Of a stretch of 64,000 bases of DNA, positions 1 to 64,000 are shown in pieces. Where the stretch lies: contig CACMYW010000001.1 in NCBI GenBank assembly GCA_902617955.1, positions 15,627-79,626 on the forward strand. The letters run 5' to 3'. Source of the stretch: an uncultured SAR86 cluster bacterium (GTDB lineage Bacteria; Pseudomonadota; Gammaproteobacteria; Magnimaribacterales; D2472). Numbering within the stretch: the first letter of the stretch is position 1; every line of letters begins with the position of its first letter. The translations under genes were made by a program, and so were the position numbers. Below the pieces are notes generated by a model that was given only the letters and a program-made list of their open reading frames with translations, was not told where the DNA came from and searched no databases.

Positions 1-1
1 T

Positions 2-634
2 CTTTATTCATTCAGAAGATGTCCCTATGCAATGCGAGCACGAATGGCGATTTACCTCGCAGATATTGAGTGTGAACTAAGGGAGGTTTATTTAAAAAAT
101 AAACCCACTGAAATGCTAGAAGTTTCTCCCAAAGGGACGGTGCCTGTTTTACAACTAAATGATCAGGTCATCGAGGAGAGTAATGAGATTATCCAATGGG
201 CTTTATCTAAGAACTCAAAAAAATTAATGCTCTTGAATTCGGAGCAACAAGATTTTGCTTTAAAAACAATTCATGAATTTGATACTGACTTTAAGCATCA
301 CTTAGATCGATATAAATACTCTCAAAGATTCGATACAGACGCTCGAAATCATCGTGATTTTTGTGACGAGATTTTAGGCGCATTAGATAAAAATATCTCC
401 GAAAGTAAGTGGATTTTTTCTGACGAAGTTAGCTTGTTAGATATTTCAATATTACCTTTTATTAGGCAATTTAAAATTGCCGATAATGATCATTTTTTTA
501 ATCAGAAATACTCAAAAGTCATCAAGCTACTGAATCAATTTGAGGATTCCTCATTATTTCAGCAGATCATGAATAAATATGATGTTTGGAGTGCATCAGA
601 TAATAATTCGGTCTTATTCCCAACAACTCTATAG
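2..634 (+). CDS. Glutathione S-transferase family protein (5'-partial, runs off left edge)
   Basis: The frame is open from nt 2 (LYSFRRCPYAMRARMA...). It shows a thioredoxin-like GST N-terminal pattern (CPY ... SPKGTVPVL ... ES) followed by a helical C-terminal half. Confidence 0.6.
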   Translation, partial: LYSFRRCPYAMRARMAIYLADIECELREVYLKNKPTEMLEVSPKGTVPVLQLNDQVIEESNEIIQWALSKNSKKLMLLNSEQQDFALKTIHEFDTDFKHHLDRYKYSQRFDTDARNHRDFCDEILGALDKNISESKWIFSDEVSLLDISILPFIRQFKIADNDHFFNQKYSKVIKLLNQFEDSSLFQQIMNKYDVWSASDNNSVLFPTTL

Positions 635-2032
635 ACCAATAGTTTCATAAGAGATTGCAATTTTATCAATGGCTACTTTGTAGGCTGCTGTCCTGAGGTC
701 TGGTATCTTAGATTCAATCATTGCATCACGAACTTTTTGGTACGCCTCTCGCATCATGTCATCCAATCCTGAGCGAATTAGATCAATTTCTTCAACACCA
801 TTATTAAATTTGTTCTTGAATGCTTTAGGCATAGATTTTCCTGTCATGTTTTCAACTGCATCAATCATGTATTGAAGTTGAGTAAAATTTCTACGTTTTT
901 CTAACCTGCCAAATCGAATATGACGAAGATTCCTTACCCATTCAAAATAACTCACCGCGACACCACCAGCATTAGCAATAATATCAGGAATAATAATTAC
1001 ACCTTGTTTATTTAAAATCTCATCAGCCTCAAAGCTAATAGGCCCATTAGCAGCTTCGACAATTAATTTAGATTTAATGTTTTTAGCATTTTTTTGATCG
1101 ATAACATTTTCCTTGGCAGCCGGGATTAGAATATCGTAATTCGCAGTTAACATAGCATCTGTATTTTCTTTGAACCTGCCTTCAGGACAATTTTTAAAAG
1201 TTCCATGCTTGCTAAAAAATGATTTAGCTTTTTCTACGTCGATCCCCTTCGGATTTATTAGACCCCCATTAAACTCAATAATTGAAATAATTTTTGCTTC
1301 ATCATCTTCTTGTAAAAATTTAGCGGCATGATAGCCAACATTCCCAAAACCCTGAATACCGATCTTTTTATTCTTAAGAGTTCCTTTGAACTTTAATTTC
1401 TTTAAATCATCAGGATTTCTAAAAAATTCCCTAATAATAAATTGCACACCTCTGCCAGTTGCTTCAACCCTACCTGCTATTCCTCCTTTACCGACAGGTT
1501 TTCCAGTTACGCAAGCCTTACCATTAATGTCTGCAGGACTCATGATTCTGTACTCGTCTGCTATCCAGGCCATCTCTCTAGATCCGGTTCCCATATCTGG
1601 GGCAGGGACATTTCTTGCCGGATCAATCATATCCCGCTTAATTAGCTCTTGAGCAAAGCGCCTTGTAATTTTTTCTAACTCATTTTCAGTCCACTGAGTT
1701 GGATCAATCTTTAATCCACCTTTTGATCCACCATAAGGAACTTCAATAATTGCATTTTTATAAGTCATTAATGCTGCTAATGCCTCTACTTCCTTAAGAT
1801 TTGCATCAAGGTCATACCTGATACCACCTTTGACCGGCTCCATATGCTCTGAATGAACACATCGCCAACCGGTAAATGTATGAATTTTATCGCGCAGCCT
1901 TACCCCAAAATTAATTGAATAAGTAGCATTAGGAACCTTAATTCGATGTGCAACATCCGGCGATACATCCGAATACTTAAGCGCTTTATCAATTAAACGA
2001 TTTGTTGATTCGAGCATAGAAAGCTTTGTCAT
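629..2032 (-). CDS. gdhA: Glutamate dehydrogenase (Glu/Leu/Phe/Val dehydrogenase family)
   Basis: 467-aa ORF with the catalytic-Lys motif PYGGSKGG and the Rossmann motif GFGNVG. A strong SD (AGGGGTGAT) precedes the ATG. Confidence 0.85.
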   Translation of the reverse strand: MTKLSMLESTNRLIDKALKYSDVSPDVAHRIKVPNATYSINFGVRLRDKIHTFTGWRCVHSEHMEPVKGGIRYDLDANLKEVEALAALMTYKNAIIEVPYGGSKGGLKIDPTQWTENELEKITRRFAQELIKRDMIDPARNVPAPDMGTGSREMAWIADEYRIMSPADINGKACVTGKPVGKGGIAGRVEATGRGVQFIIREFFRNPDDLKKLKFKGTLKNKKIGIQGFGNVGYHAAKFLQEDDEAKIISIIEFNGGLINPKGIDVEKAKSFFSKHGTFKNCPEGRFKENTDAMLTANYDILIPAAKENVIDQKNAKNIKSKLIVEAANGPISFEADEILNKQGVIIIPDIIANAGGVAVSYFEWVRNLRHIRFGRLEKRRNFTQLQYMIDAVENMTGKSMPKAFKNKFNNGVEEIDLIRSGLDDMMREAYQKVRDAMIESKIPDLRTAAYKVAIDKIAISYETIGL

Positions 2033-2096
2033 CCAATCACCCCTATTAATAGTATAGATTATATGATTTTTCTCTTATAATGTGATCCTTTTGCGT

Positions 2097-2174
2097 GGCG
2101 GGCGTAGCTCAGTTGGTTAGAGCGCTGGATTGTGGCTCCGGAGGCCGTGGGTTCGAACCCCATCGCTCGCCCCA
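2097..2174 (+). tRNA. tRNA-His (anticodon GTG)
   Basis: Hand-folded cloverleaf: extra G(-1), acceptor GCGGGCG/CGCTCGC, D arm GCTC-AGTTGGTTA-GAGC, anticodon stem CTGGA/TCCGG with loop TTGTGGC, T arm GTGGG-TTCGAAC-CCCAT, discriminator C and encoded CCA. Confidence 0.93.
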
Positions 2175-2192
2175 TCAATTAGATAAAAACTT

Positions 2193-3497
2193 ATGACCAG
2201 TAAACTAAAAAAACTCAAAGATCTAAGTCGAAAGTTGACCGTAAATGTCGAGACTAAAAAATACGACGAAAAATATCAGGCCAAGCTTAATAAGATTAGG
2301 TCTACCGTAAAGCTTGATGGATTTAGAAAGGGCAAAGTGCCAAACGATGTGCTAATTCAAAAATATGGACCTTCAATTCACTATGAGGTGTTGAATGAAG
2401 TAATTCAGGAAACTTACCCGCTTGAGATAGCTGAAAAAGAAATTAAACCAGCATCTTCACCCAACATCAGCATTGATTCTGAGGACCCTAAAAAGGGTAT
2501 TGTGTATTCAGCAGAATTCGAAGTTTTTCCAGAATTTAAACCTAAACTTACTAGATGGAAGTCTTTTGAGGAATCAAAGATTACTGTTGAAAGTGATGAT
2601 ATTGATCTTGCTGTAGCAGATATTTTAGAGCGCTATGGTACTTGGAAGGATGTTGACAGAGCTGCTTTAGAGAAAGATCAAGTGATCATTGACTTCACAG
2701 GCACCGTTGACGGTGAAGAGTTTGAGGGAAATTCATCCAAAGACTTTGCTCTGGTAATTGGATCAAAATCCATGATTCCAGGTTTTGAGGATGCAATTAT
2801 CGGTAAGAAAATAAATGAAGAATTTAATGCAGAAGTTAAATTTCCAGATGATTATTTTAAAAGTGATCTTGCAGGAAAAAATGCAAATTTCTTAATCAAA
2901 GTAAATAAAGTTCAAGAAAAACAAAATGCATCCGTCAATGAAGAGCTTTATAAATCTTTGGCAATGGAAGAAGTTAAAAATGAGCAGGACTTCAAGGCAG
3001 AAATTGAAAATAGAATGCAACAAGAAGTCAAACAACAAGAAGACTCTCTTACAAGAGAATCAATCTATGACTTGTTGCTTGAGGTAAATAAGTTTTCTGC
3101 ACCAAGTTCAGTTGTAAATGAGCAGGCTACTCTGATGAGAAAAGATTCATTAATGAGAATGGGCCAACAAGCTGATGAAGCACCGGAGGATTTATTTCCT
3201 TTAGATACTTTTTTAGAAAACGCAGAAAAAAGGGTTAAATTGGATTTGTTGTTTAGTGAGTTTGTAAAGTTTTTTAAATTAGAAGTTAATCAAGAAAGGG
3301 TTGATGAGTTTGTTTACAAGGAAGCAGAAAAATACAAAGATCCAGATCAATTTAAGACATGGATCAAATCTCAACCTAAACAGCTCGATAATTATAAAAT
3401 GATCATTTTAGAAGAGCTGCTTATTGAAAAATTGAAAAATGAGCTTAAATCAAAGGTAAAGGAAATTAAATTCAAAGATTTAGCCAACATAAAATAA
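2193..3497 (+). CDS. tig: Trigger factor
   Basis: 434 aa with the ribosome-binding signature GFRKGKVP and an FKBP-like central domain. It lies in conserved tig-clpP-clpX-lon synteny. Confidence 0.93.
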
Positions 3498-3499
3498 TT

Positions 3500-4129
3500 A
3501 TGGATCATAAAACTGACATTCTTAATTCTGGTTTAGTACCAATGGTTGTTGAGCAAACACCCAGAGGTGAGAGAGCCTTTGATATTTATTCAAGACTGCT
3601 TAAGGAAAGAATAATTTTCCTTACCGGACCTATTGATGATTACATATCAAACCTAGTCATCGCTCAATTATTGTTTCTTGAATCAGAAAATCCTGAAAAA
3701 GACATCAGTATTTATATTAACTCTCCAGGTGGAATCATTTCATCAGGACTTGCAATTTATGACACCATGCAATTTGTTAAGCCGGAGGTTGCTACTTTAT
3801 GTGTTGGTCAAGCGGCAAGCATGGGTTCTCTTTTGTTGGCAGGTGGAGCAGCTGGCAAAAGGTTTGCGTTACCTAATTCACGTGTGATGATTCATCAGCC
3901 GCTAGGTGGTTTTCAGGGCCAAGCATCTGATATAGAAATTCATGCCAAAGAGATTTTAGTGATGAAGCAAAAAGTTAATGAAATTCTGGCTAAACATACA
4001 GGTAAAACTCTTAAGAAGATCGAGCAAGATACTGATCGAGACAATTTTTTAAATGCTGATGAAGCCAAATCATATGGGATTATTGACGATATCCTAGATT
4101 CAAGAGACGATACTAAAGATGGAAAGTAG
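3500..4129 (+). CDS. clpP: ATP-dependent Clp protease proteolytic subunit
   Basis: Active-site contexts GQAASMGS (Ser) and MIHQPLGG (His), plus synteny. Confidence 0.96.
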
Positions 4130-5366
4130 CGACAATCAAAAACTAACTTGTTCCTTTTGTGGTAAAAATCAAGAGGACGTAAAAAAACTCATAGCGGGTC
4201 CAAGTGTCTACATTTGTGATGAATGTGTTGATTTGTGTAATGACATTATCGAAGAAGAAATCAAAGCTGATGATCCAGACACTCTAAACGAACTTCCCTC
4301 ACCAGCAGAAATATTTAGTCAATTGGATGATTATGTTATCGGTCAAGAAAAAGCTAAGAAAGTTTTATCTGTTGCAGTTTATAACCATTATAAAAGATTA
4401 AAAAATCAATCAAATAAAGACGCTGTTGAACTCCAAAAAAGCAATGTTTTATTGCTCGGACCAACCGGAAGTGGAAAGACTCTTCTTGCTCAAACGCTTG
4501 CAAGAATTCTTAACGTTCCATTTACCATTGCTGATGCTACAACTCTTACTGAGGCAGGTTATGTTGGTGAGGACGTTGAAAACATTATCCAAAAACTTCT
4601 TCAAAAATGTGATTATGATCCTGAAAAAGCACGACTCGGAATTGTTTATATTGATGAAATTGACAAGATTGCAAGAAAGTCTGATAACCCATCAATAACG
4701 AGAGACGTATCTGGTGAAGGTGTTCAACAGGCGCTATTAAAGTTAATTGAAGGTACTGTTGCATCCATTCCTCCTCAAGGTGGCAGGAAACACCCTCAAC
4801 AAGAGTTCATTCAAATAGATACGTCTAACATCTTATTTATCTGTGGAGGAGCATTCTCGGGCATTGATGAGGTTGTTAAACAAAGAACTGATAAATCAGG
4901 TATTGGTTTTTCTGCAGCCATCAAAGATACAGATGCTTCCTTGCAAAATTTAGTTGATCAGCTTGAGCCTGAGGATTTGGTTAAGTACGGTTTAATTCCT
5001 GAGTTTGTTGGAAGGCTGCCTGTAATCTCAACACTTCATGAGCTCGATGAAAAATCGTTAGTTAGAATTTTACAAGAACCTAAAAATGCTCTGGTTGATC
5101 AATATAAATACTTATTTGATTTGGATTCGGTCAATTTGGATTTCAAGGAGTCAGCTCTAAAAGAAGTTGCCCGACAAGCTATCAAAAGGAAAACGGGTGC
5201 CAGAGGCTTGAGATCAATCATGGAAGAAATCTTAATGGATACGATGTTTGAACTTCCAAATGAAGAGCTTGAAAAAGTTGTTGTTGATGAAAATGCAGCT
5301 TCTAGACAATCAGACCCAATTAAGGTTTACAAAACACCTAAAAAGAAAACCTCTTCAGGTTCTTAA
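4119..5366 (+). CDS. clpX: ATP-dependent Clp protease ATP-binding subunit ClpX
   Basis: N-terminal zinc finger CSFCGK...CDEC and Walker A GPTGSGKT. It overlaps clpP by 11 nt. Confidence 0.96.
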
Positions 5367-5370
5367 TTAG

Positions 5371-7782
5371 ATGCCCTCAGTAAAATACGACTTACCTTTA
5401 TTGCCCCTTAGGGATGTTGTCGTATTTCCTGGCAATGTTACAACCTTGTTTGTTGGGAGAGAGCCATCAATCAATGCACTTAATCAAGCAATGGCAGCTA
5501 ATAAAAAAATTCTTTTAGGAACCCAAATCGATGGCTCAATAGATAATCCATCATTTGATGAAATATACAAAGTACAAACTCTTGCAACCATCTTACAGTT
5601 GATCAAGCTTCCTGATGGAACGGTCAAATTATTGGTTGAGGGCGATCACAGATGTGAGGCCTTAAAAGTTCTAAAAGAAAAAGATTTTCTTAAAGCCCAA
5701 GTGAAAATTATTCCTGAATCTCAGCTAGATCCTGCTGATAATAAAAACTTATGTAACTTTATCAAAGGCAAATTTGGAGATTTTATAAAAATTACAAAAA
5801 AAGTTGCTCCTGAAGTTCTTTCAAGCATCGATGCATTCGATGATGTAACAAGAGTGATCGATTCTGTTGTATCACATCTTCCTACTTCAATTTCAGACGC
5901 TCAATCAATTTTAGAATGCGAGGATTTATCCAAAAGGGCAGATATGCTCATCAGTTTGATACAAGGACAAATTGATGCCGTTGATGTAGATAAAAAAATT
6001 AGAGATAGAGTTAAAAAACAAATGGAGAAATCTCAAAGAGAGTACTACCTCAATGAACAGATCAAAGCTGCTCAAAAAGAATTAGGTGACATTACTGAAG
6101 AGGGTGATGAAATTTCCCAACTCGAAGCACAAATAAAAAAATCTGGCATGCCGAAAGACGCCCTTAAAAAAGCCATGAGTGAGTTTTCTAAGTTTAAGCT
6201 AATGTCGCCGATGTCAGCAGAAGCTTCGGTCGTAAGATCTTATCTTGATTGGGTCTCAAATCTGCCTTGGAAAAAGAAAACTAAGATTAAATCAAATATA
6301 AAAAACGCTTTATGTGTTCTTGATAATGACCATTATGGATTAGAGGAAATCAAAGAGAGAATTTTAGAGTATCTAGCAGTTCAAAAAAGAGTTAAAAAAC
6401 TCAAAGCACCAGTGCTTTGCTTGGTTGGCCCTCCTGGAGTTGGTAAAACATCTTTAGGTCAATCCATTGCAAATGCAACCAATCGAAAGTTTATAAGAAT
6501 GTCCTTAGGTGGGGTAAGAGACGAGGCTGAAATTCGCGGTCACCGTAGAACGTATATTGGCTCCATGCCAGGAAAAATTATTCAAAAAATTTCTAAAGCT
6601 GATTCAAAGAACCCCCTCTTCTTGCTAGATGAAATAGACAAGATGGGTATGGATTTTCGTGGCGATCCTGCTTCTGCTCTCTTGGAAGTTTTAGATCCTG
6701 AACAAAACTCTACATTTTCAGATCATTATCTTGAGATCGATTTTGATTTATCAGAAGTTATGTTTGTTTGTACGGCAAATAGTTTAAATATCCCAGGCCC
6801 ATTGCTAGATAGAATGGAGATCATAAGAATTCCAGGATATATTGAAGATGAGAAATTAAATATCGCCAAGCAGTACTTGATACCGAAGCAACTGGAAAGG
6901 AATGGTCTTGGATCTGAAGAAGTTAATTTTGATGATAAAGCAATCTTAGATCTCATTAGATATTACACTCGAGAAGCAGGCGTTAGAGGTCTTGAAAGAC
7001 AAATTTCAAAAGTTCTAAGAAAGTCTGTTAAAGAAATTGAACTCAGTAGTCAAAAACTTTTACAAACTAAAGTTACATCCAAAAACTTAGAAAAGTATAA
7101 CGGTGTAAGGAAGTTCCAATTTGGGACCGCTGATAAAGAAGATAGTATTGGAAAGCTTGCGGGATTAGCTTGGACAGAAGTTGGCGGCGAACTTCTAACT
7201 ATTGAAGCATCTAAAGTTCCTGGAAAAGGTAGGATTATTAAGACAGGCTCACTAGGAGATGTGATGCAAGAATCTATTCAAGCTGCACTAACTGTGGTTA
7301 GATCAAGGTCAAAAATCTTAGGACTCAATCCCTCATTTCATGAAAAATTGGATATTCATATTCATGTACCTGAGGGCGCAACCCCTAAAGACGGGCCAAG
7401 TGCGGGAATTGGTATGTGTACAGCTCTAATATCTGTTCTTACCGATATCCCCATAAGATCTGATACAGCCATGACCGGAGAAATCACACTTCACGGTCAA
7501 GTCTTAAAAATCGGAGGATTAAAAGAAAAGCTTTTAGCTGCAAAGCGTGCGGGTATTAAACAAGTGATCATTCCTGAAGAGAATTTTCCTGAGTTAAAAG
7601 AGTTTCCAAAACAAATAACCAAAGCTCTGAAAATCCATCCCGTTAAATGGATTGATGAAGTGATTTCCCTTGCGCTTACTGATGAGCCCAAAGCCAAATC
7701 GTCAAAAAGGCAATCAAAATCAAAACCCTCACCGGTAAAATCTAGTTCCAAACCAGCTACACCCAAGCAACGGTCCCATTAA
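5371..7782 (+). CDS. lon: Lon protease (LonA)
   Basis: 803 aa with Walker A GPPGVGKT and the protease Ser motif PKDGPSAG. It also carries an unusual K/S/P-rich C-terminal tail. Confidence 0.96.
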
Positions 7783-7863
7783 CAATAGGTTTTTAAACTT
7801 GACATTTCTACATATATCGACTTTCATAGGTTATAGCAATCATATCTAACGAGAGGAGATAAT

Positions 7864-8142
7864 ATGAATAAATCTGATTTAGTTGATGCAGTTGCAAGTT
7901 CTGCTGATCTAACAAAAGCTTCTGCTGCTAGAGCAGTTGATGCAACATTAGATGCAATTGGTGGTGCACTTGGAAATGGCGATTCAGTTTCACTAGTTGG
8001 TTTTGGAACTTTTTCTGTAAGGCACAGAGCTGCTAGAGATGGTAGAAACCCACAGACAGGAGCTCCAATGCATATTCCTGCATCAAAGGTTCCAGGTTTT
8101 AAAGCTGGTAAAGGGCTAAAAGATAAGGTAAAAGGCTCCTAA
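7864..8142 (+). CDS. hupB: DNA-binding protein HU
   Basis: 92 aa with the HU arm motif [21 protein letters not shown], a canonical SD (GAGAGGAGA) and a position after lon as in E. coli. Confidence 0.93.
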
Positions 8143-8164
8143 TCTAACCTTTTAATTTACAAAA

Positions 8165-8191
8165 AGGGGTGCTTTTGCATCCCTTTTTTTT
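8165..8191 (+). terminator. Rho-independent terminator after hupB
   Basis: Stem AGGGGTGC / GCATCCCT (one G-U pair), loop TTTT, followed by a T-run. Confidence 0.75.
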
Positions 8192-8227
8192 GTATCATGC
8201 GTTTTGTTTTTATAATTATTGCTAGTC

Positions 8228-10078
8228 ATGTTGAATTCATTTAGAAATCTACTTTCAGGAAAGACACTTTATGTAATCGTAGGCGTATGTGCGCTACCGT
8301 TTATTTTTACAGGCGTGTCCTCATTCAACACTCTTTTTTCAAATTATGGGACTGTAAATGGGATCGAAGTAACTCAATTAGATGTTAATAATGCAACCAT
8401 TAGAGTTGAGGAAAGATACAAGTCCATATTTGGTGAAAACTTCTCGATTGATCAACTTCAAGAGCAAGAGCTGTTAAATCTTATAAAGTCACAAATCACG
8501 AATCAAAAGATTATTGAAGCAATGGCGTTTAATAATAACTTAGATATCTCTATGGATGATGTTAAACGAGCCATTATCAAAGAGGAAACTTTCCTAGATG
8601 AAAACGGTAAATTTGATCAATCAATTTTTGAAGCAGCTGTAAGAGGAGCAGGTATGATTCCGGATGAGTATCTTCAGTTTGTTCTCACGTCCATCACTGC
8701 AGATAACCTAATAAGTGCAATTTCTCAATCCACTTTTATTTTGAATGAAGATTTAATTGACTTTACTGCCTTCGCAGAGGCAACGAAGGATATTAAATTT
8801 ATTAAATCTGATCGTGATGAAATAATTTCATTTCAAGTTTCATCTGGTGAAGAAGCCAAAGAATTTTATCAGGCTAATCAATTGTTATTTCTTTCAGATG
8901 AAAAAAGAGAGTTTAATTATGCTTTCAATTCACTGGAGAGCTTTTCAAAGAATTTAGATATTGATAATGAGCTTATTGAAAACGCCTATCAGGAATACCT
9001 TTTAGAGATTCAAATGAGCAGTCAAAACAGAATCTCGCATATTATGCTTTCTAAATCTAATGATGATGTAGTCAAGATTGCTCAAGAGGTATATGAGGAT
9101 CTTATTAATGGAGTTATTGATTTTACTGAGGCTGTAAAAAGATACAGCGATGATGAAGCTTCTATTGAAGCAGCAGGTGATCTTGGTTATTCAAGCGGCG
9201 ATGCTTTTCCTCAAGAATTTGAGGACGCAATAAAAGAGCTTTCACTTAACCAAATTTCATCCCCAATTGATTTAGGTGAAACGATTCACATTATTAAAGT
9301 AACTGAAACTCTAAAATCTGAAGCTGAATCAAAAAAATCTTTTGCAGATAATTTAAGGCAAGAGTTTGTTAATGAAGAGGCAGGATTGCTGATGGGACAG
9401 GCAATGATTGATGCAGAGGAACTAGTGCTATCTGGCGGTAACTTGAACTCCATTGTCGATACCTTGCAGTTAAAAGTACAAAGCACAAAAGCCATAACCG
9501 AATCTGAATTTAGTGAAAGTATCATTGCTGATGCTCGACCTTTTTTTGATGCTGCACTTGTTGAGGGTGACATTAAGGTGATTGAAGTCCAGGATGGTTT
9601 TTATGTTATTGAGCTTAATTCTATTGAACCACCTAAGGTAAGATCATTTAAAGACTCTCGTCAAAAAGCCATAAATGAAGTGCGCGCACAAAAAGCAGAT
9701 GAATTAATCGCTGAAATGCAATTGAGTGCATTTGCTCGGCTTGCAGATGAAAATCAAACGGACCTACCGAAAGGATTTGAAAAAGAAAGTTTTAAAAATA
9801 TAACTCGATATTCTTCATTACTCCCAAGAGAAATTATTGATGCAATTTTTAAATCAAATCCTGGGGATACATTCTCTGAGACCGCAAGCGATAACAATCG
9901 ATATTGGATATCGGTTACTAGCGCCAATGTTTTAAGTGATGAGGAAATCACTCAAAAGATTGAAGGGTATCGAGATGTTGTTTTGCAGTATGCAAATCAA
10001 CAAGATGCAGTACTGATTGATCAAAAATTAAAAGAAAATGTGAAGGTTAATTTAAGAAATTTGGATCCTCAAACTTAA
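8228..10078 (+). CDS. ppiD: Periplasmic chaperone / peptidyl-prolyl isomerase PpiD
   Basis: N-terminal TM anchor and a parvulin-like region, with synteny after hupB. I prefer the ATG at 8228 ([12 protein letters not shown]...) over the TTG at 8219 used by the ORF track. Confidence 0.8.
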
Positions 10079-10866
10079 CGATCTTCATACTCATTAACAG
10101 ATAGCGCTGCAGTATTAAAACCACCGTCCACATAACAGATTTCTCCCGTGATCCCGCTTGCCAAACCAGAACATAAAAAGGCTGCTACGTTGCCAACTTC
10201 TTCTGTTGTGACGGTTCTTCCTAACGGAGCTCGATCGGCATAACTAGTAAGCATTTTTCTGAAGTTTTTTACACCCGATGCTGCTAACGTTTTAATGGGT
10301 CCTGCAGAAATGCCATTCACCCTAATCTGATCTCTACCCATAGCTGCTGCAAGAAATCTTACATTTGCCTCTAGACTGGCTTTGGCTAAACCCATTACGT
10401 TGTAGTTGGGAAGCGATTGTTGAGCACCTAGATAGCTGAGTGTTAATAAAGCACTGTTTTCATTTAAATAGGGTTTTGCCCCCTTAGCTAACGCCGTAAA
10501 GCTATAAGAACTAATATCGTGGGCAATCTGAAAGCCTTCTCTTGTTGCCGCATCCAAATAGTTACCATCAAGCTCATGCCCTGGAGCAAAACCAATCGAG
10601 TGGATCAACCCGTCAAACTTATCCCATGTTTTTGCAATCGCTTGATACATTTGCTCAATAGATATATCTGAACTTACATCGCACTCTACTAAAAGGTCTG
10701 AATCGTATTCAGTTGCAAGCTTAGATACATTCTTCAGCAATCTCTCACTTTGATAGCTAAATGCAAGCTCAGCTCCTTGAGCGTGCATTGCAGCGGCTAT
10801 ACCATTAGCAATAGAGTGTTTATTAGCAAGCCCAGCAATTAAGAATCTCTTACCCTTTAAAAACAT
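10075..10866 (-). CDS. fabI: Enoyl-[acyl-carrier-protein] reductase (NADH) FabI
   Basis: 263-aa SDR-type protein with the FabI N-terminus ([19 protein letters not shown]). SD GAAGGGG. Confidence 0.92.
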
Positions 10867-11012
10867 GGTATATACCCCTTCAACTTATTGATTTTCTTAC
10901 AATAATTATCTCATACCTTTTCTTTAGGCTCTATTTTTGATGGGTAATAAGTTTTTTTATCATTTTTATGTATTTAATGTATCTTTGAGGTGAATTTTTA
11001 CCTCAAATTATG

Positions 11013-11041
11013 TTGCTGTGGTAGCTAAAAAGAGCTAATAT
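11013..11041 (+). promoter_or_regulatory. Putative sigma70 promoter of the first TBDR gene
   Basis: TTGCTG-N17-TAATAT. The 12-bp palindrome ATAAGCGCTTAT (11040-11051) overlaps the -10 and the predicted start site. Confidence 0.3.
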
Positions 11042-11071
11042 AAGCGCTTATGTCATTTAAAGGGGACAGTT

Positions 11072-14000
11072 ATGATTAATAAACTTGATCTAAAAGCCTT
11101 ATTTGTATTATTTGCTCTAATTTCCTTTGTTGTTGTTGCGCAAGAAGACAGCTCAGATAGCAATGAAGAAGCTGAAGAAGAAGTAATTGAAGAGGTTATT
11201 ACTACTGGTTCACGGATTGCAAGAAATCCGCTTGAGCTTGCACAGCCGGTTACTATTATCAGCGGAGACGAATACAGAGCTAGAGCATACACTAACGCTG
11301 CTCAAGCTTTAACAGATCTTCCTGAAGTAGGATCCGTAAACTCACTATCTGGAGACCAAGGCGGTCTTGGTGCCGGGCAACAAGTTGCCTCTAACTTTGG
11401 CTTGGGTTCATCTAGAACAGTTACCCTAGTTAACAGCAGAAGATTTGTTGGATCACAATCACCAACGGGTGGTGCTGGTTCTGGTCTTGCAGTTGATTTA
11501 AACAATATACCTTCAGCTTTAATCGATAGAGTTGAAATCATGCCCGTAGGTGGTGCTGCTGTTTACGGTGCCGATGCTATCGCTGGTGTGGTTAACTTTA
11601 TTTTAAAAGATGACTTTGAGGGAGCTGAACTTACAGTTAACACTTATGATTACGCTGGGATGGATGATGATACATCCTTTAACTTTACCATTGGTGGTAA
11701 CTTTGCTGATGGTAGAGGTAATATTGTTATCAATGCACAGGTAGAGGATCGTGGTCAAGTATTTTACGATCAAGCAAATGACAGAATTAGAAACTGTACA
11801 GCCGGTTTTTTATACGAAAATCCTAATGACAGCGGTCAAGACATTTATGGAAATACTGGTTATACCTATGAGCGTGAGCTTACGAACGGTTATGATCTTG
11901 GTTTAGCGGATGCCCAAGGTAGAAGAACTTTTGGTGATAACGGTCTTCATGTTTGTCCAACACTAGTATCAAATCCTGTTTCAGGCTTACTTTCAGATGA
12001 TGGTTATAACGAAGTTGGTTCTGATGGTGGTCCTTTTTGGGGTGGTGCTTTAGCAGATGGTCTTTATTATCATTTCCCTGGTGCAGGCGGAGACATGACT
12101 GTAATGGATCCAGGTGTACCTTACGGCAGAGCCTATTACACTAGAGGATCAAATATCTACAACATTCAAGATAACAAAATTCTTCGTGCTGGTTTTGAAA
12201 GAAAGAACATCAGTATCTTTGTGAAATATGATATTACTGATGATCATAGATTATATTTTGACCTCTATAATAATGGCTTCTTTGCTGAGGATGATGGTTC
12301 CTCATCAGCTGCACATTATCATGATTACTATTTTGGAGCTGTAGATAGAGACAACTGTAATGTTGGAGGCAATCGTCTCAATGATGGATGTTGGTCATTA
12401 TCAGGCGGTATTCCTATTGATTACGACGATCCTTTCTTAACTCAAAATTCAAGAGATATATTAGCTGCTAATGGTTATGCATCAGGCGATACCTTGTATT
12501 TACAAAGACTCGGCGTTGATCTTTCACCAACCCTTAGAGGTGACGGTTTTGAAAATGAATCAAAAACCCAATTCTATAACGCCGGTTTTGATGGTAAATT
12601 CGATATTATGGGTGAAGAATTCACTTACGACATTGGTACGAGCTGGGGTGAAACAAGGATTATATCAACTGAACCAATTCAAATCGGAGCAAGATATGCT
12701 GCTGCGTTAGATTATGGTATCAATCCTGCAACGGGTGAGATTGACTGTAAATTCAACTATGTTGAAGGTTACCAACTTGCTGTTACAGGGACCCAAAGGG
12801 GCGACTTTTCATTACTTGGTGGTGGTGTCGGACTTGGATCGCCTGGTGATTGTTCACCGTTCAACCCAATGGGCTTCAATTTACCCGAAAACGATGCTGC
12901 TAAAGCCTACTTCTCGAGCTACGATAACGAAGGCGCTACACTTAATCAAAAATCATTTTATTGGAACGTAGCTGGTGAATTACCTGGCTTTGAATTGCCT
13001 GCAGGCCCAGTTCAGTTTGCTGTTGGATATGATATTAGGAAAGAGAAAGCTAAATTTGATGCAAGTCAAATGGCTTTAATGTCTGTTGCAGTTCGTGGCT
13101 CACAAACTCGAAGCACAACTGGTTTCTTTGAGATTGAATCTCAATATGTTGAGCTCTCAATGCCAATTGTTTCAGACCTTCCGTTTGCTGATGAAGTAAG
13201 ACTTGACTATAGTTTTCGTGATCTTGATAACACCAATACTATAAGATCAAACAGCTACGACGTTGATGCTTTAAGCTTATATTGGAGAATTAATGATGAT
13301 TTTGCTTTCAGGTATTCTGATCAAACAACAACAAAATCTCCAAACATCTCAGACCTATATGGTCCTCAGAATCCTAGCTTCCAGCAGGCTCTAGATCCTT
13401 GTGATACTAGATATGTTGATGACGGTGATTTTCCTGCTAACAGACTAGCTAACTGTACTGCTGACGGCATTGATACAACAGACTTTAGAAGTTTTGTTGC
13501 CGGCGGTACTGTTCAAGGTACAAAGGGAGGAAATCCAAATCTCTTGGATGAAAATGGTGAAACAACTTCTTACGGAATTATGTTTACACCTACATACGAT
13601 TTCCTAGAGCCCTATGGTGATTTCACATTCTCAGTTGATTTCATCGAAATTCTTTTAACTGATTATGTAACAACATTCACTCTCATAGATTTCATGGAAG
13701 CTTGTTATGATGCTGCATCATTCCCTAATAACTTCTGTTTAAATTTCCAAAGGGATCCTGTAACACGTCAAGTTACAGATTTCCAAGTTGGTTCTGGTAA
13801 CTCTGGTATTATTGATTTTGCTACATATATCTATAGAGCTTCATGGTCTCATGACCTTGCTACTGTAATTGGTCAAGATGAAGGTTCTCTAGGTGATATC
13901 TCTGTTTCATGGAGAGGTTTACAACAAGATCAAAGGTTCGAGGCAGATTCTGGTGATCCAGCTGATCTAATTGATAAAACTGGCTGGGCTTCAGATCCTG

Positions 14001-14332
14001 AATGGTCATATGACTTAACCGTTGGTTGGTCCTACAAAGATCTAACAGTATTCTATCAAGCTGACTATGTTGACGGTGGATACGTTAACAAACAACAAAC
14101 TGATATTAGGGCTGACAGATACATTGGTTATGATGGTAAGCCATTTACTGAGTACGACGGCTATTGGTTCGATACAATAGGTGCTGTATATAATTACGGT
14201 GATAACATGACATTCTCAATTAGAATCAATAACCCTCTTGATCACGATGGATCAGAAGGCAGATATGATACTAATAGAAGACTTTCATTTATTGGTAGAA
14301 CTATCACAACTCAGTTCCAGATTAGATTCTAA
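11072..14332 (+). CDS. TonB-dependent receptor (large, ~1,086 aa)
   Basis: Signal peptide, an acidic linker, then TonB-box-like EEVITTGSRI. The plug region carries GGAAVYGADAIAGVVNFILK, and the long beta-barrel ends in a C-terminal Phe. Confidence 0.9.
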   Translation: MINKLDLKALFVLFALISFVVVAQEDSSDSNEEAEEEVIEEVITTGSRIARNPLELAQPVTIISGDEYRARAYTNAAQALTDLPEVGSVNSLSGDQGGLGAGQQVASNFGLGSSRTVTLVNSRRFVGSQSPTGGAGSGLAVDLNNIPSALIDRVEIMPVGGAAVYGADAIAGVVNFILKDDFEGAELTVNTYDYAGMDDDTSFNFTIGGNFADGRGNIVINAQVEDRGQVFYDQANDRIRNCTAGFLYENPNDSGQDIYGNTGYTYERELTNGYDLGLADAQGRRTFGDNGLHVCPTLVSNPVSGLLSDDGYNEVGSDGGPFWGGALADGLYYHFPGAGGDMTVMDPGVPYGRAYYTRGSNIYNIQDNKILRAGFERKNISIFVKYDITDDHRLYFDLYNNGFFAEDDGSSSAAHYHDYYFGAVDRDNCNVGGNRLNDGCWSLSGGIPIDYDDPFLTQNSRDILAANGYASGDTLYLQRLGVDLSPTLRGDGFENESKTQFYNAGFDGKFDIMGEEFTYDIGTSWGETRIISTEPIQIGARYAAALDYGINPATGEIDCKFNYVEGYQLAVTGTQRGDFSLLGGGVGLGSPGDCSPFNPMGFNLPENDAAKAYFSSYDNEGATLNQKSFYWNVAGELPGFELPAGPVQFAVGYDIRKEKAKFDASQMALMSVAVRGSQTRSTTGFFEIESQYVELSMPIVSDLPFADEVRLDYSFRDLDNTNTIRSNSYDVDALSLYWRINDDFAFRYSDQTTTKSPNISDLYGPQNPSFQQALDPCDTRYVDDGDFPANRLANCTADGIDTTDFRSFVAGGTVQGTKGGNPNLLDENGETTSYGIMFTPTYDFLEPYGDFTFSVDFIEILLTDYVTTFTLIDFMEACYDAASFPNNFCLNFQRDPVTRQVTDFQVGSGNSGIIDFATYIYRASWSHDLATVIGQDEGSLGDISVSWRGLQQDQRFEADSGDPADLIDKTGWASDPEWSYDLTVGWSYKDLTVFYQADYVDGGYVNKQQTDIRADRYIGYDGKPFTEYDGYWFDTIGAVYNYGDNMTFSIRINNPLDHDGSEGRYDTNRRLSFIGRTITTQFQIRF

Positions 14333-14356
14333 TATCTAGCTGTTATTAAATTTAAA

Positions 14357-14383
14357 AGAGGGCTTTCAAGCCCTCTTTTTTTT
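14357..14383 (+). terminator. Rho-independent terminator
   Basis: AGAGGGC-TTTCAA-GCCCTCT followed by T8. Confidence 0.85.
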
Positions 14384-14413
14384 GTCTATTTAATACACAT
14401 AATTGAAAAAAAT

Positions 14414-14441
14414 TTGACAAACGCAACAAAAACGTGACAAT
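14414..14441 (+). promoter_or_regulatory. Putative sigma70 promoter of the second TBDR gene
   Basis: Perfect -35 TTGACA, a 16-nt spacer, then GACAAT. The module TTTGACA-N13-CGTGACAATTT recurs upstream of the third TBDR. Confidence 0.5.
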
Positions 14442-14473
14442 TTCAATTAAATTTAAATAATTTGGGGAAAACT

Positions 14474-17400
14474 ATGCGTTACAACATTAAATTTTCGTTG
14501 GCACTTGTCGCGACAATTCTTTTTGCTCCATTATCTTTTGCGCAAGATAATTCAGATCTAGATGATGAAGAAATAGAAGAAGTTGTGGTTACAGGTTCTA
14601 AACTTGGTAGGTCAAACTTTGAAGCGGATGTACCTATTCTTACTATTAGTAGTGAGGAGATTACAAATAGGCTAACAAACACAGCTGGAAATGCAGTTGC
14701 ACGTTTACCAAATGCTGCTTTAGCAAACTCTATCCAAGGCGATGCTTATCAAGCTGGAAGTGGGGTAGGACAAAACATTGTAAGTTTGTTTGGACTAGGT
14801 TCACAAAGAACACTAACGCTCGTTAATGGAAGAAGATTCGTATCATCAAATTCTCCCCAAAATGGAGCAGCTGCAGATGGTCTTCAAGTAGACACAAATA
14901 ACATCCCAATTTTATTGATTGATCGAATTGAGGTTAACAATGTTGGTGGTGCTTCAGTTTATGGTGCTGACGCTGTTGCTGGTGTTATCAACTATATTTT
15001 AAAAGACGATTTTGAGGGCTTCAGGCTTCAATATGATTATAACAACGTTGCTGATATCTCTGAAGACCGAGGTGTAAAAATGCTTTTTGGTGCAAACTTT
15101 GATGACGGCAAAGGTAATTTTGCATTATCTGTTGACTATAATGAAACTGGACACATTACCCTTGAAGAACTTGACGCAGAGGGTCAATATTATAGAGGTG
15201 GTTTCTATGATGTAGCTCCTGGAACAGCCACAACTCCTGGCCAGGTGAAATTATTAACTGACTACGCTGTTAATGGTTTAGATAAGCCAGGTATTATCAC
15301 TGCAAATGCGTTATTTTTGCCAAACTACTGCTTAAGAATTGGTGCTGCATACTGTACTGGTTGGACAAATGACAGGAATGTTGGTTTCGATAATGCTGGA
15401 AATTTTGTTGATAAAGCTACTGGTGTCGCAACCGGTAATGTTGTTTGGGCTGATGGTGGTGCTGGTGTGAGGCTATTATCAACAGATCCATACTTAAACC
15501 CTTCAGAAAGAACAAACATAAACTTGTTTGTGAACTATGAAATAGCTGATGACTTAAATGCAAGACTTGAAATGTACAAGTCAGATTTTAGTGCTCAGGA
15601 AGGTGCTACTCAACCATACATTTCTAATGGACTTTTCCCTGCCCCTTATAGTGCTTTGCAAATGTCCGCATCGAATCCATTTTTACCTCAAGATGCTAAA
15701 GATTTTCTTGCGGCAGAAGGTGCTGATACATTTTATTTAGGTAAGTGGTGGATGGATTTATATAGTCCAAACAGCAACCAATCTAATACTGATATGTTTA
15801 GATTCTCTCTAGAGGGTAAGCTCGGTGACTTTGGTTGGGAAGCCGGTATTAGTACAGGTAGTTCAACTATTTATTCAAACCAAAATAATCTCAATTATAT
15901 GAGGTTATTTCTTGCACTGGATGCTGGGGTAAACCCAGATACTAATCGTATTGATTGTAAATGGAATTATGAAGCTGATTATGAAAATGGTAATGTTAGC
16001 GATCTTGGATTACCAACTTATTCAGGAACAATTTTTGGTAAGAGGGGCGACTGTAAACCATATAATCCATTTGGCTTTGGTCAAAATTCAGCTGAATCAC
16101 TTGATTATGTGACTGCTGCATATTTTGATAGAGCGAAGCTAAGACAGGATATAGCTTTCTTTGAAATCGATGGTGTTATTGCTGAGCTTCCTGCTGGTGA
16201 AGTGCAAGCTCTATTTGGTTTTGAGTCTAGGACAGAAAAAGCTAACTTTAATTCAGGATTCGGAGCTGCTACAAGGGTTGCTTATGAAGCCGGTGGAAGC
16301 GGTGATGGATCGCAGGGCGGTCAGTTTGATTCCGATGATTTCTATATGGAAGCAAGGGTTCCATTGGTTTCTTCTGATATGAATATACCTGGAGTTCAAA
16401 ATCTTGAATTATCACTTTCATTTAGAGAAATTGATCATTCATATGCTGGTTCAGACTCAACTGAAGGCTTTGGTTTAACATGGGATATTATTGATGATCT
16501 AACATTTAGAGCAAAATCTCAGGTAACAGTAAGAGCGCCAAATGTTGGTGAGCTATTTAAGCCAGTTTTAGAGGGTAGTTCCTTTACATCTGATCCATGT
16601 GATGCAAATAACTTAATTGAAGGGCCTAACCCAAGCGTTAGACAGGCTAACTGTGCAGCTGAAGGAATACCAGCTGATTTTTCATCTCAAGCTGGTAATG
16701 CGTCTGTTAGAGGTACATCAGGTGGTAATCTTAATCTAATGAATGAAGAGGCAGATACTACTTCGTATGGATTTGTATATAGTCCGACATTCCACCCTGT
16801 GGTTGAAGGTCTGCAAATCGCAGTTGATTTTATTGAATTTGATATTCAGAACGCAATTACTACATTTACATTATCGCAGGTGATGGCAGCTTGTTATGAC
16901 TCAACAAGTTATCCAAATAATCAATTTTGTGATTCTTTCAATAGATTGCCTGGTTCATTCCAGCTTCCAAAAGAGGGAGCCTATAATGTAGGTGTTGTTA
17001 ACGCTGCCTACTATCTCTTTGATACATATATTTATGAAATTTCATATAATAAAAATGTTAATGAGTTTTTAGGTTATCTAGGTGCTGACATTGCTTATGA
17101 TCTAGGTGATTTTGGAATTAAAACAGTCTGGTATCAAAAAGATAAAGATATCTTCTCAGCAACAGGTTTTGATGAAGATGATGAGCTAGGATCATTTTCT
17201 AATCCTGATAATAGATTGGTCACTCAGTTTAGCTGGGAGAAAGGTAAATACTTCTCATATCTTGATTTATTCTACAGAGGTGGTGGTAAGCTCAATGATG
17301 ATTGGGATGATGCTGCTGAGCCAGAAAGATATCTTGATACAGAAGGAAATCCACTTTCTAATGATGTCGATGGTTACTATACGGGATCATTTGGTTTAAT

Positions 17401-17545
17401 TTATTCTCTTAATGATAATTTTAAACTAAACCTTAGAGTTACCAATGTCTTTGATAGAGGTCCGGAAAATGATTTAGAACTATCTAGGTACCCAGCTGCA
17501 TGGCCGGGCAGAACTATTTCAGGTGGTTTCCAAATTAATTTCTAG
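14474..17545 (+). CDS. TonB-dependent receptor (paralog of 11072..14332)
   Basis: I prefer the ATG at 14474 (SD GGGGA 5 nt upstream) over the TTG at 14462. Signal peptide, TonB box EEVVVTGSKL, a plug alignable with the first TBDR, and a C-terminal Phe. Confidence 0.9.
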   Translation: MRYNIKFSLALVATILFAPLSFAQDNSDLDDEEIEEVVVTGSKLGRSNFEADVPILTISSEEITNRLTNTAGNAVARLPNAALANSIQGDAYQAGSGVGQNIVSLFGLGSQRTLTLVNGRRFVSSNSPQNGAAADGLQVDTNNIPILLIDRIEVNNVGGASVYGADAVAGVINYILKDDFEGFRLQYDYNNVADISEDRGVKMLFGANFDDGKGNFALSVDYNETGHITLEELDAEGQYYRGGFYDVAPGTATTPGQVKLLTDYAVNGLDKPGIITANALFLPNYCLRIGAAYCTGWTNDRNVGFDNAGNFVDKATGVATGNVVWADGGAGVRLLSTDPYLNPSERTNINLFVNYEIADDLNARLEMYKSDFSAQEGATQPYISNGLFPAPYSALQMSASNPFLPQDAKDFLAAEGADTFYLGKWWMDLYSPNSNQSNTDMFRFSLEGKLGDFGWEAGISTGSSTIYSNQNNLNYMRLFLALDAGVNPDTNRIDCKWNYEADYENGNVSDLGLPTYSGTIFGKRGDCKPYNPFGFGQNSAESLDYVTAAYFDRAKLRQDIAFFEIDGVIAELPAGEVQALFGFESRTEKANFNSGFGAATRVAYEAGGSGDGSQGGQFDSDDFYMEARVPLVSSDMNIPGVQNLELSLSFREIDHSYAGSDSTEGFGLTWDIIDDLTFRAKSQVTVRAPNVGELFKPVLEGSSFTSDPCDANNLIEGPNPSVRQANCAAEGIPADFSSQAGNASVRGTSGGNLNLMNEEADTTSYGFVYSPTFHPVVEGLQIAVDFIEFDIQNAITTFTLSQVMAACYDSTSYPNNQFCDSFNRLPGSFQLPKEGAYNVGVVNAAYYLFDTYIYEISYNKNVNEFLGYLGADIAYDLGDFGIKTVWYQKDKDIFSATGFDEDDELGSFSNPDNRLVTQFSWEKGKYFSYLDLFYRGGGKLNDDWDDAAEPERYLDTEGNPLSNDVDGYYTGSFGLIYSLNDNFKLNLRVTNVFDRGPENDLELSRYPAAWPGRTISGGFQINF

Positions 17546-17567
17546 TATTAATTTTGTAATATAAAAA

Positions 17568-17594
17568 AGAGGGCTTAGGCCCTCTTTTTTTTTC
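17568..17594 (+). terminator. Rho-independent terminator
   Basis: AGAGGGC-TTAG-GCCCTCT followed by a T-run. Confidence 0.85.
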
Positions 17595-17685
17595 TTCTTT
17601 ATTATACTTTTACCTCATTATGTAAAGTAATCAGCGTTTTAGTATCATGTTCTATTATTTTTATATTGTTAAATCGATAACAGGT

Positions 17686-17713
17686 TTGACATTTGTTATA
17701 AAACCGTCACAAT
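17686..17713 (+). promoter_or_regulatory. Putative sigma70 promoter of the third TBDR gene
   Basis: TTGACA-N16-CACAAT, with the same 31-bp architecture as at 14413-14443. Confidence 0.5.
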
Positions 17714-17748
17714 TTGTTACTGTGTACTTAAATTTAAGGGATATAACT

Positions 17749-20742
17749 ATGAGTTTTAATTATAAATTTACTATAGCACTTATTGCTTCTTTGGTAATAG
17801 TGCCGCTTTCATTTGCTCAGGAAACTGCTGATGAAAATGTAGAAGAGGTGGTTGTTACAGGTACAAGGATTACTAACCCAAATATTGTTAGTACTTCTCA
17901 GGTCCAAGTTGTAACAGCTGAAGATATAGACAATAGGGGTGCTGTTAGATTAGAAGATGTATTAAATGATCTTCCTCAAATTGCCCCAGGCCAAATTGCT
18001 CAAACAGCAAATGGATCTAATGGAACAGCAACAGCCAACTTAAGAAATCTTGGTTGTTCTAGAACCTTAGTTCTATTAAATGGAAACAGAATGGCCCCTG
18101 GTACTTCGTCTGGTGGAGTTTGTGCTGATATTAGTCAGGTTCCCGCATTGCTAATTAAAAGAGTGGAAGTTTTGACTGGTGGTGCTACATCCGTTTACGG
18201 TTCAGATGCATTAGCTGGTGTTGTTAACTTTATTCTTGATGATGAGTTTCAAGGCTTTAAAGCAAGCGCAACAAATTCTTTTTATCATCATGAAAATGAT
18301 AACTCTGCGCTAAGAGCTCTTCATGATACTTATGGCTATCAAAAAGCTCCTTCAAGTGTAACTGAAGGCGATTCTCTTAAATTATCATTAGCATTTGGTG
18401 GCTCAATTGACGATGGAAATGGACACATCACAGGTTACATTGAACATATAAATACTCAACCTATTCTTCAGGGCGCCTATGATGGTGGGGCTTGTGCCTT
18501 AAGTGGCGGTGCTGCTAGGTGCGGTGGCTCCAGTACAATACCTGCAGGAAGGCTATACGATTTTGGATATTCGAAGAAGGGGTTTACTCCTATAGATACT
18601 TCAGTATCCGATTATAAATTCGATTATAAAACTGTAGGCGATGAGTTTGCTGATAGAGCAGGAACGCTTTATAACTATAATCCAACCAATCATTATCAAA
18701 GACCACAAGATAAAGTTAATGCTGGATTCTTCGCGAAATACAGCCTAACAGATGATGACGAGTTCTATGCAAATGTAAGATTCATGCAAAACGAGTCTCC
18801 ATCACAAATAGCATATTCTGGAACGTTTGGAGATCTAAGAGCACTGCCTTGTTATAACGCAAATCTCTCGGCTCAACAGTATCAAGCTATATGTGGTAAC
18901 TGGACCGGAATGGGTGGCGATCATGCTCCTGATTTTGCAACTAATGCTGCTGCATTGGCTTACATAAATGATTTAAATAGCCAAGTAGCTGCTGGAACAA
19001 TTATTGATTATATGGCTCCAGTTAGAAGTTTAAAGAGAAACGTCGAGGGTGGACCTAGAAAATATGCTACTAAGTATCAAAATATAACCTACTCAATTGG
19101 TTTAAGAGGTGATCTTAATGATGATTGGAGATACGATATTTCATATCAAACATCCGAAGTTGATTTCAATGAAGAAATTCAGAATGACCTTTCTATCACT
19201 AAACTACTAAGAGCAACTAATGTTGTGAGTATTGCTGGCGTGCCAACTTGTGTGTCAGTTGTTGATGGATCAGATCCGGATTGTATTCCATATAACCTTT
19301 TCTCCGGTGGTCTACCTGGAGATGGAGGTATTCAAGCTATTTGGGATGCTAATCCAGAAATTCAAACATACATGGCTATCCCTAACTTTATATTAGGTGA
19401 CTCTAGCGAAACAATTATTCAAGCTTATGTAGAGGGTGAAACAGGAGTTACAGTTCCTGGTGCTCCTGCTCCAGTAAGTGCAGTGTTTGGTTATGAGTCA
19501 AGAGAGCTAGAATCAGATTATCGTCCGGATGCTTCTGCACAGGCGGCTGATAGAACGGGTGCTGGTGGTCCTATCGTTGCACTTGCCGGTGGATATGATG
19601 TTAAAGAGTACTTCCTCGAACTAGGTATACCTGTAACTGATAACTTCAACCTTGAAGTTGGTGCTAGGTTTGCAGATTATTCTACTGATAATGACACAGA
19701 TGCCTTTAAGTTTGGTGGTTATTGGCAGATTAATGACCAAGTATCTGTAAGAGGTACTTATCAAACAGCTACACGTCACGGTGGAATCTCTGAATTGTAC
19801 AGAGGCCAAGGTTCTAGTCTAACCGACTTAGATCCAGACCCATGTGGTACGGATCCTGAAGCTGGAACTCCTCCAACTTATACACAAGAACAATGCGCCA
19901 GAACAGGATTATCTGCTGCTGACTATGGTTCAGACCTTAAATCACCAGCTGATCAGTACAATATTTTAACTGGTGGTAACCCTAACCTTGTTCCTGAAGA
20001 ATCAGAATCTGTTACATTAGGAGTAGTTTGGACTCCTGAATCAGTTCCTGGATTATCAGTAACGTTGGATTACTTTGATATTGAGATTACTGATGGTATT
20101 GGAACCATTCCTGCTTCTACATCATTAATACAGTGTTTAGAGACTGGAAATCCAACCTTTTGTAATCTAATTGAAAGAGATCCAATTGCTGGTACTCTAT
20201 GGGTATCACCGGGTCAGATTATTACTACAAACACTAATGTTTCTGAGTCTGGTTTAACTGGTTACGATATTATCTTTACCTACCCACTTGAAACTCCAAT
20301 TGGTGTTGTAGACCTTAAAGGTATTTCAACAATTACCGATTCAGATACGTTTATTGCTATACCTGGCGCTGAGGAATTAGAATGTGCTGGTTATTATGGT
20401 AAATCTTGTGGCAAGAATCCTACTCCAGAGTTTGCAGGAAACTATACTGCATCTCTTTCAAGAGGTGACTTTGATTACATACTTGGTCTTAGATTCTTAG
20501 GTGAAACAGAAGATCTCAATACCGTAGATATTGATATTGAGGACAAAACCTATCTTGATTTCACAGTTAATTATCAATTTAATGATAATTTAAGATTTAG
20601 TGTCGGTGCTAGTAACATTCTTGATGAGGACCCTGTCTATACATCAGCAGCTGGTACTGCTCCAGGTAATGGTAATACTTTCCCTGGATACTTTGATGCA
20701 CTTGGTACTTACATCTTTGTAAATGCTACATTTGAGTTGTAA
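17749..20742 (+). CDS. TonB-dependent receptor
   Basis: I prefer the ATG at 17749 (MSFNYKFTIALIASL..., SD AAGGGA) because the ORF-track start at 17647 would run through the promoter. TonB box EEVVVTGTRI and plug motif SVYGSDALAGVVNFIL. Confidence 0.88.
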   Translation: MSFNYKFTIALIASLVIVPLSFAQETADENVEEVVVTGTRITNPNIVSTSQVQVVTAEDIDNRGAVRLEDVLNDLPQIAPGQIAQTANGSNGTATANLRNLGCSRTLVLLNGNRMAPGTSSGGVCADISQVPALLIKRVEVLTGGATSVYGSDALAGVVNFILDDEFQGFKASATNSFYHHENDNSALRALHDTYGYQKAPSSVTEGDSLKLSLAFGGSIDDGNGHITGYIEHINTQPILQGAYDGGACALSGGAARCGGSSTIPAGRLYDFGYSKKGFTPIDTSVSDYKFDYKTVGDEFADRAGTLYNYNPTNHYQRPQDKVNAGFFAKYSLTDDDEFYANVRFMQNESPSQIAYSGTFGDLRALPCYNANLSAQQYQAICGNWTGMGGDHAPDFATNAAALAYINDLNSQVAAGTIIDYMAPVRSLKRNVEGGPRKYATKYQNITYSIGLRGDLNDDWRYDISYQTSEVDFNEEIQNDLSITKLLRATNVVSIAGVPTCVSVVDGSDPDCIPYNLFSGGLPGDGGIQAIWDANPEIQTYMAIPNFILGDSSETIIQAYVEGETGVTVPGAPAPVSAVFGYESRELESDYRPDASAQAADRTGAGGPIVALAGGYDVKEYFLELGIPVTDNFNLEVGARFADYSTDNDTDAFKFGGYWQINDQVSVRGTYQTATRHGGISELYRGQGSSLTDLDPDPCGTDPEAGTPPTYTQEQCARTGLSAADYGSDLKSPADQYNILTGGNPNLVPEESESVTLGVVWTPESVPGLSVTLDYFDIEITDGIGTIPASTSLIQCLETGNPTFCNLIERDPIAGTLWVSPGQIITTNTNVSESGLTGYDIIFTYPLETPIGVVDLKGISTITDSDTFIAIPGAEELECAGYYGKSCGKNPTPEFAGNYTASLSRGDFDYILGLRFLGETEDLNTVDIDIEDKTYLDFTVNYQFNDNLRFSVGASNILDEDPVYTSAAGTAPGNGNTFPGYFDALGTYIFVNATFEL

Positions 20743-20763
20743 TCTTGATTTAAAAACCTATAA

Positions 20764-20788
20764 AGGGGCTTTTTAGCCCCTTTTTTTA
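20764..20788 (+). terminator. Rho-independent terminator
   Basis: AGGGGCT-TTTT-AGCCCCT followed by T7. Confidence 0.85.
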
Positions 20789-20844
20789 TATATATAAAGC
20801 ACGTTAAGGCAGTTTTTTTTGATGCTTTTTCATATAATACGCAT

Positions 20845-22449
20845 GTGAAAATCCAATATACATTTGTCTTATTACTGCTCCTTGCAAATTGTTCAAATAA
20901 TGAATCACCAGTTGATGCAGGCCTTCGTGATCAAGTGTTTCATTTTGGTAATGGCACTGAACCACAAGGAATTGATCCACATATCGTTACGGGCGTTCCT
21001 GAAAATCATTTATTGACTGCTCTTTGTGAAGGATTAACAATCAATAATCCTAAAGGCGGACCCAATCTACCTGGGGTTGCAAAATCATGGGAAATTTCTC
21101 AAGACGGTAAAACTTACATCTTTAATATTCATGAAGATGCAAGTTGGTCAAATGGAGAGCCTGTTACTGCAGAAGACTTTGTTTGGTCATGGCAAAGGAT
21201 CTTAACAGCATCTTTAGGATCTCAATATCCTGATATGCTTTATTATGTTAAAAATGCTAAGGAGTTTCATCAGGGAGAAATAATCGATTTTGACCAAGTA
21301 GGAGTCAAAGCTATTTCGAATAAGACTTTAAAAGTAGAGCTTCATTCGCCGACAGCGTTTTTTATTAAACTCTTATCACATTATTCTACTTATCCGGTGC
21401 ATAAGGATACTGTTCTTGCATACGGCTCAATCGATGACAGGAATGGTGAGTGGACTAGGCCTGGAAATTTTGTTTGTAATGGACCGTTTAATCTGAAAAC
21501 CTGGGAGCTTAACAAAAAAATTGTTGTTGAAAAGAGTTCTACTTACTGGGATGCAAGCAAGGTAAGGTTAAACGAAATACATTTTTATCCTGTTTCTAAT
21601 GAATCAACCGAAGACAGAATGTTTAGAGCTGGACAACTTCATGTAACAAATGTAGTGCCACTAGAAAAATGTCCTGTTTATCTTGAAGAGAATAACCCGA
21701 ACTTACGCATTGATCCCTATATGGGGACCTACTTTTATAGAATTAATACCACTAATGAAGTTCTCAAAGACGTTAATGTCAGGAAAGCCTTGGCATACGC
21801 AATTAACAGAACTCAGATTGTAGAAAAAGTATCGAAGTGCGGTCAAAAGCCAGCTTATTCCTTTACTCCACCAGGTTCAGCAAACTACTATCCCGATACT
21901 GAAGTTCCATTTGATCCAGTTCTTGCAAACACTTTACTTGCGAAGGCTGGTTACCCAAATGGAGAAGGCTTTCCGAAGTTAGAGATTTTATTTAATACCC
22001 AAGAGGGACATAGAAAAATTGCATTAGCAATTCAACAAATGTGGCAACAAAACCTCGGTATTAATGTTGAACTTGTGAATCAGGACTGGAAGGTCTATCT
22101 TGCAAGAGAAATGGTCGGAGATTTTCAGGTCTCTAGAGCAGGCTGGATAGGGGATTATGAGGATCCTAATACATTTCTTGATACTTTGCGACCAAACCGG
22201 GGGAACAATAAAACAGGCTGGGAAAATACAGAATATGATCAATTGATAGAACTTGCAAACTCTATCAATAATCAAGAGGAGCGTTATAAAGTTTTTATGG
22301 AAGCTGAGAGGCTTTTAATTGATGAGATGCCGATAATTCCGATTTATACATACGTTAGACAATATCAATTAAGCCAAGATGTAAAAGGATGGCATCCAAA
22401 CATCCTTGATGTTCATCATCCTAAATTCGTGTACCTCCAAAGAGACTGA
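20845..22449 (+). CDS. ABC transporter substrate-binding protein, peptide/nickel (family 5, OppA/DppA-like)
   Basis: 534 aa. The GTG at 20845 is the only in-frame start. The N-terminus MKIQYTFVLLLLLANCS has a lipobox-like LANC. Cluster-C SBP-like sequence throughout, followed by OppB/OppC-type permeases. Confidence 0.8.
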   Translation: MKIQYTFVLLLLLANCSNNESPVDAGLRDQVFHFGNGTEPQGIDPHIVTGVPENHLLTALCEGLTINNPKGGPNLPGVAKSWEISQDGKTYIFNIHEDASWSNGEPVTAEDFVWSWQRILTASLGSQYPDMLYYVKNAKEFHQGEIIDFDQVGVKAISNKTLKVELHSPTAFFIKLLSHYSTYPVHKDTVLAYGSIDDRNGEWTRPGNFVCNGPFNLKTWELNKKIVVEKSSTYWDASKVRLNEIHFYPVSNESTEDRMFRAGQLHVTNVVPLEKCPVYLEENNPNLRIDPYMGTYFYRINTTNEVLKDVNVRKALAYAINRTQIVEKVSKCGQKPAYSFTPPGSANYYPDTEVPFDPVLANTLLAKAGYPNGEGFPKLEILFNTQEGHRKIALAIQQMWQQNLGINVELVNQDWKVYLAREMVGDFQVSRAGWIGDYEDPNTFLDTLRPNRGNNKTGWENTEYDQLIELANSINNQEERYKVFMEAERLLIDEMPIIPIYTYVRQYQLSQDVKGWHPNILDVHHPKFVYLQRD

Positions 22450-22450
22450 T

Positions 22451-23377
22451 ATGCTTGGCATCTTTTTTAGACGTCTGTTGATTGCTATTCCTGTAATCTT
22501 AATAGTAACCTCAATTACATTTTTTTTAATAAGAATGGCACCTGGTGGTCCCTTTGATGCTGAGAAGACATTGCCTGATCAAGTGCTTAAAAATTTAAAT
22601 GAAGTCTATAATCTAGATGCACCAGTTTTAGTACAGTACAAAGATTATATGGTTAATCTTTTACAAGGCGATTTTGGTCCTTCCTTTAGATACCCAGGTC
22701 GATCAGTTACTGAAATGATTTTTACAGGCTTTCCAGTAACATTAGAATTAGCATTTTATGCAATCATTGTAGCTATCATTATTGGTATTTCTTCTGGAGT
22801 TCTAGCTGCTGTTAAAAGAAATACACTTTTTGATTATATTCCTATGACAGTCGCAATGATTGGAATTTGTATGCCAACCTTTTTACTAGGGCCACTATTG
22901 GTTTTATATTTTGGGATTTACTTGGAAGCACTTCCGGTCTCTGGGTGGGATTCTTTGCCCGGTGACAAGATACTTCCATCTGTAACTCTAGGTGCTGCAT
23001 ATGCAGCTTATATTGCTAGGTTGAGTAGGGGCGGTATGCTTGAAACACTTAATCAAGACTATATTAGAACTGCACGCGCTAAAGGCTTATCAGAATTTAG
23101 GGTTGTATTTGGTCATGCAATGCGAGGTGGACTCATTCCCGTTATTTCTTTTTTAGGTCCCGCAGCAGCTGGACTAATCGGAGGCTCTTTTGTTGTAGAG
23201 ACCATCTTTCAAATTCCAGGATTAGGGAGGTTTTATGTAGAAGCAGCTTTTAACAGGGATTACACAATGATTCTTGGAACCACAATTTTCTTTTCCGTCC
23301 TAATTATTATTTTTAATTTACTCTCTGATCTTGCCTTGTTATTGGCTAATCCTCAAAGCAGAGGTAACAATCAATGA
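22451..23377 (+). CDS. Peptide ABC transporter permease (OppB/DppB-like)
   Basis: I prefer the ATG at 22451, directly after the upstream TGA (MLGIFFRRLLIAIPV...). Conserved permease loop IRTARAKGLSEFRV. Confidence 0.85.
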   Translation: MLGIFFRRLLIAIPVILIVTSITFFLIRMAPGGPFDAEKTLPDQVLKNLNEVYNLDAPVLVQYKDYMVNLLQGDFGPSFRYPGRSVTEMIFTGFPVTLELAFYAIIVAIIIGISSGVLAAVKRNTLFDYIPMTVAMIGICMPTFLLGPLLVLYFGIYLEALPVSGWDSLPGDKILPSVTLGAAYAAYIARLSRGGMLETLNQDYIRTARAKGLSEFRVVFGHAMRGGLIPVISFLGPAAAGLIGGSFVVETIFQIPGLGRFYVEAAFNRDYTMILGTTIFFSVLIIIFNLLSDLALLLANPQSRGNNQ

Positions 23378-24225
23378 ATAATCAATCATTATGGAGTGAT
23401 GCTTACAGACGATTAATCAATAATAAAGCTGCTGTGATAAGTGCCTGCATACTTGCAATTTTAATTCTAGCAGCAATTTTTGCACCTTTTTTAGCATCTC
23501 ATTCATACGCATATCAAAACCTAGAGCTTGGGGCGACTCCACCATCCCCAGAGTATTTGCTTGGTACTGATACATTGGGAAGAGATTTGCTCAGTAGAAT
23601 CCTATATGGAGCACGTGTCTCACTTTTAGTGGGATTTGTAGCCACAGCTGTTGCATTAGTGATTGGAGTCACATGGGGAATTGTCGCGGGCTATTTTGGC
23701 GGCAGAGTTGATTCAGTGATGATGCGAATTGTAGATGTTTTATATGGTCTTCCTTTTATTATTTTCATTATTTTATTGATGGTCATTTTTGGAAGAAATA
23801 TATGGTTATTATTTATGGCAATTGGAGCAGTGGAGTGGCTGACGATGGCACGAATTGTAAGAGGCCAAGTCATAAATATAAAAAATCAAGAATATGTTAT
23901 GGCTGCTCAAGCTATGGGAGTACCAAATATTCGTTTATTCAGAAAACATATTTTTCCGAATATTTTAGGACCCATTGCTGTTTATGCAACTTTAACGATT
24001 CCGCAAGTTATGCTTTTAGAGGCATTTTTAAGTTTTCTTGGATTAGGTGTTCAACCACCTATGAGTAGTTGGGGTACCCTAATTCGTTATGGAGTCGAGT
24101 CAATGGAAGAATTCTCATGGCTTCTAATTTATCCAGCTTTAACCTTTACTATTACCTTATTTGCATTAAATTTTTTTGGTGATGGCTTGCGTGATGCTTT
24201 AGACCCAAAAACCTCAGAAGATTAA
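23374..24225 (+). CDS. Peptide ABC transporter permease (OppC/DppC-like)
   Basis: 283 aa, overlapping the upstream gene by 4 nt. Motif AAQAMGVPNIRLFRKHIFPN. Confidence 0.85.
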   Translation: MNNQSLWSDAYRRLINNKAAVISACILAILILAAIFAPFLASHSYAYQNLELGATPPSPEYLLGTDTLGRDLLSRILYGARVSLLVGFVATAVALVIGVTWGIVAGYFGGRVDSVMMRIVDVLYGLPFIIFIILLMVIFGRNIWLLFMAIGAVEWLTMARIVRGQVINIKNQEYVMAAQAMGVPNIRLFRKHIFPNILGPIAVYATLTIPQVMLLEAFLSFLGLGVQPPMSSWGTLIRYGVESMEEFSWLLIYPALTFTITLFALNFFGDGLRDALDPKTSED

Positions 24226-24226
24226 T

Positions 24227-25687
24227 TTAAATTGCACTAATTATCAGCTTTAATATTTGTCCAGGACTTAAGTCATTAGAAGACAAATTGTTAAGCTCCA
24301 TAATTTCGCTTATCTCAATATTAAATAATTCTGAAATTTTATATAAATTGTCACCCTGCTTAACGCTGTAAAGAATTGAGCGCTTTTTTGCTTGCATTGA
24401 TCTTGCAATATTCCCCGTGCCAATATTTAAAGCAACCCCAACAGAAAGTATGCCATTGATAGATAATTGATTATTTCTGGCAATTTCAATTGGTGCTATG
24501 TCATATTTTCTTCCTAGACTCCACAAGGTATCTCCTTCACTCACAATATGAGTTTGATATGGAATAAAAGTTGTGATTTTAGGATCTCCTAATGGTACTA
24601 ATAATGTTTCATTAATAGAGAGGAGGCTCTGATTTGATTTAGAATTTACCAATTTTAAATCATCTACAGCTACATCATAGAGCTTTGCTATGTCCCATAA
24701 AGTTTCGCCTGATGATACATTATGAGTCATCCATCTTATTGGATTTTCTTGAAAATAATTATTTATATCCTGCTCAATAGCCTCCAATCTTTCAATTGGT
24801 AAAAATAGGACAGTATTATTTGTCGGGGGTGTTGCCCACTTTGTATAACCAGCATTGAGCTGATATAAAAATTCTGGTGTTACCCCAGTAAATTCACTAA
24901 ATGGGAGCATTTCTACTTGACCTTCAATTTGGATTTTCTCTATAACTTTTTCATTTGGAAGATTAGGTAAACTAACACCATATTTGTATGGATCTTTAAT
25001 AATTTTGTTAATTGCCAAAAACTTTGGAACATAGTTAAAACTTTCTTTTGATAGCTTAAGGTTACTCAAGGTAACTTCTCTTCCTCGACCCTCAAGGATC
25101 CTTATTTGTTTTTCTAAATAGGTAGGGCCAGCATGATAAGCAATTAATGTAAGAGTAGGATTCTTATCAAATCTGTTATAAAGATATGCTAGATATTTTA
25201 CTGCTGCCTTTGTTGATTCAATTGGGTCATGACGCCCCTCAACCCACCATGTTTTTTCTAAATTATAAATTTTGCCCGTTGTTGGCATAAGTTGCCACAA
25301 GCCCACGGCACCAGATGATGATATTGAAAAAGGATCATAGTTACTTTCTATGTAAGGAAGTAATGCAAACTCAGATGGAAGCCTATACCGATCAAGCTCC
25401 TCTAGAACTTCAAATAGGTAATACTCTCCATTTAAAATTAACTCATTAAAGTGCTTCTTATTTTTTATAAACCTTTTTACATATTTTTCCGTTTCATCTG
25501 GAAGCGGATCATCTACGAAGTTATTTTCTTTAAAAATTCTTTCCCAAATATTGTTATATTTAATCTCAGGAACTAATACTTCTTTAGATGGCTCAATATC
25601 TATATAGGGCCTTGCAGGAATTATATTAAGGTTGGAACAGCCGTAAGTAATAAGAAGAGTAAAAAATACTATAAAGAATCTTTCCAT
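24227..25687 (-). CDS. mltD: Membrane-bound lytic murein transglycosylase D (SLT domain + LysM repeats)
   Basis: Lipoprotein-like N-terminus (LLITYGCS), SLT catalytic region ESNYDP...GAVGLWQLMP, and three C-terminal LysM-like repeats. mltD-gloB synteny as in E. coli. Confidence 0.85.
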   Translation of the reverse strand: MERFFIVFFTLLITYGCSNLNIIPARPYIDIEPSKEVLVPEIKYNNIWERIFKENNFVDDPLPDETEKYVKRFIKNKKHFNELILNGEYYLFEVLEELDRYRLPSEFALLPYIESNYDPFSISSSGAVGLWQLMPTTGKIYNLEKTWWVEGRHDPIESTKAAVKYLAYLYNRFDKNPTLTLIAYHAGPTYLEKQIRILEGRGREVTLSNLKLSKESFNYVPKFLAINKIIKDPYKYGVSLPNLPNEKVIEKIQIEGQVEMLPFSEFTGVTPEFLYQLNAGYTKWATPPTNNTVLFLPIERLEAIEQDINNYFQENPIRWMTHNVSSGETLWDIAKLYDVAVDDLKLVNSKSNQSLLSINETLLVPLGDPKITTFIPYQTHIVSEGDTLWSLGRKYDIAPIEIARNNQLSINGILSVGVALNIGTGNIARSMQAKKRSILYSVKQGDNLYKISELFNIEISEIMELNNLSSNDLSPGQILKLIISAI

Positions 25688-26439
25688 GTTCTGAGAAACT
25701 TAAATATTTCAGTGTCAGATAGTTGCACTGAATTATTAAGTTTATCACTGATGGATTCTCTTAGACTAGCATTAGAAACTCTTAAAAATGGATTAATTTG
25801 CAGTTCTCTATTTAATGTTGTTGGAATTGTAGAGATATCATTTTCTCGCATGATAATAACTTCATCATAATAATCATTCAATTTATCATTTTTAGGTTCA
25901 ACTTGCTTTGCAAATATTAAGTTTGAGAGAGTATATTCGTGCGCGCAGTATATTTCTGTAGACTTTGGTAGTTGGCTAAGGATTTTGATCGAGTCATTCA
26001 TTTGTTGAAAAGTACCTTCAAAAACTCTGCCGCAACCTCCTGAGAAAATTGTATCGCCACAGAAAAGCACATCTTTTTCTGTATTTGAATAAAATGCAAT
26101 GTGATCAAGGGTATGACCGGGAATTTCGATTACAGAGAACTTCAAACCTATTGTATTGATTGTTTCGCCATCTTTAACTTTATAATCTAGGTCATTAATA
26201 TTTTTACTTTCTGGACCAATGATTGATCCCTTTATTAGAGGTTTGAGTGGTTTAAGGCCACCAATATGATCAAAGTGATGGTGTGTTATCAATATATCGT
26301 CAATCTCTATTTCTTCTTTTTGAATAAAATCTTGAACTGGGCCTGCATCACCCGGATCAACTAAAGTATTTCCTTCATTAGTTTGAATTAACCAAATATA
26401 ATTATCACTATAAGCTTGGATATAAGAAATCTTTAACAT
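25669..26439 (-). CDS. gloB: Hydroxyacylglutathione hydrolase (glyoxalase II)
   Basis: Metallo-beta-lactamase motif THHHFDH. The N-terminus aligns with E. coli GloB (..DNYIW..VDPGDA). Confidence 0.9.
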   Translation of the reverse strand: MLKISYIQAYSDNYIWLIQTNEGNTLVDPGDAGPVQDFIQKEEIEIDDILITHHHFDHIGGLKPLKPLIKGSIIGPESKNINDLDYKVKDGETINTIGLKFSVIEIPGHTLDHIAFYSNTEKDVLFCGDTIFSGGCGRVFEGTFQQMNDSIKILSQLPKSTEIYCAHEYTLSNLIFAKQVEPKNDKLNDYYDEVIIMRENDISTIPTTLNRELQINPFLRVSNASLRESISDKLNNSVQLSDTEIFKFLRTWKDSL

Positions 26440-26455
26440 TACTATATTTTAACTC

Positions 26456-26887
26456 ATGAAAGACGTAATTATTTATACCGATGGGGCTTGTAGAGGTAAT
26501 CCTGGAATCGGTGGCTGGGGTGTCTTAATGAGCTATCAAGAGGAAGTTAGAGAGTTGTATGGTGGAGAAGTTGATACTACCAATAATAAAATGGAACTCA
26601 GAGCAGTTATTGAAGGATTAAATACTCTTAAAGAGCCTTGTTCTGTCAAAGTCTTTACAGATTCAAAGTATGTAATGGATGGCATTAATTCATGGATTCA
26701 TAATTGGAAAAAAAATAATTGGAAAACAGCCAATAAAAAGGATGTTAAAAATAAAGATTTATGGATTCAACTTGATAACTTAGTTAGCAAACATAAAATT
26801 GCGTGGGAGTGGGTAAAAGGTCATTCTGGAAATCCAGGAAATGAAAAAGCTGACGAATTAGCAAATAGAGGCATTGAAAATTTATGA
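26456..26887 (+). CDS. rnhA: Ribonuclease HI
   Basis: 143 aa with TDGACRGNPG...TNNKMEL...GHSGNPGNEKADELA. Confidence 0.95.
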   Translation: MKDVIIYTDGACRGNPGIGGWGVLMSYQEEVRELYGGEVDTTNNKMELRAVIEGLNTLKEPCSVKVFTDSKYVMDGINSWIHNWKKNNWKTANKKDVKNKDLWIQLDNLVSKHKIAWEWVKGHSGNPGNEKADELANRGIENL

Positions 26888-27597
26888 GTAAAAGATTTAT
26901 CGTCCTCGATACTGAAACAACAGGCTTAGAGGTTGAACAAGGTCACAGAATAATTGAAATAGGAGCTTTGTTGCTAGAGGATAGAAAGAAGACAGATGAT
27001 CATTTTCATGTATATTTAAATCCAGAAAGACTCATTGATGAGGAAGCACAAAAAGTCCATGGAATTTCAAACAAAGACTTAATAGATAAACCCAAATTCT
27101 CTGATATTGCTGATGAGTTCTTAGAGTTCATTAATAACAGCACATTAATCATTCATAATGCACCTTTTGATCTTGGTTTTCTTAATAATGAACTTAACCT
27201 AATTTCTTCAAGCTATCCAAGGTTAGAAGAAATATGTGAAGTTGAGGATTCGCTTGTAATTGCTAGGGAAAAGTATCCTGGTCAAAGAAACTCTCTTGAT
27301 GCTCTTACTAAACGCTTTGATATTAATAATTATGATAGGACTTATCATGGTGCAATGCTTGATACAAATATCCTTGCTGATGTTTATTTCCATTTAACTG
27401 GTGGTCAATCAAAGTTTGAATTCGGCAGTAATTTAAGTCCTGAAACTAATGAAGCGGGAATCAAAAATGAGATAGAAGCAAGTGACATTGAAATTACATC
27501 TTTTAAAGCTAGTTCTAATGACGTATCTGAGCATAAAAAAAGATTGAATGAGATTGAATCTAAGAACAATATTATTACTTTATGGAATCAATTATGA
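26884..27597 (+). CDS. dnaQ: DNA polymerase III subunit epsilon
   Basis: Exo motifs VLDTETTGL, HNAPFDLGFL and HGAMLDTNILADVY. Overlaps rnhA by 4 nt. Confidence 0.93.
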   Translation: MSKRFIVLDTETTGLEVEQGHRIIEIGALLLEDRKKTDDHFHVYLNPERLIDEEAQKVHGISNKDLIDKPKFSDIADEFLEFINNSTLIIHNAPFDLGFLNNELNLISSSYPRLEEICEVEDSLVIAREKYPGQRNSLDALTKRFDINNYDRTYHGAMLDTNILADVYFHLTGGQSKFEFGSNLSPETNEAGIKNEIEASDIEITSFKASSNDVSEHKKRLNEIESKNNIITLWNQL

Positions 27598-28979
27598 CTG
27601 TAACCAGGTTTGCACCAAGCCCAACTGGAAACTTACATATAGGTGGTGTTCGGACAGCGTTATATAACTATATTTATGCTAAACAAAATGATGGCAAATT
27701 TCTTGTTCGTATTGAAGATACTGACCAAGAGCGATCAAGAGAAAAATTTGAGAAAAATATATTAGATGGATTGCAAATGATGGGCTTAGCCCCAGATGAA
27801 GATCCAGTGAAACAATCTCAAAGAGGGCATCTCTATTTAAGTGCTGCTCAAAAAATTGTTGATTTAGGTTTGGGATATTATTGTGATTGTCAGCCAAAGA
27901 GGCTTGAAAAACTTAGGAATCAACAACAAAAGGCTGGAAAAAAGCCGATGTATGATGGTAAATGTAGAGAAAGAAATCTTTCAAAGTCTGAAAATACAGT
28001 GTTACGACTCAAGACACCTAGGGATGGCGAAGTTAGGTTTAATGACTTAGTTAGAGGTGAGGTAATATTCGATAATTGCGAGTTAGATGATCTTATTTTA
28101 TTGAGAAGTAATGGCAATCCAACGTATCACTTATGTAATGTTGTTGATGATGCTGCTCAGGGAGTTACAACTGTTATTAGAGGTGAAGACCACCTTAGCA
28201 ATACTCCAAGACAAATCCATATTCAAGAGGCTCTAGGACTGCCTGCTCTGGAATATGCTCATCTTCCTCTAGTCCTTGGAGAAAATAAAAAAAGGCTTTC
28301 AAAAAGGGATGCAGTTACAAGTCTTGATGAATATATAGCTTCAGGATATTTACCATCCTCAATGGTCAATATGTTGGCAAGACTTGGATGGTCTAAAGGG
28401 GATAAAGAAATCTTTTATTTAGATGACTTAATTAAAGACTTTAGAATGCAGGAAGTTCAAAAAGCAGGAGCAGTTTTTGATATTAAAAAACTTGATTGGA
28501 TTAATACCAATCATTTAGCTAATTTAGATTTAGAAGAGTTTATTGATCATCTGAAACCTTATTTAAAAAAAGAGAATATCAGTCTTGAGTCAAAGGATAA
28601 TTTGAAAGAAATAATTTCTCATTTAAGAACCTCATCACCAACTTTGGCTTCAATTAGTCAAGATTTAATTCCATACTTTTTAGATATTAAGACATATGAT
28701 CAAAAATCTGTTGATAAGTTTCTTATAGGCTCCAAGCCTTTATTGGAGTTCGTTCTAAGACAGTTAGAATCGATTGAACCATGGAGTGAAGATCAATTGG
28801 ATGATGTGCTTGCAAAATGCCAAAAAGACCTTGATCTTAATACACCGCAACTTAATCAACCAATAAGAGTTGCCGTGGTTGGCTCAACAAAATCTCCGTC
28901 TTTGGGTTTAACACTTTCTTTGATTGGCAAAGAGGTTTCTATTGAAAGAATAAAAAAAGCAATTGAGTTTAACGATTAA
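27594..28979 (+). CDS. gltX: Glutamate--tRNA ligase
   Basis: HIGH-type motif PTGNLHIGG and a KMSKS-like RLSKR. I prefer the ATG at 27594 (ATGA overlap with the dnaQ stop) over 27582. Confidence 0.92.
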   Translation: MTVTRFAPSPTGNLHIGGVRTALYNYIYAKQNDGKFLVRIEDTDQERSREKFEKNILDGLQMMGLAPDEDPVKQSQRGHLYLSAAQKIVDLGLGYYCDCQPKRLEKLRNQQQKAGKKPMYDGKCRERNLSKSENTVLRLKTPRDGEVRFNDLVRGEVIFDNCELDDLILLRSNGNPTYHLCNVVDDAAQGVTTVIRGEDHLSNTPRQIHIQEALGLPALEYAHLPLVLGENKKRLSKRDAVTSLDEYIASGYLPSSMVNMLARLGWSKGDKEIFYLDDLIKDFRMQEVQKAGAVFDIKKLDWINTNHLANLDLEEFIDHLKPYLKKENISLESKDNLKEIISHLRTSSPTLASISQDLIPYFLDIKTYDQKSVDKFLIGSKPLLEFVLRQLESIEPWSEDQLDDVLAKCQKDLDLNTPQLNQPIRVAVVGSTKSPSLGLTLSLIGKEVSIERIKKAIEFND

Positions 28980-29473
28980 GAAGAATAATTTCTACAAAAA
29001 TAAAGTGTCTTAGTATTGAATTGTGTGGACCAATCATTCTCACTTCCATATTCAAAAATAATTTTATCTTGATCTATTAGTTTATTAATAGAGAGCCCAT
29101 GTAACTGATCGTTATGGATTTCTTTTTTTGAAAAAACCTTATATTTAAATTTTTTTGTAGATAATATCTCTTCATCGACAAAGTGATAATAGTTTTTGTC
29201 GAAATCCATGAATTTCAACTCATCTTCTTTTAAATCTTTTGGATAATCCTGAAGTATTTTTTGAGTTTTTTTTAACAATTCTTCTGAGCTGTACTTGAAA
29301 ATGCTTATACAGCTCGGATTGTCATCATAAACATTTAAAATATGATTTCTTTCATAATGACTAAACTCTAAAATTGATCTTGCCAGTGGTGCATGTGAAT
29401 TTTCATAATGCTCCATAAACTGATCTTGCGATAATGAAGGTTTTTTAAATATAAATGATATTGCTTTAATCAA
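28976..29473 (-). CDS. EthD-domain-like protein (function unknown)
   Basis: The N-terminus IFKKPSLSQDQFMEHYENSHAPLA resembles EthD / dimeric alpha-beta-barrel proteins. Overlaps ggt by 8 nt. Confidence 0.45.
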   Translation of the reverse strand: MIKAISFIFKKPSLSQDQFMEHYENSHAPLARSILEFSHYERNHILNVYDDNPSCISIFKYSSEELLKKTQKILQDYPKDLKEDELKFMDFDKNYYHFVDEEILSTKKFKYKVFSKKEIHNDQLHGLSINKLIDQDKIIFEYGSENDWSTQFNTKTLYFCRNYSS

Positions 29474-31202
29474 TTTGGATGGCTACTCCAGAATTAGGTC
29501 TTCTTAAATCAGCATACCCATAGCGGATGTTATCAATTATATGAATACTTTGTGTGCTACCCATAGTTTTAGATTCTTCAGCCTCATGGCCTAATTTATT
29601 AAGTATGGCAATTATGTCTGAGCTCACTGAGGACTCATGTGTTAATCCAGAATAGGGCCAATCTTTATGAATTCTTGGAAGCATCGTTGCTTCACCTATA
29701 TCCAAGTCAAAATCAATAATGCCTGATATTACTCTTAGAGCAGCGGCAGGGATAAATGAGCCACCAGGCGACCCTGTAATAAGAAATATACCATTATCTT
29801 TATTTTTCACTATTACCGGATTCATTGTACTCATTGGGCGTTTTCCGGGCTCAAATTTATTGCCTGGACTGCTGCTTCTGCTTATTTCTGAAGCATCACC
29901 ATATTTAAAGGCAAAGTTGTTCATTTGATTATTCATCAAAATACCAGTTCCTGGAATTGTTACACCCGAACCAAATGAATATCCAAGTGTGTATGTATTT
30001 GATACGGCATTTCCTTCCTTGTCGATAATTGAGTAATGAGTTGTATCTCTACTTTCATTGATTACTTCAATAGGCTTAATCTCATTGGCAGGTAAAGCGG
30101 TATTGAATTTAATTTTTTGAGCATGCTCTCTAGCATGTTTTTTATCAACTAAACTACTAATTGGAACATCATAAAATTCAGGATCACCAACATTTCTTGA
30201 TCTTGCATGATGACCTTTTCTTAATGCCTCAGCAATTAAATGGTATGTGACAGCTGAATTTTCTTTGTATTTATTTAAATTAAATGATTCAAGTACATTC
30301 AGTGCATTTATTAATACTACACCACCCCCTGATGGCGGACCTTGGGTAAAGACAGTATTTCCTCTATATTTTGTTGAGATAGGTGTCTGAATTCTTGCTG
30401 TATAACTAGCCAAATCATCCAGATTAATAAAACTTTTATTATCTGAAAACGCCTCAGCGATTTTCTGAGCTATTTCGCCTTGATAAAAACCATCTTTTCC
30501 ATTTTTAGCAATTAAACTTAATGTATTAGCCAAATCAGGTCTTTTCATTAAAGAATGAATGGCTAATGGTGCTTCATTGCTAAAATATATTCTTCTTGAT
30601 TCAGGATCACTATATAGCTGCGGCGCACTCTTTATGGCATGGTGTAAATCATAAGAGACTATGATTCCTTCTCTGGCTTGCCTAATTACAGGAGCAATAA
30701 CCTTATTCAAGGATAGTTTACCGTAACGTTCATGAGCTTCTAGAAGGCCAGCAACAGTACCTGGAACTGTTGAGGCAAAATATCCATAACGCACTAAATC
30801 TCTATTTATGTCCTCATAATTATCTGGAAGACTTTTTTTAAATATTTCGAATAAGTCTGCATTCTTTGAAGATGCTCCTCGATAATCAATTGAAATTATT
30901 TCATCCCTCTCTTTTAAATAAACTAAAAGAAAACCCCCGCCACCTAAATTTCCAGCACGTGGAAGTGTAATAGCAAGAGAAAATCCGACCGCGACAGCAG
31001 CATCAATTGCATTGCCACCCATTTCTAATATCTCAATACCTATATCAGAAGATTCTTTATTTTGAGAGACAACCATTCCAGAGTTACCCACCACTGGATG
31101 AAAGGGAGAGCGATAATCAATATAGCTTTCTTGACCATACAAGCCTAAGCTTGAAAAAAAGAAGACAAAGTTAAAAGATATTTGGCGCAACATAATAAGC
31201 AA
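29466..31202 (-). CDS. ggt: Gamma-glutamyltranspeptidase
   Basis: Signal peptide, autoprocessing/nucleophile Thr context ESRDTTHYSI, and GSPGGS near the C-terminus. Confidence 0.92.
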   Translation of the reverse strand: MLIMLRQISFNFVFFFSSLGLYGQESYIDYRSPFHPVVGNSGMVVSQNKESSDIGIEILEMGGNAIDAAVAVGFSLAITLPRAGNLGGGGFLLVYLKERDEIISIDYRGASSKNADLFEIFKKSLPDNYEDINRDLVRYGYFASTVPGTVAGLLEAHERYGKLSLNKVIAPVIRQAREGIIVSYDLHHAIKSAPQLYSDPESRRIYFSNEAPLAIHSLMKRPDLANTLSLIAKNGKDGFYQGEIAQKIAEAFSDNKSFINLDDLASYTARIQTPISTKYRGNTVFTQGPPSGGGVVLINALNVLESFNLNKYKENSAVTYHLIAEALRKGHHARSRNVGDPEFYDVPISSLVDKKHAREHAQKIKFNTALPANEIKPIEVINESRDTTHYSIIDKEGNAVSNTYTLGYSFGSGVTIPGTGILMNNQMNNFAFKYGDASEISRSSSPGNKFEPGKRPMSTMNPVIVKNKDNGIFLITGSPGGSFIPAAALRVISGIIDFDLDIGEATMLPRIHKDWPYSGLTHESSVSSDIIAILNKLGHEAEESKTMGSTQSIHIIDNIRYGYADLRRPNSGVAIQID

Positions 31203-32607
31203 AAATTGTGACTAGAAGAATTCCAATGATATTTAAGGCAAAACCAGCCCTTATCATATCAGGGATACTAAATTTATTAGAGCCAAAAACAATTGCATTA
31301 GGTGGAGTTGCAACAGGCAGCATAAATGCACAACTAGCAGCCAACACAACCGGAATTGTAAGTGATATTGGTAATACCCCAATGGAAATGGCCACTGCAC
31401 CCACAACTGGTAAGAAGGTGCTGGTTGTCGCAACATTGGAAGTAATTTCTGTTAAAAATATTATCAAAGTAGCAACGCATAGTATAAGAATTATCGGAGG
31501 TACTGATTGAAGAACGGATAATCCTTCTCCAATCCATAGACCAAGACCTGATGATCCAATTTGTGCAGCAAGCGAAAGCCCACCACCAAATAATACTAGA
31601 AGTCCCCATGGGAGTTTGTTAGCTTGATCCCAAGTTAAAAGATCTTTTTTATGCATCGAAGAGGGGATGATAAAAAACAACAAAGCAATAAATAACCCAA
31701 CACCAGCATCTGTGAGTAATTCAAAACCTGGAATTTGATTAATTAATTTTCTAAACATCCATGCTAGAGCAGCAAGAATAAAAATACATAAAACCTTCTT
31801 TTCATCTTTAGTCAAAACACCTAAATCATCTAACATGCTTTGAAGCTTCGCCTTAGTCTCAATAGTTGCTTCAAACTTAACTGGATAAACTATTTTTGTT
31901 AGGACATACCATGAGGCTATCAACATCAGAGAGGACAGCGGTACTCCAAGTTTCATCCAATCAATAAATGATATTTCAATGTTATAGGTCTCTTGCATGA
32001 ATCCAGCAAAAATAATATTAGGTGCAGTACCAACAAGAGTAGACATTCCTCCAATCGTTGCTGCATATGCAATCCCAAGTAAGAGCGCAACTTCAAAACT
32101 TTTTCTTTCGCTTGCACCCATGTTTGGAATCGAGGAAGCAACAGAAGCACAAACTGCAAGCCCAATTGGAAGCAGCAATAATGTCGTTGAGGTATTCATC
32201 ACCCACATACTTATAAGAGCTGAGACTAACATGAAGCCACCAACTAATTTTGCACCACTGCTTCCGACAAGAACAAGCATTTGCAATGCAAGGCGTTTAT
32301 GTAATCCAGATGCTTCAATTCCAAGAGCTAAAATAAAGCCACCCATAAATAAATAAACGTTTGGATTAGCATAGGGTAAAGCTGTAGTCTTTATATCAGC
32401 AACGCCTAGCAGTGGAAATAAGATTAAAGGTAGTAGGGCAGTTACAGCAACAGGAACTGCTTCAGTTGCCCACCAAGCAGCCATTAAGACTGTAACTGAG
32501 GCTACAATCCAACCCGCCTCGCTTAGCCCACTAGGAGGCTGCAATAGATTAAATAAAACAAACAGAGAAACACCTACCCAAAAACCTTTTTTCTTATAAG
32601 CCTGCAT
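31171..32607 (-). CDS. DASS/SLC13-family sodium-coupled anion (di/tricarboxylate or sulfate) symporter
   Basis: 478-aa polytopic membrane protein with DASS-like N-terminal and hairpin regions (AWWATEAVP, ANPNVYLFMGGF, PPNAIVFGS). Confidence 0.8.
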   Translation of the reverse strand: MQAYKKKGFWVGVSLFVLFNLLQPPSGLSEAGWIVASVTVLMAAWWATEAVPVAVTALLPLILFPLLGVADIKTTALPYANPNVYLFMGGFILALGIEASGLHKRLALQMLVLVGSSGAKLVGGFMLVSALISMWVMNTSTTLLLLPIGLAVCASVASSIPNMGASERKSFEVALLLGIAYAATIGGMSTLVGTAPNIIFAGFMQETYNIEISFIDWMKLGVPLSSLMLIASWYVLTKIVYPVKFEATIETKAKLQSMLDDLGVLTKDEKKVLCIFILAALAWMFRKLINQIPGFELLTDAGVGLFIALLFFIIPSSMHKKDLLTWDQANKLPWGLLVLFGGGLSLAAQIGSSGLGLWIGEGLSVLQSVPPIILILCVATLIIFLTEITSNVATTSTFLPVVGAVAISIGVLPISLTIPVVLAASCAFMLPVATPPNAIVFGSNKFSIPDMIRAGFALNIIGILLVTIFAYYVAPNIF

Positions 32608-33467
32608 TATTTAAGCCTTTCATAAAAAAGTTCTGCTGCAAAAGGAACCATTTGTTTTGTATTGCTATGACCATCTTTTGTAGGCACTTCAACTAAACCC
32701 CATTTTAAAAAAGTATCTAATTCATTCGACTTCTTCAACACTCCATTAAAGAAATTTCTGCCGCGCTCCAATCGATGCTTACCTTGATCAGTTACCTTAT
32801 CAAATATACTTGCAACATAAGGGGTATTAGGTTTTGTAGACACATCACTCATGCCAAGCATGAGTAGGAAATACTTATTAAAAGCATCTTTGAGCATAGT
32901 ATCTGAGATGCCTGACTTATTTAAACCAAAAGGCCAATCTTTGTCTGTCATGGTTAGATACCAACCTAAATTTGCTGCTATCGCAAGTGTATAACTGGAT
33001 TGCGGGTTGTGTATGACATATCTGTGAACAAAATGAGCACCAGCACCATGCCCGTATATCCCCCAATGATCAGAACGTACTTTAAACCTATTCAATGATT
33101 CTTTTACTAACGGTTCAATCAAAGAGAACAGTCTAGATTCAATCGATTGTTTTTGCCCATCCGCATTAAAGACATTTCCATAATTATATGTGTGCACACC
33201 TGGAAATTTATCTTCACTAAATTCTGGAACAAGGACTACAAGATTTAAATCTTTAGCATAATCAACCCACTGGTCTCTGTACTCCTCTGCATTTCTCTTT
33301 CGTCCATGCATCACTACAACCAGCCTAGTGTCTTTATTGATCCTATTGGGAGTCACATAAAAAATTGGAACATCTAAAATAGATGCAGTTGAAAAATTAA
33401 AAACGTCTTCATCTGCAAAAATAGCAAATGAAAATAGGGCAACTAAGATTAATAATTTTTTCATCAT
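32607..33467 (-). CDS. Secreted alpha/beta-hydrolase-fold protein (esterase/depolymerase-like) with Gly at the expected nucleophile position
   Basis: Signal peptide MMKKLLILVALFSFAIFA and an HG oxyanion context VVVMHGRKRN. The nucleophile-elbow context is WGIYGHGAGAHFVHRY, i.e. G-H-G-A-G instead of G-H-S-A-G. Confidence 0.55.
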   Translation of the reverse strand: MMKKLLILVALFSFAIFADEDVFNFSTASILDVPIFYVTPNRINKDTRLVVVMHGRKRNAEEYRDQWVDYAKDLNLVVLVPEFSEDKFPGVHTYNYGNVFNADGQKQSIESRLFSLIEPLVKESLNRFKVRSDHWGIYGHGAGAHFVHRYVIHNPQSSYTLAIAANLGWYLTMTDKDWPFGLNKSGISDTMLKDAFNKYFLLMLGMSDVSTKPNTPYVASIFDKVTDQGKHRLERGRNFFNGVLKKSNELDTFLKWGLVEVPTKDGHSNTKQMVPFAAELFYERLK

Positions 33468-33517
33468 AAAAAAGGGAGCATGCGCTCCCTTTATTAAGTT
33501 AACAATAATTAATGGTA

Positions 33518-36466
33518 TTAGAATTTTTTGAAAAACTCTATAGAGAAATTTTTACCATAATCTGTATGAAGATCGGCCCAAAATCCACCATAGGTCTCAT
33601 CTGCCACAGGAGCTCTTTCATCCTCAAGGTTTTTAACTTGTAATCTAACCCTAAGGTCATTATCAAATTTATATCCCAATGTAAGATTTAATACCGTCAT
33701 AGAGTCAACAGGCCATAGAAGCTCATTTCCGTCAGCGTCTGTACCTTCTTTATGCCCAGTTTCTCCGAACTCACCCCACTGTGTTCCTGATAGGAAAACT
33801 TCATAAGGACCATTTCTCCATCCTAGCTTCATAGTGTATTTGTCCTCAATGGCACCATTAATTCCAAGGAGGTTATTTACTCCAGTTGGTGTTGCAATAC
33901 CATTAAGAAGACCGCCTGGTGCTGCGGCGTTACTAAGACGTGCTGCATCACCACCAGCTTCTTGATTTTTAGTATCGTAATGAACATTTACGAATTTAGC
34001 TGAGAATTCTCCAAAGTCAGTATCTATTGAGTATAGAATGCTTGTATCAAAGCCTTCAATTGTTCTAAGGTCACCATTGACGTAATAGTCATTAATTCTT
34101 TGCACAAGACCAGCTGGACAAAGGTTTTTAGCCGACCAATTAACACCCGTGGTTTCAATATCAGTACTCCTAATTACATTTGGATTTCCAGTACACTCAG
34201 AGGGCCCGCCTTCTAATCTGATAAGAAGGTCTAAGAGTAAAGCATTGTCCATTCCAAAAATACCTACGGTGTCTTCTGTTTCGATAGACCATTTATCGAG
34301 AGTAATAATTAAATTATCTATTGGTTCTAAAACCAAACCAATAGACTCATTTTCACCTAGTTCAGCCTTCAAACCTTTGTTGCCTTCGGTAACTCTTTGC
34401 ATAGAATAGCCGCTGTCATAGGTATCTGGATCTAATGCCACGAAATCAAGCAAATCATCACCTTTTGACGAACTTCTTCCCAAATAGCCTTCATTTACAA
34501 GAATCAAAGCAGGAGCTCTAAAAGTCTCTGAAAATGCATAGCGCAACTTAACTTGATCAATCGGCTGCCATCCTAATGCTATCTTTCCAACTGTTGCGTC
34601 ACCATAGTCATCAGCATCTTCATATCGAACAGCAATCTGAGCATCTACAGTTTCGTGCAGAGGAATTTGAAATTCAGTAAAAATAGATGTCGTTGTTCTT
34701 GAACCACTAGAAGCTGGAGTTGCACTTGAGTTAATAACATCCGATATAATCGGGAATGTTTCTCCTGCTTTTGGTCTTCCGGCTGGCACTGTATAGGTTA
34801 CTCTTCCGTCGATTCTAGGATCTCTTCCATCAACATATTCTTCTTCCCTTGATTCAAAACCAAACAATGCAGCTACTGGCCCTGCTGGTAATTCATAGAT
34901 ATTATTGTTGGATATCTTGAAATCAACCAAGAGTAATTCGGTGGTATTTTCTCTAAAAATATCTATCAAGAAGGGCGTTTCATCACTACAGCCATTACCA
35001 CCACAAAATGGGTTATATGCATTAGGGGTTGATAATGCAATATTTTGATCAAATAATGTCATTGACATTCTGTTAAAGTTTTTTTGCTTGGACTTTGCAT
35101 CTGACCATAAAATTGCGCCATCCCAATCCCAGTCTCCTAACGCACCTCTGAAGCCTTGTAAAAATCTAAGTGTTACTCTGTCAGAGTCATAACCACGAGG
35201 TGAATCAAATCTGTGCCTAGATTTAAATAAACCTAAACCATTTTTGATTACACTAGAGTCATCAACTAACTTATTACCACTATCATCAACCAGTTGTTGT
35301 AACCAATAGTTTGAGGTTGGAATTAAGAGCGGTTGAGTACATTTACCACTTTTCCCGCAACTTCCAGAGCCAAGACTTGTTCCAGGAAATAACATTTGTG
35401 TAGCAAAAGAATGATAGTAGCCAATCTCCGTGTATGCTTCTACTCCATTGGATAATTCGCTATTGATGAAAACAAATAAATTTTCTCTTTGCAGGTCAGG
35501 CCGCATCCAGCGAGTGTCATTATATCTAGATCTTAGTGAGTCTGATGCAATGGAATTTTTACTTGAAGTATAGAGACAAGTATCACCCCCGGTACCTGTA
35601 TAAGCACAATTTCCTGTATTTGGCCTTACATGTAAGTAGTTTGCACCACCGCTCCAGATACCATACCTGGATTGGTCACTTGTATTTCTAAAGCTTGTAT
35701 CTAAAAACACTTTGCCTTCATAAGGCTCTACCAACCCTCCAGGGACTTTTCTTGGATCTGCTGTAAGCCATTTAGGATCTTCATCACCTCTGATTTCTTC
35801 ACGGTGATAGGCATCAAAATAAATTGAAACATTTGTATTACCAATATCTTTACCCCACTGAGCACTGACTTTATGATCAGTAGCAGCAAAATGGTCATAT
35901 TTACTCATTCTGTATCTAACATTAGTACCAACAAAGTTTGACTTAAGAACAGTATTTACAACACCAGCTAGAGCATCAGCTCCATAAATCGCTGAAGCAC
36001 CATCCCTTAAAATTTCGATTCTGTCAGCACCATGGACAGGTATTGCATTTGAATTACTTGTAAAGACCGGCATACTTCCACCTAAAATTGGCTCAGTCTG
36101 ATAGCCTGGCGAAGTAATTAATCTTCTTCCATTAAGGAGTACTAGAGTATTACCGGTACCAATGTCCCTTAAATTAAAAGCACCTACGTCACCCCTTGAA
36201 GCATTATAGCCTCCGCTAAATTCATTTTGATTAAAAGTATTTTGACCCAGTTCAGCAATGTTATCTAAAAGCTCATCACCAGATTCAACACCCAGCGCAT
36301 CAATATCATCACTTGATATGATTGATACTGGCAGTGCTCCAGTAATCTTAGCTCCCTTTATTTGTGAACCTACCACAACCACTTCTTCAATTTCTTGATC
36401 AGATTGTGCTAATAGACCTAATGGTAAAATTAAGCCCATACTCAATAAAGCATTTTTAAATTTCAT
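33518..36466 (-). CDS. TonB-dependent receptor
   Basis: I prefer the ATG at 36466 (MKFKNALLSMG..., SD AGGGGA). TonB box EEVVVVGSQI, plug motif SAIYGADALAGVVNTVLK, C-terminal Phe. Confidence 0.9.
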   Translation of the reverse strand: MKFKNALLSMGLILPLGLLAQSDQEIEEVVVVGSQIKGAKITGALPVSIISSDDIDALGVESGDELLDNIAELGQNTFNQNEFSGGYNASRGDVGAFNLRDIGTGNTLVLLNGRRLITSPGYQTEPILGGSMPVFTSNSNAIPVHGADRIEILRDGASAIYGADALAGVVNTVLKSNFVGTNVRYRMSKYDHFAATDHKVSAQWGKDIGNTNVSIYFDAYHREEIRGDEDPKWLTADPRKVPGGLVEPYEGKVFLDTSFRNTSDQSRYGIWSGGANYLHVRPNTGNCAYTGTGGDTCLYTSSKNSIASDSLRSRYNDTRWMRPDLQRENLFVFINSELSNGVEAYTEIGYYHSFATQMLFPGTSLGSGSCGKSGKCTQPLLIPTSNYWLQQLVDDSGNKLVDDSSVIKNGLGLFKSRHRFDSPRGYDSDRVTLRFLQGFRGALGDWDWDGAILWSDAKSKQKNFNRMSMTLFDQNIALSTPNAYNPFCGGNGCSDETPFLIDIFRENTTELLLVDFKISNNNIYELPAGPVAALFGFESREEEYVDGRDPRIDGRVTYTVPAGRPKAGETFPIISDVINSSATPASSGSRTTTSIFTEFQIPLHETVDAQIAVRYEDADDYGDATVGKIALGWQPIDQVKLRYAFSETFRAPALILVNEGYLGRSSSKGDDLLDFVALDPDTYDSGYSMQRVTEGNKGLKAELGENESIGLVLEPIDNLIITLDKWSIETEDTVGIFGMDNALLLDLLIRLEGGPSECTGNPNVIRSTDIETTGVNWSAKNLCPAGLVQRINDYYVNGDLRTIEGFDTSILYSIDTDFGEFSAKFVNVHYDTKNQEAGGDAARLSNAAAPGGLLNGIATPTGVNNLLGINGAIEDKYTMKLGWRNGPYEVFLSGTQWGEFGETGHKEGTDADGNELLWPVDSMTVLNLTLGYKFDNDLRVRLQVKNLEDERAPVADETYGGFWADLHTDYGKNFSIEFFKKF

Positions 36467-36491
36467 AGTATCCCCTAAATGTTGCATTTAA

Positions 36492-36520
36492 ATATTAGCA
36501 ATTTTATTCAAATATCTCAA
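36492..36520 (-). promoter_or_regulatory. Putative sigma70 promoter of the minus-strand TBDR gene
   Basis: On the minus strand, TTGAGA-N17-TAATAT lies in the 77-nt gap after the M20 gene stop. Confidence 0.3.
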
Positions 36521-36543
36521 AAATATGACAAAGTATCATTTGA

Positions 36544-37980
36544 TTAATTTCGATAATCTAAAGGTGGCTCTCGATTTCCTAGTAAAGGCTCATATTGAAA
36601 TTTATCACCCGTTCTAATTCTTAATTCCTCTTTGGCTTGATCAATTAACGAGGTATCTAATAACAACTCTATCGCAGTTTCAGACAATATTTCAGCAGCT
36701 AACTTTGTGCCTTTAAGGCCAATTGATGTTCCACCAGCAGCCACGGCTTGCCATGAGTGTGCAGACGTACCTGGAACCCAAGTAGCAATTCTTACTCCGC
36801 CTGTAGGAACAACCCAGCTAATATCGCCAACGTCAGTAGAACCATAACCATGAGTTTCTCTGTAAGGCAGAACATTTTTTTGGTCACCAATTTTTCCAGA
36901 TGGACTCACAAGTGTTTGATAAATTTTTTCTGCATATTTTTTTTCATTTTTATCGTAACTAATGCCACCCCTTTTAGTTAACTTTTGATACATCACTTTT
37001 TGAATAGCATCATTAGGTAGCAAAGAATAATTACCATGCATAATTTCGTAAGTCACCTTAGTATCAGTGCCAATAGCTGCGCCTTCAGCGGCTTTTACAA
37101 CCCTTTGAAATAGCTCATTTACCATGTGCATTTCAGGGTGCCTGACGTAGTAATAAACCTCAGCAACATCGGGAACAACATTTGGAGCCAAACCACCTTT
37201 CGTAATTACATAATGAATTCTTGAATCTTGTGGGATATGCTCACGCATTAAATTCACCATCATATTCATCGATTCGACGCCATCGAGTGCAGACCTCCCT
37301 TTATCGGGTGATCCGGCTGCATGAGCTGATATACCATTGAATGTAAATTTGGCTGATTTATTTGCATTTGATGTTCTAGGATTTGCATGATTTACACTAC
37401 CAGGATGCCAGTGAAGGGCTATATCAACATCCTCAAAGAGACCTTCACGAACCATGTATACTTTTCCAGAGCCACCTTCCTCAGCTGGAGTTCCATAAAA
37501 TCTTACGGTTCCAGGAGTTTTAGTTTTTTCAATCCATTCTTTTATGGTGACTGCTGCCCATGCAGAAGCAGCACCAAATAAGTGATGTCCACAGGCATGA
37601 CCAGCTATCCTGTCAGATCGTGTTTCTTTGAATGGAGATGACGTTTGCATTACACCGGGCAATGCATCGTATTCACCCAAAATACCAATAACAGGTCCTC
37701 CATTTGAATACTCGGCAACAAAAGCAGTAGGAATATCAGCCACCCCAGTTGTAATTTTGAATCCATTTTTTTTAAGAGTATTAATTAGAATTTCTGAACT
37801 CTTGTATTCTTGATAACCAACTTCAGCTAAATCCCATATATCCATCGCAACATTTTCAAATGTTGATTGGTGTTTTTTAATAGATTGATTTACTGAATTT
37901 TGTGCGGCATCTAGTGATGCAATAAATAGTGTTAAGAGACCAACACTGAGTCTTTGTACTTGATTGCTTTTCCAACCCAT
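36544..37980 (-). CDS. M20-family amidohydrolase, AbgB-like (p-aminobenzoyl-glutamate hydrolase subunit B family), secreted
   Basis: It aligns along its length with my recollection of E. coli AbgB (GILGEYDALPG, GHACGHHL, VRFYGTPAEEGGSGKVYMVREG, HAAGSPDKGRSALD). Unlike AbgB, it has an N-terminal signal peptide (LSVGLLTLFIASLDAA). Confidence 0.8.
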   Translation of the reverse strand: MGWKSNQVQRLSVGLLTLFIASLDAAQNSVNQSIKKHQSTFENVAMDIWDLAEVGYQEYKSSEILINTLKKNGFKITTGVADIPTAFVAEYSNGGPVIGILGEYDALPGVMQTSSPFKETRSDRIAGHACGHHLFGAASAWAAVTIKEWIEKTKTPGTVRFYGTPAEEGGSGKVYMVREGLFEDVDIALHWHPGSVNHANPRTSNANKSAKFTFNGISAHAAGSPDKGRSALDGVESMNMMVNLMREHIPQDSRIHYVITKGGLAPNVVPDVAEVYYYVRHPEMHMVNELFQRVVKAAEGAAIGTDTKVTYEIMHGNYSLLPNDAIQKVMYQKLTKRGGISYDKNEKKYAEKIYQTLVSPSGKIGDQKNVLPYRETHGYGSTDVGDISWVVPTGGVRIATWVPGTSAHSWQAVAAGGTSIGLKGTKLAAEILSETAIELLLDTSLIDQAKEELRIRTGDKFQYEPLLGNREPPLDYRN

Positions 37981-39386
37981 TCTTCTTCCCTCATGTTTTT
38001 TAAAATATCTACTTCACTTGATGTTACAACTTTTCTTTTTCCTTGCAAATCCTCAATGTATATAACTGCTTTCTCAGCATCTAATTGATCAAATAAAACT
38101 GTGTAACCGATGACATGCCCATCTCCAGACTCAAAAGCAGACATTTCTTTTGGAAGATCAATTTTTTCAGCCTCCTCAGTAGTATCCAAATGTGTGAACT
38201 CATCTAATTTAATTCCTGACCAAAGGCCAAAAGCCTGTTTTGTCATCATCCCTGAGACACCTGTTATTAAAGCGATATTATCTGGATTCTCTCGCAATAG
38301 AAGTAACGCCTGTACTGTGGCGTGAAGCATGTAGTTATTCAGAGGTCCACCAGCAAATGGCATTCCTCCGGTAATAGTTTTTGGTATTGAGGGATCTAGT
38401 TCAAGGACGTTTTCACATTGTTGGATAGCAACTGGGAAACAGCTATACAGGTCAACGATTGATGGGAGCTTCCCGTAATTTGAAATCTTTTTATTTATAT
38501 ATGCTGCAGACAATTCCAATCCAGCAGAACTTACAAAGCTTGGTCTTTCAATAAGAGCGAGCATATGGTTAGTTTCAGATGAAGCCAGTGGATATGATCT
38601 TTTATTTTTTGGGATCTTTAATTTATCAGCTATCTCTTCATCAACAATAATCATCGCGGACGCCTGATTAACATTCCATGAGGTGTTATGCAATTTGTTG
38701 TATGGGTATGCAATTGGTTTATTTTTTGAAGAGGGCTCACTAATTTCGTTAGGCTGATACTCTTTTTGATTCCATGCATGAGGATTTTTTGCAGCAATCT
38801 GAGAAAAATCTGCATACATATTTGATAGATAATATTCATGTTCCTTTAAAGAGTGATCTTTGTGAAATCTCATAGCACTCTCAAGAACCGCATAATAACC
38901 AACAGCCATCAATCCAAGTGCTTCAGCTTCTTGTGGTCCATACAAATCATCTTTTGCTTTAACGTACATATCTGGATTTGTGTTTAGCTCCAGCTCTTTG
39001 AAGTCTTTTTTTTCCTTTAAAGCAGCAATCATTTTTGCTCTAGATTCACCACCAAGAATAAGGCCACCACGGATTTCACCATTTTGAATTCTTAGCGCAG
39101 CAGAATTTATGAGGTGTTGTTGTAAAACCCCGATCTTATTAACACTTGTTTTTGCATGCTGAAAACCATGCTTTTCTCCAATCCACTTACCTGGATCTCT
39201 ATATGCCCAAAAACCCTTGGGTATGTCAATAATGTCAATGTAGTCAGTAATTTTTGGGTTGCCACAATCCTCAATAGCAGATACCGTAGCTTCTTCCATC
39301 AAAATTAATGCTTCATCCAGCTCATCATATGCTCCATGTTGTTGGATTATTCCGAGACCAACAACGACAGGTGTTTTTTTACTCAT
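37932..39386 (-). CDS. Thiolase-fold protein lacking the catalytic cysteines, with an extra C-terminal domain
   Basis: 484 aa with thiolase/SCP2-thiolase-like blocks (VDLYSCF, TGGMPFAGGPLNNY). There are only three Cys in total, none between residues 42 and ~315 where the nucleophile sits, and no C-terminal CxGGG. Confidence 0.55.
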   Translation of the reverse strand: MSKKTPVVVGLGIIQQHGAYDELDEALILMEEATVSAIEDCGNPKITDYIDIIDIPKGFWAYRDPGKWIGEKHGFQHAKTSVNKIGVLQQHLINSAALRIQNGEIRGGLILGGESRAKMIAALKEKKDFKELELNTNPDMYVKAKDDLYGPQEAEALGLMAVGYYAVLESAMRFHKDHSLKEHEYYLSNMYADFSQIAAKNPHAWNQKEYQPNEISEPSSKNKPIAYPYNKLHNTSWNVNQASAMIIVDEEIADKLKIPKNKRSYPLASSETNHMLALIERPSFVSSAGLELSAAYINKKISNYGKLPSIVDLYSCFPVAIQQCENVLELDPSIPKTITGGMPFAGGPLNNYMLHATVQALLLLRENPDNIALITGVSGMMTKQAFGLWSGIKLDEFTHLDTTEEAEKIDLPKEMSAFESGDGHVIGYTVLFDQLDAEKAVIYIEDLQGKRKVVTSSEVDILKNMREEEWVGKAIKYKDSVLVS

Positions 39387-39477
39387 AAGTTCAAGAGATT
39401 AATTTAGCGAAGATATCTTGAAATGCTCTGTATAGCAACTAGCCATAAAACAATTTAGAATAGCCAATCTAAATATT

Positions 39478-39553
<76 letters not shown>

Positions 39554-39584
39554 AAATTATTAACAAAGAATATAATTGTTAAAA

Positions 39585-40403
39585 ATGCGTATTAAGTTAA
39601 ATAATGCTTTTATTGCACTAAGTCTAATCTTTGCAACTTCTGTTTCTTCAGAGAATCTAATTCCAAACATTAAATCTACAAAATCAAATGATATTAAATC
39701 TGTAATGTTTGTGGGGCACAGTTTTTTTTATTACAACAACAGCCTCCATAACCAACTTGGAAAACTAATTAAGGCTGATCCACAAATAGGCGATATCAAA
39801 AGGCGCTCAATTACTATCAATGGGTCTTCATTGTCTTGGCATAATGTTGAGAGTTATTTAAGTAACGAAAATATCGGCAGTTTTAAAATCGATGCCAACA
39901 AAGACAACTCGTACATCGAATATGATGAGACCTCTGTAGATGCAGTAATAATGGCTGATTGCAGTCTTTGCCCAATTCACCCAAAGACTAAAGAAGCCTT
40001 CTATAGTTACGTTGTAAAACATTCAAAAACTATTAGAAAAAATAAAGCAGAGCCCATACTTTTTATGACCTGGGGCTATAAAAATAAACCAACAATGTAT
40101 AAAAAACTTAAAAAAGAATTTTTAAAAGTAGCGAATTTAAATAATCTACTTCTTATTCCAGCTGGAGAAGCATTTGATCTTGGAAATAAGTCTCATCCCG
40201 AAATTAATTTATACACCAGTGATAACAGGCACCCTTCAGAAGAGGGCACCTACCTTGCCGCAAGTGTTGTATTTGCGACCCTCTTTGGACGCAGCACCGA
40301 AGGTAATAGAGGAGTTGGTAATATCGAGCCATCCGTTGCAATCAAACTTCAGAGGATAGCCGACAAAACAGTTTCTGAATTTTTTAATATACAATTAAAA
40401 TGA
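39585..40403 (+). CDS. SGNH/GDSL-like hydrolase (DUF4886-like), secreted
   Basis: I prefer the ATG at 39585 (signal peptide MRIKLNNAFIALSLIFATSVSS). Block I-like FVGHSFFYYNN and C-terminal DNRHPSEEGTYLAA. Confidence 0.55.
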   Translation: MRIKLNNAFIALSLIFATSVSSENLIPNIKSTKSNDIKSVMFVGHSFFYYNNSLHNQLGKLIKADPQIGDIKRRSITINGSSLSWHNVESYLSNENIGSFKIDANKDNSYIEYDETSVDAVIMADCSLCPIHPKTKEAFYSYVVKHSKTIRKNKAEPILFMTWGYKNKPTMYKKLKKEFLKVANLNNLLLIPAGEAFDLGNKSHPEINLYTSDNRHPSEEGTYLAASVVFATLFGRSTEGNRGVGNIEPSVAIKLQRIADKTVSEFFNIQLK

Positions 40404-40407
40404 AATA

Positions 40408-41493
40408 ATGATCATCGGGGTTCCTAAAGAGGTTAAAAATAATGAATACAGGGTCGGCTTAACTCCTGAATCGAGTATGGCTCTTTGCAAAGAGGGGCAT
40501 CAGGTATTAATTCAATCAGATGCTGGCAGCTCAATTGGTTTCAGTAATCAAGATTATATTAATTCAGGGGCCAAAGTAATTGATGAAGCCGAGGAAGTAT
40601 TTAATAAATCAAATCTCATCATTAAAGTTAAAGAACCTATTGAGCAAGAATTGGATTATCTTCGGGAGGACTTGACGTTGTTCACTTATCTTCATCTTGC
40701 TGGAAATCCCGAAAGTGCAAAAAAGATCGTAAGTACTGGCGTTACTGGTATCGCTTATGAGACTGTAACTGACGAGAACAATGCTTTGCCATTACTGGCC
40801 CCCATGAGCGAAATCGCAGGGCAAATTAGTATAGTAGTAGGCTCATATAATTTACTTAAGCACAATCATGGAAAAGGGGTTTTGCTTGGATCATTTCAAA
40901 GTTTAGATTCGAGAGTTGTTACCGTAATCGGTGGGGGAGTCGCTGGCGCCCAAGCCATTGAGAAGGCAATGGATAATAAGGCTATTGTAAATGTGATTGA
41001 TTTATCCATGGATAAATTGAATTCCCTAAAGGCAAAATACGGCGAAGATAATATTAATTACATTCAATCATCTTCTGAAGCTATTTTTGAAAGCATTAAA
41101 AAATCTGATTTAGTGGTGGGATCGGTGTATGTGATTGGAAAAGAAGCTCCCAAGATTATAACTAGGGAAATGATTCGTGAAATGTCACCAGGAACTGTAA
41201 TGGTAGATATTTCTATTGATCAAGGTGGGTGCTTTGAGACCAGCAAACCGACTACTCATGATGAGCCTACATTCCTAGTAGATGATGTTGTTCATTATTG
41301 CGTTACTAATATGCCAGGTGCAGTCCCTTTAACTGCTTCACTTGCTTTAAATAAGGCAACTTTGCCTTACATAAAATTGCTAGCAAATTTAGGCGTTAAA
41401 GAGGCTTTAAATCAAAATGCAGGTTTGAAGAATGGTCTCAACATTTCACAAGGTGAAATCAAGCACCAAGCAGTAAATGAAGCATTAAGTTGA
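40408..41493 (+). CDS. ald: Alanine dehydrogenase
   Basis: MIIGVPKEVKNNEYRVGLTP N-terminus and NAD-binding VIGGGVAG. Confidence 0.92.
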   Translation: MIIGVPKEVKNNEYRVGLTPESSMALCKEGHQVLIQSDAGSSIGFSNQDYINSGAKVIDEAEEVFNKSNLIIKVKEPIEQELDYLREDLTLFTYLHLAGNPESAKKIVSTGVTGIAYETVTDENNALPLLAPMSEIAGQISIVVGSYNLLKHNHGKGVLLGSFQSLDSRVVTVIGGGVAGAQAIEKAMDNKAIVNVIDLSMDKLNSLKAKYGEDNINYIQSSSEAIFESIKKSDLVVGSVYVIGKEAPKIITREMIREMSPGTVMVDISIDQGGCFETSKPTTHDEPTFLVDDVVHYCVTNMPGAVPLTASLALNKATLPYIKLLANLGVKEALNQNAGLKNGLNISQGEIKHQAVNEALS

Positions 41494-41494
41494 G

Positions 41495-43621
41495 TTAAAT
41501 AATTTCCTTTACGGCTATCCTAGCATCAGATATTGCTCCCTCGATGTAACCGACTGAGGTGCAATCTCCTACCATAGAAACATTAAAATTATTTTCTCTA
41601 AGCTCTTCAGCAAACTCAGTATTGGACTCAGTTCCCATAGCTATAATGACCTGATTTGCTTTTACTGATTGAGAAGTTCCATCAAGCTCAAAATTTACAT
41701 CAGAGTTAGAGATTTTAATGTCTTTTGCGTTCTTAATTATCTTAACTCCATGAGATTTAAGAAGATGAATTACTCGAGATCTTCTAACAATACTTAAATT
41801 AGGACCTAAGTCATTACTTGGCTCTAAGACAGTAATCTTTTTACCTCTTTCAGTTAGAAATTCCGCTAGTTCTAAACCAACCAGATCGCCACCAATAATG
41901 ACAAGCTCTTTTTTAAGGGGCATCCAAAATTTACTAAGGACTCTTAAGGTGGATATATTTCTTAAGAGTTGAGAAAGATTGCCAGCTTTTAAGATTAGCC
42001 TTGAAAGGAAATTTAGTTTTTTTTCAGCTTCACTGTTACTTGAAATTAATAAGGACTTTAACTCCTCTCCATCAAAGACATGCCCTAATTCTTTTCCAGG
42101 AATTTGTGGTGCAGTTCTTTTGGCTCCGGTTGCAAAAAGCACATGATCAGGAGAAATCTTTTTTAATACTTCTAGATTTGCTTTAGTTCTAGTTTTTATT
42201 TTTATTCCAAGATGTTTAAGACTATTTTTTAAATAAGTAATCAATGCTTGATTGGGTTCATATGCAAGTGAGGCAACTCTTAAAGTGCCACCAATATCTT
42301 TTTCCTTTTCTAATACTGTAACTGCATGGCCTCGTTCACCAAGAATTCTTGCAGACTCCATGCCTGCAGGTCCTGAACCAATAACTACAATGTTTTTCTT
42401 TTTGTTAGATTTTGAATATAAATCTTTATCTTCAAATTCTTTACCCATTGAGGCATTGACAGAGCAACACATAGGCTGATTTATAAAAATTTTGCTTACG
42501 CAAACGTAACAATAAATACAGGGTCTAATCAGCGACTCCTGATTGTCTAGCAGCTTTTGGGGAAGAAACGGATCAGCAAGAAGTTTTCGTCCCATCACAA
42601 CAAAATCAAAATCATTATTTTTTATGCCCAATTCAGCTACATCTAGATTGATTCTTCCAACAGCCAAGATGGGAATTGAGCATTGAGCTTTAGCAAGTTT
42701 AGCGAATTTTATGAATCCACCAGGTTCATGAACAAGAGGAGCCTCCGTAAAGGCAATTCCTTTAGCCGGATTTCCGTAAGCACTAATATCAAGAGCATCT
42801 GCCCCGGCTTCCTCAGCAAGTTTTATGGTAACGAGAAAATCATCAGTTGAGATTCCACCTTCAACTCTGTATTCAAATGCATCAAGACGAACAATTACCG
42901 GAATAGAACTAGGAATGGACGATTTAATATTTGAAATTATCTCTACCAATAATCTTGCTCTATTTTCTGCGCTTCCTCCATACTCGTCCGTTCGCCTGTT
43001 AACTGCAGGAGATAAAAAGCTAGAGATTAGATAACCGTGTCCCGCATGAATTTCAATGGCATCAAAACCTGACTCGACTGCTCTTTTGGCCGCGGAAACA
43101 AAGTGTTTAATCTCGTCTTTAATTTCTTCAGTTGTAAGTTCGTGATATCTTGGGCCTTTTCCATCTGGACCTGCGGCTTTAATGAAGTTCATTATTTCTG
43201 ATTCAGTCAGGAGCCCAAACATGTCACTTGGATGCATTTTGGGGATGGATGGAACTGGAATTTCACGACCCGCAACAACATCTTCCTGAGAAATTTTTCC
43301 ACTATGATTTAGTTGTGCAGCAATTTTGGCACCGTGTTGTTGAACTCTTGATGTAAGGTCTTGTAAGTCTGGAATGAAACTATCCTCAGAATACCCAATC
43401 ATATTAGGCATTGAGGATCCCGCAGGCCAACTTACCGCAGAGGTCTCTAAGATAATTAATCCTACACCTCCTTTAGCTCTTTCCTCGTAATAAGCCTTTA
43501 ATCTTTCGCTTGCATGACCATCTTTTGAAGCGAAATTGGATCCCATCGGGGCCATCACAATTTTATTTTTTAATTGCATATCTCCAATGGAGGAGCTTTC
43601 AAGAAGGTTTGTATATTGCAT
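41495..43621 (-). CDS. OYE-type NADH:flavin oxidoreductase fused to an FAD/NAD(P)-binding domain (2,4-dienoyl-CoA / 2-enoate reductase family)
   Basis: 708 aa. N-terminal OYE TIM barrel (KNKIVMAPMGS, HAGHGYL), Cys cluster CIYCYVC...CC, then Rossmann motifs VIGSGPAGME and IIGGDLVGLE. Confidence 0.8.
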   Translation of the reverse strand: MQYTNLLESSSIGDMQLKNKIVMAPMGSNFASKDGHASERLKAYYEERAKGGVGLIILETSAVSWPAGSSMPNMIGYSEDSFIPDLQDLTSRVQQHGAKIAAQLNHSGKISQEDVVAGREIPVPSIPKMHPSDMFGLLTESEIMNFIKAAGPDGKGPRYHELTTEEIKDEIKHFVSAAKRAVESGFDAIEIHAGHGYLISSFLSPAVNRRTDEYGGSAENRARLLVEIISNIKSSIPSSIPVIVRLDAFEYRVEGGISTDDFLVTIKLAEEAGADALDISAYGNPAKGIAFTEAPLVHEPGGFIKFAKLAKAQCSIPILAVGRINLDVAELGIKNNDFDFVVMGRKLLADPFLPQKLLDNQESLIRPCIYCYVCVSKIFINQPMCCSVNASMGKEFEDKDLYSKSNKKKNIVVIGSGPAGMESARILGERGHAVTVLEKEKDIGGTLRVASLAYEPNQALITYLKNSLKHLGIKIKTRTKANLEVLKKISPDHVLFATGAKRTAPQIPGKELGHVFDGEELKSLLISSNSEAEKKLNFLSRLILKAGNLSQLLRNISTLRVLSKFWMPLKKELVIIGGDLVGLELAEFLTERGKKITVLEPSNDLGPNLSIVRRSRVIHLLKSHGVKIIKNAKDIKISNSDVNFELDGTSQSVKANQVIIAMGTESNTEFAEELRENNFNVSMVGDCTSVGYIEGAISDARIAVKEII

Positions 43622-43683
43622 ATCTTTTTACTTAGTGCATGAAAAATTATAGCCTATAGGACTAACTATTTAGGACAACTATT

Positions 43684-44229
43684 ATGGAAGATTTAAACAA
43701 AGAAATAAGAGCATTAATCGATAAAGAAGCGATTAGAGAACTCGTAAATCTTTATTGTCAGGCAGCTGATAGGCACGATCATGAACTCATGCGATCTTTA
43801 TATCATGAAGATGCTGAGGATGATCACGGTTCATTTTTTAGAGGTAAAGCTATGGAGTTCATTGATATGCTTCCAGAGATCCAAAGCAATATGGCAATCC
43901 TTCATCACAATGTAACATCCCACAACATTAAGTTAAACGGTAACAAGGCAGAAGGAGAAACTTATATTATTGCTTTCCACAAAGTAAAGGATGAAGCTCA
44001 AGGCCATGATGTTCTCATTGGTGGGAGATATTTTGATAAATATGAAAAAAGAAAAGGGGTTTGGAAGTTTTCTAAAAGGGTGGTGGATGCAGATTGGGTT
44101 TATGTAAACGAACCCTCAGAAGTTAATCTTGAACATCCGATGATTCAAGGAGCAAATATTGGAACCTCAGACCCGACAGATCCTTTGTATTTGCATTTAA
44201 AAAGCTTTAAGAGAGGACTTAGGACTTAA
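43684..44229 (+). CDS. SnoaL-like / NTF2-fold protein
   Basis: LIDKEAIRELVNLYCQAADRHD... is typical of the SnoaL_4 / ring-hydroxylating dioxygenase beta-like fold. Confidence 0.6.
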   Translation: MEDLNKEIRALIDKEAIRELVNLYCQAADRHDHELMRSLYHEDAEDDHGSFFRGKAMEFIDMLPEIQSNMAILHHNVTSHNIKLNGNKAEGETYIIAFHKVKDEAQGHDVLIGGRYFDKYEKRKGVWKFSKRVVDADWVYVNEPSEVNLEHPMIQGANIGTSDPTDPLYLHLKSFKRGLRT

Positions 44230-44807
44230 ATTAAGTTAGTTAGCTCTCTAAAGTGTTTTCTGCAATAAACTTTGTACGTATCATTTCCACCAATCTGTAT
44301 TTTTTTACCTGCAGTAATCACCTTGCCGGATTCATCCAGTCGAACCACCATGGTTGCTTTTCTTCCGCAGTCACATACAGTTTTTAACTCGATGAGATTA
44401 TCTGCAAGTGCAAGCAATTCCGAGCTACCCTCAAAAAGCTCTCCTCTGAAATCTGTTCTGATTCCATAACACATCGATGGGATATTAAGAGTATCGCTTA
44501 TCTTGCAAATTTGCCTAACCTGATCTTTTGTTAGAAATTGAACTTCATCAATCAATATTGCATCAACCTTTTTTTTGTTTTTAAAGTTCTGAACATACTC
44601 AAAAAAATTAAAACTTGTGTCTACTGAGATTGCATCGGCAATCAGGCCAATTCTAGAGTGAATCTTATTTTTATTTGCATCTGCATCTACTTTAGGAAGA
44701 AATAGCAATGTATCCATGCCTCTTTCATTGTAGTTATAGTTTGATTGAAGTAGGGCAGTAGATTTACCCGCATTCATGGTTGAATAAAAGAAATGAACTT
44801 TTGCCAA
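44226..44807 (-). CDS. tdk: Thymidine kinase
   Basis: P-loop MNAGKST and zinc ribbon CDCGRK...CRKH. The TTG start is supported by alignment of MAKVHFFYSTMNAGKST with the E. coli Tdk N-terminus. Confidence 0.92.
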   Translation of the reverse strand: MAKVHFFYSTMNAGKSTALLQSNYNYNERGMDTLLFLPKVDADANKNKIHSRIGLIADAISVDTSFNFFEYVQNFKNKKKVDAILIDEVQFLTKDQVRQICKISDTLNIPSMCYGIRTDFRGELFEGSSELLALADNLIELKTVCDCGRKATMVVRLDESGKVITAGKKIQIGGNDTYKVYCRKHFRELTNLI

Positions 44808-44810
44808 GGT

Positions 44811-45815
44811 TTATGCAGTATCTGGAATCTCAGAGTAAAACTGACTCACCCATTTTCTAAATTTATTTATCGGTCCATCTCCATCACACAGAATTGGATT
44901 TGCTACATAGCTCTTGTTATCCCATATTGGCATATCATCCAAGACTCCATTCGCAATCCCATCAATGATTGCCATACCAACCTCATCTTCAATATCTTTT
45001 GAGACTCGCATTGACCACCTCAAAATTGAATTTTTATTATCAACAGGACATGAGGCATTAACCATTATGAATTCACCGCCACTTGGAGGTAAATTCACCA
45101 TGCGCAGACCTACACAACCTAAACCCCAGGACTCTCTTGTAAAGGTTGTTGTAAACATGCCTTGGTCCTCAACTTTAAACTCCTCAGAGACGCTATCATT
45201 GTTTGGATCCATTAAAGTCTCCGCAATAGTTTTTCGATAAATACCATCTACAATTGCCTCAGTTTCAGGGAGAGATGGAGAGCCATGTACTTTTGGAAAG
45301 TGTGCTTGATCCACATCATTTTCTGCAATTTCCTGCAAAACGGTATTAATTTTATACTCGTAGTTGTAAACCTTTCCCCATTTGTCATCATCACCATTAA
45401 ACCCATCAAGCATCGGCAACTCAAAGTAAGGTTCTTCTTTAAGTAGATGGTGCCACGCCCAAATAAAACCATTTGCTTCTTTGGTAGGGTAATGATAAAT
45501 CTGTGTTTCTTTAGCTTTTGGGGGAAAATTTTTTGCATACGGTATCTCTGCGCAAGTCCCATCTTTGTTCCAACGCCATGCATGAAAAGGACATTCTATG
45601 GTTTCACCTTTGACACATCCACCTTCGCCTAGATGAGCACCCAAATGAGGGCAAAAAGCATCTAGCACAGTAGCCTCACCACTTTCGGTTCTAAAGGCAA
45701 CTACTTGATTATCACAAAACTTTAATGATTTAACTTCACCAGGCTTAATTTCATCAGATCGACTAATGCAAAACCAACCATTTGGCATTGGGAATGGAAA
45801 TTCTTGTTTAGGCAT
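44811..45815 (-). CDS. Rieske [2Fe-2S] non-haem iron oxygenase, KshA-like
   Basis: Rieske motif CPHLGAHL-x17-CPFHAWRW. At 334 aa it is the size of single-subunit KshA/Tic55-type oxygenases. SD AAAGGA. Confidence 0.8.
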   Translation of the reverse strand: MPKQEFPFPMPNGWFCISRSDEIKPGEVKSLKFCDNQVVAFRTESGEATVLDAFCPHLGAHLGEGGCVKGETIECPFHAWRWNKDGTCAEIPYAKNFPPKAKETQIYHYPTKEANGFIWAWHHLLKEEPYFELPMLDGFNGDDDKWGKVYNYEYKINTVLQEIAENDVDQAHFPKVHGSPSLPETEAIVDGIYRKTIAETLMDPNNDSVSEEFKVEDQGMFTTTFTRESWGLGCVGLRMVNLPPSGGEFIMVNASCPVDNKNSILRWSMRVSKDIEDEVGMAIIDGIANGVLDDMPIWDNKSYVANPILCDGDGPINKFRKWVSQFYSEIPDTA

Positions 45816-45874
45816 ATTTAAATTCCTTTAAATTATTGGTTATGATATCAGTTAAACCTAAAAGGATAAAAGAT

Positions 45875-46639
45875 ATGGCAACATTAAGATATGTAAAAAC
45901 ACCGGCTGAACTTCAAGAAGCAGCTGAAAATAACTTAGAGTTCTTTGATGCAACAATGCAAGCTGTAAAAGTTTTTTATAAAACTACACCAGGCCTCATT
46001 GAACAACTGATCCCAGCACCTTTATCTGTTGCTGATGATCCATTCGTAAGAATTGTTATGTCTCGAGTATTTGTTGATCTGCACGATGGTCTTGAGTTTG
46101 GTGCCGCAACCTTTGGAGTTAACTGTAAATATAAAGATATTGAAGGAATTTATGAAATTACAATGCCGATGGAAGGAGAGGGTGTTGTTGTAGGTGGTAG
46201 AGAAACTTACGGTGAACCTAAAAAGATTGCAAACGTTGAAGCAAGTAAAGATGGAGATTCATGTCATGCAAGCGTTGAAAGGCATGGTATTAAATATATT
46301 GAGTTTAATGGAAGTGTAAAAAATGAAGCTGAAACTTCATCATTCACTGATCAAGTTTTTTGTTTTAAAGTCTTTCCGTCATGTGAGCAAAATAAAGTTT
46401 GTGATCAAAATCCACTTCTTGTCAAAATTGATATGCACAGAAAGCAAACGGTTAATTTAAATCTCGATGGTGAGCTTACATTGCGAGAGTCTCCTGTTGA
46501 TCCGGTCGTAGACCTTCCAGTAGAAGAGGTTATATCAATGACATGGGAAGAGGGCTCTTCTTCAAGTAATGCATCAGTGATGGAAGAGGTTGATCCGATG
46601 GGCTACATTCCATTTATGCATTCAAGATACGACGGCTGA
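45875..46639 (+). CDS. Acetoacetate decarboxylase (ADC) family protein
   Basis: Family blocks YKTTPGLIEQLIPAPL and GGRETYGEPKK (catalytic-Lys region). I prefer the ATG at 45875 with SD AAAGGA. Confidence 0.65.
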   Translation: MATLRYVKTPAELQEAAENNLEFFDATMQAVKVFYKTTPGLIEQLIPAPLSVADDPFVRIVMSRVFVDLHDGLEFGAATFGVNCKYKDIEGIYEITMPMEGEGVVVGGRETYGEPKKIANVEASKDGDSCHASVERHGIKYIEFNGSVKNEAETSSFTDQVFCFKVFPSCEQNKVCDQNPLLVKIDMHRKQTVNLNLDGELTLRESPVDPVVDLPVEEVISMTWEEGSSSSNASVMEEVDPMGYIPFMHSRYDG

Positions 46640-46643
46640 TTAA

Positions 46644-47522
46644 ATGTCTAATTTTAAAGAAAAGGTTGCTGTAATTACAGGTGGAGCCTCTGGAGTAGGA
46701 TATGCAATCGGGGCTGCTCTAGCAAAAGAAGGTGCAAAAGTAGTTTTAAGCGATATCGAATCTTCTGCGCTAGAATCTGCAAAAGCTAATTTAGAGAAAG
46801 ATGGCTTAAAAGTGGACATCAAGCAAGCTGATGTTTCCGATCATAACTCAATGGTTGCACTTAATAAATTTGTTACTTCTGAAGTTGGTGATGTTCAAAT
46901 GCTTTTTAATAATGCTGGTGTCGCACCTGCTGAATTGCAATCGATTTGGGATACAAATCCAAATGATTGGAATTGGGCTTACGGGGTCAATGTTATGGGC
47001 ATTGTTCACGGTTTGCAGGCTTTCATACCTGACATGTTAAGTCATGGAAAAGATGCAAATGTAATAAACACTTGTTCTGGTAACGGAGCATTTATCAACT
47101 TGCCAAGTACTCCAATTTATACCTCATCAAAAGCTGCAGTTTCGAGTATAAGTGAGGTTTTAAAACTTCAATTAGATCAATCAGAAAGTAACATAAAAGT
47201 ATCTATCTTATTTCCTGGTCCTCATACTGTTAGAACTAACCTCTTTTCTGCTGAAAGAAATAGGCCTGAGGAGCTGGCCAGAGATCCAAATGCACCTGAG
47301 CACCCAATTTCCTCTGTTGAGGATATGGTTGATATGATGAAATCAATGGGTGTTGAAATGGAAACTACTACTCCCGATGAGGTAGCTGAATTTTGTTTAG
47401 CTGAACTGAAGAAAGGACAGTATTGGATAAATCCTGCAAATGAGAAATCAGAACAAGCTTTCAAAGACAGGGTTGATTCTATCTTAAGCAGGGGTGACTT
47501 ACCTAATCCAAATATTTTTTAG
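46644..47522 (+). CDS. Short-chain dehydrogenase/reductase (SDR)
   Basis: TGGASGVG cofactor motif, NNAG, and catalytic YTSSK. Confidence 0.88.
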   Translation: MSNFKEKVAVITGGASGVGYAIGAALAKEGAKVVLSDIESSALESAKANLEKDGLKVDIKQADVSDHNSMVALNKFVTSEVGDVQMLFNNAGVAPAELQSIWDTNPNDWNWAYGVNVMGIVHGLQAFIPDMLSHGKDANVINTCSGNGAFINLPSTPIYTSSKAAVSSISEVLKLQLDQSESNIKVSILFPGPHTVRTNLFSAERNRPEELARDPNAPEHPISSVEDMVDMMKSMGVEMETTTPDEVAEFCLAELKKGQYWINPANEKSEQAFKDRVDSILSRGDLPNPNIF

Positions 47523-48754
47523 TTTAAATTAGTTTCAACTTCAAGGATCGTCATTCTTCTTGCGTTATGATGATCATAGTCATAATCCATTTTTCCAGAA
47601 AGGCTCAAATTTGGAAATCTAGTAAATAATTCTTTTAACATGACTTCTGTCTGTGATCTTACTAACGTAACCCCAATACAGTAATGTGGACCTTGTCCAA
47701 AACTTATACTGTTGTCATGGCTTCTATGAATATTAAATGTGTTTGCGTCTTCATATGCAGCTGGATCTAACCCAGCAGTACTAGTAATTAGTTGTACCAT
47801 TTCACCCTTTTTAACACTAACACCAAGAATTTCAAGATTCTCAGATGCGTATCTCGCTAGACCAGTTTTTCCAGATGATTCATAACGTAAGGTCTCTGAG
47901 ATGGCGTTTTGTATTAGGCTTTCATCATTCTTTAGCTCAGCTAGTTGCTCAGGATGTGATAACAAAGCTCTTATTAAATAGCTATGTAAGTCAACAGCAG
48001 TATCAGATCCTGCTCCTAAAACAGCTCCGATTAATGCACACATCTCCCAATTTGATAGTTTTTCGCCATCTTCCTCCGCTGTTATGAGAGTAGATAAAAA
48101 ATCATCTGATGGGTTCTTTCTCTTTTCATCTATTAGCTCATTTAGCAGATCAAGCCCTGCAGGCACTCCAGCAATTGCTTGAGCTCTTTCTTCAGGTGTC
48201 AACATTGGATTGATGCCCCTAACAACTCCATAAGCTAAGGAGTCAAAAATTGGGAATTTATCCCTTGGAATCCCAACCAAACTTGCAATAGCTTGCGTTG
48301 GGATAATTTCAGCAATTTCAGTTGCAAAATTAAATCTTTCAGGCTTTCCGATTTCATCAAACCTCTCCTTAACCAGCTTTGTAAAACGAACTTTCATCTG
48401 TTCCATGATTCGAGGCGAAAATGCAGGAAGCGCAAGCTTTCTTAATCTTAAGTGATTAGATCTGTTTAAAAAAAATAAATTATTGTTCATTAATTTTTCA
48501 AAAGCATCCATCTCAGAGAGGTCTTTCTTAGGAGGCGCATGTTCCCATAGGTTAAAGTCAGTAGAGAGTCTTCTATCAAGTAAACAGTCAGTAATATTTT
48601 TATTGCCAGTAACTAACCATGCCGACCATGCATTAAATCTAGCTATCGGATACTCTTTAACCAGCTTCTCAATTGTTGGTTTTGGATCATCTATGAAATT
48701 CTTTGAGGATGGATCAAAGAAATGATCTACTGTAAGCTCTTCAATATTTAACAT
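47519..48754 (-). CDS. Cytochrome P450
   Basis: Haem-thiolate loop FGQGPHYCIG, ExxR (ETLR) and I-helix GAGSDT. Confidence 0.93.
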   Translation of the reverse strand: MLNIEELTVDHFFDPSSKNFIDDPKPTIEKLVKEYPIARFNAWSAWLVTGNKNITDCLLDRRLSTDFNLWEHAPPKKDLSEMDAFEKLMNNNLFFLNRSNHLRLRKLALPAFSPRIMEQMKVRFTKLVKERFDEIGKPERFNFATEIAEIIPTQAIASLVGIPRDKFPIFDSLAYGVVRGINPMLTPEERAQAIAGVPAGLDLLNELIDEKRKNPSDDFLSTLITAEEDGEKLSNWEMCALIGAVLGAGSDTAVDLHSYLIRALLSHPEQLAELKNDESLIQNAISETLRYESSGKTGLARYASENLEILGVSVKKGEMVQLITSTAGLDPAAYEDANTFNIHRSHDNSISFGQGPHYCIGVTLVRSQTEVMLKELFTRFPNLSLSGKMDYDYDHHNARRMTILEVETNLN

Positions 48755-48770
48755 GTTGTCATGATAATCT

Positions 48771-49004
48771 ATGAAAACCTTTGAGGAAAGCGGAATTACT
48801 TGTCTGGATTTGCATGGAGTTAAGCATGACAGTGTTCCTATTGAAGTAATTGATTTTTGTTATCAATATCAAGATAAATTGCCACTCAAAATCATATGCG
48901 GCAATAGTAAAAAGATGATGGATATTTGCATGAATGAGCTTTCTAAGAATGGAATTTTTTTTGAAATCAAAAGATATGGCATAATAATTGTGTTAAAAAT
49001 ATAA
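48771..49004 (+). CDS. Small stand-alone Smr-like domain protein (degenerate)
   Basis: 77 aa. LDLHG opens the domain, followed by a KIICGNSKK region where Smr has hGxG, and a C-terminal GIIIVLKI. The assignment is tentative. Confidence 0.4.
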   Translation: MKTFEESGITCLDLHGVKHDSVPIEVIDFCYQYQDKLPLKIICGNSKKMMDICMNELSKNGIFFEIKRYGIIIVLKI

Positions 49005-49035
49005 TTTTAAAAAAAATAATTAGTGGGGAAAAACT

Positions 49036-51303
49036 ATGAATTTTAAACAAATTACCTTGTCAATAGTATTTATTGCAACCTTTTCTATTGCTACTTCAGC
49101 TGATGAGCCTGTAGGTGTAGTCCAATCTGAAAGCGTTAATCAGTCAAGTAATTCAGTCTCATCATTTGATCAAACTATGGAAGCAAGATCAGTAGGTGGA
49201 ATTGAAGAAGTGGTTGTAACTGCCCAAAAAAGAGAGGAATCTCTTCAGGATACGCCAATAGCATTAACTGCTATAACCGAATCTACAATTGAAGATCTAG
49301 ATATTCAGAATGTTGTTGATATGGCTGGTATTTCACCAAACGTCATGCTTGTAGAGACTCCTTCGAATAATACCTCAGCTACGATAGCTATGCGTGGTGG
49401 AGTTACCATTAACCCTGCAATTACATGGGAGCCTACTGTTGGTGTATACCTTGATGGTGTTTATCTTGGTAAAACTCAAGGCGCGATATTTGATGTTGTT
49501 GATTTAGAAAGGGTAGAGATTTTAAGGGGCCCTCAGGGAACTTTGTATGGAAGGAATACATTAGGTGGAGCAATAAACTTAATTTCTAAGAAACCTTCCG
49601 GCTCTGGTACAGAATTTAAGTCCACGATTGGTGATTATGGACTGCGTCAATTCCAGCTTGTTAGTGATTTGAAGCTCGGTGATAACACCTTTGGTAAGGT
49701 TGTTATGAACAAAAAAGATCGTGGTGGGTATGTGAAAAACTTCGTAAGTCCATTTGGACCCCCGCAAGGCGTTGTGCCAACAGCTGCACCCACTTTAAAT
49801 GATCTAGATACGATTGATGCAGAGGGCTACAGAGTAAATCTTTCTTGGAATTCAGATGTAAGTTCGCTTGATTTTGCCATGGATTACAATAGACAAAATA
49901 ATACACCGCCATTTGCTCAACTTGGTAATACCATACCTAATTGGAGCACGGTTTTTGGTGTTGGTGCTTCAGCTCTTACTGGCGGCTTAAAATTATGGCC
50001 AATCGAGCTTTTTACCTCAAAGGATAGAGAGAAAGTTGCTCATATTAATGAAAATACTTTCGAAACTTCTAAAGTTGAAGGGACTTCTCTAACATATTCT
50101 CGTGATCTTAGCTTTGGAACTGTTAAAGCAATAATTGCAAAAAGAGAAACAACATGGTCTGACAATCTTGACCTAGATGGAGGACCTTTCCCAATTGCCA
50201 ATACCTCAAGATTTACAACTTATGAATCAGACACTGTTGAAATTCAACTAACTGGTCAGAGAAATAATCTTAATTATGTTCTTGGGTACTACAGCCTTAA
50301 GGATGAAGCATACACTTCAAACCCTCAGTCTTTCTTTGGTGGGGGCCAAGTATTTGCCCAAAATTACTCAGGTGATGGAGATAGTGAGGCATTTTATGGC
50401 CAATTTGAGTTAGCTGTTTCGGATAAAACAGATGTCACTGTAGGGGTAAGAAAAACAGAGGAAGATAAAGAGGGCTTTAAAGAATATGTCGGAGTAATTT
50501 CAGCTAACGGTAGCGGAAGCTTTGATGATACTACCGGTACCTTCATTGTTTCTCATGATATTAGTGAGTCTGCAAATATGTATTTCAAAGTTGCAGATGG
50601 GTTTAAGGCCGGTGGATTTAATGCAGAAAGCTCAAATCCATTTGCTGCTTCAGTACCATACGCACCTGAAACAGTTCAATCAACCGAGATAGGTTTTAAA
50701 GGAATTTTCTTTGATAACAGACTAATGCTCAATGCTGCCTACTTTGATAATGAGCACGAAGATATGCAGATCTCTTATTTTACTGCTGATGCTGCTGCTG
50801 CATCTGAAGTAATCAATAATTCTGCTGATATATCCGGTATTGAAATTGAAACAACTGCTTATCTTAACGATACAACAAAAATTATGATCAACTATGGGCA
50901 CCTTGATTCTGAATTCACAGGCGGTGCTGTTGCCAGTGATGGCTTTTTGCTTGAGCAGTTTCCTTATGCTCCTGAAAATAGTATTTATTTTTCAGTTGAA
51001 AAGGATTATGGAGCATATCGTGCTAGGTTGGATTATAGCCGTATCTCTGAGCATGCAATTTTTCCATATAATGGTAATGACCCAAGAGCTGATCTTACCA
51101 AGGTTGATTCAAGGGGAATCATTGATGTCAGATTATTAATGGATCCAAGTGAGGATATTAGTCTAACTTTTTGGATTAAAAATTTAGCTGATAAGAGCTA
51201 TATTGTTAACAATATTCCTTTTGGTCCTGCATTTGGTCAACTTACTCTTGACTATTATGGTGCACCAAGAACATTAGGTTTTGATTTTAGGTATAAATTC
51301 TAA
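49036..51303 (+). CDS. TonB-dependent receptor (755 aa class)
   Basis: Signal peptide, TonB box EEVVVTAQKREESLQDTP, plug motif GTLYGRNTLGGAINLISK, C-terminal RYKF. SD GGGGA. Confidence 0.9.
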   Translation: MNFKQITLSIVFIATFSIATSADEPVGVVQSESVNQSSNSVSSFDQTMEARSVGGIEEVVVTAQKREESLQDTPIALTAITESTIEDLDIQNVVDMAGISPNVMLVETPSNNTSATIAMRGGVTINPAITWEPTVGVYLDGVYLGKTQGAIFDVVDLERVEILRGPQGTLYGRNTLGGAINLISKKPSGSGTEFKSTIGDYGLRQFQLVSDLKLGDNTFGKVVMNKKDRGGYVKNFVSPFGPPQGVVPTAAPTLNDLDTIDAEGYRVNLSWNSDVSSLDFAMDYNRQNNTPPFAQLGNTIPNWSTVFGVGASALTGGLKLWPIELFTSKDREKVAHINENTFETSKVEGTSLTYSRDLSFGTVKAIIAKRETTWSDNLDLDGGPFPIANTSRFTTYESDTVEIQLTGQRNNLNYVLGYYSLKDEAYTSNPQSFFGGGQVFAQNYSGDGDSEAFYGQFELAVSDKTDVTVGVRKTEEDKEGFKEYVGVISANGSGSFDDTTGTFIVSHDISESANMYFKVADGFKAGGFNAESSNPFAASVPYAPETVQSTEIGFKGIFFDNRLMLNAAYFDNEHEDMQISYFTADAAAASEVINNSADISGIEIETTAYLNDTTKIMINYGHLDSEFTGGAVASDGFLLEQFPYAPENSIYFSVEKDYGAYRARLDYSRISEHAIFPYNGNDPRADLTKVDSRGIIDVRLLMDPSEDISLTFWIKNLADKSYIVNNIPFGPAFGQLTLDYYGAPRTLGFDFRYKF

Positions 51304-51319
51304 AGCCTTTTTTATTCGA

Positions 51320-51353
51320 GCCAGTTAATTTCGTATTAACTGGCTAATTTTTT
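51320..51353 (+). terminator. Rho-independent terminator
   Basis: 10-bp stem GCCAGTTAAT / ATTAACTGGC with loop TTCGT, followed by TAATTTTTT. Confidence 0.7.
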
Positions 51354-51355
51354 AT

Positions 51356-52522
51356 ATGCAAAATAATTGGGAAGACATTCTTTTATTTGATGAGCAACTC
51401 TCTGAGGAGGAGAGGATTATTCAAAGAAATATTCGTGAATATTGTCAGAACTCCTTGATGCCAAGAATTCTTGAGGCTAACCGAGATGAGGTATTTCATA
51501 AAGAAATTTATCAAGAGCTTGGCGAGCTAGGAATGCTTGGTCCTACAATTCATGGATATGGTTGCGCGGGTATTGGTTATGTTGCATATGGCTTGATTAC
51601 CAGAGAAATTGAAAGGGTTGATTCTAGTTATCGATCTGCAATGAGCGTTCAATCATCATTATCGATGTATGCAATCTATAGATTTGGATCAGATGATCAA
51701 AAAAAGAAATATTTACCAGAAATGGCCAAAGGAAAATTAATTGGATGCTTTGGTTTAACTGAGCCCGATGCGGGCTCAGATCCTGGAAGCATGAAGACAA
51801 TTGCTAAAAAAACTGATGGTGGATATAAATTGTCAGGCTCTAAGACATGGATAACGAATGCCCCTATTGCAGACATTTTTGTAATATGGGCAAAAGACGA
51901 ACAGGGAATTCTCAGAGGCTTTATTGCAGAAAAAGATGATAAAAATATTAGTACTGCCAAATTGGATGGTAAGTTTGCTCTTCGTGCATCGACAACAGGG
52001 CAAGTTTTCATGGATGAACTTTTCATTCCCGATGAGAGGGTTCTACCAAACGTACAAAGCTTCAAGGGCCCATTTTCGTGCCTGAATTTAGCAAGATATG
52101 GTATTTCATGGGGAGTTATTGGTGCAGCTGAATTCTGCTGGAAGGCTGCAAGACAATACACCCTTGATCGTGATCAATTTGGCGAACCGTTAGCTGCTAA
52201 ACAACTCATACAAAAAAAGCTTGCAGATATGCAGTCAGAAATCACACTTGCATTGCAGGCTAGTTTGAGGGTTGGCAGATTAATGGACGAAGATAAAATG
52301 ATTCCAGAAATGATTTCGCTCGTTAAAAGAAATAATTGTGGAAAAGCATTAGATATTGCTAGAACTGCCCGTGACATGCATGGTGGCAATGGTGTCATCG
52401 ATGAGTATCACGTAATAAGGCATACCATGAACCTTGAAGCCGTAAATACTTACGAAGGTACCCATGATGTTCATTCACTTATTTTAGGAAACTTTCAAAC
52501 CGGAATAGCTGCATTTAAATAA
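51356..52522 (+). CDS. gcdH: Glutaryl-CoA dehydrogenase (acyl-CoA dehydrogenase family)
   Basis: 388 aa with the GCDH-type N-terminus ([20 protein letters not shown]) and the ACAD middle/C-terminal domains. Confidence 0.8.
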
Positions 52523-52525
52523 GAT

Positions 52526-52981
52526 ATGGCAGAAAAATATTCAGAATCCTCAGCTAAGTTTGGCAAGTTTGTAATTCGGATCTTTTCGAAGCTCCAAGCA
52601 CCTATTTTTTTGATGTCTAAAGGCAAGATATGGAATAAGTGGCCTGGTGGTTTTCCAGTAATGGTTGTAAAAACTATTGGTGCTAGAACAAAAAAAGTTA
52701 GAAATATTCCGCTAATACATGTTCATAAAGATGGAAATCCAATTTTAGTTGCCTCTCTAGGAGGAATGCCAAAAAATCCAAGCTGGTATTACAACGTTAA
52801 AGCAAATCCAAAAGTTGAAGTAACGACTCGCAACAGTCATGGAACTTTTATTGCAAGGCAAGTGTCAAAAGATGAGAAATCAACACTCTGGCCAACTATT
52901 TGTGAGACATATCCCGACTATCAAACCTATCAAAATAACACTGATAGAGATATTCCAGTGTTTATTTGTGATCCTGCGTAA
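52526..52981 (+). CDS. DUF385 / deazaflavin-dependent nitroreductase-like (DDN family) protein
   Basis: Family motif NPSWYYNVKANPKVEV in a split beta-barrel-sized protein of 151 aa. Confidence 0.65.
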   Translation: MAEKYSESSAKFGKFVIRIFSKLQAPIFLMSKGKIWNKWPGGFPVMVVKTIGARTKKVRNIPLIHVHKDGNPILVASLGGMPKNPSWYYNVKANPKVEVTTRNSHGTFIARQVSKDEKSTLWPTICETYPDYQTYQNNTDRDIPVFICDPA

Positions 52982-53001
52982 ATGTAAAGTATACTTTACA
53001 T
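52982..53001. promoter_or_regulatory. Perfect 20-bp palindrome (candidate operator) ahead of the ABC exporter operon
   Basis: ATGTAAAGTA|TACTTTACAT: all 10 pairs are complementary. It fills most of the 29-nt intergenic gap, and its centre contains the -10-like TATACT. Confidence 0.5.
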
Positions 53002-53010
53002 CCAAAATTT

Positions 53011-53697
53011 ATGAGTATAATTAAAACCGATAATTTGGTCCGTCATTTTACTGTTGGAACTCAAACTGTTGAAGCTCTAAGAGGGGTTTCACTTGATATC
53101 GAAAAAGGAGAGTTTGTAGCAATAATGGGCCCATCAGGTTCAGGTAAATCTACTTTAATGAATATCATTGGTTGCTTGGATAGTCCTACCAGCGGAACAT
53201 ATTACCTAAACAATAAAAATGTAAGCACGCTTAATGATGATGCTCTTGCATTAATTAGGAATCATGAGATTGGATTTGTATTTCAAAATTTCCATTTATT
53301 GGCAAGAAACACAGCTTTAGACAACGTCATGTTGCCATTGAAATATGCAGGAATAGATAAGTCTGAGCAGGAAGAAATTGCTATGGAGGTAATAAAATCA
53401 GTTGATCTTGAATCTAGAGCTCATCACCAACCCTCAGAATTATCTGGAGGCCAACAACAAAGAGTTGCCATTGCAAGAGCATTAGTTAATAAGCCATCCA
53501 TTCTATTTGCTGATGAACCTACTGGAAATCTTGATAGCAAGACGGGTGATGATGTTATGAATCTCTTTAAAAATCTTCATAAACAAGGCCAAACCATTAT
53601 TGTAATTACCCATGAAATAGAGGTTGCAAATCAAGCTGAGAGAATAATATCTATAAAAGACGGTAAAATATTCGAGGATCAAAAGGTATCAAAATGA
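53011..53697 (+). CDS. ABC transporter ATP-binding protein (MacB/LolD class)
   Basis: Walker A GPSGSGKST, signature LSGGQQQR, Walker B ILFADEPT. Confidence 0.92.
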   Translation: MSIIKTDNLVRHFTVGTQTVEALRGVSLDIEKGEFVAIMGPSGSGKSTLMNIIGCLDSPTSGTYYLNNKNVSTLNDDALALIRNHEIGFVFQNFHLLARNTALDNVMLPLKYAGIDKSEQEEIAMEVIKSVDLESRAHHQPSELSGGQQQRVAIARALVNKPSILFADEPTGNLDSKTGDDVMNLFKNLHKQGQTIIVITHEIEVANQAERIISIKDGKIFEDQKVSK

Positions 53698-54884
53698 AGA
53701 ATAAAATATTATCTTTGTTAATAATTTCAATTTTCCTAGTAAGTTGTGGGGGTGGCTCCAGTGCTGAAGAGGAGTTTAAGTTTTATTCAAAAAAAGAGGT
53801 TGATACGCAACAGCTTGATTTGACCGTTGAAGCTTCAGGGACTGTTGAGGCAATTTCTTCTATTGAGATTAAGTCTAAAGCCTCAGGAGAGATATTATAT
53901 TTGGGAGCAGAAATAGGAGACTACATAGAAAAAGGTCAAGTGTTAGCAAGAATTGATCAAAGGACGCCAAAAAATAATCTTGAGCAAGCATCTGCTGATT
54001 TAGACGTAGCAAAGGTAAGGTTACAAAACGCTGAAAGCCAATTTCTTAGATCAGAAACACTCCACAAGGAGGGGAGCATTTCTGATAAAGCTTTTGAAGA
54101 TGCTCAAGAATCTTTTTCTTCAGCAAAATCTCAATACGTAAGATCTAATGTTTACTTAGAAAATGCAAAAATAGCGCTTGATGATACCCTCGTTCGATCA
54201 CCGATTAGTGGAACTATTATTTCAAGGGCAGCAGAAGTTGGCCAAGTTATAACTTCTCCAACCTCAGCAGTAGGCGGAGGAACTCTTTTAATGGAAATGG
54301 CTGATTTAAATCAAGTAAGAGTCAGAGCACTGATCGATGAGATAGATATTGGCAAGATTACTATTGGTCAGGAAGTTACTTTAAAAGTTTCAGCTTATAG
54401 GGATAAAAAATTTACAGGAATAGTTTCAAAGATCGAGCCACAGGCAAAAGAGGAGCAAAACGTTACTACCTTCCCTGTATTGATTGATATTAAAAATGAG
54501 AATAATTTACTACTAATCGGGATGAATACTGATGTTGAAATTGAAATTTTAAATGAACAAGTTGCTCTAGCACTCCCTTCAGGATCTCTTAGAACAAGAA
54601 GAGATGTTACAACAGTTGCTATGCTTTTAGGGCTTGATGATGTTCAAATTAATTCATTTCTTGAGAAGAAAGTTGAGGGTGAAGGGTTTACTTCTTTTAT
54701 AGTTTTTAAAGAAACAAATAAGGGACCACAAATGCAATGGGTTAAAGTTGGTAAAACTGATCTTAACTATGTCGAACTGAAAGAGGGACTTAATAAAAAT
54801 GATATTGTTTATGTGCTACCAAGTGAGGGATTAATTAAATCGCAACAAAGATTCTCAGAACGATTACGTAATAGGTTCAGCTAA
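53694..54884 (+). CDS. Periplasmic adaptor (membrane-fusion protein, MacA/HlyD family), lipoprotein
   Basis: Lipobox LVSC, coiled-coil hairpin region, beta-barrel domain. Overlaps the ATPase gene by 4 nt. Confidence 0.85.
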   Translation: MKNKILSLLIISIFLVSCGGGSSAEEEFKFYSKKEVDTQQLDLTVEASGTVEAISSIEIKSKASGEILYLGAEIGDYIEKGQVLARIDQRTPKNNLEQASADLDVAKVRLQNAESQFLRSETLHKEGSISDKAFEDAQESFSSAKSQYVRSNVYLENAKIALDDTLVRSPISGTIISRAAEVGQVITSPTSAVGGGTLLMEMADLNQVRVRALIDEIDIGKITIGQEVTLKVSAYRDKKFTGIVSKIEPQAKEEQNVTTFPVLIDIKNENNLLLIGMNTDVEIEILNEQVALALPSGSLRTRRDVTTVAMLLGLDDVQINSFLEKKVEGEGFTSFIVFKETNKGPQMQWVKVGKTDLNYVELKEGLNKNDIVYVLPSEGLIKSQQRFSERLRNRFS

Positions 54885-56092
54885 TGCTTGTCCAAGAGTC
54901 TATAGGTACTGCAGTCGATGCGATTAAAGCCAATAAATTAAGATCAATTTTAACAACGCTTGCCATTATTATTGGAACTGCAGCGGTCATTGCAATGGTG
55001 GCTATGGGTTCAAGTGCTCAACAGGCACTTAATGATTCTATTACTGATCTTGGAGCAAGAACAATATATGTTTATCCCAGCTCTTCTAAACAAGGAGCAA
55101 CAAATACAAGTAAGGTACCGCTAGATATTAAAGATGCCATCGCTCTTTCAAAGGACGGAGAGATACCTTGGCAGATTGCTCCTGAGATTCGAGGTTCAAA
55201 ACAAGTTAAATTTAAAAGTGAGAATGCAAGCCTACAAATTGTTGGCAGTACGCCTGATTTTTTTTCTATCCGTGGGTATGAATTAGATTCTGGTACCACT
55301 TTTACTGAAAATGACAGTTTAGCCAGAAAAAGGGTTGTTGTGTTAGGTTCAAAAGTAGCTAATGAACTCAAAACATCATCCAGAGCTCTCTTAAACAACG
55401 AAATCTTAATTAATAATATTTCATTCAAAGTCATTGGCACCATTAAAGAAGAGGGTGCAGGCTGGGGACCTAATCCTGATGAGCAGATCTATACGCCCAT
55501 ATATACCGCCTCTGATAGGATCTTTGGGAGGGAGACAATCGGATCCATTAATGTAAATTTTCCTGTAGAGTACTCCACAGAGGAGGTAATGATTGCCATC
55601 GAAAGGATTCTGAGAAGAGAGCATGACATTGGGCCTGGTGAAACTAATAATTTTAGTATTAGAGACTGGGGTCAAGCACTAGATCTTCAAAGACAAGCTA
55701 CATCTATCTTTTTTGCCCTAATAATTGGTATTGCTTCAATAAGTCTTTTAGTGGGGGGCATTGGGGTGATGAATATTATGTTAGTTTCAGTGACTGAGAG
55801 GACTAGGGAAATTGGTTTAAGGAAGGCGCTAGGCGCTACACAAAACACAATTTTGCTTCAGTTTATTATCGAAGCAATCACCTTATGCCTAATCGGAGGT
55901 TTTATTGGAGTTATTCTTGGAACCTCAATATACTTTCTAATAGCTTTTTTGCAAGAATGGCCGTTAGTATTTCCTCTAACCGCGATAATCGGCTCAGTGA
56001 CTTTTTCTGCAATGGTAGGACTATTTTTTGGAATTTGGCCTGCCAGAAGAGCAGCGAAACTTGATCCAGCAATATCACTAAGGTACGAATAG
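54884..56092 (+). CDS. ABC transporter permease (MacB-type: periplasmic domain + FtsX 4-TM)
   Basis: 402 aa: one TM, a large periplasmic domain, and a C-terminal FtsX-like region with TERTREIGLRKALGA. Confidence 0.88.
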   Translation: MLVQESIGTAVDAIKANKLRSILTTLAIIIGTAAVIAMVAMGSSAQQALNDSITDLGARTIYVYPSSSKQGATNTSKVPLDIKDAIALSKDGEIPWQIAPEIRGSKQVKFKSENASLQIVGSTPDFFSIRGYELDSGTTFTENDSLARKRVVVLGSKVANELKTSSRALLNNEILINNISFKVIGTIKEEGAGWGPNPDEQIYTPIYTASDRIFGRETIGSINVNFPVEYSTEEVMIAIERILRREHDIGPGETNNFSIRDWGQALDLQRQATSIFFALIIGIASISLLVGGIGVMNIMLVSVTERTREIGLRKALGATQNTILLQFIIEAITLCLIGGFIGVILGTSIYFLIAFLQEWPLVFPLTAIIGSVTFSAMVGLFFGIWPARRAAKLDPAISLRYE

Positions 56093-57190
56093 ATGAAAGT
56101 TGCTCAATTACTTCCAGAATTAAATTTTGGAGGTGTTGAACGTGGAACAGTAGATCTTGCCAATTTTTTAGTTTCTCAAGGTCATGATGCTCTCGTTATT
56201 TCCGCAGGTGGAGTTCTTGAAGGTGAATTAGACACTGAGGTAAAAAGTTTACAAATTCCCATTTCAAAGAAATCCTTGTCTGCTTTGATGCAGTTTAAAT
56301 CTCTTCAGAAAATTCTTCTTAAAGAGAGACCAGATATTGTTCACGTTCGATCAAGATTTCCAGCCTGGATATATCTCTTGGCCACAAGAGGAATGCCAAA
56401 CCATCAAAAGCCTGTCTTAGTGTCCACCTTTCATGGTCTATACAGTAAGCCATGGTATAGCCAATCAATGGCTAAAAGTGATTCAATTATTAGTATTTCT
56501 AATACCGTAAAGCAATACATTAAAGATAATTACAGAATTTCAACACAAAATATAGTCAATATTTATAGGGGTTGTGACACAAAAAAATTTAATCAAATTC
56601 CTCTTGAAAGTAGCTGGCTTGATAAATGGTTTGCAGACTTTCCGCAAACAATAAATAAAAAAATCTTATTGATGCCTGGCAGGATCACCTCATGGAAGGG
56701 CATTGAAACATTTATTGAACTAATCCATCGGCTGAAAGATCCATCATTGATTGGCATTGTCATGGGGCCTGTTGCAAAGAATAAAAAAACTTATTTTGAA
56801 AAGCTCAAAACATTGGCATCAGACCTTAATCTGGATGAGACTAAAATTCTATTTTGTGATGGGAGATCTGATATTGAAAATGTATATAAAATTTCATCTA
56901 TTGTTTTTAACTTATCATCAAAGGCTGAACCGTTTGGTAGAACAATGATTGAAGCTGCTGCTTGCGGCAGTTCAGTGGTGGGATGGGATTACGGAGGGGT
57001 AAAAGAGTCCCTATCTCTTCTTCAATCTAATGGCCTTACTAAACTTAATTCCATGGATGATTTAGAAGTTAAAGTAAGACGTTTATTAGAGGTTCCAGAC
57101 CAGCTAATTTTAATTAAAGAGTTCACAAAAGAGCATCAAACCAACGCAACACTAAAAGTTTATAAGGAATTGCTTAATACCGAATTGTAA
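56093..57190 (+). CDS. Glycosyltransferase family 4
   Basis: GT-B fold with an ELNFGGVERGT N-terminus and the Ex7E motif EPFGRTMIE. Its ATG directly abuts the permease stop codon. Confidence 0.85.
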   Translation: MKVAQLLPELNFGGVERGTVDLANFLVSQGHDALVISAGGVLEGELDTEVKSLQIPISKKSLSALMQFKSLQKILLKERPDIVHVRSRFPAWIYLLATRGMPNHQKPVLVSTFHGLYSKPWYSQSMAKSDSIISISNTVKQYIKDNYRISTQNIVNIYRGCDTKKFNQIPLESSWLDKWFADFPQTINKKILLMPGRITSWKGIETFIELIHRLKDPSLIGIVMGPVAKNKKTYFEKLKTLASDLNLDETKILFCDGRSDIENVYKISSIVFNLSSKAEPFGRTMIEAAACGSSVVGWDYGGVKESLSLLQSNGLTKLNSMDDLEVKVRRLLEVPDQLILIKEFTKEHQTNATLKVYKELLNTEL

Positions 57191-58146
57191 ATTTTACTAA
57201 CCTTTTTTGCAGAGCTTTCCACTGTATAGGATTCAAATATTCGCTCCTTAATTGCACTTACATTAAGACTTTTTGCTAGGGGCACAAAACTTCTTATTAA
57301 AAAAATAATCTCATCTTCATTATTGGGATCAGCTAAGACCTCTTGCGGAAATAATTCACCCATAATACCTACATTGGTTCCAAATACTGGTAAGTTAAAA
57401 GCCGCTGCCTCTAGAGCAACTCTGGGCCCTCCCTCTCTTAAGCTGGTAATAATTAAACCTTTTGCTTTTTTATAAATATTACCCAGTTCCTGGGAATTGA
57501 CCTCTGATCTGATGGTGATTTGTTTGGCTAGGTTGTTATTCTCAATGATAGTTAGCAAGTTATTTTTTTCTTGGCCATCTCCGATGATTTCAAGTTTTTC
57601 ATTGATACCTTTCCATGCGTGAATCAATAAATCAAATCGCTTAATTTTTTCCAGCCTTCCAACCGCAATAAAGTTTCCATCTCTCGAGGAATTAAGTATT
57701 TGTAATTTCGGATTTACCCAATTAGCTATTACCTCTGCTTCAGGATAAGTTTTCTTTAAGAGCTCATTTACAATAATTGTTTTCCTAAAGCCATTTGTAG
57801 CAACAGGTCTTTTTTTGTTGGCATGAACTGTTGCAATTAATTCTACTTTTGTAACCCAGCTTACCCATCGACCTAAGAGGATTGATTTTGAACCATGGCA
57901 GTGAAGTATTTGAATTTTATGATCTTTTATTAATTTTCGAAGTTTGAAAAGAGCAAAGAGATTGAACCTGAATTTATTTGGAAATACCTGGAATCTATGA
58001 TTTTGAAAATGAGGCTCTAACGTTTTATCTGCAAAGATAAAAATTTCATAATCAGAATTATTTGCTAGTGTTGATGTTAATTCATGAACATGTTGCTCAA
58101 TGCCTGAAAAATTTTTGCTACAAATTAAATGCGCAATGTTATTCAT
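57160..58146 (-). CDS. Glycosyltransferase family 4
   Basis: GT-B fold with Ex7E motif EGGPRVALE. Its 3' end overlaps the convergent GT4 gene by 31 nt. Confidence 0.8.
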   Translation of the reverse strand: MNNIAHLICSKNFSGIEQHVHELTSTLANNSDYEIFIFADKTLEPHFQNHRFQVFPNKFRFNLFALFKLRKLIKDHKIQILHCHGSKSILLGRWVSWVTKVELIATVHANKKRPVATNGFRKTIIVNELLKKTYPEAEVIANWVNPKLQILNSSRDGNFIAVGRLEKIKRFDLLIHAWKGINEKLEIIGDGQEKNNLLTIIENNNLAKQITIRSEVNSQELGNIYKKAKGLIITSLREGGPRVALEAAAFNLPVFGTNVGIMGELFPQEVLADPNNEDEIIFLIRSFVPLAKSLNVSAIKERIFESYTVESSAKKVSKIYNSVLSNSL

Positions 58147-59062
58147 TTATTAGTCTTTTAATTTTGAAAGCAATTTTCTCGACTTCAGCTAATGGCTCGA
58201 AACCTGGATTTGGAGATATCATATGACTGATTTCACCCGATTGATCAAATACATCTCTTTTTTGAACAATACCAATGCGTTTTTCATTAAGTAATTCATT
58301 GCTAATTCTTTGATGCTTATTACTTTTAATTCTGAACCAAGGTTTTTTAGAAGATTTGCTGGTTTGCAATAAATAAGTATCACCGTAACTGGATAGGCTC
58401 TCAAATATCATGCTAATGCTGTCAGGTGTAATGAACTTTTTCGAAGCCAAGACAAGGTTTGCGTTAAAAAAATTAAAATCAGTATCCTTAGAGTCATGCA
58501 GTTTAATATTTTTAAAACAAGAAATTTCAGACCATACATCATCGGGCGTTCTTCTCGAATTAAAAATAGAAATTTTAAACTTTTGGTGTGTATCAATGAT
58601 GTATTTTAAATTATCTATTAAGATCCTTTTTTCAAACGGCACATTATTTATTGGACCGCCAATGCATGCCACAAGTTTATTATTTTCAGGTTTATGAAGG
58701 GATGTTTTACAAAGGCTACCTTTAAACAGCAAGGAGTTTATTGGCATCTTTCTATCGTGGTAGTCATGTTCTGGGGCTACAACTAGATCAAACTTTTTAG
58801 CATTAAAAGTTGGCCTAAGAACAGCGATAATAGTAGTATCATGAGAGTTAGAGAGTAGTTTTTTTTGTTGCAGTAATGCTTTATGCGCTCTATGCCCAAC
58901 CCCTATTAAGATCAGCCTATTTGAGCTTGGTTTAAGTTTGTCTAAGTTGTCTATAGAGCATTCTGATGATACACAATTAAGCTCATTAACAAGAGATTGA
59001 AAGAGAATATTTCCTTGGTTAGAATGACCTGGCCTTTGGTCAAATATATGAATAACTTCCAT
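58139..59062 (-). CDS. ELM1/DUF1022-family protein (putative glycosyl/nucleotide-sugar enzyme)
   Basis: The N-terminus FDQRPGHSNQGN and the internal ACIGGP resemble bacterial ELM1-family proteins found next to LPS-core GT genes. Assigned from memory of the family. Confidence 0.45.
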   Translation of the reverse strand: MEVIHIFDQRPGHSNQGNILFQSLVNELNCVSSECSIDNLDKLKPSSNRLILIGVGHRAHKALLQQKKLLSNSHDTTIIAVLRPTFNAKKFDLVVAPEHDYHDRKMPINSLLFKGSLCKTSLHKPENNKLVACIGGPINNVPFEKRILIDNLKYIIDTHQKFKISIFNSRRTPDDVWSEISCFKNIKLHDSKDTDFNFFNANLVLASKKFITPDSISMIFESLSSYGDTYLLQTSKSSKKPWFRIKSNKHQRISNELLNEKRIGIVQKRDVFDQSGEISHMISPNPGFEPLAEVEKIAFKIKRLINE

Positions 59063-59117
59063 GCAATTGTTACATTGTTGTTTTACTAATGCCTTAAATT
59101 AACCTTACTATTCTACT

Positions 59118-59891
59118 ATGTCCAAACTTAAGTTTCGCTCAATATTTCTCTCAGATATTCATTTGGGCTCAAAAGGGTGCCAATCAAAGCTCCTGCTTGA
59201 TTTTCTAGATAAGCATTCTTGTGAAAACTTATTTTTAGTAGGAGACATCATAGATTGCTGGAGATTGTCTTCAAAACTTTATTGGCCGCAAGAACATAGC
59301 AATGTATTCAATAAGTTCTTATCGATGTCTAAAGAGGGTACAAAAGTTTTCTTTATTACCGGCAACCATGATGATTTTTTAAGGAGATATCAACCTCTTC
59401 AATTAGGCAATATCGAATTAACTGAAGAATATGAATATCAAACTCTCAAAAATAAAAAAATGTTAATCATACATGGGGATCAATTTGATATTGTCACTAC
59501 TTATGGAAGGCATTTGGCTTTGCTAGGAGATTGGATTTATCAGTTTTTACTTGTCTTGAACCGCTACCTTAATTTCTTTAGATCAAGGCTTGGGTATGGT
59601 TACTGGTCTCTTTCAAATTATTTGAAACAGAAAGTTAAGGGTGCAGTAAATTTTATGTCTGATTATGAGATAAATGTTTCAAAGGAGTGTCAACGCAGAG
59701 GTTTTGATGGCGTTGTGTGTGGGCATATTCATAAAGCAGAAATTAAAAAAATTGAAACTTCTACTTACATGAATTGTGGTGATTGGGTTGAATCATGTAC
59801 CGCTCTCATTGAAGATGAGTCTGGAGATTTTAAAATTATCAGATGGGCTGACGAGCAAAGAGAAAAGATAAGATTACTCAAAGCCTCATGA
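59118..59891 (+). CDS. plcP: PlcP-type metallophosphoesterase (phospholipase C of phosphate-stress lipid remodelling; often mis-annotated LpxH)
   Basis: Metallophosphoesterase motifs SDIHLG, GDIID, GNHD, HGD and GHIH, plus the PlcP-type blocks GCQS..LLDFL, YWSLSNYLKQKVK and GDWVESCTAL. An ATGA overlap couples it to a GT4 gene. Confidence 0.7.
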   Translation: MSKLKFRSIFLSDIHLGSKGCQSKLLLDFLDKHSCENLFLVGDIIDCWRLSSKLYWPQEHSNVFNKFLSMSKEGTKVFFITGNHDDFLRRYQPLQLGNIELTEEYEYQTLKNKKMLIIHGDQFDIVTTYGRHLALLGDWIYQFLLVLNRYLNFFRSRLGYGYWSLSNYLKQKVKGAVNFMSDYEINVSKECQRRGFDGVVCGHIHKAEIKKIETSTYMNCGDWVESCTALIEDESGDFKIIRWADEQREKIRLLKAS

Positions 59892-60931
59892 AGATTTTAA
59901 TAATTACAGATGCTTGGTTTCCTCAGGTTAATGGAGTTGTCACCACATTATCTAATGTTACTTACCAATTAAGATCAAAAGGTCATTTAGTTGATATCAT
60001 TGAACCATCAAGATTTAAAACACTCCCACTTCCTGGTTATCGTGAGATAAGAATTAGCTTAAATCTAGGCGAATTGAAAAAAATTATTAAATTTAATAGG
60101 TACGATTCAATCCATATAGCTACTGAAGGACCTCTTGGCTTAATGGGGAGATATCTGTTAATTAAAAACAACCTTTCATTCACCACCGCAGTACATACAA
60201 AATTCCCAGAATATGTAAAAGCTAGAATCGGCTTACCTCTATCATGGGGTTATGGCTTGATGCGCTGGTTTCATGGTGCTGCTTTTCACAATCTAGTGAA
60301 TACTCAATCACACAAGGATGAATTAATATCATGGGACTTTAAGAATTTAGTTATGTGGGATAGAGCCATAGACCACACTATATTTAACGCAGATCATCCT
60401 AAGATTGAATTTTCTGAGCCCTACTTGCTTTATGCGGGTAGAATTGCAGTTGAAAAAAATATTGAATCTTTTTTAAAGCTGAAGACATCACAAAAGAAAG
60501 TAATAGTTGGCGATGGACCACAAAGGAAGGAACTTGAGAGGAAATATCCTGACGTAAAGTTTATAGGATATAAAAAAGATATCGAGCTAGCTAGGTGGTA
60601 TGCAGGTGCAGATGCCTTCGTTTTTCCCTCAAAAACAGATACATTCGGAATCGTTCTGCTTGAAGCATTAGCTTGCGGTACACCCATTGCTGCATATCCA
60701 GTAACCGGGCCCAAGGATTTAATTGTTAACGGAGTCAATGGATTTACTGATGATAACTTACTAAATGCAATTAATCAGGCTGTAAAAGTTTCTTCATCAG
60801 GTTGTATAGACTTTGCATCAAGCTTTACTTGGGATAAAGTTGCAGAACAATTTAAAAATGCATTAATTCCAAAAAGCCTTGAATCAAGTTACAAAAACAG
60901 CTCGAGACCTTATTTCTCAATATGGAGATGA
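59888..60931 (+). CDS. agt: Glycosyltransferase family 4, Agt-like (diacylglycerol glycosyltransferase)
   Basis: MKILIITDAWFPQVNGVV N-terminus and C-terminal TDTFGIVLLEALACG. Positioned immediately downstream of plcP. Confidence 0.65.
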   Translation: MKILIITDAWFPQVNGVVTTLSNVTYQLRSKGHLVDIIEPSRFKTLPLPGYREIRISLNLGELKKIIKFNRYDSIHIATEGPLGLMGRYLLIKNNLSFTTAVHTKFPEYVKARIGLPLSWGYGLMRWFHGAAFHNLVNTQSHKDELISWDFKNLVMWDRAIDHTIFNADHPKIEFSEPYLLYAGRIAVEKNIESFLKLKTSQKKVIVGDGPQRKELERKYPDVKFIGYKKDIELARWYAGADAFVFPSKTDTFGIVLLEALACGTPIAAYPVTGPKDLIVNGVNGFTDDNLLNAINQAVKVSSSGCIDFASSFTWDKVAEQFKNALIPKSLESSYKNSSRPYFSIWR

Positions 60932-61061
60932 TGCTGAATCTATAGCCATGCTAAGAGCAGCTGAGCATGCTGCAAACCTTAATCATTCTGAGTGGAAAAT
61001 ATGGGAGGAAGTTCTTAGTGTGGTTATTGAGCTACAAAATGCAAAACATTTAGATAGTTAA
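60879..61061 (+). CDS. Small conserved-looking hypothetical protein (60 aa)
   Basis: Helical-looking sequence (ARDLISQYGDDAESIAMLRAAEHA...WKIWEEVLSVVIELQ). It has a TTG start inside the agt 3' end, and its stop overlaps the rhomboid ATG (TAATG). Confidence 0.4.
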   Translation: MNQVTKTARDLISQYGDDAESIAMLRAAEHAANLNHSEWKIWEEVLSVVIELQNAKHLDS

Positions 61062-61816
61062 TGTTTTTCTTACCTCTTTTTGATGATAACCCAATAAAAA
61101 AAATACCTTGGGTAACTTATACAATTATTGGCTTAAATGTATTGGTATTTTTATTCCAGTCCAGTCTTAGCAGTAGCGAACTAGAAATATTTTTTAGAGA
61201 AAATGGATTTATCTCCGGAGAATTTTTCTCAAACTCAAGCCTGCTTTATTCAAATCTATACACATCCTTATTTATTCATGGGGGATTTTTTCATTTATTC
61301 TCAAATATGCTCTATTTATGGATTTTTGGCGATAATATTGAGGCTGAACTTGGATCAATTAAGTTTCTTATCTTTTACTTGGTCTGTGGCGTCATAGCCT
61401 CTATAGCCCAGGGAATCGTAGACCCTGATAGCTTAATACCTTTAATAGGCGCTAGTGGCGCAGTTGCCGGAATACTCGGTGCATATTTGATTTTATATCC
61501 AAGTGCAAATGTAAGAGTTTTTGTTTGGATTTTTATTTTTATCCAAATTATTAATGTCCCTGCCGGTATAGTTTTAGCAATATGGATTATTGGTCAGTTT
61601 TTTTCATTGGGATCCTCTATGTCCGATGGCGTTGCCTATATGGCACATGTTGCAGGATTCATGAGTGGCCTAATGTACATGTTTTTATTTAGGAAACGAG
61701 ATAAAGTTCAATCTACACATCACTCAAGGCCTTTTACAAGAACTTCTTTCAAGGAAGCCTATGATCAAAAGATTTATGATCGATCAAAATCAAAAGGTAT
61801 TAAGGATTACAACTAA
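61061..61816 (+). CDS. Rhomboid-family intramembrane serine protease
   Basis: Six TM segments, HxxxN (HLFSNM), catalytic GASGAVAG and a downstream His (AHVAGF). Confidence 0.88.
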   Translation: MFFLPLFDDNPIKKIPWVTYTIIGLNVLVFLFQSSLSSSELEIFFRENGFISGEFFSNSSLLYSNLYTSLFIHGGFFHLFSNMLYLWIFGDNIEAELGSIKFLIFYLVCGVIASIAQGIVDPDSLIPLIGASGAVAGILGAYLILYPSANVRVFVWIFIFIQIINVPAGIVLAIWIIGQFFSLGSSMSDGVAYMAHVAGFMSGLMYMFLFRKRDKVQSTHHSRPFTRTSFKEAYDQKIYDRSKSKGIKDYN

Positions 61817-61824
61817 TCCTTTTT

Positions 61825-62295
61825 ATGAAACCATCTTTTATCAAAACACCAATTGGAAGCTTTTTAGCTCATTTCAAGGATAGATACCTTATAAAATTGG
61901 AGTTGGTTAATTCAGATAAAAAATTATTTCTTGATCAAAATCTTCAAGAAACTATTAACCAGCTAACTAAAGGCAAGATTTCAGTTAACGAACTTCCTCT
62001 AAATATTAATAAATTAGAAGGGACTGAATTTCAAAAAAAAGTCTGGAAATCTCTTACTAAAATAAAATATGGAGGAACGTCTTCTTATAAGGAAGTAGCA
62101 GTATCCATTAATAATCCAAGTGCTGTTAGGGCAGTTGGCACAGCATGTAGATTAAATCCAATTCCGCTTATAATTCCATGTCATAGAGTATTAAGAACTG
62201 ATGGAAGTATCGGTAAATATGCTTTTGGAAAAAAAAATAAATACAAACTTTTAAAGCTAGAGAGTTATGAATCTCGAAACAGAAATAAGAAATAA
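61825..62295 (+). CDS. ogt: Methylated-DNA--protein-cysteine methyltransferase
   Basis: Active-site PCHRV and NPIPLIIPCHRVL. Confidence 0.9.
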   Translation: MKPSFIKTPIGSFLAHFKDRYLIKLELVNSDKKLFLDQNLQETINQLTKGKISVNELPLNINKLEGTEFQKKVWKSLTKIKYGGTSSYKEVAVSINNPSAVRAVGTACRLNPIPLIIPCHRVLRTDGSIGKYAFGKKNKYKLLKLESYESRNRNKK

Positions 62296-62566
62296 AGTCA
62301 TTGAAAAATTTCCCAATGCTATTTTAAACCTACAAAATGAAAGTCATATGCATTCGGTTCCAGAAAATTCTGAAACTCACTTTAAGTTAATTATTGCAGA
62401 TGATTCATTCATTGATACCCCTAGGGTTTTAAGGCATAAAATGGTCTTTTCTCAGCTTGGAGATTTAATGCAAAAATTTCATGCTCTTGCTCTTCATTGT
62501 TATACACATGAAGAACTCTCAAAACTAGAATCTGAGCCTGAGTCACCTGAGTGTGTAAAAAAATGA
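62267..62566 (+). CDS. bolA: BolA-family protein
   Basis: 99 aa with NESHMHSVP...HFKLIIADDSF...RHKMVF...HALALH, the BolA signature arrangement. Confidence 0.8.
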   Translation: MNLETEIRNKVIEKFPNAILNLQNESHMHSVPENSETHFKLIIADDSFIDTPRVLRHKMVFSQLGDLMQKFHALALHCYTHEELSKLESEPESPECVKK

Positions 62567-64000
62567 CGATTTTTAAACAAATTATTCAAAGACCAGTTGT
62601 CGGATTGCTGATGCTTTTACTTGGACTACTTCTTCTATTACCTGGACTGCAGAATTTTAAGCTTGATGCATCCTCAGAAGCATTAGTTATTCAGGGTGAT
62701 GAGGCATTTAAAACTTATAGAGAAGTTGGCAATACATTTGGTAACTCAGATTTTTTAATTGCAACCTTCACTCCAAATAATGATTTATTTGATCAACAAA
62801 CATTATCAGTTATTAAAAATCTAGAATCACAATTATTAGATTTAGAGGGCGTTTCTTCAGTTCTCTCTTTATTGGATGCACCTATTTTCTTTCAACCAAG
62901 AGTGGAGCTAAGTGAAATAGCAGATAACTTAAAGACACTTGAAGATCCTGCGGTAGATATTCAGCTTGCTAAAGAAGAAATTCTTGATAATCCCATCTAC
63001 TCAGAATTAATAATAAGTCCTGATGGAAAAACTACTGCTTTACAAATAGTTTTAGAAGAAAATCCAGAATACAGACCTTTAATAAATAAAAGATATGAAT
63101 TACTGGATAAAGTTCAAACACTTAGAGTTCAAGATGAGATAGATGAAATAAATTTAGCTATTTCTGAGATCAATGATCAGGAGTCAATAAAACAAAAGCA
63201 ATTAATTGAAAACGTAAGATCAGTTTTAAATGAATTTAGGTCTGAGGGGACAATTTTCCTTGGTGGAGCATCAATGATTGCGGTTGATATGATGTCATTT
63301 ATAGAATCTGATCTTAGGGTCTTTGGAATAGCAGTTGCAATTGTGTTTGGTCTTTTGTTGTTTACATTTTTTGGAAAAATAAGCTATGTATTCCTACCGC
63401 TTTCAAATGCTATAGTGGCAACAATTTTTACTGCTTCTTTTCTGGGTTTGGCAGGGTGGAAAATTAGTGTTGTTTCATCCAACTTTATTGCTCTTTTATT
63501 AATTCTTACTATCTCGTTAACTGTTCACGTTTTAGTAAGATTTAATGATCTTAGGCATGAGATGAATTCAGTGGATGATGCTATTGCAGAGGCATGCAAG
63601 CAAATGTTGTTTCCATGTTTTTTTGCCGCATTTACCACGGCAGTAGCCTTTATCTCATTAATTTTTGGAGAAATTAAACCCGTAATAGAGTTTGGGAAGA
63701 TGATGGCGGTCGGTATGATTTTTGCTTTTGTACTAACTTTCACTTTTTTACCAATGATGATGAAGATTTTAATCAACAGAAAAGCAAATGAGCCTGATTG
63801 GATTCAATCTGTGCCAGTTTTATTATCCAAATTTAGCCATTCTTCAAAGAATGGAATTTTTTTGGTATCTATCTTTTTGATGTGCGCATTAGTGTATGGG
63901 TTTTCACTGCTAAAAGTTGAGAATAGGTTCATCGATTATTTTTCAGATGATACTGAAATTTATCAAGGAATGTACTTGCTTGATAAAGAACTTGGAGGGA
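62563..64000 (+). CDS. RND-superfamily exporter (COG1033 / MMPL-SSD type), 3'-partial
   Basis: Absent from the ORF track because it has no stop in the window. I translated 479 uninterrupted codons from the ATG at 62563 (ATGA overlap with the bolA stop): MTIFKQIIQRPVVGLLMLLLG..., then a large periplasmic loop, then the TM bundle GGASMIAVDMMSFIESDLRVFG...TTAVAFISLIF. Confidence 0.8.
   Translation, partial: MTIFKQIIQRPVVGLLMLLLGLLLLLPGLQNFKLDASSEALVIQGDEAFKTYREVGNTFGNSDFLIATFTPNNDLFDQQTLSVIKNLESQLLDLEGVSSVLSLLDAPIFFQPRVELSEIADNLKTLEDPAVDIQLAKEEILDNPIYSELIISPDGKTTALQIVLEENPEYRPLINKRYELLDKVQTLRVQDEIDEINLAISEINDQESIKQKQLIENVRSVLNEFRSEGTIFLGGASMIAVDMMSFIESDLRVFGIAVAIVFGLLLFTFFGKISYVFLPLSNAIVATIFTASFLGLAGWKISVVSSNFIALLLILTISLTVHVLVRFNDLRHEMNSVDDAIAEACKQMLFPCFFAAFTTAVAFISLIFGEIKPVIEFGKMMAVGMIFAFVLTFTFLPMMMKILINRKANEPDWIQSVPVLLSKFSHSSKNGIFLVSIFLMCALVYGFSLLKVENRFIDYFSDDTEIYQGMYLLDKELGG

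Follow-up and report, generated by a model that had tools for sequence, protein, structure and literature searches.

Outer-membrane receptor genes in the abundant marine bacterium SAR86 can lie beside genes for predicted exported amide-cleaving enzymes and a dicarboxylate importer. This raises the question of whether such a group of genes serves the uptake of one compound and what kind of compound this would be. Here, we analysed a locus of seven genes, encoding a thiolase-like protein, an M20 amidohydrolase, a receptor (TBDR), an alpha/beta-fold protein, a DASS symporter, a GGT-family enzyme and an EthD-like protein. Our answer is tentative and falls somewhat short of an even chance: a SAR86-lineage, TBDR-centred nutrient-scavenging locus for an anionic amide-linked compound, the acyl part of which is probably a C5 dicarboxylate.

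Gene layout and transcription units

All seven open reading frames were found on the minus strand at positions 28976-39386 of the window (the whole 64,000-nucleotide stretch of SAR86 DNA that was analysed), reproducing exactly the genes and coordinates of the first-pass annotation. Its family assignments (GGT, DASS, TBDR, M20, EthD and thiolase-fold) also hold in profile searches. The upstream boundary is a plus-strand tRNA-Ala(GGC) gene (39478..39553), beyond which the flank varies between SAR86 lineages, with an AOX gene upstream in L088 and L090 and a TauD gene in L081, L083 and L084, directly upstream of the thiolase-like gene in the latter two.

The reported overlaps of 49 nt between the thiolase-like and M20 genes and of 8 nt between the GGT and EthD genes were both recovered. 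The alpha/beta stop and the DASS start have 1 nt in common, and DASS and GGT overlap by 32 nt (TTG start) or 23 nt (next ATG). Such tight junctions could suggest an operon. However, 15 of the 32 same-strand neighbour pairs in the window overlap, 23 of 32 have a gap of at most 10 nt, and coding sequence makes up about 95% of the window. Tight junctions are the norm throughout this genome and therefore provide no operon evidence. The widest gaps within the locus, 50 and 56 nt, both border the TBDR gene.

The TBDR (989 aa; 33518..36487, minus strand) consists of plug and beta-barrel domains, and a PDB sequence comparison found no close solved relative. Going by its orthologues, translation probably begins at the Met at 36466, the L001 orthologue beginning at the equivalent of MKLKY... 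In the M20-TBDR spacer, a candidate sigma-70-like promoter, TTGAGA-17-TAATAT with an extended TG, was located at 36492..36520 (minus strand); this is a consensus match only, as the promoter scan gave more matches in shuffled sequence than in the region itself. A LysR gene occupies this position between M20 and TBDR in L004, L084 and L089. Between the TBDR stop and the alpha/beta ATG lies an intrinsic-terminator-like hairpin, AAAGGGAGC-GCAT-GCTCCCTTT followed by TTT (33471..33492, minus strand), a motif found a single time in the window, where 0.01 occurrences are expected. A strong terminator hairpin with a variable loop directly follows the TBDR stop in all nine SAR86 loci examined, and the window's other three TBDR genes likewise possess terminators of their own. 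In addition, leuB (TIGR00169, 466 bits) is found between DASS and GGT in L089. The conserved terminator and the LysR and leuB insertions speak against a single clean operon and suggest that the locus is divided into two or three transcription units, probably thiolase-like plus M20, TBDR, and alpha/beta-DASS-GGT-EthD. The last group may be expressed via read-through of the terminator.

Predicted enzymes and carrier

Signal peptides were judged by a crude n/h/c-region heuristic. The N-termini of the M20 enzyme, the TBDR, the alpha/beta protein and the GGT are signal-peptide-like by this measure, in agreement with the earlier assignment for the M20 enzyme, the alpha/beta protein and the GGT, while those of the thiolase-like and EthD proteins are not.

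The alpha/beta-fold protein (286 aa; 32607..33467, minus strand) belongs to the PahZ1 family according to its PDB sequence matches (6VE6, E 5e-41; 9O7U, 3e-30; 3D0K, 3e-28), and its structural model (pLDDT 93.4) gives TM values of 0.83/0.90 to 6VE6. Gly141 replaces the catalytic Ser (GHGAG vs GHSAG), while Asp208, His267 and Arg232 are kept. The motif YGHGAGA was present in 120 of 120 close homologues, and G141, D208, R232 and H267 are invariant among 46 non-redundant clade members; about 140 of some 145 more distant cluster representatives have the Ser. Judged from its sequence, the protein is paralogous to the poly-aspartate hydrolase PahZ1 but lacks the catalytic serine, and the earlier count of three secreted hydrolases is wrong in this respect.

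In comparison with PahZ1/PahZ2 of Sphingomonas sp. KT-1 and Pedobacter sp. KP-2, which serve poly(aspartic acid) degradation, the locus protein has the fold of PahZ1, falls into the same sequence family and keeps the Asp, the His and the equivalent of Arg246, the Arg that positions the substrate. Its putative signal peptide agrees with the reported periplasmic location of PahZ1, the cationic surface of which binds polyanionic poly(aspartate), and an apparently exported metallopeptidase is encoded near it, just as PahZ2 accompanies PahZ1 (PMC13017698). In contrast to these enzymes, the Ser of GHSAG is Gly throughout the SAR86 clade and the gene sits in a TBDR and DASS context. PahZ2 itself was not among the PDB matches of the M20 enzyme at E 1e-5 or better. 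Elsewhere, fusion proteins join PahZ1-like domains with PGA_cap/CapA-like, M14 carboxypeptidase or PF00144 domains.

The AbgB-like M20D amidohydrolase (478 aa; 36544..37980, minus strand; TIGR01891, 248 bits, cutoff 154) is a full-length homologue of E. coli AbgB, with 40% identity over residues 30-474 (E 2e-112), compared with 23% to AbgA. About 22 additional residues at its N-terminus score as signal-peptide-like, and the 64-kb window contains no AbgA or AbgT homologue, so that the description of an AbgB-like, apparently exported enzyme without an AbgA partner stands. Its secretion had been contrasted with the cytoplasmic AbgB of E. coli, but it is no SAR86 peculiarity: 79 of 80 orthologues across phyla have such an N-terminus by the same heuristic, and the trait is family-wide. 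In E. coli, AbgB is the hydrolase subunit that frees glutamate from p-aminobenzoyl-glutamate and acts in the cytoplasm together with AbgA. The resemblance to abgABT extends to eight alphaproteobacterial loci in which orthologues of the locus M20 adjoin AbgT (PF03806, 9.5e-192); in the window, unlike in abgABT, the M20 gene is paired with TBDR and DASS. Orthologues in L034 and L054 adjoin a PGA_cap gene and a TBDR.

The GGT-family Ntn hydrolase (578 aa; 29466..31202, minus strand; TIGR00066, 477 bits, cutoff 358) is predicted to be periplasmic. It aligns to E. coli GGT (2E0W, E 6e-118), and 2NLZ, named a cephalosporin acylase in the PDB, is a further relative (E 1.5e-47). Its donor pocket is non-canonical, with N411G, D432N, D433N and S463T in E. 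coli numbering, whereas R114, T391, T409, Q430, S462 and G483/G484 are retained. N411G and D433N recur in all locus GGT orthologues examined. In E. coli GGT, D433N abolishes transpeptidation, leaves 82% of hydrolysis and confers glutaryl-7-ACA acylase activity, and class IV cephalosporin acylases naturally possess Asn at this position (PMC8062742). Asn433 of the locus enzyme is, at the sequence level, the signature of class IV cephalosporin (glutaryl-7-ACA) acylases and of the engineered D433N enzyme; unlike these acylases, the locus enzyme is closer to E. coli GGT and also carries N411G and D432N. The family assignment is confirmed, but the gamma-glutamyl chemistry proposed with it should not be assumed, as residues binding the alpha-amino group are changed. 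Since E. coli D433N still hydrolyses gamma-glutamyl donors, the altered pocket does not exclude glutathione.

The DASS Na+-coupled anion symporter (478 aa; 31171..32607, minus strand; TIGR00785, 285 bits, cutoff 199) has NaCT, NaDC1, NaDC3, NaS1 and VcINDY as its best PDB matches (1e-60 to 1e-77), compared with about 1e-7 for entries deposited only as 'DASS family sodium-coupled anion symporter'. It is named 'sodium-dependent dicarboxylate transporter 2/3/5' in the sources, and its sequence places it in the SLC13/VcINDY di-/tricarboxylate symporter group. SLC13/INDY-type DASS proteins carry di-/tricarboxylates or sulfate, not amino acids or peptides.

Conservation within and beyond SAR86

The order of the window recurs in 11 further SAR86 loci (L001-L004, L081-L084 and L088-L090). 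Across these loci, identity is 58-84% for the alpha/beta protein, 74-99% for DASS and 57-96% for GGT, and the nucleophile-less PahZ1 paralogue lies between a TBDR and DASS in 12 of 12 SAR86 loci examined. Another SAR86 clade (L008 and L012) has a rearranged cluster, TBDR>DASS> <GGT<GGT ... M20>, in which TBDR, DASS, the variant GGT and M20 are kept within 11 kb; its flanks consist entirely of genes that lack window orthologues. Both loci contain two tandem GGT copies, of which the DASS-adjacent one is the variant (G411/N433) and the second is canonical. Outside SAR86, the M20 orthologue occurs without the locus partners in about 70 loci. The expected co-localisation in related genomes is thus real within SAR86 but restricted to this lineage. 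Conservation is just as strong for the adjacent housekeeping genes gltX, rnt, rnhA, mltD and oppBC, and strong general synteny of this SAR86 region could explain most of the conserved order.

The TBDR position holds at least four deeply divergent types, of which the window copy is type A. These types are only 36-48% identical, while the set of enzymes stays the same, and the way in which the types are distributed disagrees with the phylogeny of the adjacent genes. Such swapping beside a constant set of enzymes leaves two readings: a receptor that is not matched to the enzymes in substrate, or types that are all isofunctional.

Proposed function and rival explanations

The route suggested by the first-pass annotation, TBDR import followed by periplasmic processing and DASS uptake, is partly supported: the gene content is as annotated, but the alpha/beta protein lacks its catalytic Ser and the GGT is non-canonical. 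Since two of the "hydrolases" are unusual variants, a nutrient-scavenging system is plausible yet putative, and we infer all five of its steps. The TBDR, with its own putative promoter and its terminator, would bring the compound in, and the PahZ1-derived periplasmic protein would bind or present the polyanionic substrate without cutting it. The GGT-family enzyme, without the Asp that holds the alpha-amino group, may then hydrolyse an omega-amide without transpeptidation, and the exported M20 enzyme may cut an acyl-glutamate-type amide. Finally, the DASS symporter would import the freed dicarboxylate with Na+. The most likely acyl part, as far as the sequences indicate, is of glutaryl type or a gamma-glutamyl group with a blocked alpha-amino group; oligo-/poly-gamma-glutamyl chains and N-acyl-glutamates may serve as example substrates.

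A literature search found no description of this gene combination, consistent with the earlier claim that no TBDR-AbgB-GGT-DASS system had been described. The succession of TBDR, periplasmic enzymes and inner-membrane carrier resembles Bacteroidota PULs as well as the already documented SAR86 loci in which TBDR genes neighbour lineage-specific catabolic enzymes (Dupont et al. 2012, PMC3358033). Unlike in those loci, the chemistry here is of the amide/acyl kind and the TBDR gene is set apart by a terminator from the genes downstream of it. Profile searches assigned none of the seven products to a SusD, glycoside-hydrolase or lipase family. In Helicobacter and Campylobacter, a periplasmic GGT likewise yields an acidic product that is then imported. 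These GGTs are canonical and are combined with other glutamate carriers, whereas in the locus the Asp that binds the alpha-amino group is missing from the GGT pocket and an SLC13/INDY-type DASS serves as carrier.

Alternatively, the genes may have no common substrate and be unrelated scavenging and housekeeping genes packed into a streamlined, highly syntenic genome, with a self-contained, often exchanged TBDR perhaps under phage-driven selection. The short gaps, the high coding density, the terminator on every TBDR gene of the window, the incongruent TBDR types, the leuB and LysR insertions, the absence of a detectable EthD-like gene in L002 and L003, the equally syntenic flanks and the solitary M20 orthologues outside SAR86 all fit this explanation. 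Nevertheless, we consider it rather unlikely, since the cluster of TBDR, DASS, variant GGT and M20 persists in L008 and L012 although it is rearranged there and its flanks are completely different, and the GGT next to DASS in these loci is the variant-pocket copy. The constant place of the PahZ1 paralogue between TBDR and DASS also speaks against it, as does the fit of the predicted chemistries, which combine dicarboxylate-releasing acyl-amide hydrolases with a dicarboxylate symporter.

An improbable option is scavenging of glutathione or gamma-glutamyl-thiols for reduced sulfur, whereby GSH, GSSG, gamma-Glu-Cys or phytochelatin-like peptides would enter through the TBDR and/or porins, the periplasmic GGT would remove gamma-Glu, M20 would trim the rest to Cys and DASS would recover the acidic product. 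SAR86 is without assimilatory sulfate reduction and its GGTs have been proposed to tap glutathione sulfur (PMC3358033; PMC11582366); the locus GGT exceeds the TIGR00066 equivalog cutoff, the hydrolytic activity left in E. coli D433N (PMC8062742) would permit such a role, and CysK-like and CysE genes adjoin the L081 locus together with the TauD-family gene seen also in L083 and L084. However, neither the window nor the flanks of L001-L004, L088 and L090 contain these sulfur genes, the locus has no Cys or Cys-Gly transporter, and the general substrate range of SLC13/INDY-type carriers does not fit. Moreover, the residues that bind the alpha-amino group of glutathione are altered in every locus GGT, and the side-by-side canonical and variant copies in L008 and L012 suggest different jobs. 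Recycling or scavenging of peptidoglycan stem peptides, in which the variant GGT would cut the gamma-D-Glu-mDAP bond (the alpha-amine of D-Glu being acylated) and M20 and other peptidases would finish, appears highly improbable. An N-blocked gamma-glutamyl donor would suit the loss of the alpha-amino-binding Asp, the L008 cluster includes a PF00144 serine hydrolase and an S51 peptidase, and the fusions of PahZ1-like domains to PF00144 and M14 point the same way; we take PF00144 to be the D-Ala-D-Ala carboxypeptidase/D-aminopeptidase family. This case is purely inferential. The locus in the window encodes neither an amidase nor a glycosidase nor a muropeptide permease and lacks the PF00144 and S51 genes, and mDAP and peptides fall outside the DASS substrate range.

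Two products have no role in the proposed scavenging of an amide-linked dicarboxylate. The thiolase-fold protein (484 aa; 37932..39386, minus strand) matches PRK08257 models (1.7e-72, below their cutoffs) and no Pfam family. Its sole PDB relative is 4EGV from M. smegmatis (E 7e-32), deposited as acetyl-CoA acetyltransferase and presumably thiolase-like protein type 1 (TLP1); on our reading of the alignment, neither has Cys at the thiolase nucleophile position. Its gene adjoins M20 only in the main SAR86 clade. The EthD-like protein (165 aa; 28976..29473, minus strand; PF07110, 29.7 bits, cutoff 22) is 40-59% identical in other loci and is the product of a variable accessory gene, which overlaps the convergent gltX by 4 nt.

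Gene content and probable transcription units of the locus

The window, which belongs to a SAR86 gammaproteobacterium, has a GC content of about 36%, and about 95% of it is coding. Seven minus-strand open reading frames were found in the locus, and their positions and overlaps agree exactly with the first-pass annotation. The most upstream gene (37932-39386) encodes the thiolase-like protein, which matches PRK08257 models with scores below the model cutoffs. It is followed by the M20 gene (36544-37980; TIGR01891 amidohydrolase, 248 bits against a cutoff of 154), the TBDR gene (33518-36487; PF07715, 9.8e-14, and PF00593, 1.8e-23), the gene for the alpha/beta protein (32607-33467), which has no Pfam match, the DASS gene (31171-32607; TIGR00785, 284.7 bits against a cutoff of 198.6), the GGT gene (29466-31202; TIGR00066, 477.4 bits against a cutoff of 357.85; PF01019, E 3e-144) and the EthD-like gene (28976-29473; PF07110, a weak Pfam match above the cutoff). 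A plus-strand tRNA-Ala gene (39478-39553) bounds the locus upstream and the convergent gltX gene bounds it downstream. The 3' ends of gltX (plus strand) and the EthD-like gene (minus strand) overlap by 4 nt (28976-28979), which shows the compactness of this genome.

A simple n/h/c heuristic recognized signal-peptide-like N-termini in the M20 protein, the TBDR, the alpha/beta protein and the GGT, so that the signal peptides claimed earlier for the M20 protein, the alpha/beta protein and the GGT are retained at the level of this heuristic. By the same heuristic, the thiolase-like and EthD-like proteins have no such N-terminus. In contrast to a SusC/SusD-type polysaccharide utilisation locus with its SusD-like lipoprotein and carbohydrate-active enzymes, the SAR86 locus gave no match to SusD or to glycoside-hydrolase families among its seven products in Pfam and NCBIfam. 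The sole PDB relative of the thiolase-like protein is 4EGV (deposited as an acetyl-CoA acetyltransferase), which we take to be TLP1, the type 1 thiolase-like protein of M. smegmatis. As the alignment reads, neither protein has a cysteine at the usual position of the thiolase nucleophile, and no role can be assigned to the thiolase-like protein in the model proposed below.

The first-pass annotation had pointed out the tight gene junctions. Overlaps and short gaps are widespread in the window: 15 of the 32 same-strand neighbour pairs overlap, 23 of the 32 have gaps of 10 nt or less, and overlaps of the same kind are seen between the functionally unrelated neighbours rnhA, rnt and gltX. Therefore, the junctions are not meaningful on their own.

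The widest gaps within the locus lie on both sides of the TBDR gene. In the gap 3' of this gene lies a strong hairpin resembling a terminator, AAAGGGAGC-GCAT-GCTCCCTTT and then a run of Ts, which reaches just to the ATG of the alpha/beta gene. The hairpin motif occurs once in the window against 0.01 expected occurrences, and the hairpin directly follows the TBDR stop codon in all nine SAR86 loci examined, with a constant stem and variable loops. In the spacer between the M20 and TBDR genes, a match to a sigma-70-like promoter was found. Both the promoter and the terminator calls are consensus matches, and the terminator is additionally conserved. With a terminator after the TBDR gene, the downstream genes would need either read-through or a promoter inside the TBDR gene. 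Thus, although the seven genes are co-directional, the conserved terminator and the promoter-like site do not fit a single operon, and neither do the LysR and leuB insertions seen in other genomes. A search of window positions 28000-40500 against Rfam (E ≤ 0.1) for regulatory RNAs and riboswitches matched only the tRNA-Ala.

Each of the three other TBDR genes of the window (11072-20742) also possesses a strong terminator of its own, and the TBDR genes of this genome look like self-contained units. These three large genes (1086, 1027 and 1031 aa) stand in tandem at the head of a plus-strand block (11072-24225), the rest of which encodes an OppA-like family-5 solute-binding protein and OppB/OppC permeases; two other SAR86 loci, L088 and L090, have this block past mltD.

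Relatives and active-site residues of the locus proteins

The score of the GGT exceeds the curated TIGR00066 equivalog cutoff, and the protein aligns with E. coli GGT (2E0W) at E 6e-118. The window protein and every aligned orthologue retain the Ntn nucleophile Thr391, Thr409 and the oxyanion pair Gly483-Gly484. The residues for the alpha-carboxylate of the donor, Arg114, Ser462 and Ser463, are present as R, S and T, the last being a conservative exchange (S463T). At the positions for the donor alpha-amino group, Asn411, Gln430 and Asp433, all locus copies have G, Q and N. Compared with the E. coli enzyme, the pocket therefore carries N411G, D432N, D433N and S463T and keeps Q430, and this variant is common to every locus orthologue. 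From the structure literature, we take Asn411 and Gln430 of E. coli GGT to be binders of the donor alpha-amino group. The conclusion that the gene encodes a gamma-glutamyltranspeptidase is thus correct with respect to the family, but need not extend to the canonical donor specificity, given N411G and D433N.

Asp433 binds the alpha-amino group of the gamma-glutamyl donor, and in E. coli GGT the D433N mutation abolishes transpeptidation, leaves 82% of the hydrolysis and confers glutaryl-7-ACA acylase activity (PMC8062742). Class IV cephalosporin acylases naturally possess Asn at this position (PMC8062742), as does the GGT of the SAR86 locus. Judged by its residues, the SAR86 protein is a GGT-family member without a defining feature of canonical specificity. 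Donors lacking a free alpha-amino group thereby become plausible, either glutaryl or N-acylated gamma-glutamyl groups (as in internal residues of gamma-glutamyl chains). The enzyme is of interest for enzymology because it carries the substitution that turns a GGT into a glutaryl-amide acylase in the laboratory. Two tandem GGT paralogues, convergent to the TBDR-DASS pair, are found in the rearranged clusters of another SAR86 clade (L008, 2983-6415; L012, 4843-8298). Here, the DASS-adjacent copy is the variant (G411/N433) and the second copy is canonical (N411/E430/D432/D433); the canonical donor-amino pattern occurs in this second copy only.

The nearest solved relatives of the alpha/beta protein are PahZ1 of Sphingomonas sp. 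KT-1 (6VE6, E 5e-41), PahZ1 of Pedobacter sp. KP-2 (9O7U, 3e-30) and LpqC (3D0K). Its AlphaFold model (pLDDT 93.4, pTM 0.90) superposes on 6VE6 with TM-scores of 0.83/0.90 and an rmsd of 2.0 Å (Foldseek), and the protein resembles the KT-1 and KP-2 enzymes in its alpha/beta-hydrolase fold, sequence and structure. The lipase box of PahZ1, GHSAG, contains the catalytic serine (S157 in the numbering of the KT-1 construct). The window protein has GHGAG instead, with Gly141 encoded by the codon GGT, and the catalytic serine is missing from all SAR86 loci examined. D208, H267 and R232 are kept; they correspond to the catalytic Asp, the catalytic His and the substrate-positioning Arg (D225, His and R246 in KT-1). 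The PahZ1 mutants S157A, D225A and those of R246 are impaired (PMC13017698).

The loss of the serine is shared by all 120 of the 120 closest database homologues (58-100% identical), which contain YGHGAGA, and the protein can therefore no longer be regarded as the ordinary secreted hydrolase initially proposed. Among representatives clustered at 50% identity, the SAR86 clade is isolated (398 bits, the next at most 199 bits), and about 140 of the approximately 145 other representatives have Ser at the nucleophile position. Among 46 non-redundant members of the clade (52-90% identical), no variation is seen at G141, D208, R232 and H267 or in the HGRxRN motif, which argues for a long-lived constrained variant rather than a decaying gene. 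The protein may bind a ligand without cutting it, or it may use a serine-independent mechanism; as a paralogue of poly(aspartate) hydrolases without the nucleophile, but with the remaining active site strongly constrained, it is likewise of enzymological interest. Gly was found elsewhere in only one full-length unrelated protein, the distant PahZ1-like homologue P0194 (L085, 9369-10298; YGHGAGAQFAHRF), which belongs to a second, unrelated lineage in an organism of 61% GC. Its contig was considered as a context clue and set aside: a divergent LysR gene precedes P0194, the contig ends right after it, and it is otherwise uninformative.

PahZ1 enzymes are reported to reside in the periplasm and to bind polyanions, namely poly(aspartate) and even DNA, by means of a cationic surface (PMC13017698). 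Elsewhere, PahZ1-like domains are fused to PGA_cap/CapA-like, M14 carboxypeptidase (AstE/AspA-like), PF00144 beta-lactamase-fold and Exo_endo_phos domains (homologues P0127, P0156, P0196, P0160, P0163, P0188 and P0128), and a CapA-like fusion has already been noted (PMC13017698). Combined with the polyanion-holding surface, these fusions suggest acidic poly(amino acids) or peptides as the substrates of this family.

The M20 protein shares 97% identity with its counterpart in AG-447-K20, a single-cell genome of SAR86, and the genomes that rank next belong to SAR86 as well. Its description as AbgB-like is borne out by full-length homology (residues 30-474 against AbgB 8-480, 40% identity, E 2e-112), compared with 23% identity to AbgA, and members of its cluster bear the JGI name 'aminobenzoyl-glutamate utilization protein B'. 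AbgA and AbgT were not detected in the 64-kb window by tblastn with E. coli queries, in line with the proposed lack of an AbgA partner. In contrast to the cytoplasmic AbgB, the M20 protein has an N-terminal extension of about 22 residues with n, h and c regions and an LDA|AQ site, which is signal-peptide-like by the heuristic. While the heuristic favours secretion, this is no peculiarity of SAR86: signal-peptide-like or lipoprotein-like N-termini are present in 79 of 80 orthologues, which come from different phyla, so an exported M20 protein is not a SAR86 invention.

The DASS protein matches NaCT, NaDC1, NaDC3 and NaS1 (SLC13) and VcINDY in the PDB at 1e-60 to 1e-77, which confirms its family, and the next-to-last of the PDB matches listed, which carry no deposition name other than 'DASS family sodium-coupled anion symporter', are at about 1e-7. 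These relatives would fit Na+-coupled uptake of a di- or tricarboxylate (or sulfate). In keeping with the plug and 22-strand barrel of TonB-dependent receptors, the TBDR matches both the plug and the barrel domain model and has a heuristically signal-peptide-like N-terminus; no substrate-specific TBDR subfamily model reached its cutoff, and no informative relative was found.

Conservation of the locus and divergence of its receptor

The order thiolase-like, M20, TBDR, alpha/beta, DASS, GGT, EthD-like and convergent gltX is kept in the SAR86 loci L001-L004, L081-L084 and L088-L090, so the proposed gene order recurs in other SAR86 loci. Across these loci, identity spans 58-84% for the alpha/beta protein, 74-99% for the DASS and 57-96% for the GGT. 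No EthD gene was detected in L002 and L003, and a LysR gene divergent from the TBDR gene lies between M20 and TBDR in L004, L084 and L089. The L089 cluster (2227-14245) reads M20, TBDR, LysR in the opposite direction, a second TBDR copy (98.8% identical to the first), alpha/beta, DASS, leuB and GGT, whereby a bona fide leuB (TIGR00169, 466 bits) separates DASS from GGT with junctions of 2 and 7 nt. This Iso_dh gene was considered as a clue to a hydroxy-dicarboxylate substrate and rejected, since the NCBIfam equivalog identifies an ordinary LeuB; it is evidence for loose gene packing instead. These differences between loci (undetected EthD, LysR, TBDR duplicate, leuB) argue against a rigid operon. 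Furthermore, the downstream housekeeping genes gltX, rnt, rnhA, mltD and oppCB show synteny as strong as that of the locus, and much of its conservation is therefore general synteny. In L081, L083 (104-949) and L084 (2230-3075), the thiolase-like gene is immediately preceded by a co-directional gene for a TauD-family dioxygenase, with CysE-like and CysK-like genes just past it in L081 (1225-4057 in all); TauD, CysE and CysK are absent from the window.

The informative case of conservation is L008 and L012. In these loci of the other SAR86 clade, TBDR and DASS are followed by the two opposed GGT genes and, further on, by M20 in the direction of the TBDR, all within 11 kb, and no orthologue of any flanking gene is present in the window. 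The L008 cluster also contains a PF00144 beta-lactamase-fold hydrolase and an S51 peptidase.

Outside SAR86, M20 orthologues that are 55-71% identical occur in about 70 loci (Woeseia, Flavobacteriaceae, Hyphomonadaceae, Sphingomonadales and others). None of these has a locus partner beside the M20 gene, and the expected co-localisation was not seen in these loci. In eight alphaproteobacterial loci, an AbgT transporter gene (PF03806, 9.5e-192) adjoins the M20 orthologue. Two loci from non-SAR86 Gammaproteobacteria, one of them a Woeseiaceae (L034, 8433-16124; L054, 84-8120), have a divergent PGA_cap (CapA-like) gene and a TBDR gene beside M20, the latter followed by genes for a conserved hypothetical protein and a 2OG-Fe(II) oxygenase. 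These M20-TBDR pairs were rejected as orthologues of the SAR86 pair: the TBDRs are about 23% identical over most of their length and 31-33% in the plug region, no nearer than the window paralogues, and the hypothetical gene is not related to the alpha/beta protein. A DASS homologue search for DASS-GGT pairs outside SAR86 was filled, among the matches listed, by SAR86 sequences of at least 71% identity.

At its fixed position, the TBDR exists in at least four deeply divergent types: type A in the window, L001, L081-L083 and L090; type B in L002-L004, L084, L008 and L012; type C as both copies of L089; and type D in L088. Identity amounts to 72-97% inside a type and 36-48% between types. How the types are distributed does not agree with the phylogeny of the flanking enzymes: loci whose enzymes are 87-95% identical can have TBDRs that share only 41% identity. 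The divergent tract extends into the N-terminal half of the alpha/beta protein (the first 130-200 codons or so of 32607-33467), where identity is 35-54% compared with 92% in the C-terminal part. These patterns suggest that the receptor has undergone gene replacement or diversifying selection. As co-variation would hint at physical interaction, the hypervariable half of the alpha/beta protein was compared with TBDR type, and it showed no clear linkage. A model with two TBDR alleles does not account for the additional loci, in which the types number four or more and one recent tandem duplicate occurs. Such deep receptor polymorphism at a fixed locus bears on the upkeep of receptor diversity in streamlined ocean bacteria.

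A possible route for acidic amides

In the general model, the TBDR would bring in an anionic amide-linked compound, which the serine-less PahZ1 paralogue would hold in the periplasm. The variant GGT would hydrolyse the omega-amide of a C5 dicarboxylyl group, the AbgB-like M20 protein would split an acyl-glutamate-type bond, and the DASS would import the released dicarboxylate. The main new argument for linkage is that a GGT pocket not demanding a charged alpha-amine is encoded together with a carrier of a family preferring amino-free dicarboxylates. We regard this succession of TBDR import, periplasmic amide processing and DASS uptake as a tentative reading that falls somewhat short of being probable, and any one named substrate has much less support. 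A more specific version, unlikely at present, is that SAR86 has evolved a dedicated route for polyanionic amides with glutaryl or N-blocked gamma-glutamyl groups, for instance oligo- or poly-gamma-glutamate or the tails of pteroyl- or p-aminobenzoyl-polyglutamates. PahZ1 would here have become a serine-less periplasmic protein for polyanion binding or hand-off between TBDR and DASS, and the GGT would have been retuned as a natural D433N-like mutant releasing dicarboxylate for the DASS. If true, this would represent a PUL-like system for substrates other than carbohydrates, in which a pseudo-enzyme serves for binding.

There is a real chance that the linkage is syntenic only. In this case, unrelated genes without a shared substrate would be kept together by extreme synteny and compaction, as favoured by the terminators and insertions, by the exchange of receptors and by the missing linkage outside SAR86; we consider this explanation to be on the doubtful side, though one to be taken seriously. 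Scavenging of glutathione or thiol-peptides for sulfur has already been suggested for SAR86 GGTs (PMC3358033, PMC11582366) and agrees with the TauD/CysE/CysK neighbours in some lineages, but the changes in the GGT pocket and the type of carrier speak against it and make it rather improbable, while muropeptide processing appears highly improbable.

TBDR-centred catabolic loci are of a known kind, as SAR86 TBDR neighbourhoods with lineage-specific catabolic enzymes, as well as SAR86 GGTs, have been reported (Dupont et al. 2012, PMC3358033). Our literature search found no description of the combination of TBDR, AbgB-like, PahZ1-like, DASS and GGT proteins, consistent with the earlier remark that no TBDR-AbgB-GGT-DASS system is described, nor of a Ser-to-Gly PahZ1 clade or of a GGT that naturally has Asn433/Gly411 and is linked to a DASS carrier. 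SAR86 is very abundant, and its many TBDRs, almost none of which has an assigned substrate, are thought to set its diet of dissolved organic matter. With its conserved set of receptor, enzymes and carrier, the locus offers a concrete case and a well-defined, testable hypothesis, in which the enzymes point towards acidic amide-linked compounds rather than sugars or lipids. Since a SAR86 isolate exists (PMC11582366), expression and growth tests are becoming possible.

Follow-up and report, generated by a model that had tools for sequence, protein, structure and literature searches.

A MacB-type pump adjoins glycosyltransferase genes resembling LOS-core enzymes in SAR86 bacteria, with plcP-agt as a probable lineage-specific addition

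The DNA analysed (the window) is a 64-kb stretch from a SAR86 gammaproteobacterium and is ~94% coding. The locus described here contains genes for a tripartite pump, a block of glycosyltransferase (GT) genes and a plcP-like/agt-like pair, organized as follows.

52982-53001, no strand: 20-bp palindrome ATGTAAAGTATACTTTACAT, 29-nt spacer preceding the ATPase gene
53011-53697, + strand: ABC ATPase of the pump, a MacB/LolD-like nucleotide-binding domain encoded by a separate gene
53694-54884, + strand: periplasmic adaptor (MFP), predicted lipoprotein (TIGR01730)
54884-56092, + strand: MacB-type permease, with MacB periplasmic core domain and FtsX-type transmembrane domain
56093-57190, + strand: GT4_1 glycosyltransferase (Glyco_transf_4/Glycos_transf_1)
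57160-58146, - strand: GT4_2 glycosyltransferase (Glyco_transf_4/Glycos_transf_1)
58139-59062, - strand: ELM1-like protein, KdoT family (Mito_fiss_Elm1, PF06258)
59067-59084, + strand: Pho-box-like direct repeat TTGTTAC-ATTG-TTGTTTT, 34 nt upstream of the plcP-like ATG
59118-59891, + strand: plcP-like metallophosphoesterase, LpxH family (PF00149)
59888-60931, + strand: agt-like GT4 (Glyco_transf_4/Glycos_transf_1)

The ATPase and MFP genes overlap by 4 nt and the MFP and permease genes by 1 nt. The permease stop codon (TAG, 56090-56092) is followed directly by the GT4_1 ATG at 56093, and GT4_1 is thus presumably co-transcribed with the pump genes. GT4_1 and GT4_2 are convergent with a 31-nt overlap, and GT4_2 shares 8 nt with the ELM1-like gene, which lies on the same strand, such that these two are presumably also co-transcribed. 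The plcP-like and agt-like genes overlap by 4 nt and are divergent from the ELM1-like gene. All of these ORFs, overlaps and orientations, and the TAG-ATG abutment, match those of the initial annotation, and its family assignments hold with Pfam and NCBIfam profiles. The zero spacer between permease and GT4_1 is uninformative by itself because tight spacing is the norm here; the median same-strand spacer in the window is 3 nt, and 20 of the 33 same-strand pairs are separated by 5 nt or less.

The ATPase matches ABC_tran (PF00005; 3.5e-35), and its top NCBIfam match is the N-terminal half of MacB. The adaptor scores above the cutoff for TIGR01730 (HlyD/RND_mfp; 145.7 bits, cutoff 94.9) and has a lipobox (LVSC, Cys18) whose cysteine is invariant in an alignment of five SAR86 orthologues. 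The permease contains MacB_PCD (PF12704; 2.9e-36) and FtsX (PF02687; 4.5e-19) domains, and matches MacB chains in the PDB at 1e-59 to 1e-61 and LolC at 2.5e-4. The initial annotation had left its placement open among MacB, DevC and LolCE; the NCBIfam profile scores favour a generic MacB-like protein (260.6 bits) and are far below the cutoffs for DevC (16.2 bits, cutoff 290) and LolCE (34.7 bits, cutoff 362). Upstream of the ATPase gene is a promoter-like sequence (TTGTGA-18-TATACT; 52966-52995), and its -10-like hexamer is overlapped by the palindrome ATGTAAAGTATACTTTACAT, which is perfect over its 20 bp and is a possible operator. Among the SAR86 loci compared, it is found in the window and contig L091 only.

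The same permease domains are present in MacAB-TolC of E. coli, A. baumannii and Aggregatibacter actinomycetemcomitans, and as in that system the SAR86 permease has its partner ABC ATPase and membrane fusion protein encoded next to it. MacAB-TolC acts by mechanotransmission on substrates from the periplasmic side (PMC5985334), and by analogy the SAR86 pump likely shares this mechanism. However, the SAR86 ATPase and permease are separate genes, arranged in the order ATPase-MFP-permease, and they score 279.5 and 260.6 bits respectively on the MacB model (cutoff 966). The adaptor is a lipoprotein lacking a transmembrane-helix anchor and reaches 80 bits on the MacA model (cutoff 342). The last pump gene runs directly into a GT4 gene, and there is no TolC-like gene within the 64-kb window. 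Split ATPase and permease genes with a YknX-type adaptor are also found in the Spr0693-0694-0695 and YknXYZ systems of Firmicutes (5XU1_M chain matches at 3.2e-41; YknX beta-barrel Pfam matches on the adaptor), although the gene order is different and the SAR86 host is Gram-negative, so that an outer-membrane partner is presumably needed.

The ELM1-like protein (PF06258; 1.1e-25) has a predicted GT-B fold (AlphaFold pLDDT 90.5) and an SRRT motif at residues 168-171 that is invariant in 38 homologues and conserved in 35 of the 37 orthologues from the loci compared. This motif marks the KdoT family, which has been characterised biochemically and whose A. baumannii member is a CMP-Kdo transferase of the LOS inner core (PMC10936431, PMC12856342). 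Compared by family and motif, A. baumannii KdoT (A1S_2903/GtrOC1) is likewise a PF06258 GT-B protein with the invariant SRRT at a similar position (178-181), and the ELM1-like protein is a putative LOS inner-core transferase using CMP-Kdo or a related sugar. KdoT and GnaT (LpsB) in the A. baumannii LOS inner core are similarly a pairing with an EX7E GT4 enzyme; the ELM1-like gene of SAR86 overlaps a GT4 gene of the same strand, and the locus differs in having a MacB-type pump as neighbour. GT4_2 is kept beside the ELM1-like gene in most SAR86 loci. GT4_1 carries an EX7E motif (EPFGRTMIE), belongs to a subfamily conserved in the Rickettsiales and matches PDB 7MI0 (1.1e-50, ~40% identity), a Rickettsia GT4 conserved throughout the Rickettsiaceae; a functional KdoT homologue is also present in Rickettsia.

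The plcP-like protein has LpxH-like families as its best matches (64 and 58 bits, below the cutoffs of 134 and 190) and matches solved LpxH structures weakly; a role as a phospholipase C in lipid remodelling is probable. The agt-like protein has alpha-monoglucosyl-DAG synthase as its top NCBIfam match (1.5e-17), followed by other lipid-acceptor GT4 families, and is probably a diacylglycerol glycosyltransferase. The names plcP and agt are probable but not proven. PlcP homologues are reported in SAR86 single-cell genomes, and the pairing corresponds to the ‘type 2’ arrangement (PMC4796936). As in the PlcP-Agt modules of SAR11 HTCC7211, Phaeobacter MED193, Agrobacterium and P. aeruginosa, an LpxH-family metallophosphoesterase gene is followed by a GT4 gene, and a Pho-box-like repeat lies upstream of the plcP-like gene; this pattern, chosen after the site was seen, has 3 matches in the window versus 1.7 expected. 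A similar repeat with 11-nt spacing precedes a TonB-dependent receptor gene near 17750. Adjacency of an agt-like gene is confined to the species-level lineage of the window itself (the window and L091). The plcP-like gene is at this site in these two and in five distant SAR86 loci (66-72% identity), all five differing from the known modules in having no agt at the site. Most loci lack a plcP-like gene there, among them the nearest other lineages (L001 and L092) and the whole of clade X. Gene content between the kdoT-like gene and bolA is variable in general, with plcP, agt, rhomboid and ogt genes each present or absent.

The initial annotation had proposed that conservation of the exporter-GT junction be examined in related genomes. 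Among SAR86 metagenome contigs clustered into lineages at 90% identity, 30 of 36 lineages have the pump directly next to the GT block, as do all three contigs retrieved with the ELM1-like protein as query, whereas a GT4 gene is nearby in only one of 80 MacB-like loci from other phyla. The junction is therefore conserved across deep SAR86 lineages and rare elsewhere, and is a SAR86-specific trait rather than a one-off. The GT block is a near-universal core feature of SAR86 lineages; the ELM1-like gene is in essentially every GT-linked locus, with GT4_1 or GT4_2 variably present. The GT proteins diverge much faster than the pump proteins (27-53% versus 55-85% identity among SAR86 loci), which together with the gain and loss of GT4_1 or GT4_2 is typical of surface-glycan genes.

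The organization is probably that of a LOS-core GT block beside a housekeeping MacB-type pump, with plcP-agt as accessory cargo, three separate modules within a compact genome. Gene content, families, motifs and the spread of the synteny are direct observations, whereas enzyme roles, co-transcription, the LOS substrate and the absence of a link between pump and plcP-agt are inferences. The first is a MacB-type (type VII ABC) tripartite pump: the ATPase is split off, the adaptor is a lipoprotein, and the permease has four transmembrane helices plus a large domain in the periplasm. If it works like MacAB-TolC, it would draw its substrate from the periplasm or from the inner membrane’s outer leaflet and export it via an outer-membrane channel whose gene lies elsewhere. 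In the second, the KdoT-family ELM1-like transferase and one or two GT4 enzymes would assemble the LOS/LPS core, extending Kdo2-lipid A at the cytoplasmic face of the inner membrane prior to its delivery by MsbA and Lpt. The third, plcP-agt, would act in phosphate-stress lipid remodelling, and occupies the variable kdoT-like/bolA site. The pump-GT adjacency would then be an old arrangement that is most simply accounted for by inheritance of a syntenic backbone and by housekeeping genes of the envelope being expressed together, rather than by dedicated export of glyco-glycerolipids. Because the three adjoining GT genes resemble LOS-core enzymes, plcP-agt is probably a lineage-specific add-on, and dedicated glycolipid export is probably not the role of the pump. 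The initial annotation had offered an LPS-core GT cluster beside an unrelated pump as its alternative, and this is the better fit to the KdoT-family SRRT protein and the patchy plcP-agt.

A functional link between the pump and a glycolipid is unlikely, although parts of the synteny are in its favour. GT4_1, GT4_2 and the KdoT-like enzyme could together make a glycolipid, LOS-related or a distinct one of the cell surface, that the pump would extract from the outer leaflet of the inner membrane and pass to or across the outer membrane; we consider this doubtful. The SAR86-restricted adjacency could reflect selection for such a link, which counts against our preferred reading, as does its survival through rearrangement on both flanks: upstream neighbours vary between clades (with a five-gene insertion in L001), downstream neighbours differ in clade X, and breakpoints fall on either side of the six-gene block but seldom within it. 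Moreover, the GT4_1 start is -8 to +3 nt from the permease stop in nearly all loci having GT4_1, spanning three clades, and E. coli MacA binds LPS core, with a glycolipid proposed as the native MacAB substrate (PMC5985334). DevBCA-HgdD, which exports heterocyst glycolipids in Anabaena, sets a precedent for a MacB-type pump with such a substrate; it shares the MacB superfamily, an adaptor and nearby glycolipid-synthesis genes. However, the SAR86 proteins fall short of the DevB (50.5 bits, cutoff 129) and DevA (194.8 bits, cutoff 295.8) models as well as that of DevC; their genes are ordered differently and lie beside GT4 and KdoT-like rather than polyketide-type hgl genes, and cyanobacterial permeases 36-39% identical to the SAR86 permease are generic MacB-like proteins and not DevC. 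Also against this link, no GT gene lies near the pump in one whole pump clade (L088, L114, L157, L161 and L167-L169) or in L142, loci that between them occupy at least five contexts; GT4_1 is dispensable, being missing from about ten loci in several lineages; and the ELM1-BolA-MMPL-CoA transferase-TatD-4HBT backbone, with unrelated genes such as those for BolA, MMPL and TatD, is conserved equally well. LOS already has an export route in MsbA and Lpt.

It is distinctly improbable that the pump is instead linked to its upstream neighbours, for example expelling toxic intermediates of lipid or hydrocarbon catabolism with GT4_1 as an operon passenger. In clades W and X, TonB-dependent receptor, acyl-CoA dehydrogenase (ACAD) and F420H2-quinone-reductase-like (F420H2_quin_red) genes precede the ATPase gene with spacers of 0-33 nt and no terminator found between, and catabolic genes of the receptor, P450, Rieske and ACAD types abound in the window. 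However, these neighbours are not conserved, being interrupted by the L001 insertion and absent from most clade Y loci (the annotated contigs L174 and L175 have TonB and TPR genes upstream, and L129 and L136 an ACAD gene), and in the window the ATPase gene has its own promoter-like site and palindrome.

Much the same low likelihood attaches to the GT block making a non-LOS product, such as a capsule or exopolysaccharide primer or a glycosylated protein, beside an unrelated pump. The GT4 proteins have weak matches to generic NCBIfam families (exopolysaccharide, teichuronic acid and glycogen types), and there are no lipid A or Kdo pathway genes within the 64-kb window, but the SRRT signature and the near-universality of the block argue otherwise, and neither in the window nor in the annotated SAR86 loci does it include Wzx/Wzy, Wza, ABC-2 polysaccharide export or sugar-nucleotide synthesis genes.

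The reading proposed in the initial annotation, that the pump is a dedicated exporter of PlcP/Agt non-phosphorus glyco-glycerolipids (MGDG, GADG) under phosphate stress, is very unlikely: the divergent plcP-like gene at seven loci, the lipid-acceptor matches of the agt-like protein and the DevBCA precedent favour it, but the pump is a conserved core gene set while plcP is patchy and agt confined to one lineage, the GT block is of LOS-core type, the Dev models fit poorly, and glycerolipids have a known general anterograde route in lipid bridges such as YhdP (PMC10592960). In the window scan, the Pho-box-like repeat is present upstream of the plcP-like gene and none is found upstream of the pump.

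SAR86 bacteria are among the most abundant heterotrophs of the surface ocean and are very hard to culture. An ORF map of the window reproduces exactly the gene layout and junctions described in the initial annotation, and every gene family is confirmed by both Pfam and NCBIfam. The region contains ATPase, adaptor (membrane fusion protein, MFP) and permease genes of a MacB-type pump, two GT4-family glycosyltransferase (GT) genes designated GT4_1 and GT4_2, an ELM1-like gene, and a plcP-like/agt-like pair:

53011–53697, + strand: pump ATPase gene
53694–54884, + strand: adaptor (MFP) gene, overlapping the ATPase gene by 4 nt
54884–56092, + strand: permease gene, overlapping the adaptor gene by 1 nt
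56093–57190, + strand: GT4_1, its ATG directly after the permease TAG (56090–56092)
57160–58146, - strand: GT4_2, convergent with GT4_1
58139–59062, - strand: ELM1-like gene
59118–59891, + strand: plcP-like metallophosphoesterase gene, divergent from the ELM1-like gene
59888–60931, + strand: agt-like GT4 gene, overlapping the plcP-like gene by 4 nt

Beyond the agt-like gene the window contains rhomboid, ogt and bolA, in that order.

The permease matches PF12704 at 2.9e-36 (residues 21–241) and PF02687 at 4.5e-19 (residues 283–395), with the MacB periplasmic core domain located between TM1 and TM2 and an FtsX-type transmembrane bundle at the C-terminus; solved MacB chains in the PDB match it at 1e-61. 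The cognate ABC ATPase (PF00005, 3.5e-35) and the periplasmic adaptor (TIGR01730, 145.7 bits; cutoff 94.9) are encoded beside it by overlapping genes, and the adaptor has an LVSC lipobox whose Cys is invariant among orthologues. No OEP/TolC gene is present among the window ORFs scanned; such a partner may lie in another part of the genome. The gene order ATPase–MFP–permease and the lipoprotein adaptor both differ from E. coli MacAB. The E. coli MacB equivalog NF007826, a fused ATPase-permease with a cutoff of 966, is not reached by the ATPase (279.5 bits) or the permease (260.6 bits), and the adaptor scores 80.2 bits on the MacA model against a cutoff of 342. The DevBCA cutoffs are all missed (DevC 16.2 bits, cutoff 290.35; DevB 50.5, cutoff 129; DevA 194.8, cutoff 295.8). 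Nor is the pump a LolCDE system, defined as a LolC/E-type permease without a membrane fusion protein: the lolCE model gives 34.7 bits (cutoff 362.45), the PDB match to LolC reaches only 2.5e-4, and the locus includes an MFP gene. At 64% identity between the permease and an NCBI protein of SAR86 cluster bacterium SAR86E, and with a GC content of ~36%, the window is assigned to a SAR86 gammaproteobacterium; an exact sequence look-up of the permease returned no identical record. When searched against 50%-identity representatives, the SAR86 permeases form a separate group with the next sequence at 46% identity, beyond which similarity flattens to a broad 35–40% plateau that includes fused MacB proteins; the cyanobacterial relatives (36–39% identity) are generic MacB-like proteins and not DevC. 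These MacB, DevC and LolCE scores, together with the group structure of the representatives search, place the pump at the sequence level in the MacB-type class, orthologous to no pump of known substrate.

Contigs with permease homologues at 78% and 64–66% identity all share the order ATPase–MFP–permease–GT4 followed by a convergent GT4 and an ELM1-like gene, and have flanks unlike one another. A metagenome scan with the adaptor as anchor yielded 80 loci (adaptor identity 58–98%), onto which the window proteins were placed by tblastn and from which a neighbour-joining tree was built with the adaptor and permease; 61 loci were informative and fall into 36 clusters at 90% identity. The exporter–GT junction, for which the initial annotation had called for a check in related genomes, is kept within SAR86: GT4_1 lies directly 3′ of the permease gene in 24 of the 36 clusters, with a spacer mostly of -8 to +3 nt, and in six others GT4_1 is absent and either GT4_2 or the ELM1-like gene converges on the permease gene. 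The other six clusters have no GT gene nearby. These GT-less loci correspond to one monophyletic pump clade (L088, L114, L157, L161, L167–L169) plus L142, and occupy five or more contexts that have nothing in common (SNase/Msr, LeuA, DUF4345, DUF6644 and cyclase). In the reverse test, the pump and the GT block are neighbours in all three contigs recovered with ELM1-like homologues (30–33% identity). In two loci the genes are broken (L004 8800–13253, adaptor gene and GT4_2 in fragments; L167 2226–3433, permease gene in two pieces), probably by frameshifts from assembly error and not as pseudogenes.

The background set was composed of 80 MacB-like loci of other phyla (34–45% identity) among the matches listed in a permease-alignment genome scan with generic patterns, the closest of those listed being from Gemmatimonadota; the matches listed included no SAR86 genome. 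The 80 loci were examined by tblastn and by profiles of GT4 and ELM1 derived from SAR86; a GT4 gene is present within 10 kb in one of the 80 loci listed, and an ELM1-like gene in none. Because the pump–GT adjacency is frequent in SAR86 clusters and a GT4 gene accompanies just 1/80 of the loci listed elsewhere, the adjacency is a conserved, SAR86-specific trait. One new element documented here is this conserved, SAR86-specific position of a GT4 gene immediately 3′ of the pump; all of the components belong to known families. The GT4-bearing exception is a locus of candidate division WOR-3 (L081, 10001–13062), with the order MFP–permease–ATPase followed directly by a GT4 gene. Rickettsia canadensis (CP000409; L171, 1–7179) faintly echoes the SAR86 layout: a GT4_1 homologue and a solitary YknX/MacA-type adaptor gene are ~1.8 kb apart, the adaptor gene has no permease or ATPase gene alongside, and three more glycosyltransferase genes are close by.

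There are zero nucleotides between the permease gene and GT4_1, but we reject this as a sign of coupling since such spacing is the genomic norm. By a crude gene map the window is ~94% coding, same-strand genes have a median spacer of 3 nt, 20 of 33 same-strand gene pairs have spacers of ≤5 nt, and opposite-strand genes overlap too. The finding is mostly ordinary, with known families, a spacing normal for a streamlined genome and no support for a dedicated phosphate-stress glycolipid exporter. Clear hairpin-plus-T-run terminators are present between some units of the genome, for example 3′ of TonB-dependent receptor genes; a search of the 29-nt gap between the F420H2-quinone-reductase-like gene and the ATPase gene found no G+C-rich terminator. 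Most of this gap (52982–53001) is occupied by a perfect 20-bp palindrome, ATGTAAAGTATACTTTACAT, which overlaps the -10-like TATACT of a promoter-like site and looks like a repressor operator. It is limited to the window and L091, a 98%-identical relative, and no regulator gene is located near it.

The region 5′ of the pump (41495–52981) contains a dense lipid- or steroid-type catabolic gene set with old-yellow-enzyme/pyridine-nucleotide oxidoreductase, SnoaL-like, KshA-like Rieske oxygenase, acetoacetate-decarboxylase-like, SDR and P450 genes, as well as TonB-dependent receptor, acyl-CoA dehydrogenase and F420H2-quinone-reductase-like genes. Five TonB-dependent receptor genes are present across the window, and in the window's clade (W, one of three GT-linked SAR86 pump clades with X and Y) such a gene precedes the pump. 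In two annotated clade Y contigs (L174 and L175, ~13050–14960) the genes 5′ of the pump encode a TonB C-terminal domain and a TPR protein, so that the upstream neighbours differ yet are TonB-related in both.

Within the GT block the ELM1-like gene is constant, and the GT4 genes vary. A characterised bacterial member of the ELM1-like family is A. baumannii KdoT (A1S_2903/GtrOC1), which puts the third Kdo onto Kdo2-lipid A, after which the GT4 enzyme GnaT (LpsB) adds GlcNAcA; a kdoT deletion is complemented by homologues, one of them from Rickettsia (PMC10936431, PMC12856342). The KdoT family has an invariant SRRT motif, and R180 matters for KdoT activity (PMC12856342 and supplement). The SAR86 protein, whose homologues are named ‘mitochondrial fission ELM1 family protein’ in the databases, matches PF06258 at 1.1e-25 (90.9 bits, cutoff 27) and contains NSRRTP at residues 167–172. 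The four SRRT residues (168–171; S168, R169, R170 and T171) do not vary among 38 homologues only 30–40% identical, and the motif is present in 35 of 37 locus orthologues. An AlphaFold model (pLDDT 90.5, pTM 0.86) has a GT-B fold with two Rossmann-like domains, and Foldseek matches it in the PDB to UDP-GlcNAc 2-epimerases, SenB, MurG and MGD1 at E values of ~1e-6 to 1e-5. Being like KdoT in family, motif and fold, the ELM1-like protein is predicted to be a KdoT-family CMP-Kdo transferase.

GT4_1 is ~40% identical to PDB entry 7MI0 (E = 1e-50), the sequence of a GT4 conserved throughout the Rickettsiaceae. PDB sequence searches with GT4_2 and the ELM1-like protein gave nothing useful, and literature searches on SAR86 LPS genetics and on 7MI0 found nothing relevant. 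The GT4s diverge fast (27–53% identity, versus 55–85% for the pump proteins), and genes for Wzx/Wzy, Wza and ABC-2 exporters are all absent from the GT block. The SRRT motif, PF06258 match, GT-B fold, Rickettsiaceae-type GT4_1, variable GT4s and lack of polysaccharide exporters make the block, with its putative enzymatic roles, compatible with LOS/LPS core assembly. Rickettsiales neighbourhoods of the GT4_1 homologue have no KdoT or lipid A genes beside it, and therefore do not independently confirm that it acts in the LOS core. The LOS inner-core pathway of SAR86 is likely of the KdoT type, with a split Kdo pathway, and this probable assignment is new here.

The reading that we favour, and consider reasonably probable, is that a housekeeping pump, a LOS-core GT block and a plcP–agt accessory module are juxtaposed by inherited synteny in a streamlined genome. 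The MacB-type tripartite pump would then have a housekeeping role, the GT block would act at the cytoplasmic face of the inner membrane ahead of MsbA and Lpt, and the plcP–agt module would be putatively Pho-regulated. Adjacency is weak evidence of a functional pump–GT link because long-range synteny is generally high and, in two of the three GT-linked clades, a backbone of ELM1-like, BolA, MMPL, CoA transferase, TatD and 4HBT genes is as conserved as the pump–GT pairing, and because GT4_1, the sole GT that follows the pump directly in the same orientation, is missing in ~10 loci, in most of which the permease gene and GT4_2 simply converge. The best argument for selection on adjacency is that the six-gene block (pump genes, GT4_1, GT4_2 and ELM1-like gene) is rearranged on both flanks and rarely in its interior; the flank changes include a 5-gene insertion in L001 and differences in the upstream genes of clade Y and the downstream genes of clade X.

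It is unlikely, if conceivable, that the pump handles an LOS-related or other surface glycolipid and is for this reason kept beside the KdoT-type/GT4 core block. The adjacency is kept across deep SAR86 divergence, usually with a GT4 abutting the last pump gene, and a glycolipid-handling pump would match the unexplained binding of LPS core by E. coli MacA, a glycolipid having been suggested as the native substrate of MacB-type pumps (PMC5985334); however, the equally conserved unrelated backbone and the dispensability of GT4_1 weaken the link. A functional pump–GT link would bear on the native substrate of these pumps, and would be the first comparative-genomic case of MacB-type glycolipid export outside cyanobacterial DevBCA.

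Adjacency of the agt-like gene is confined to the window and L091. A plcP-like gene (66–72% identity) is next after the ELM1-like gene in five distant loci that lack agt, and in other loci this position is occupied by rhomboid, bolA, A24 peptidase or acyl-CoA dehydrogenase genes. Within the ELM1-like-to-bolA interval (59063–62566) plcP, agt, rhomboid, ogt and TM_HPP each come and go, and the backbone on both sides is conserved (L001, L091, L115, L132, L144, L174 and L175). Because the content of this site varies, plcP and agt are accessory there, with plcP carried with or without agt.

A PlcP has been characterised in P. aeruginosa, and PlcP trees use the distinct lipid A enzyme LpxH as outgroup (PMC9239053). 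We considered LpxH, which would suit an LPS cluster, as the identity of the plcP-like gene and rejected it, the match to solved gammaproteobacterial LpxH structures being very weak (1e-14 to 1e-3). With scores of 64.4 and 57.7 bits on LpxH models (cutoffs 134 and 190), the protein is classed as an LpxH-family paralogue and not an LpxH orthologue. PlcP homologues and a ‘type 2’ plcP–agt arrangement have been described, with SAR86 single-cell genomes included (PMC4796936), and the window has this context, with the plcP-like gene running directly into a GT4 gene. The best NCBIfam match of the agt-like GT4 is alpha-monoglucosyl-DAG synthase (1.5e-17), and it matches other lipid-acceptor GT4 families too.

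A Pho-box-like repeat (TTGTTAC-N4-TTGTTTT) is located 34 nt 5′ of the plcP-like ATG, and other lineages have no clear motif in common. The site is suggestive only, since the degenerate search pattern was designed after seeing it; the pattern has three matches in the window versus 1.7 expected. The proposal of the initial annotation that the pump is a dedicated exporter of PlcP/Agt glyco-glycerolipids under phosphate stress finds no support in the locus and is very improbable, given the restricted occurrence of agt, the accessory status of plcP, the lack of a Pho-box-like site before the pump in a pattern scan of the window, and YhdP-type general lipid bridges that already account for anterograde glycerolipid transport (PMC10592960).

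Pho-box-like sequences are also present near two TonB-dependent receptor genes, which may be phosphate-regulated. TTGTTAY/CCGTCAC repeats with 11-nt spacing (17693–17721) lie just 5′ of the likely true start of one receptor gene (ATG near 17750), and a reverse-oriented match (14423–14440) is situated 34 nt before another (ATG 14474), the same distance as at plcP.
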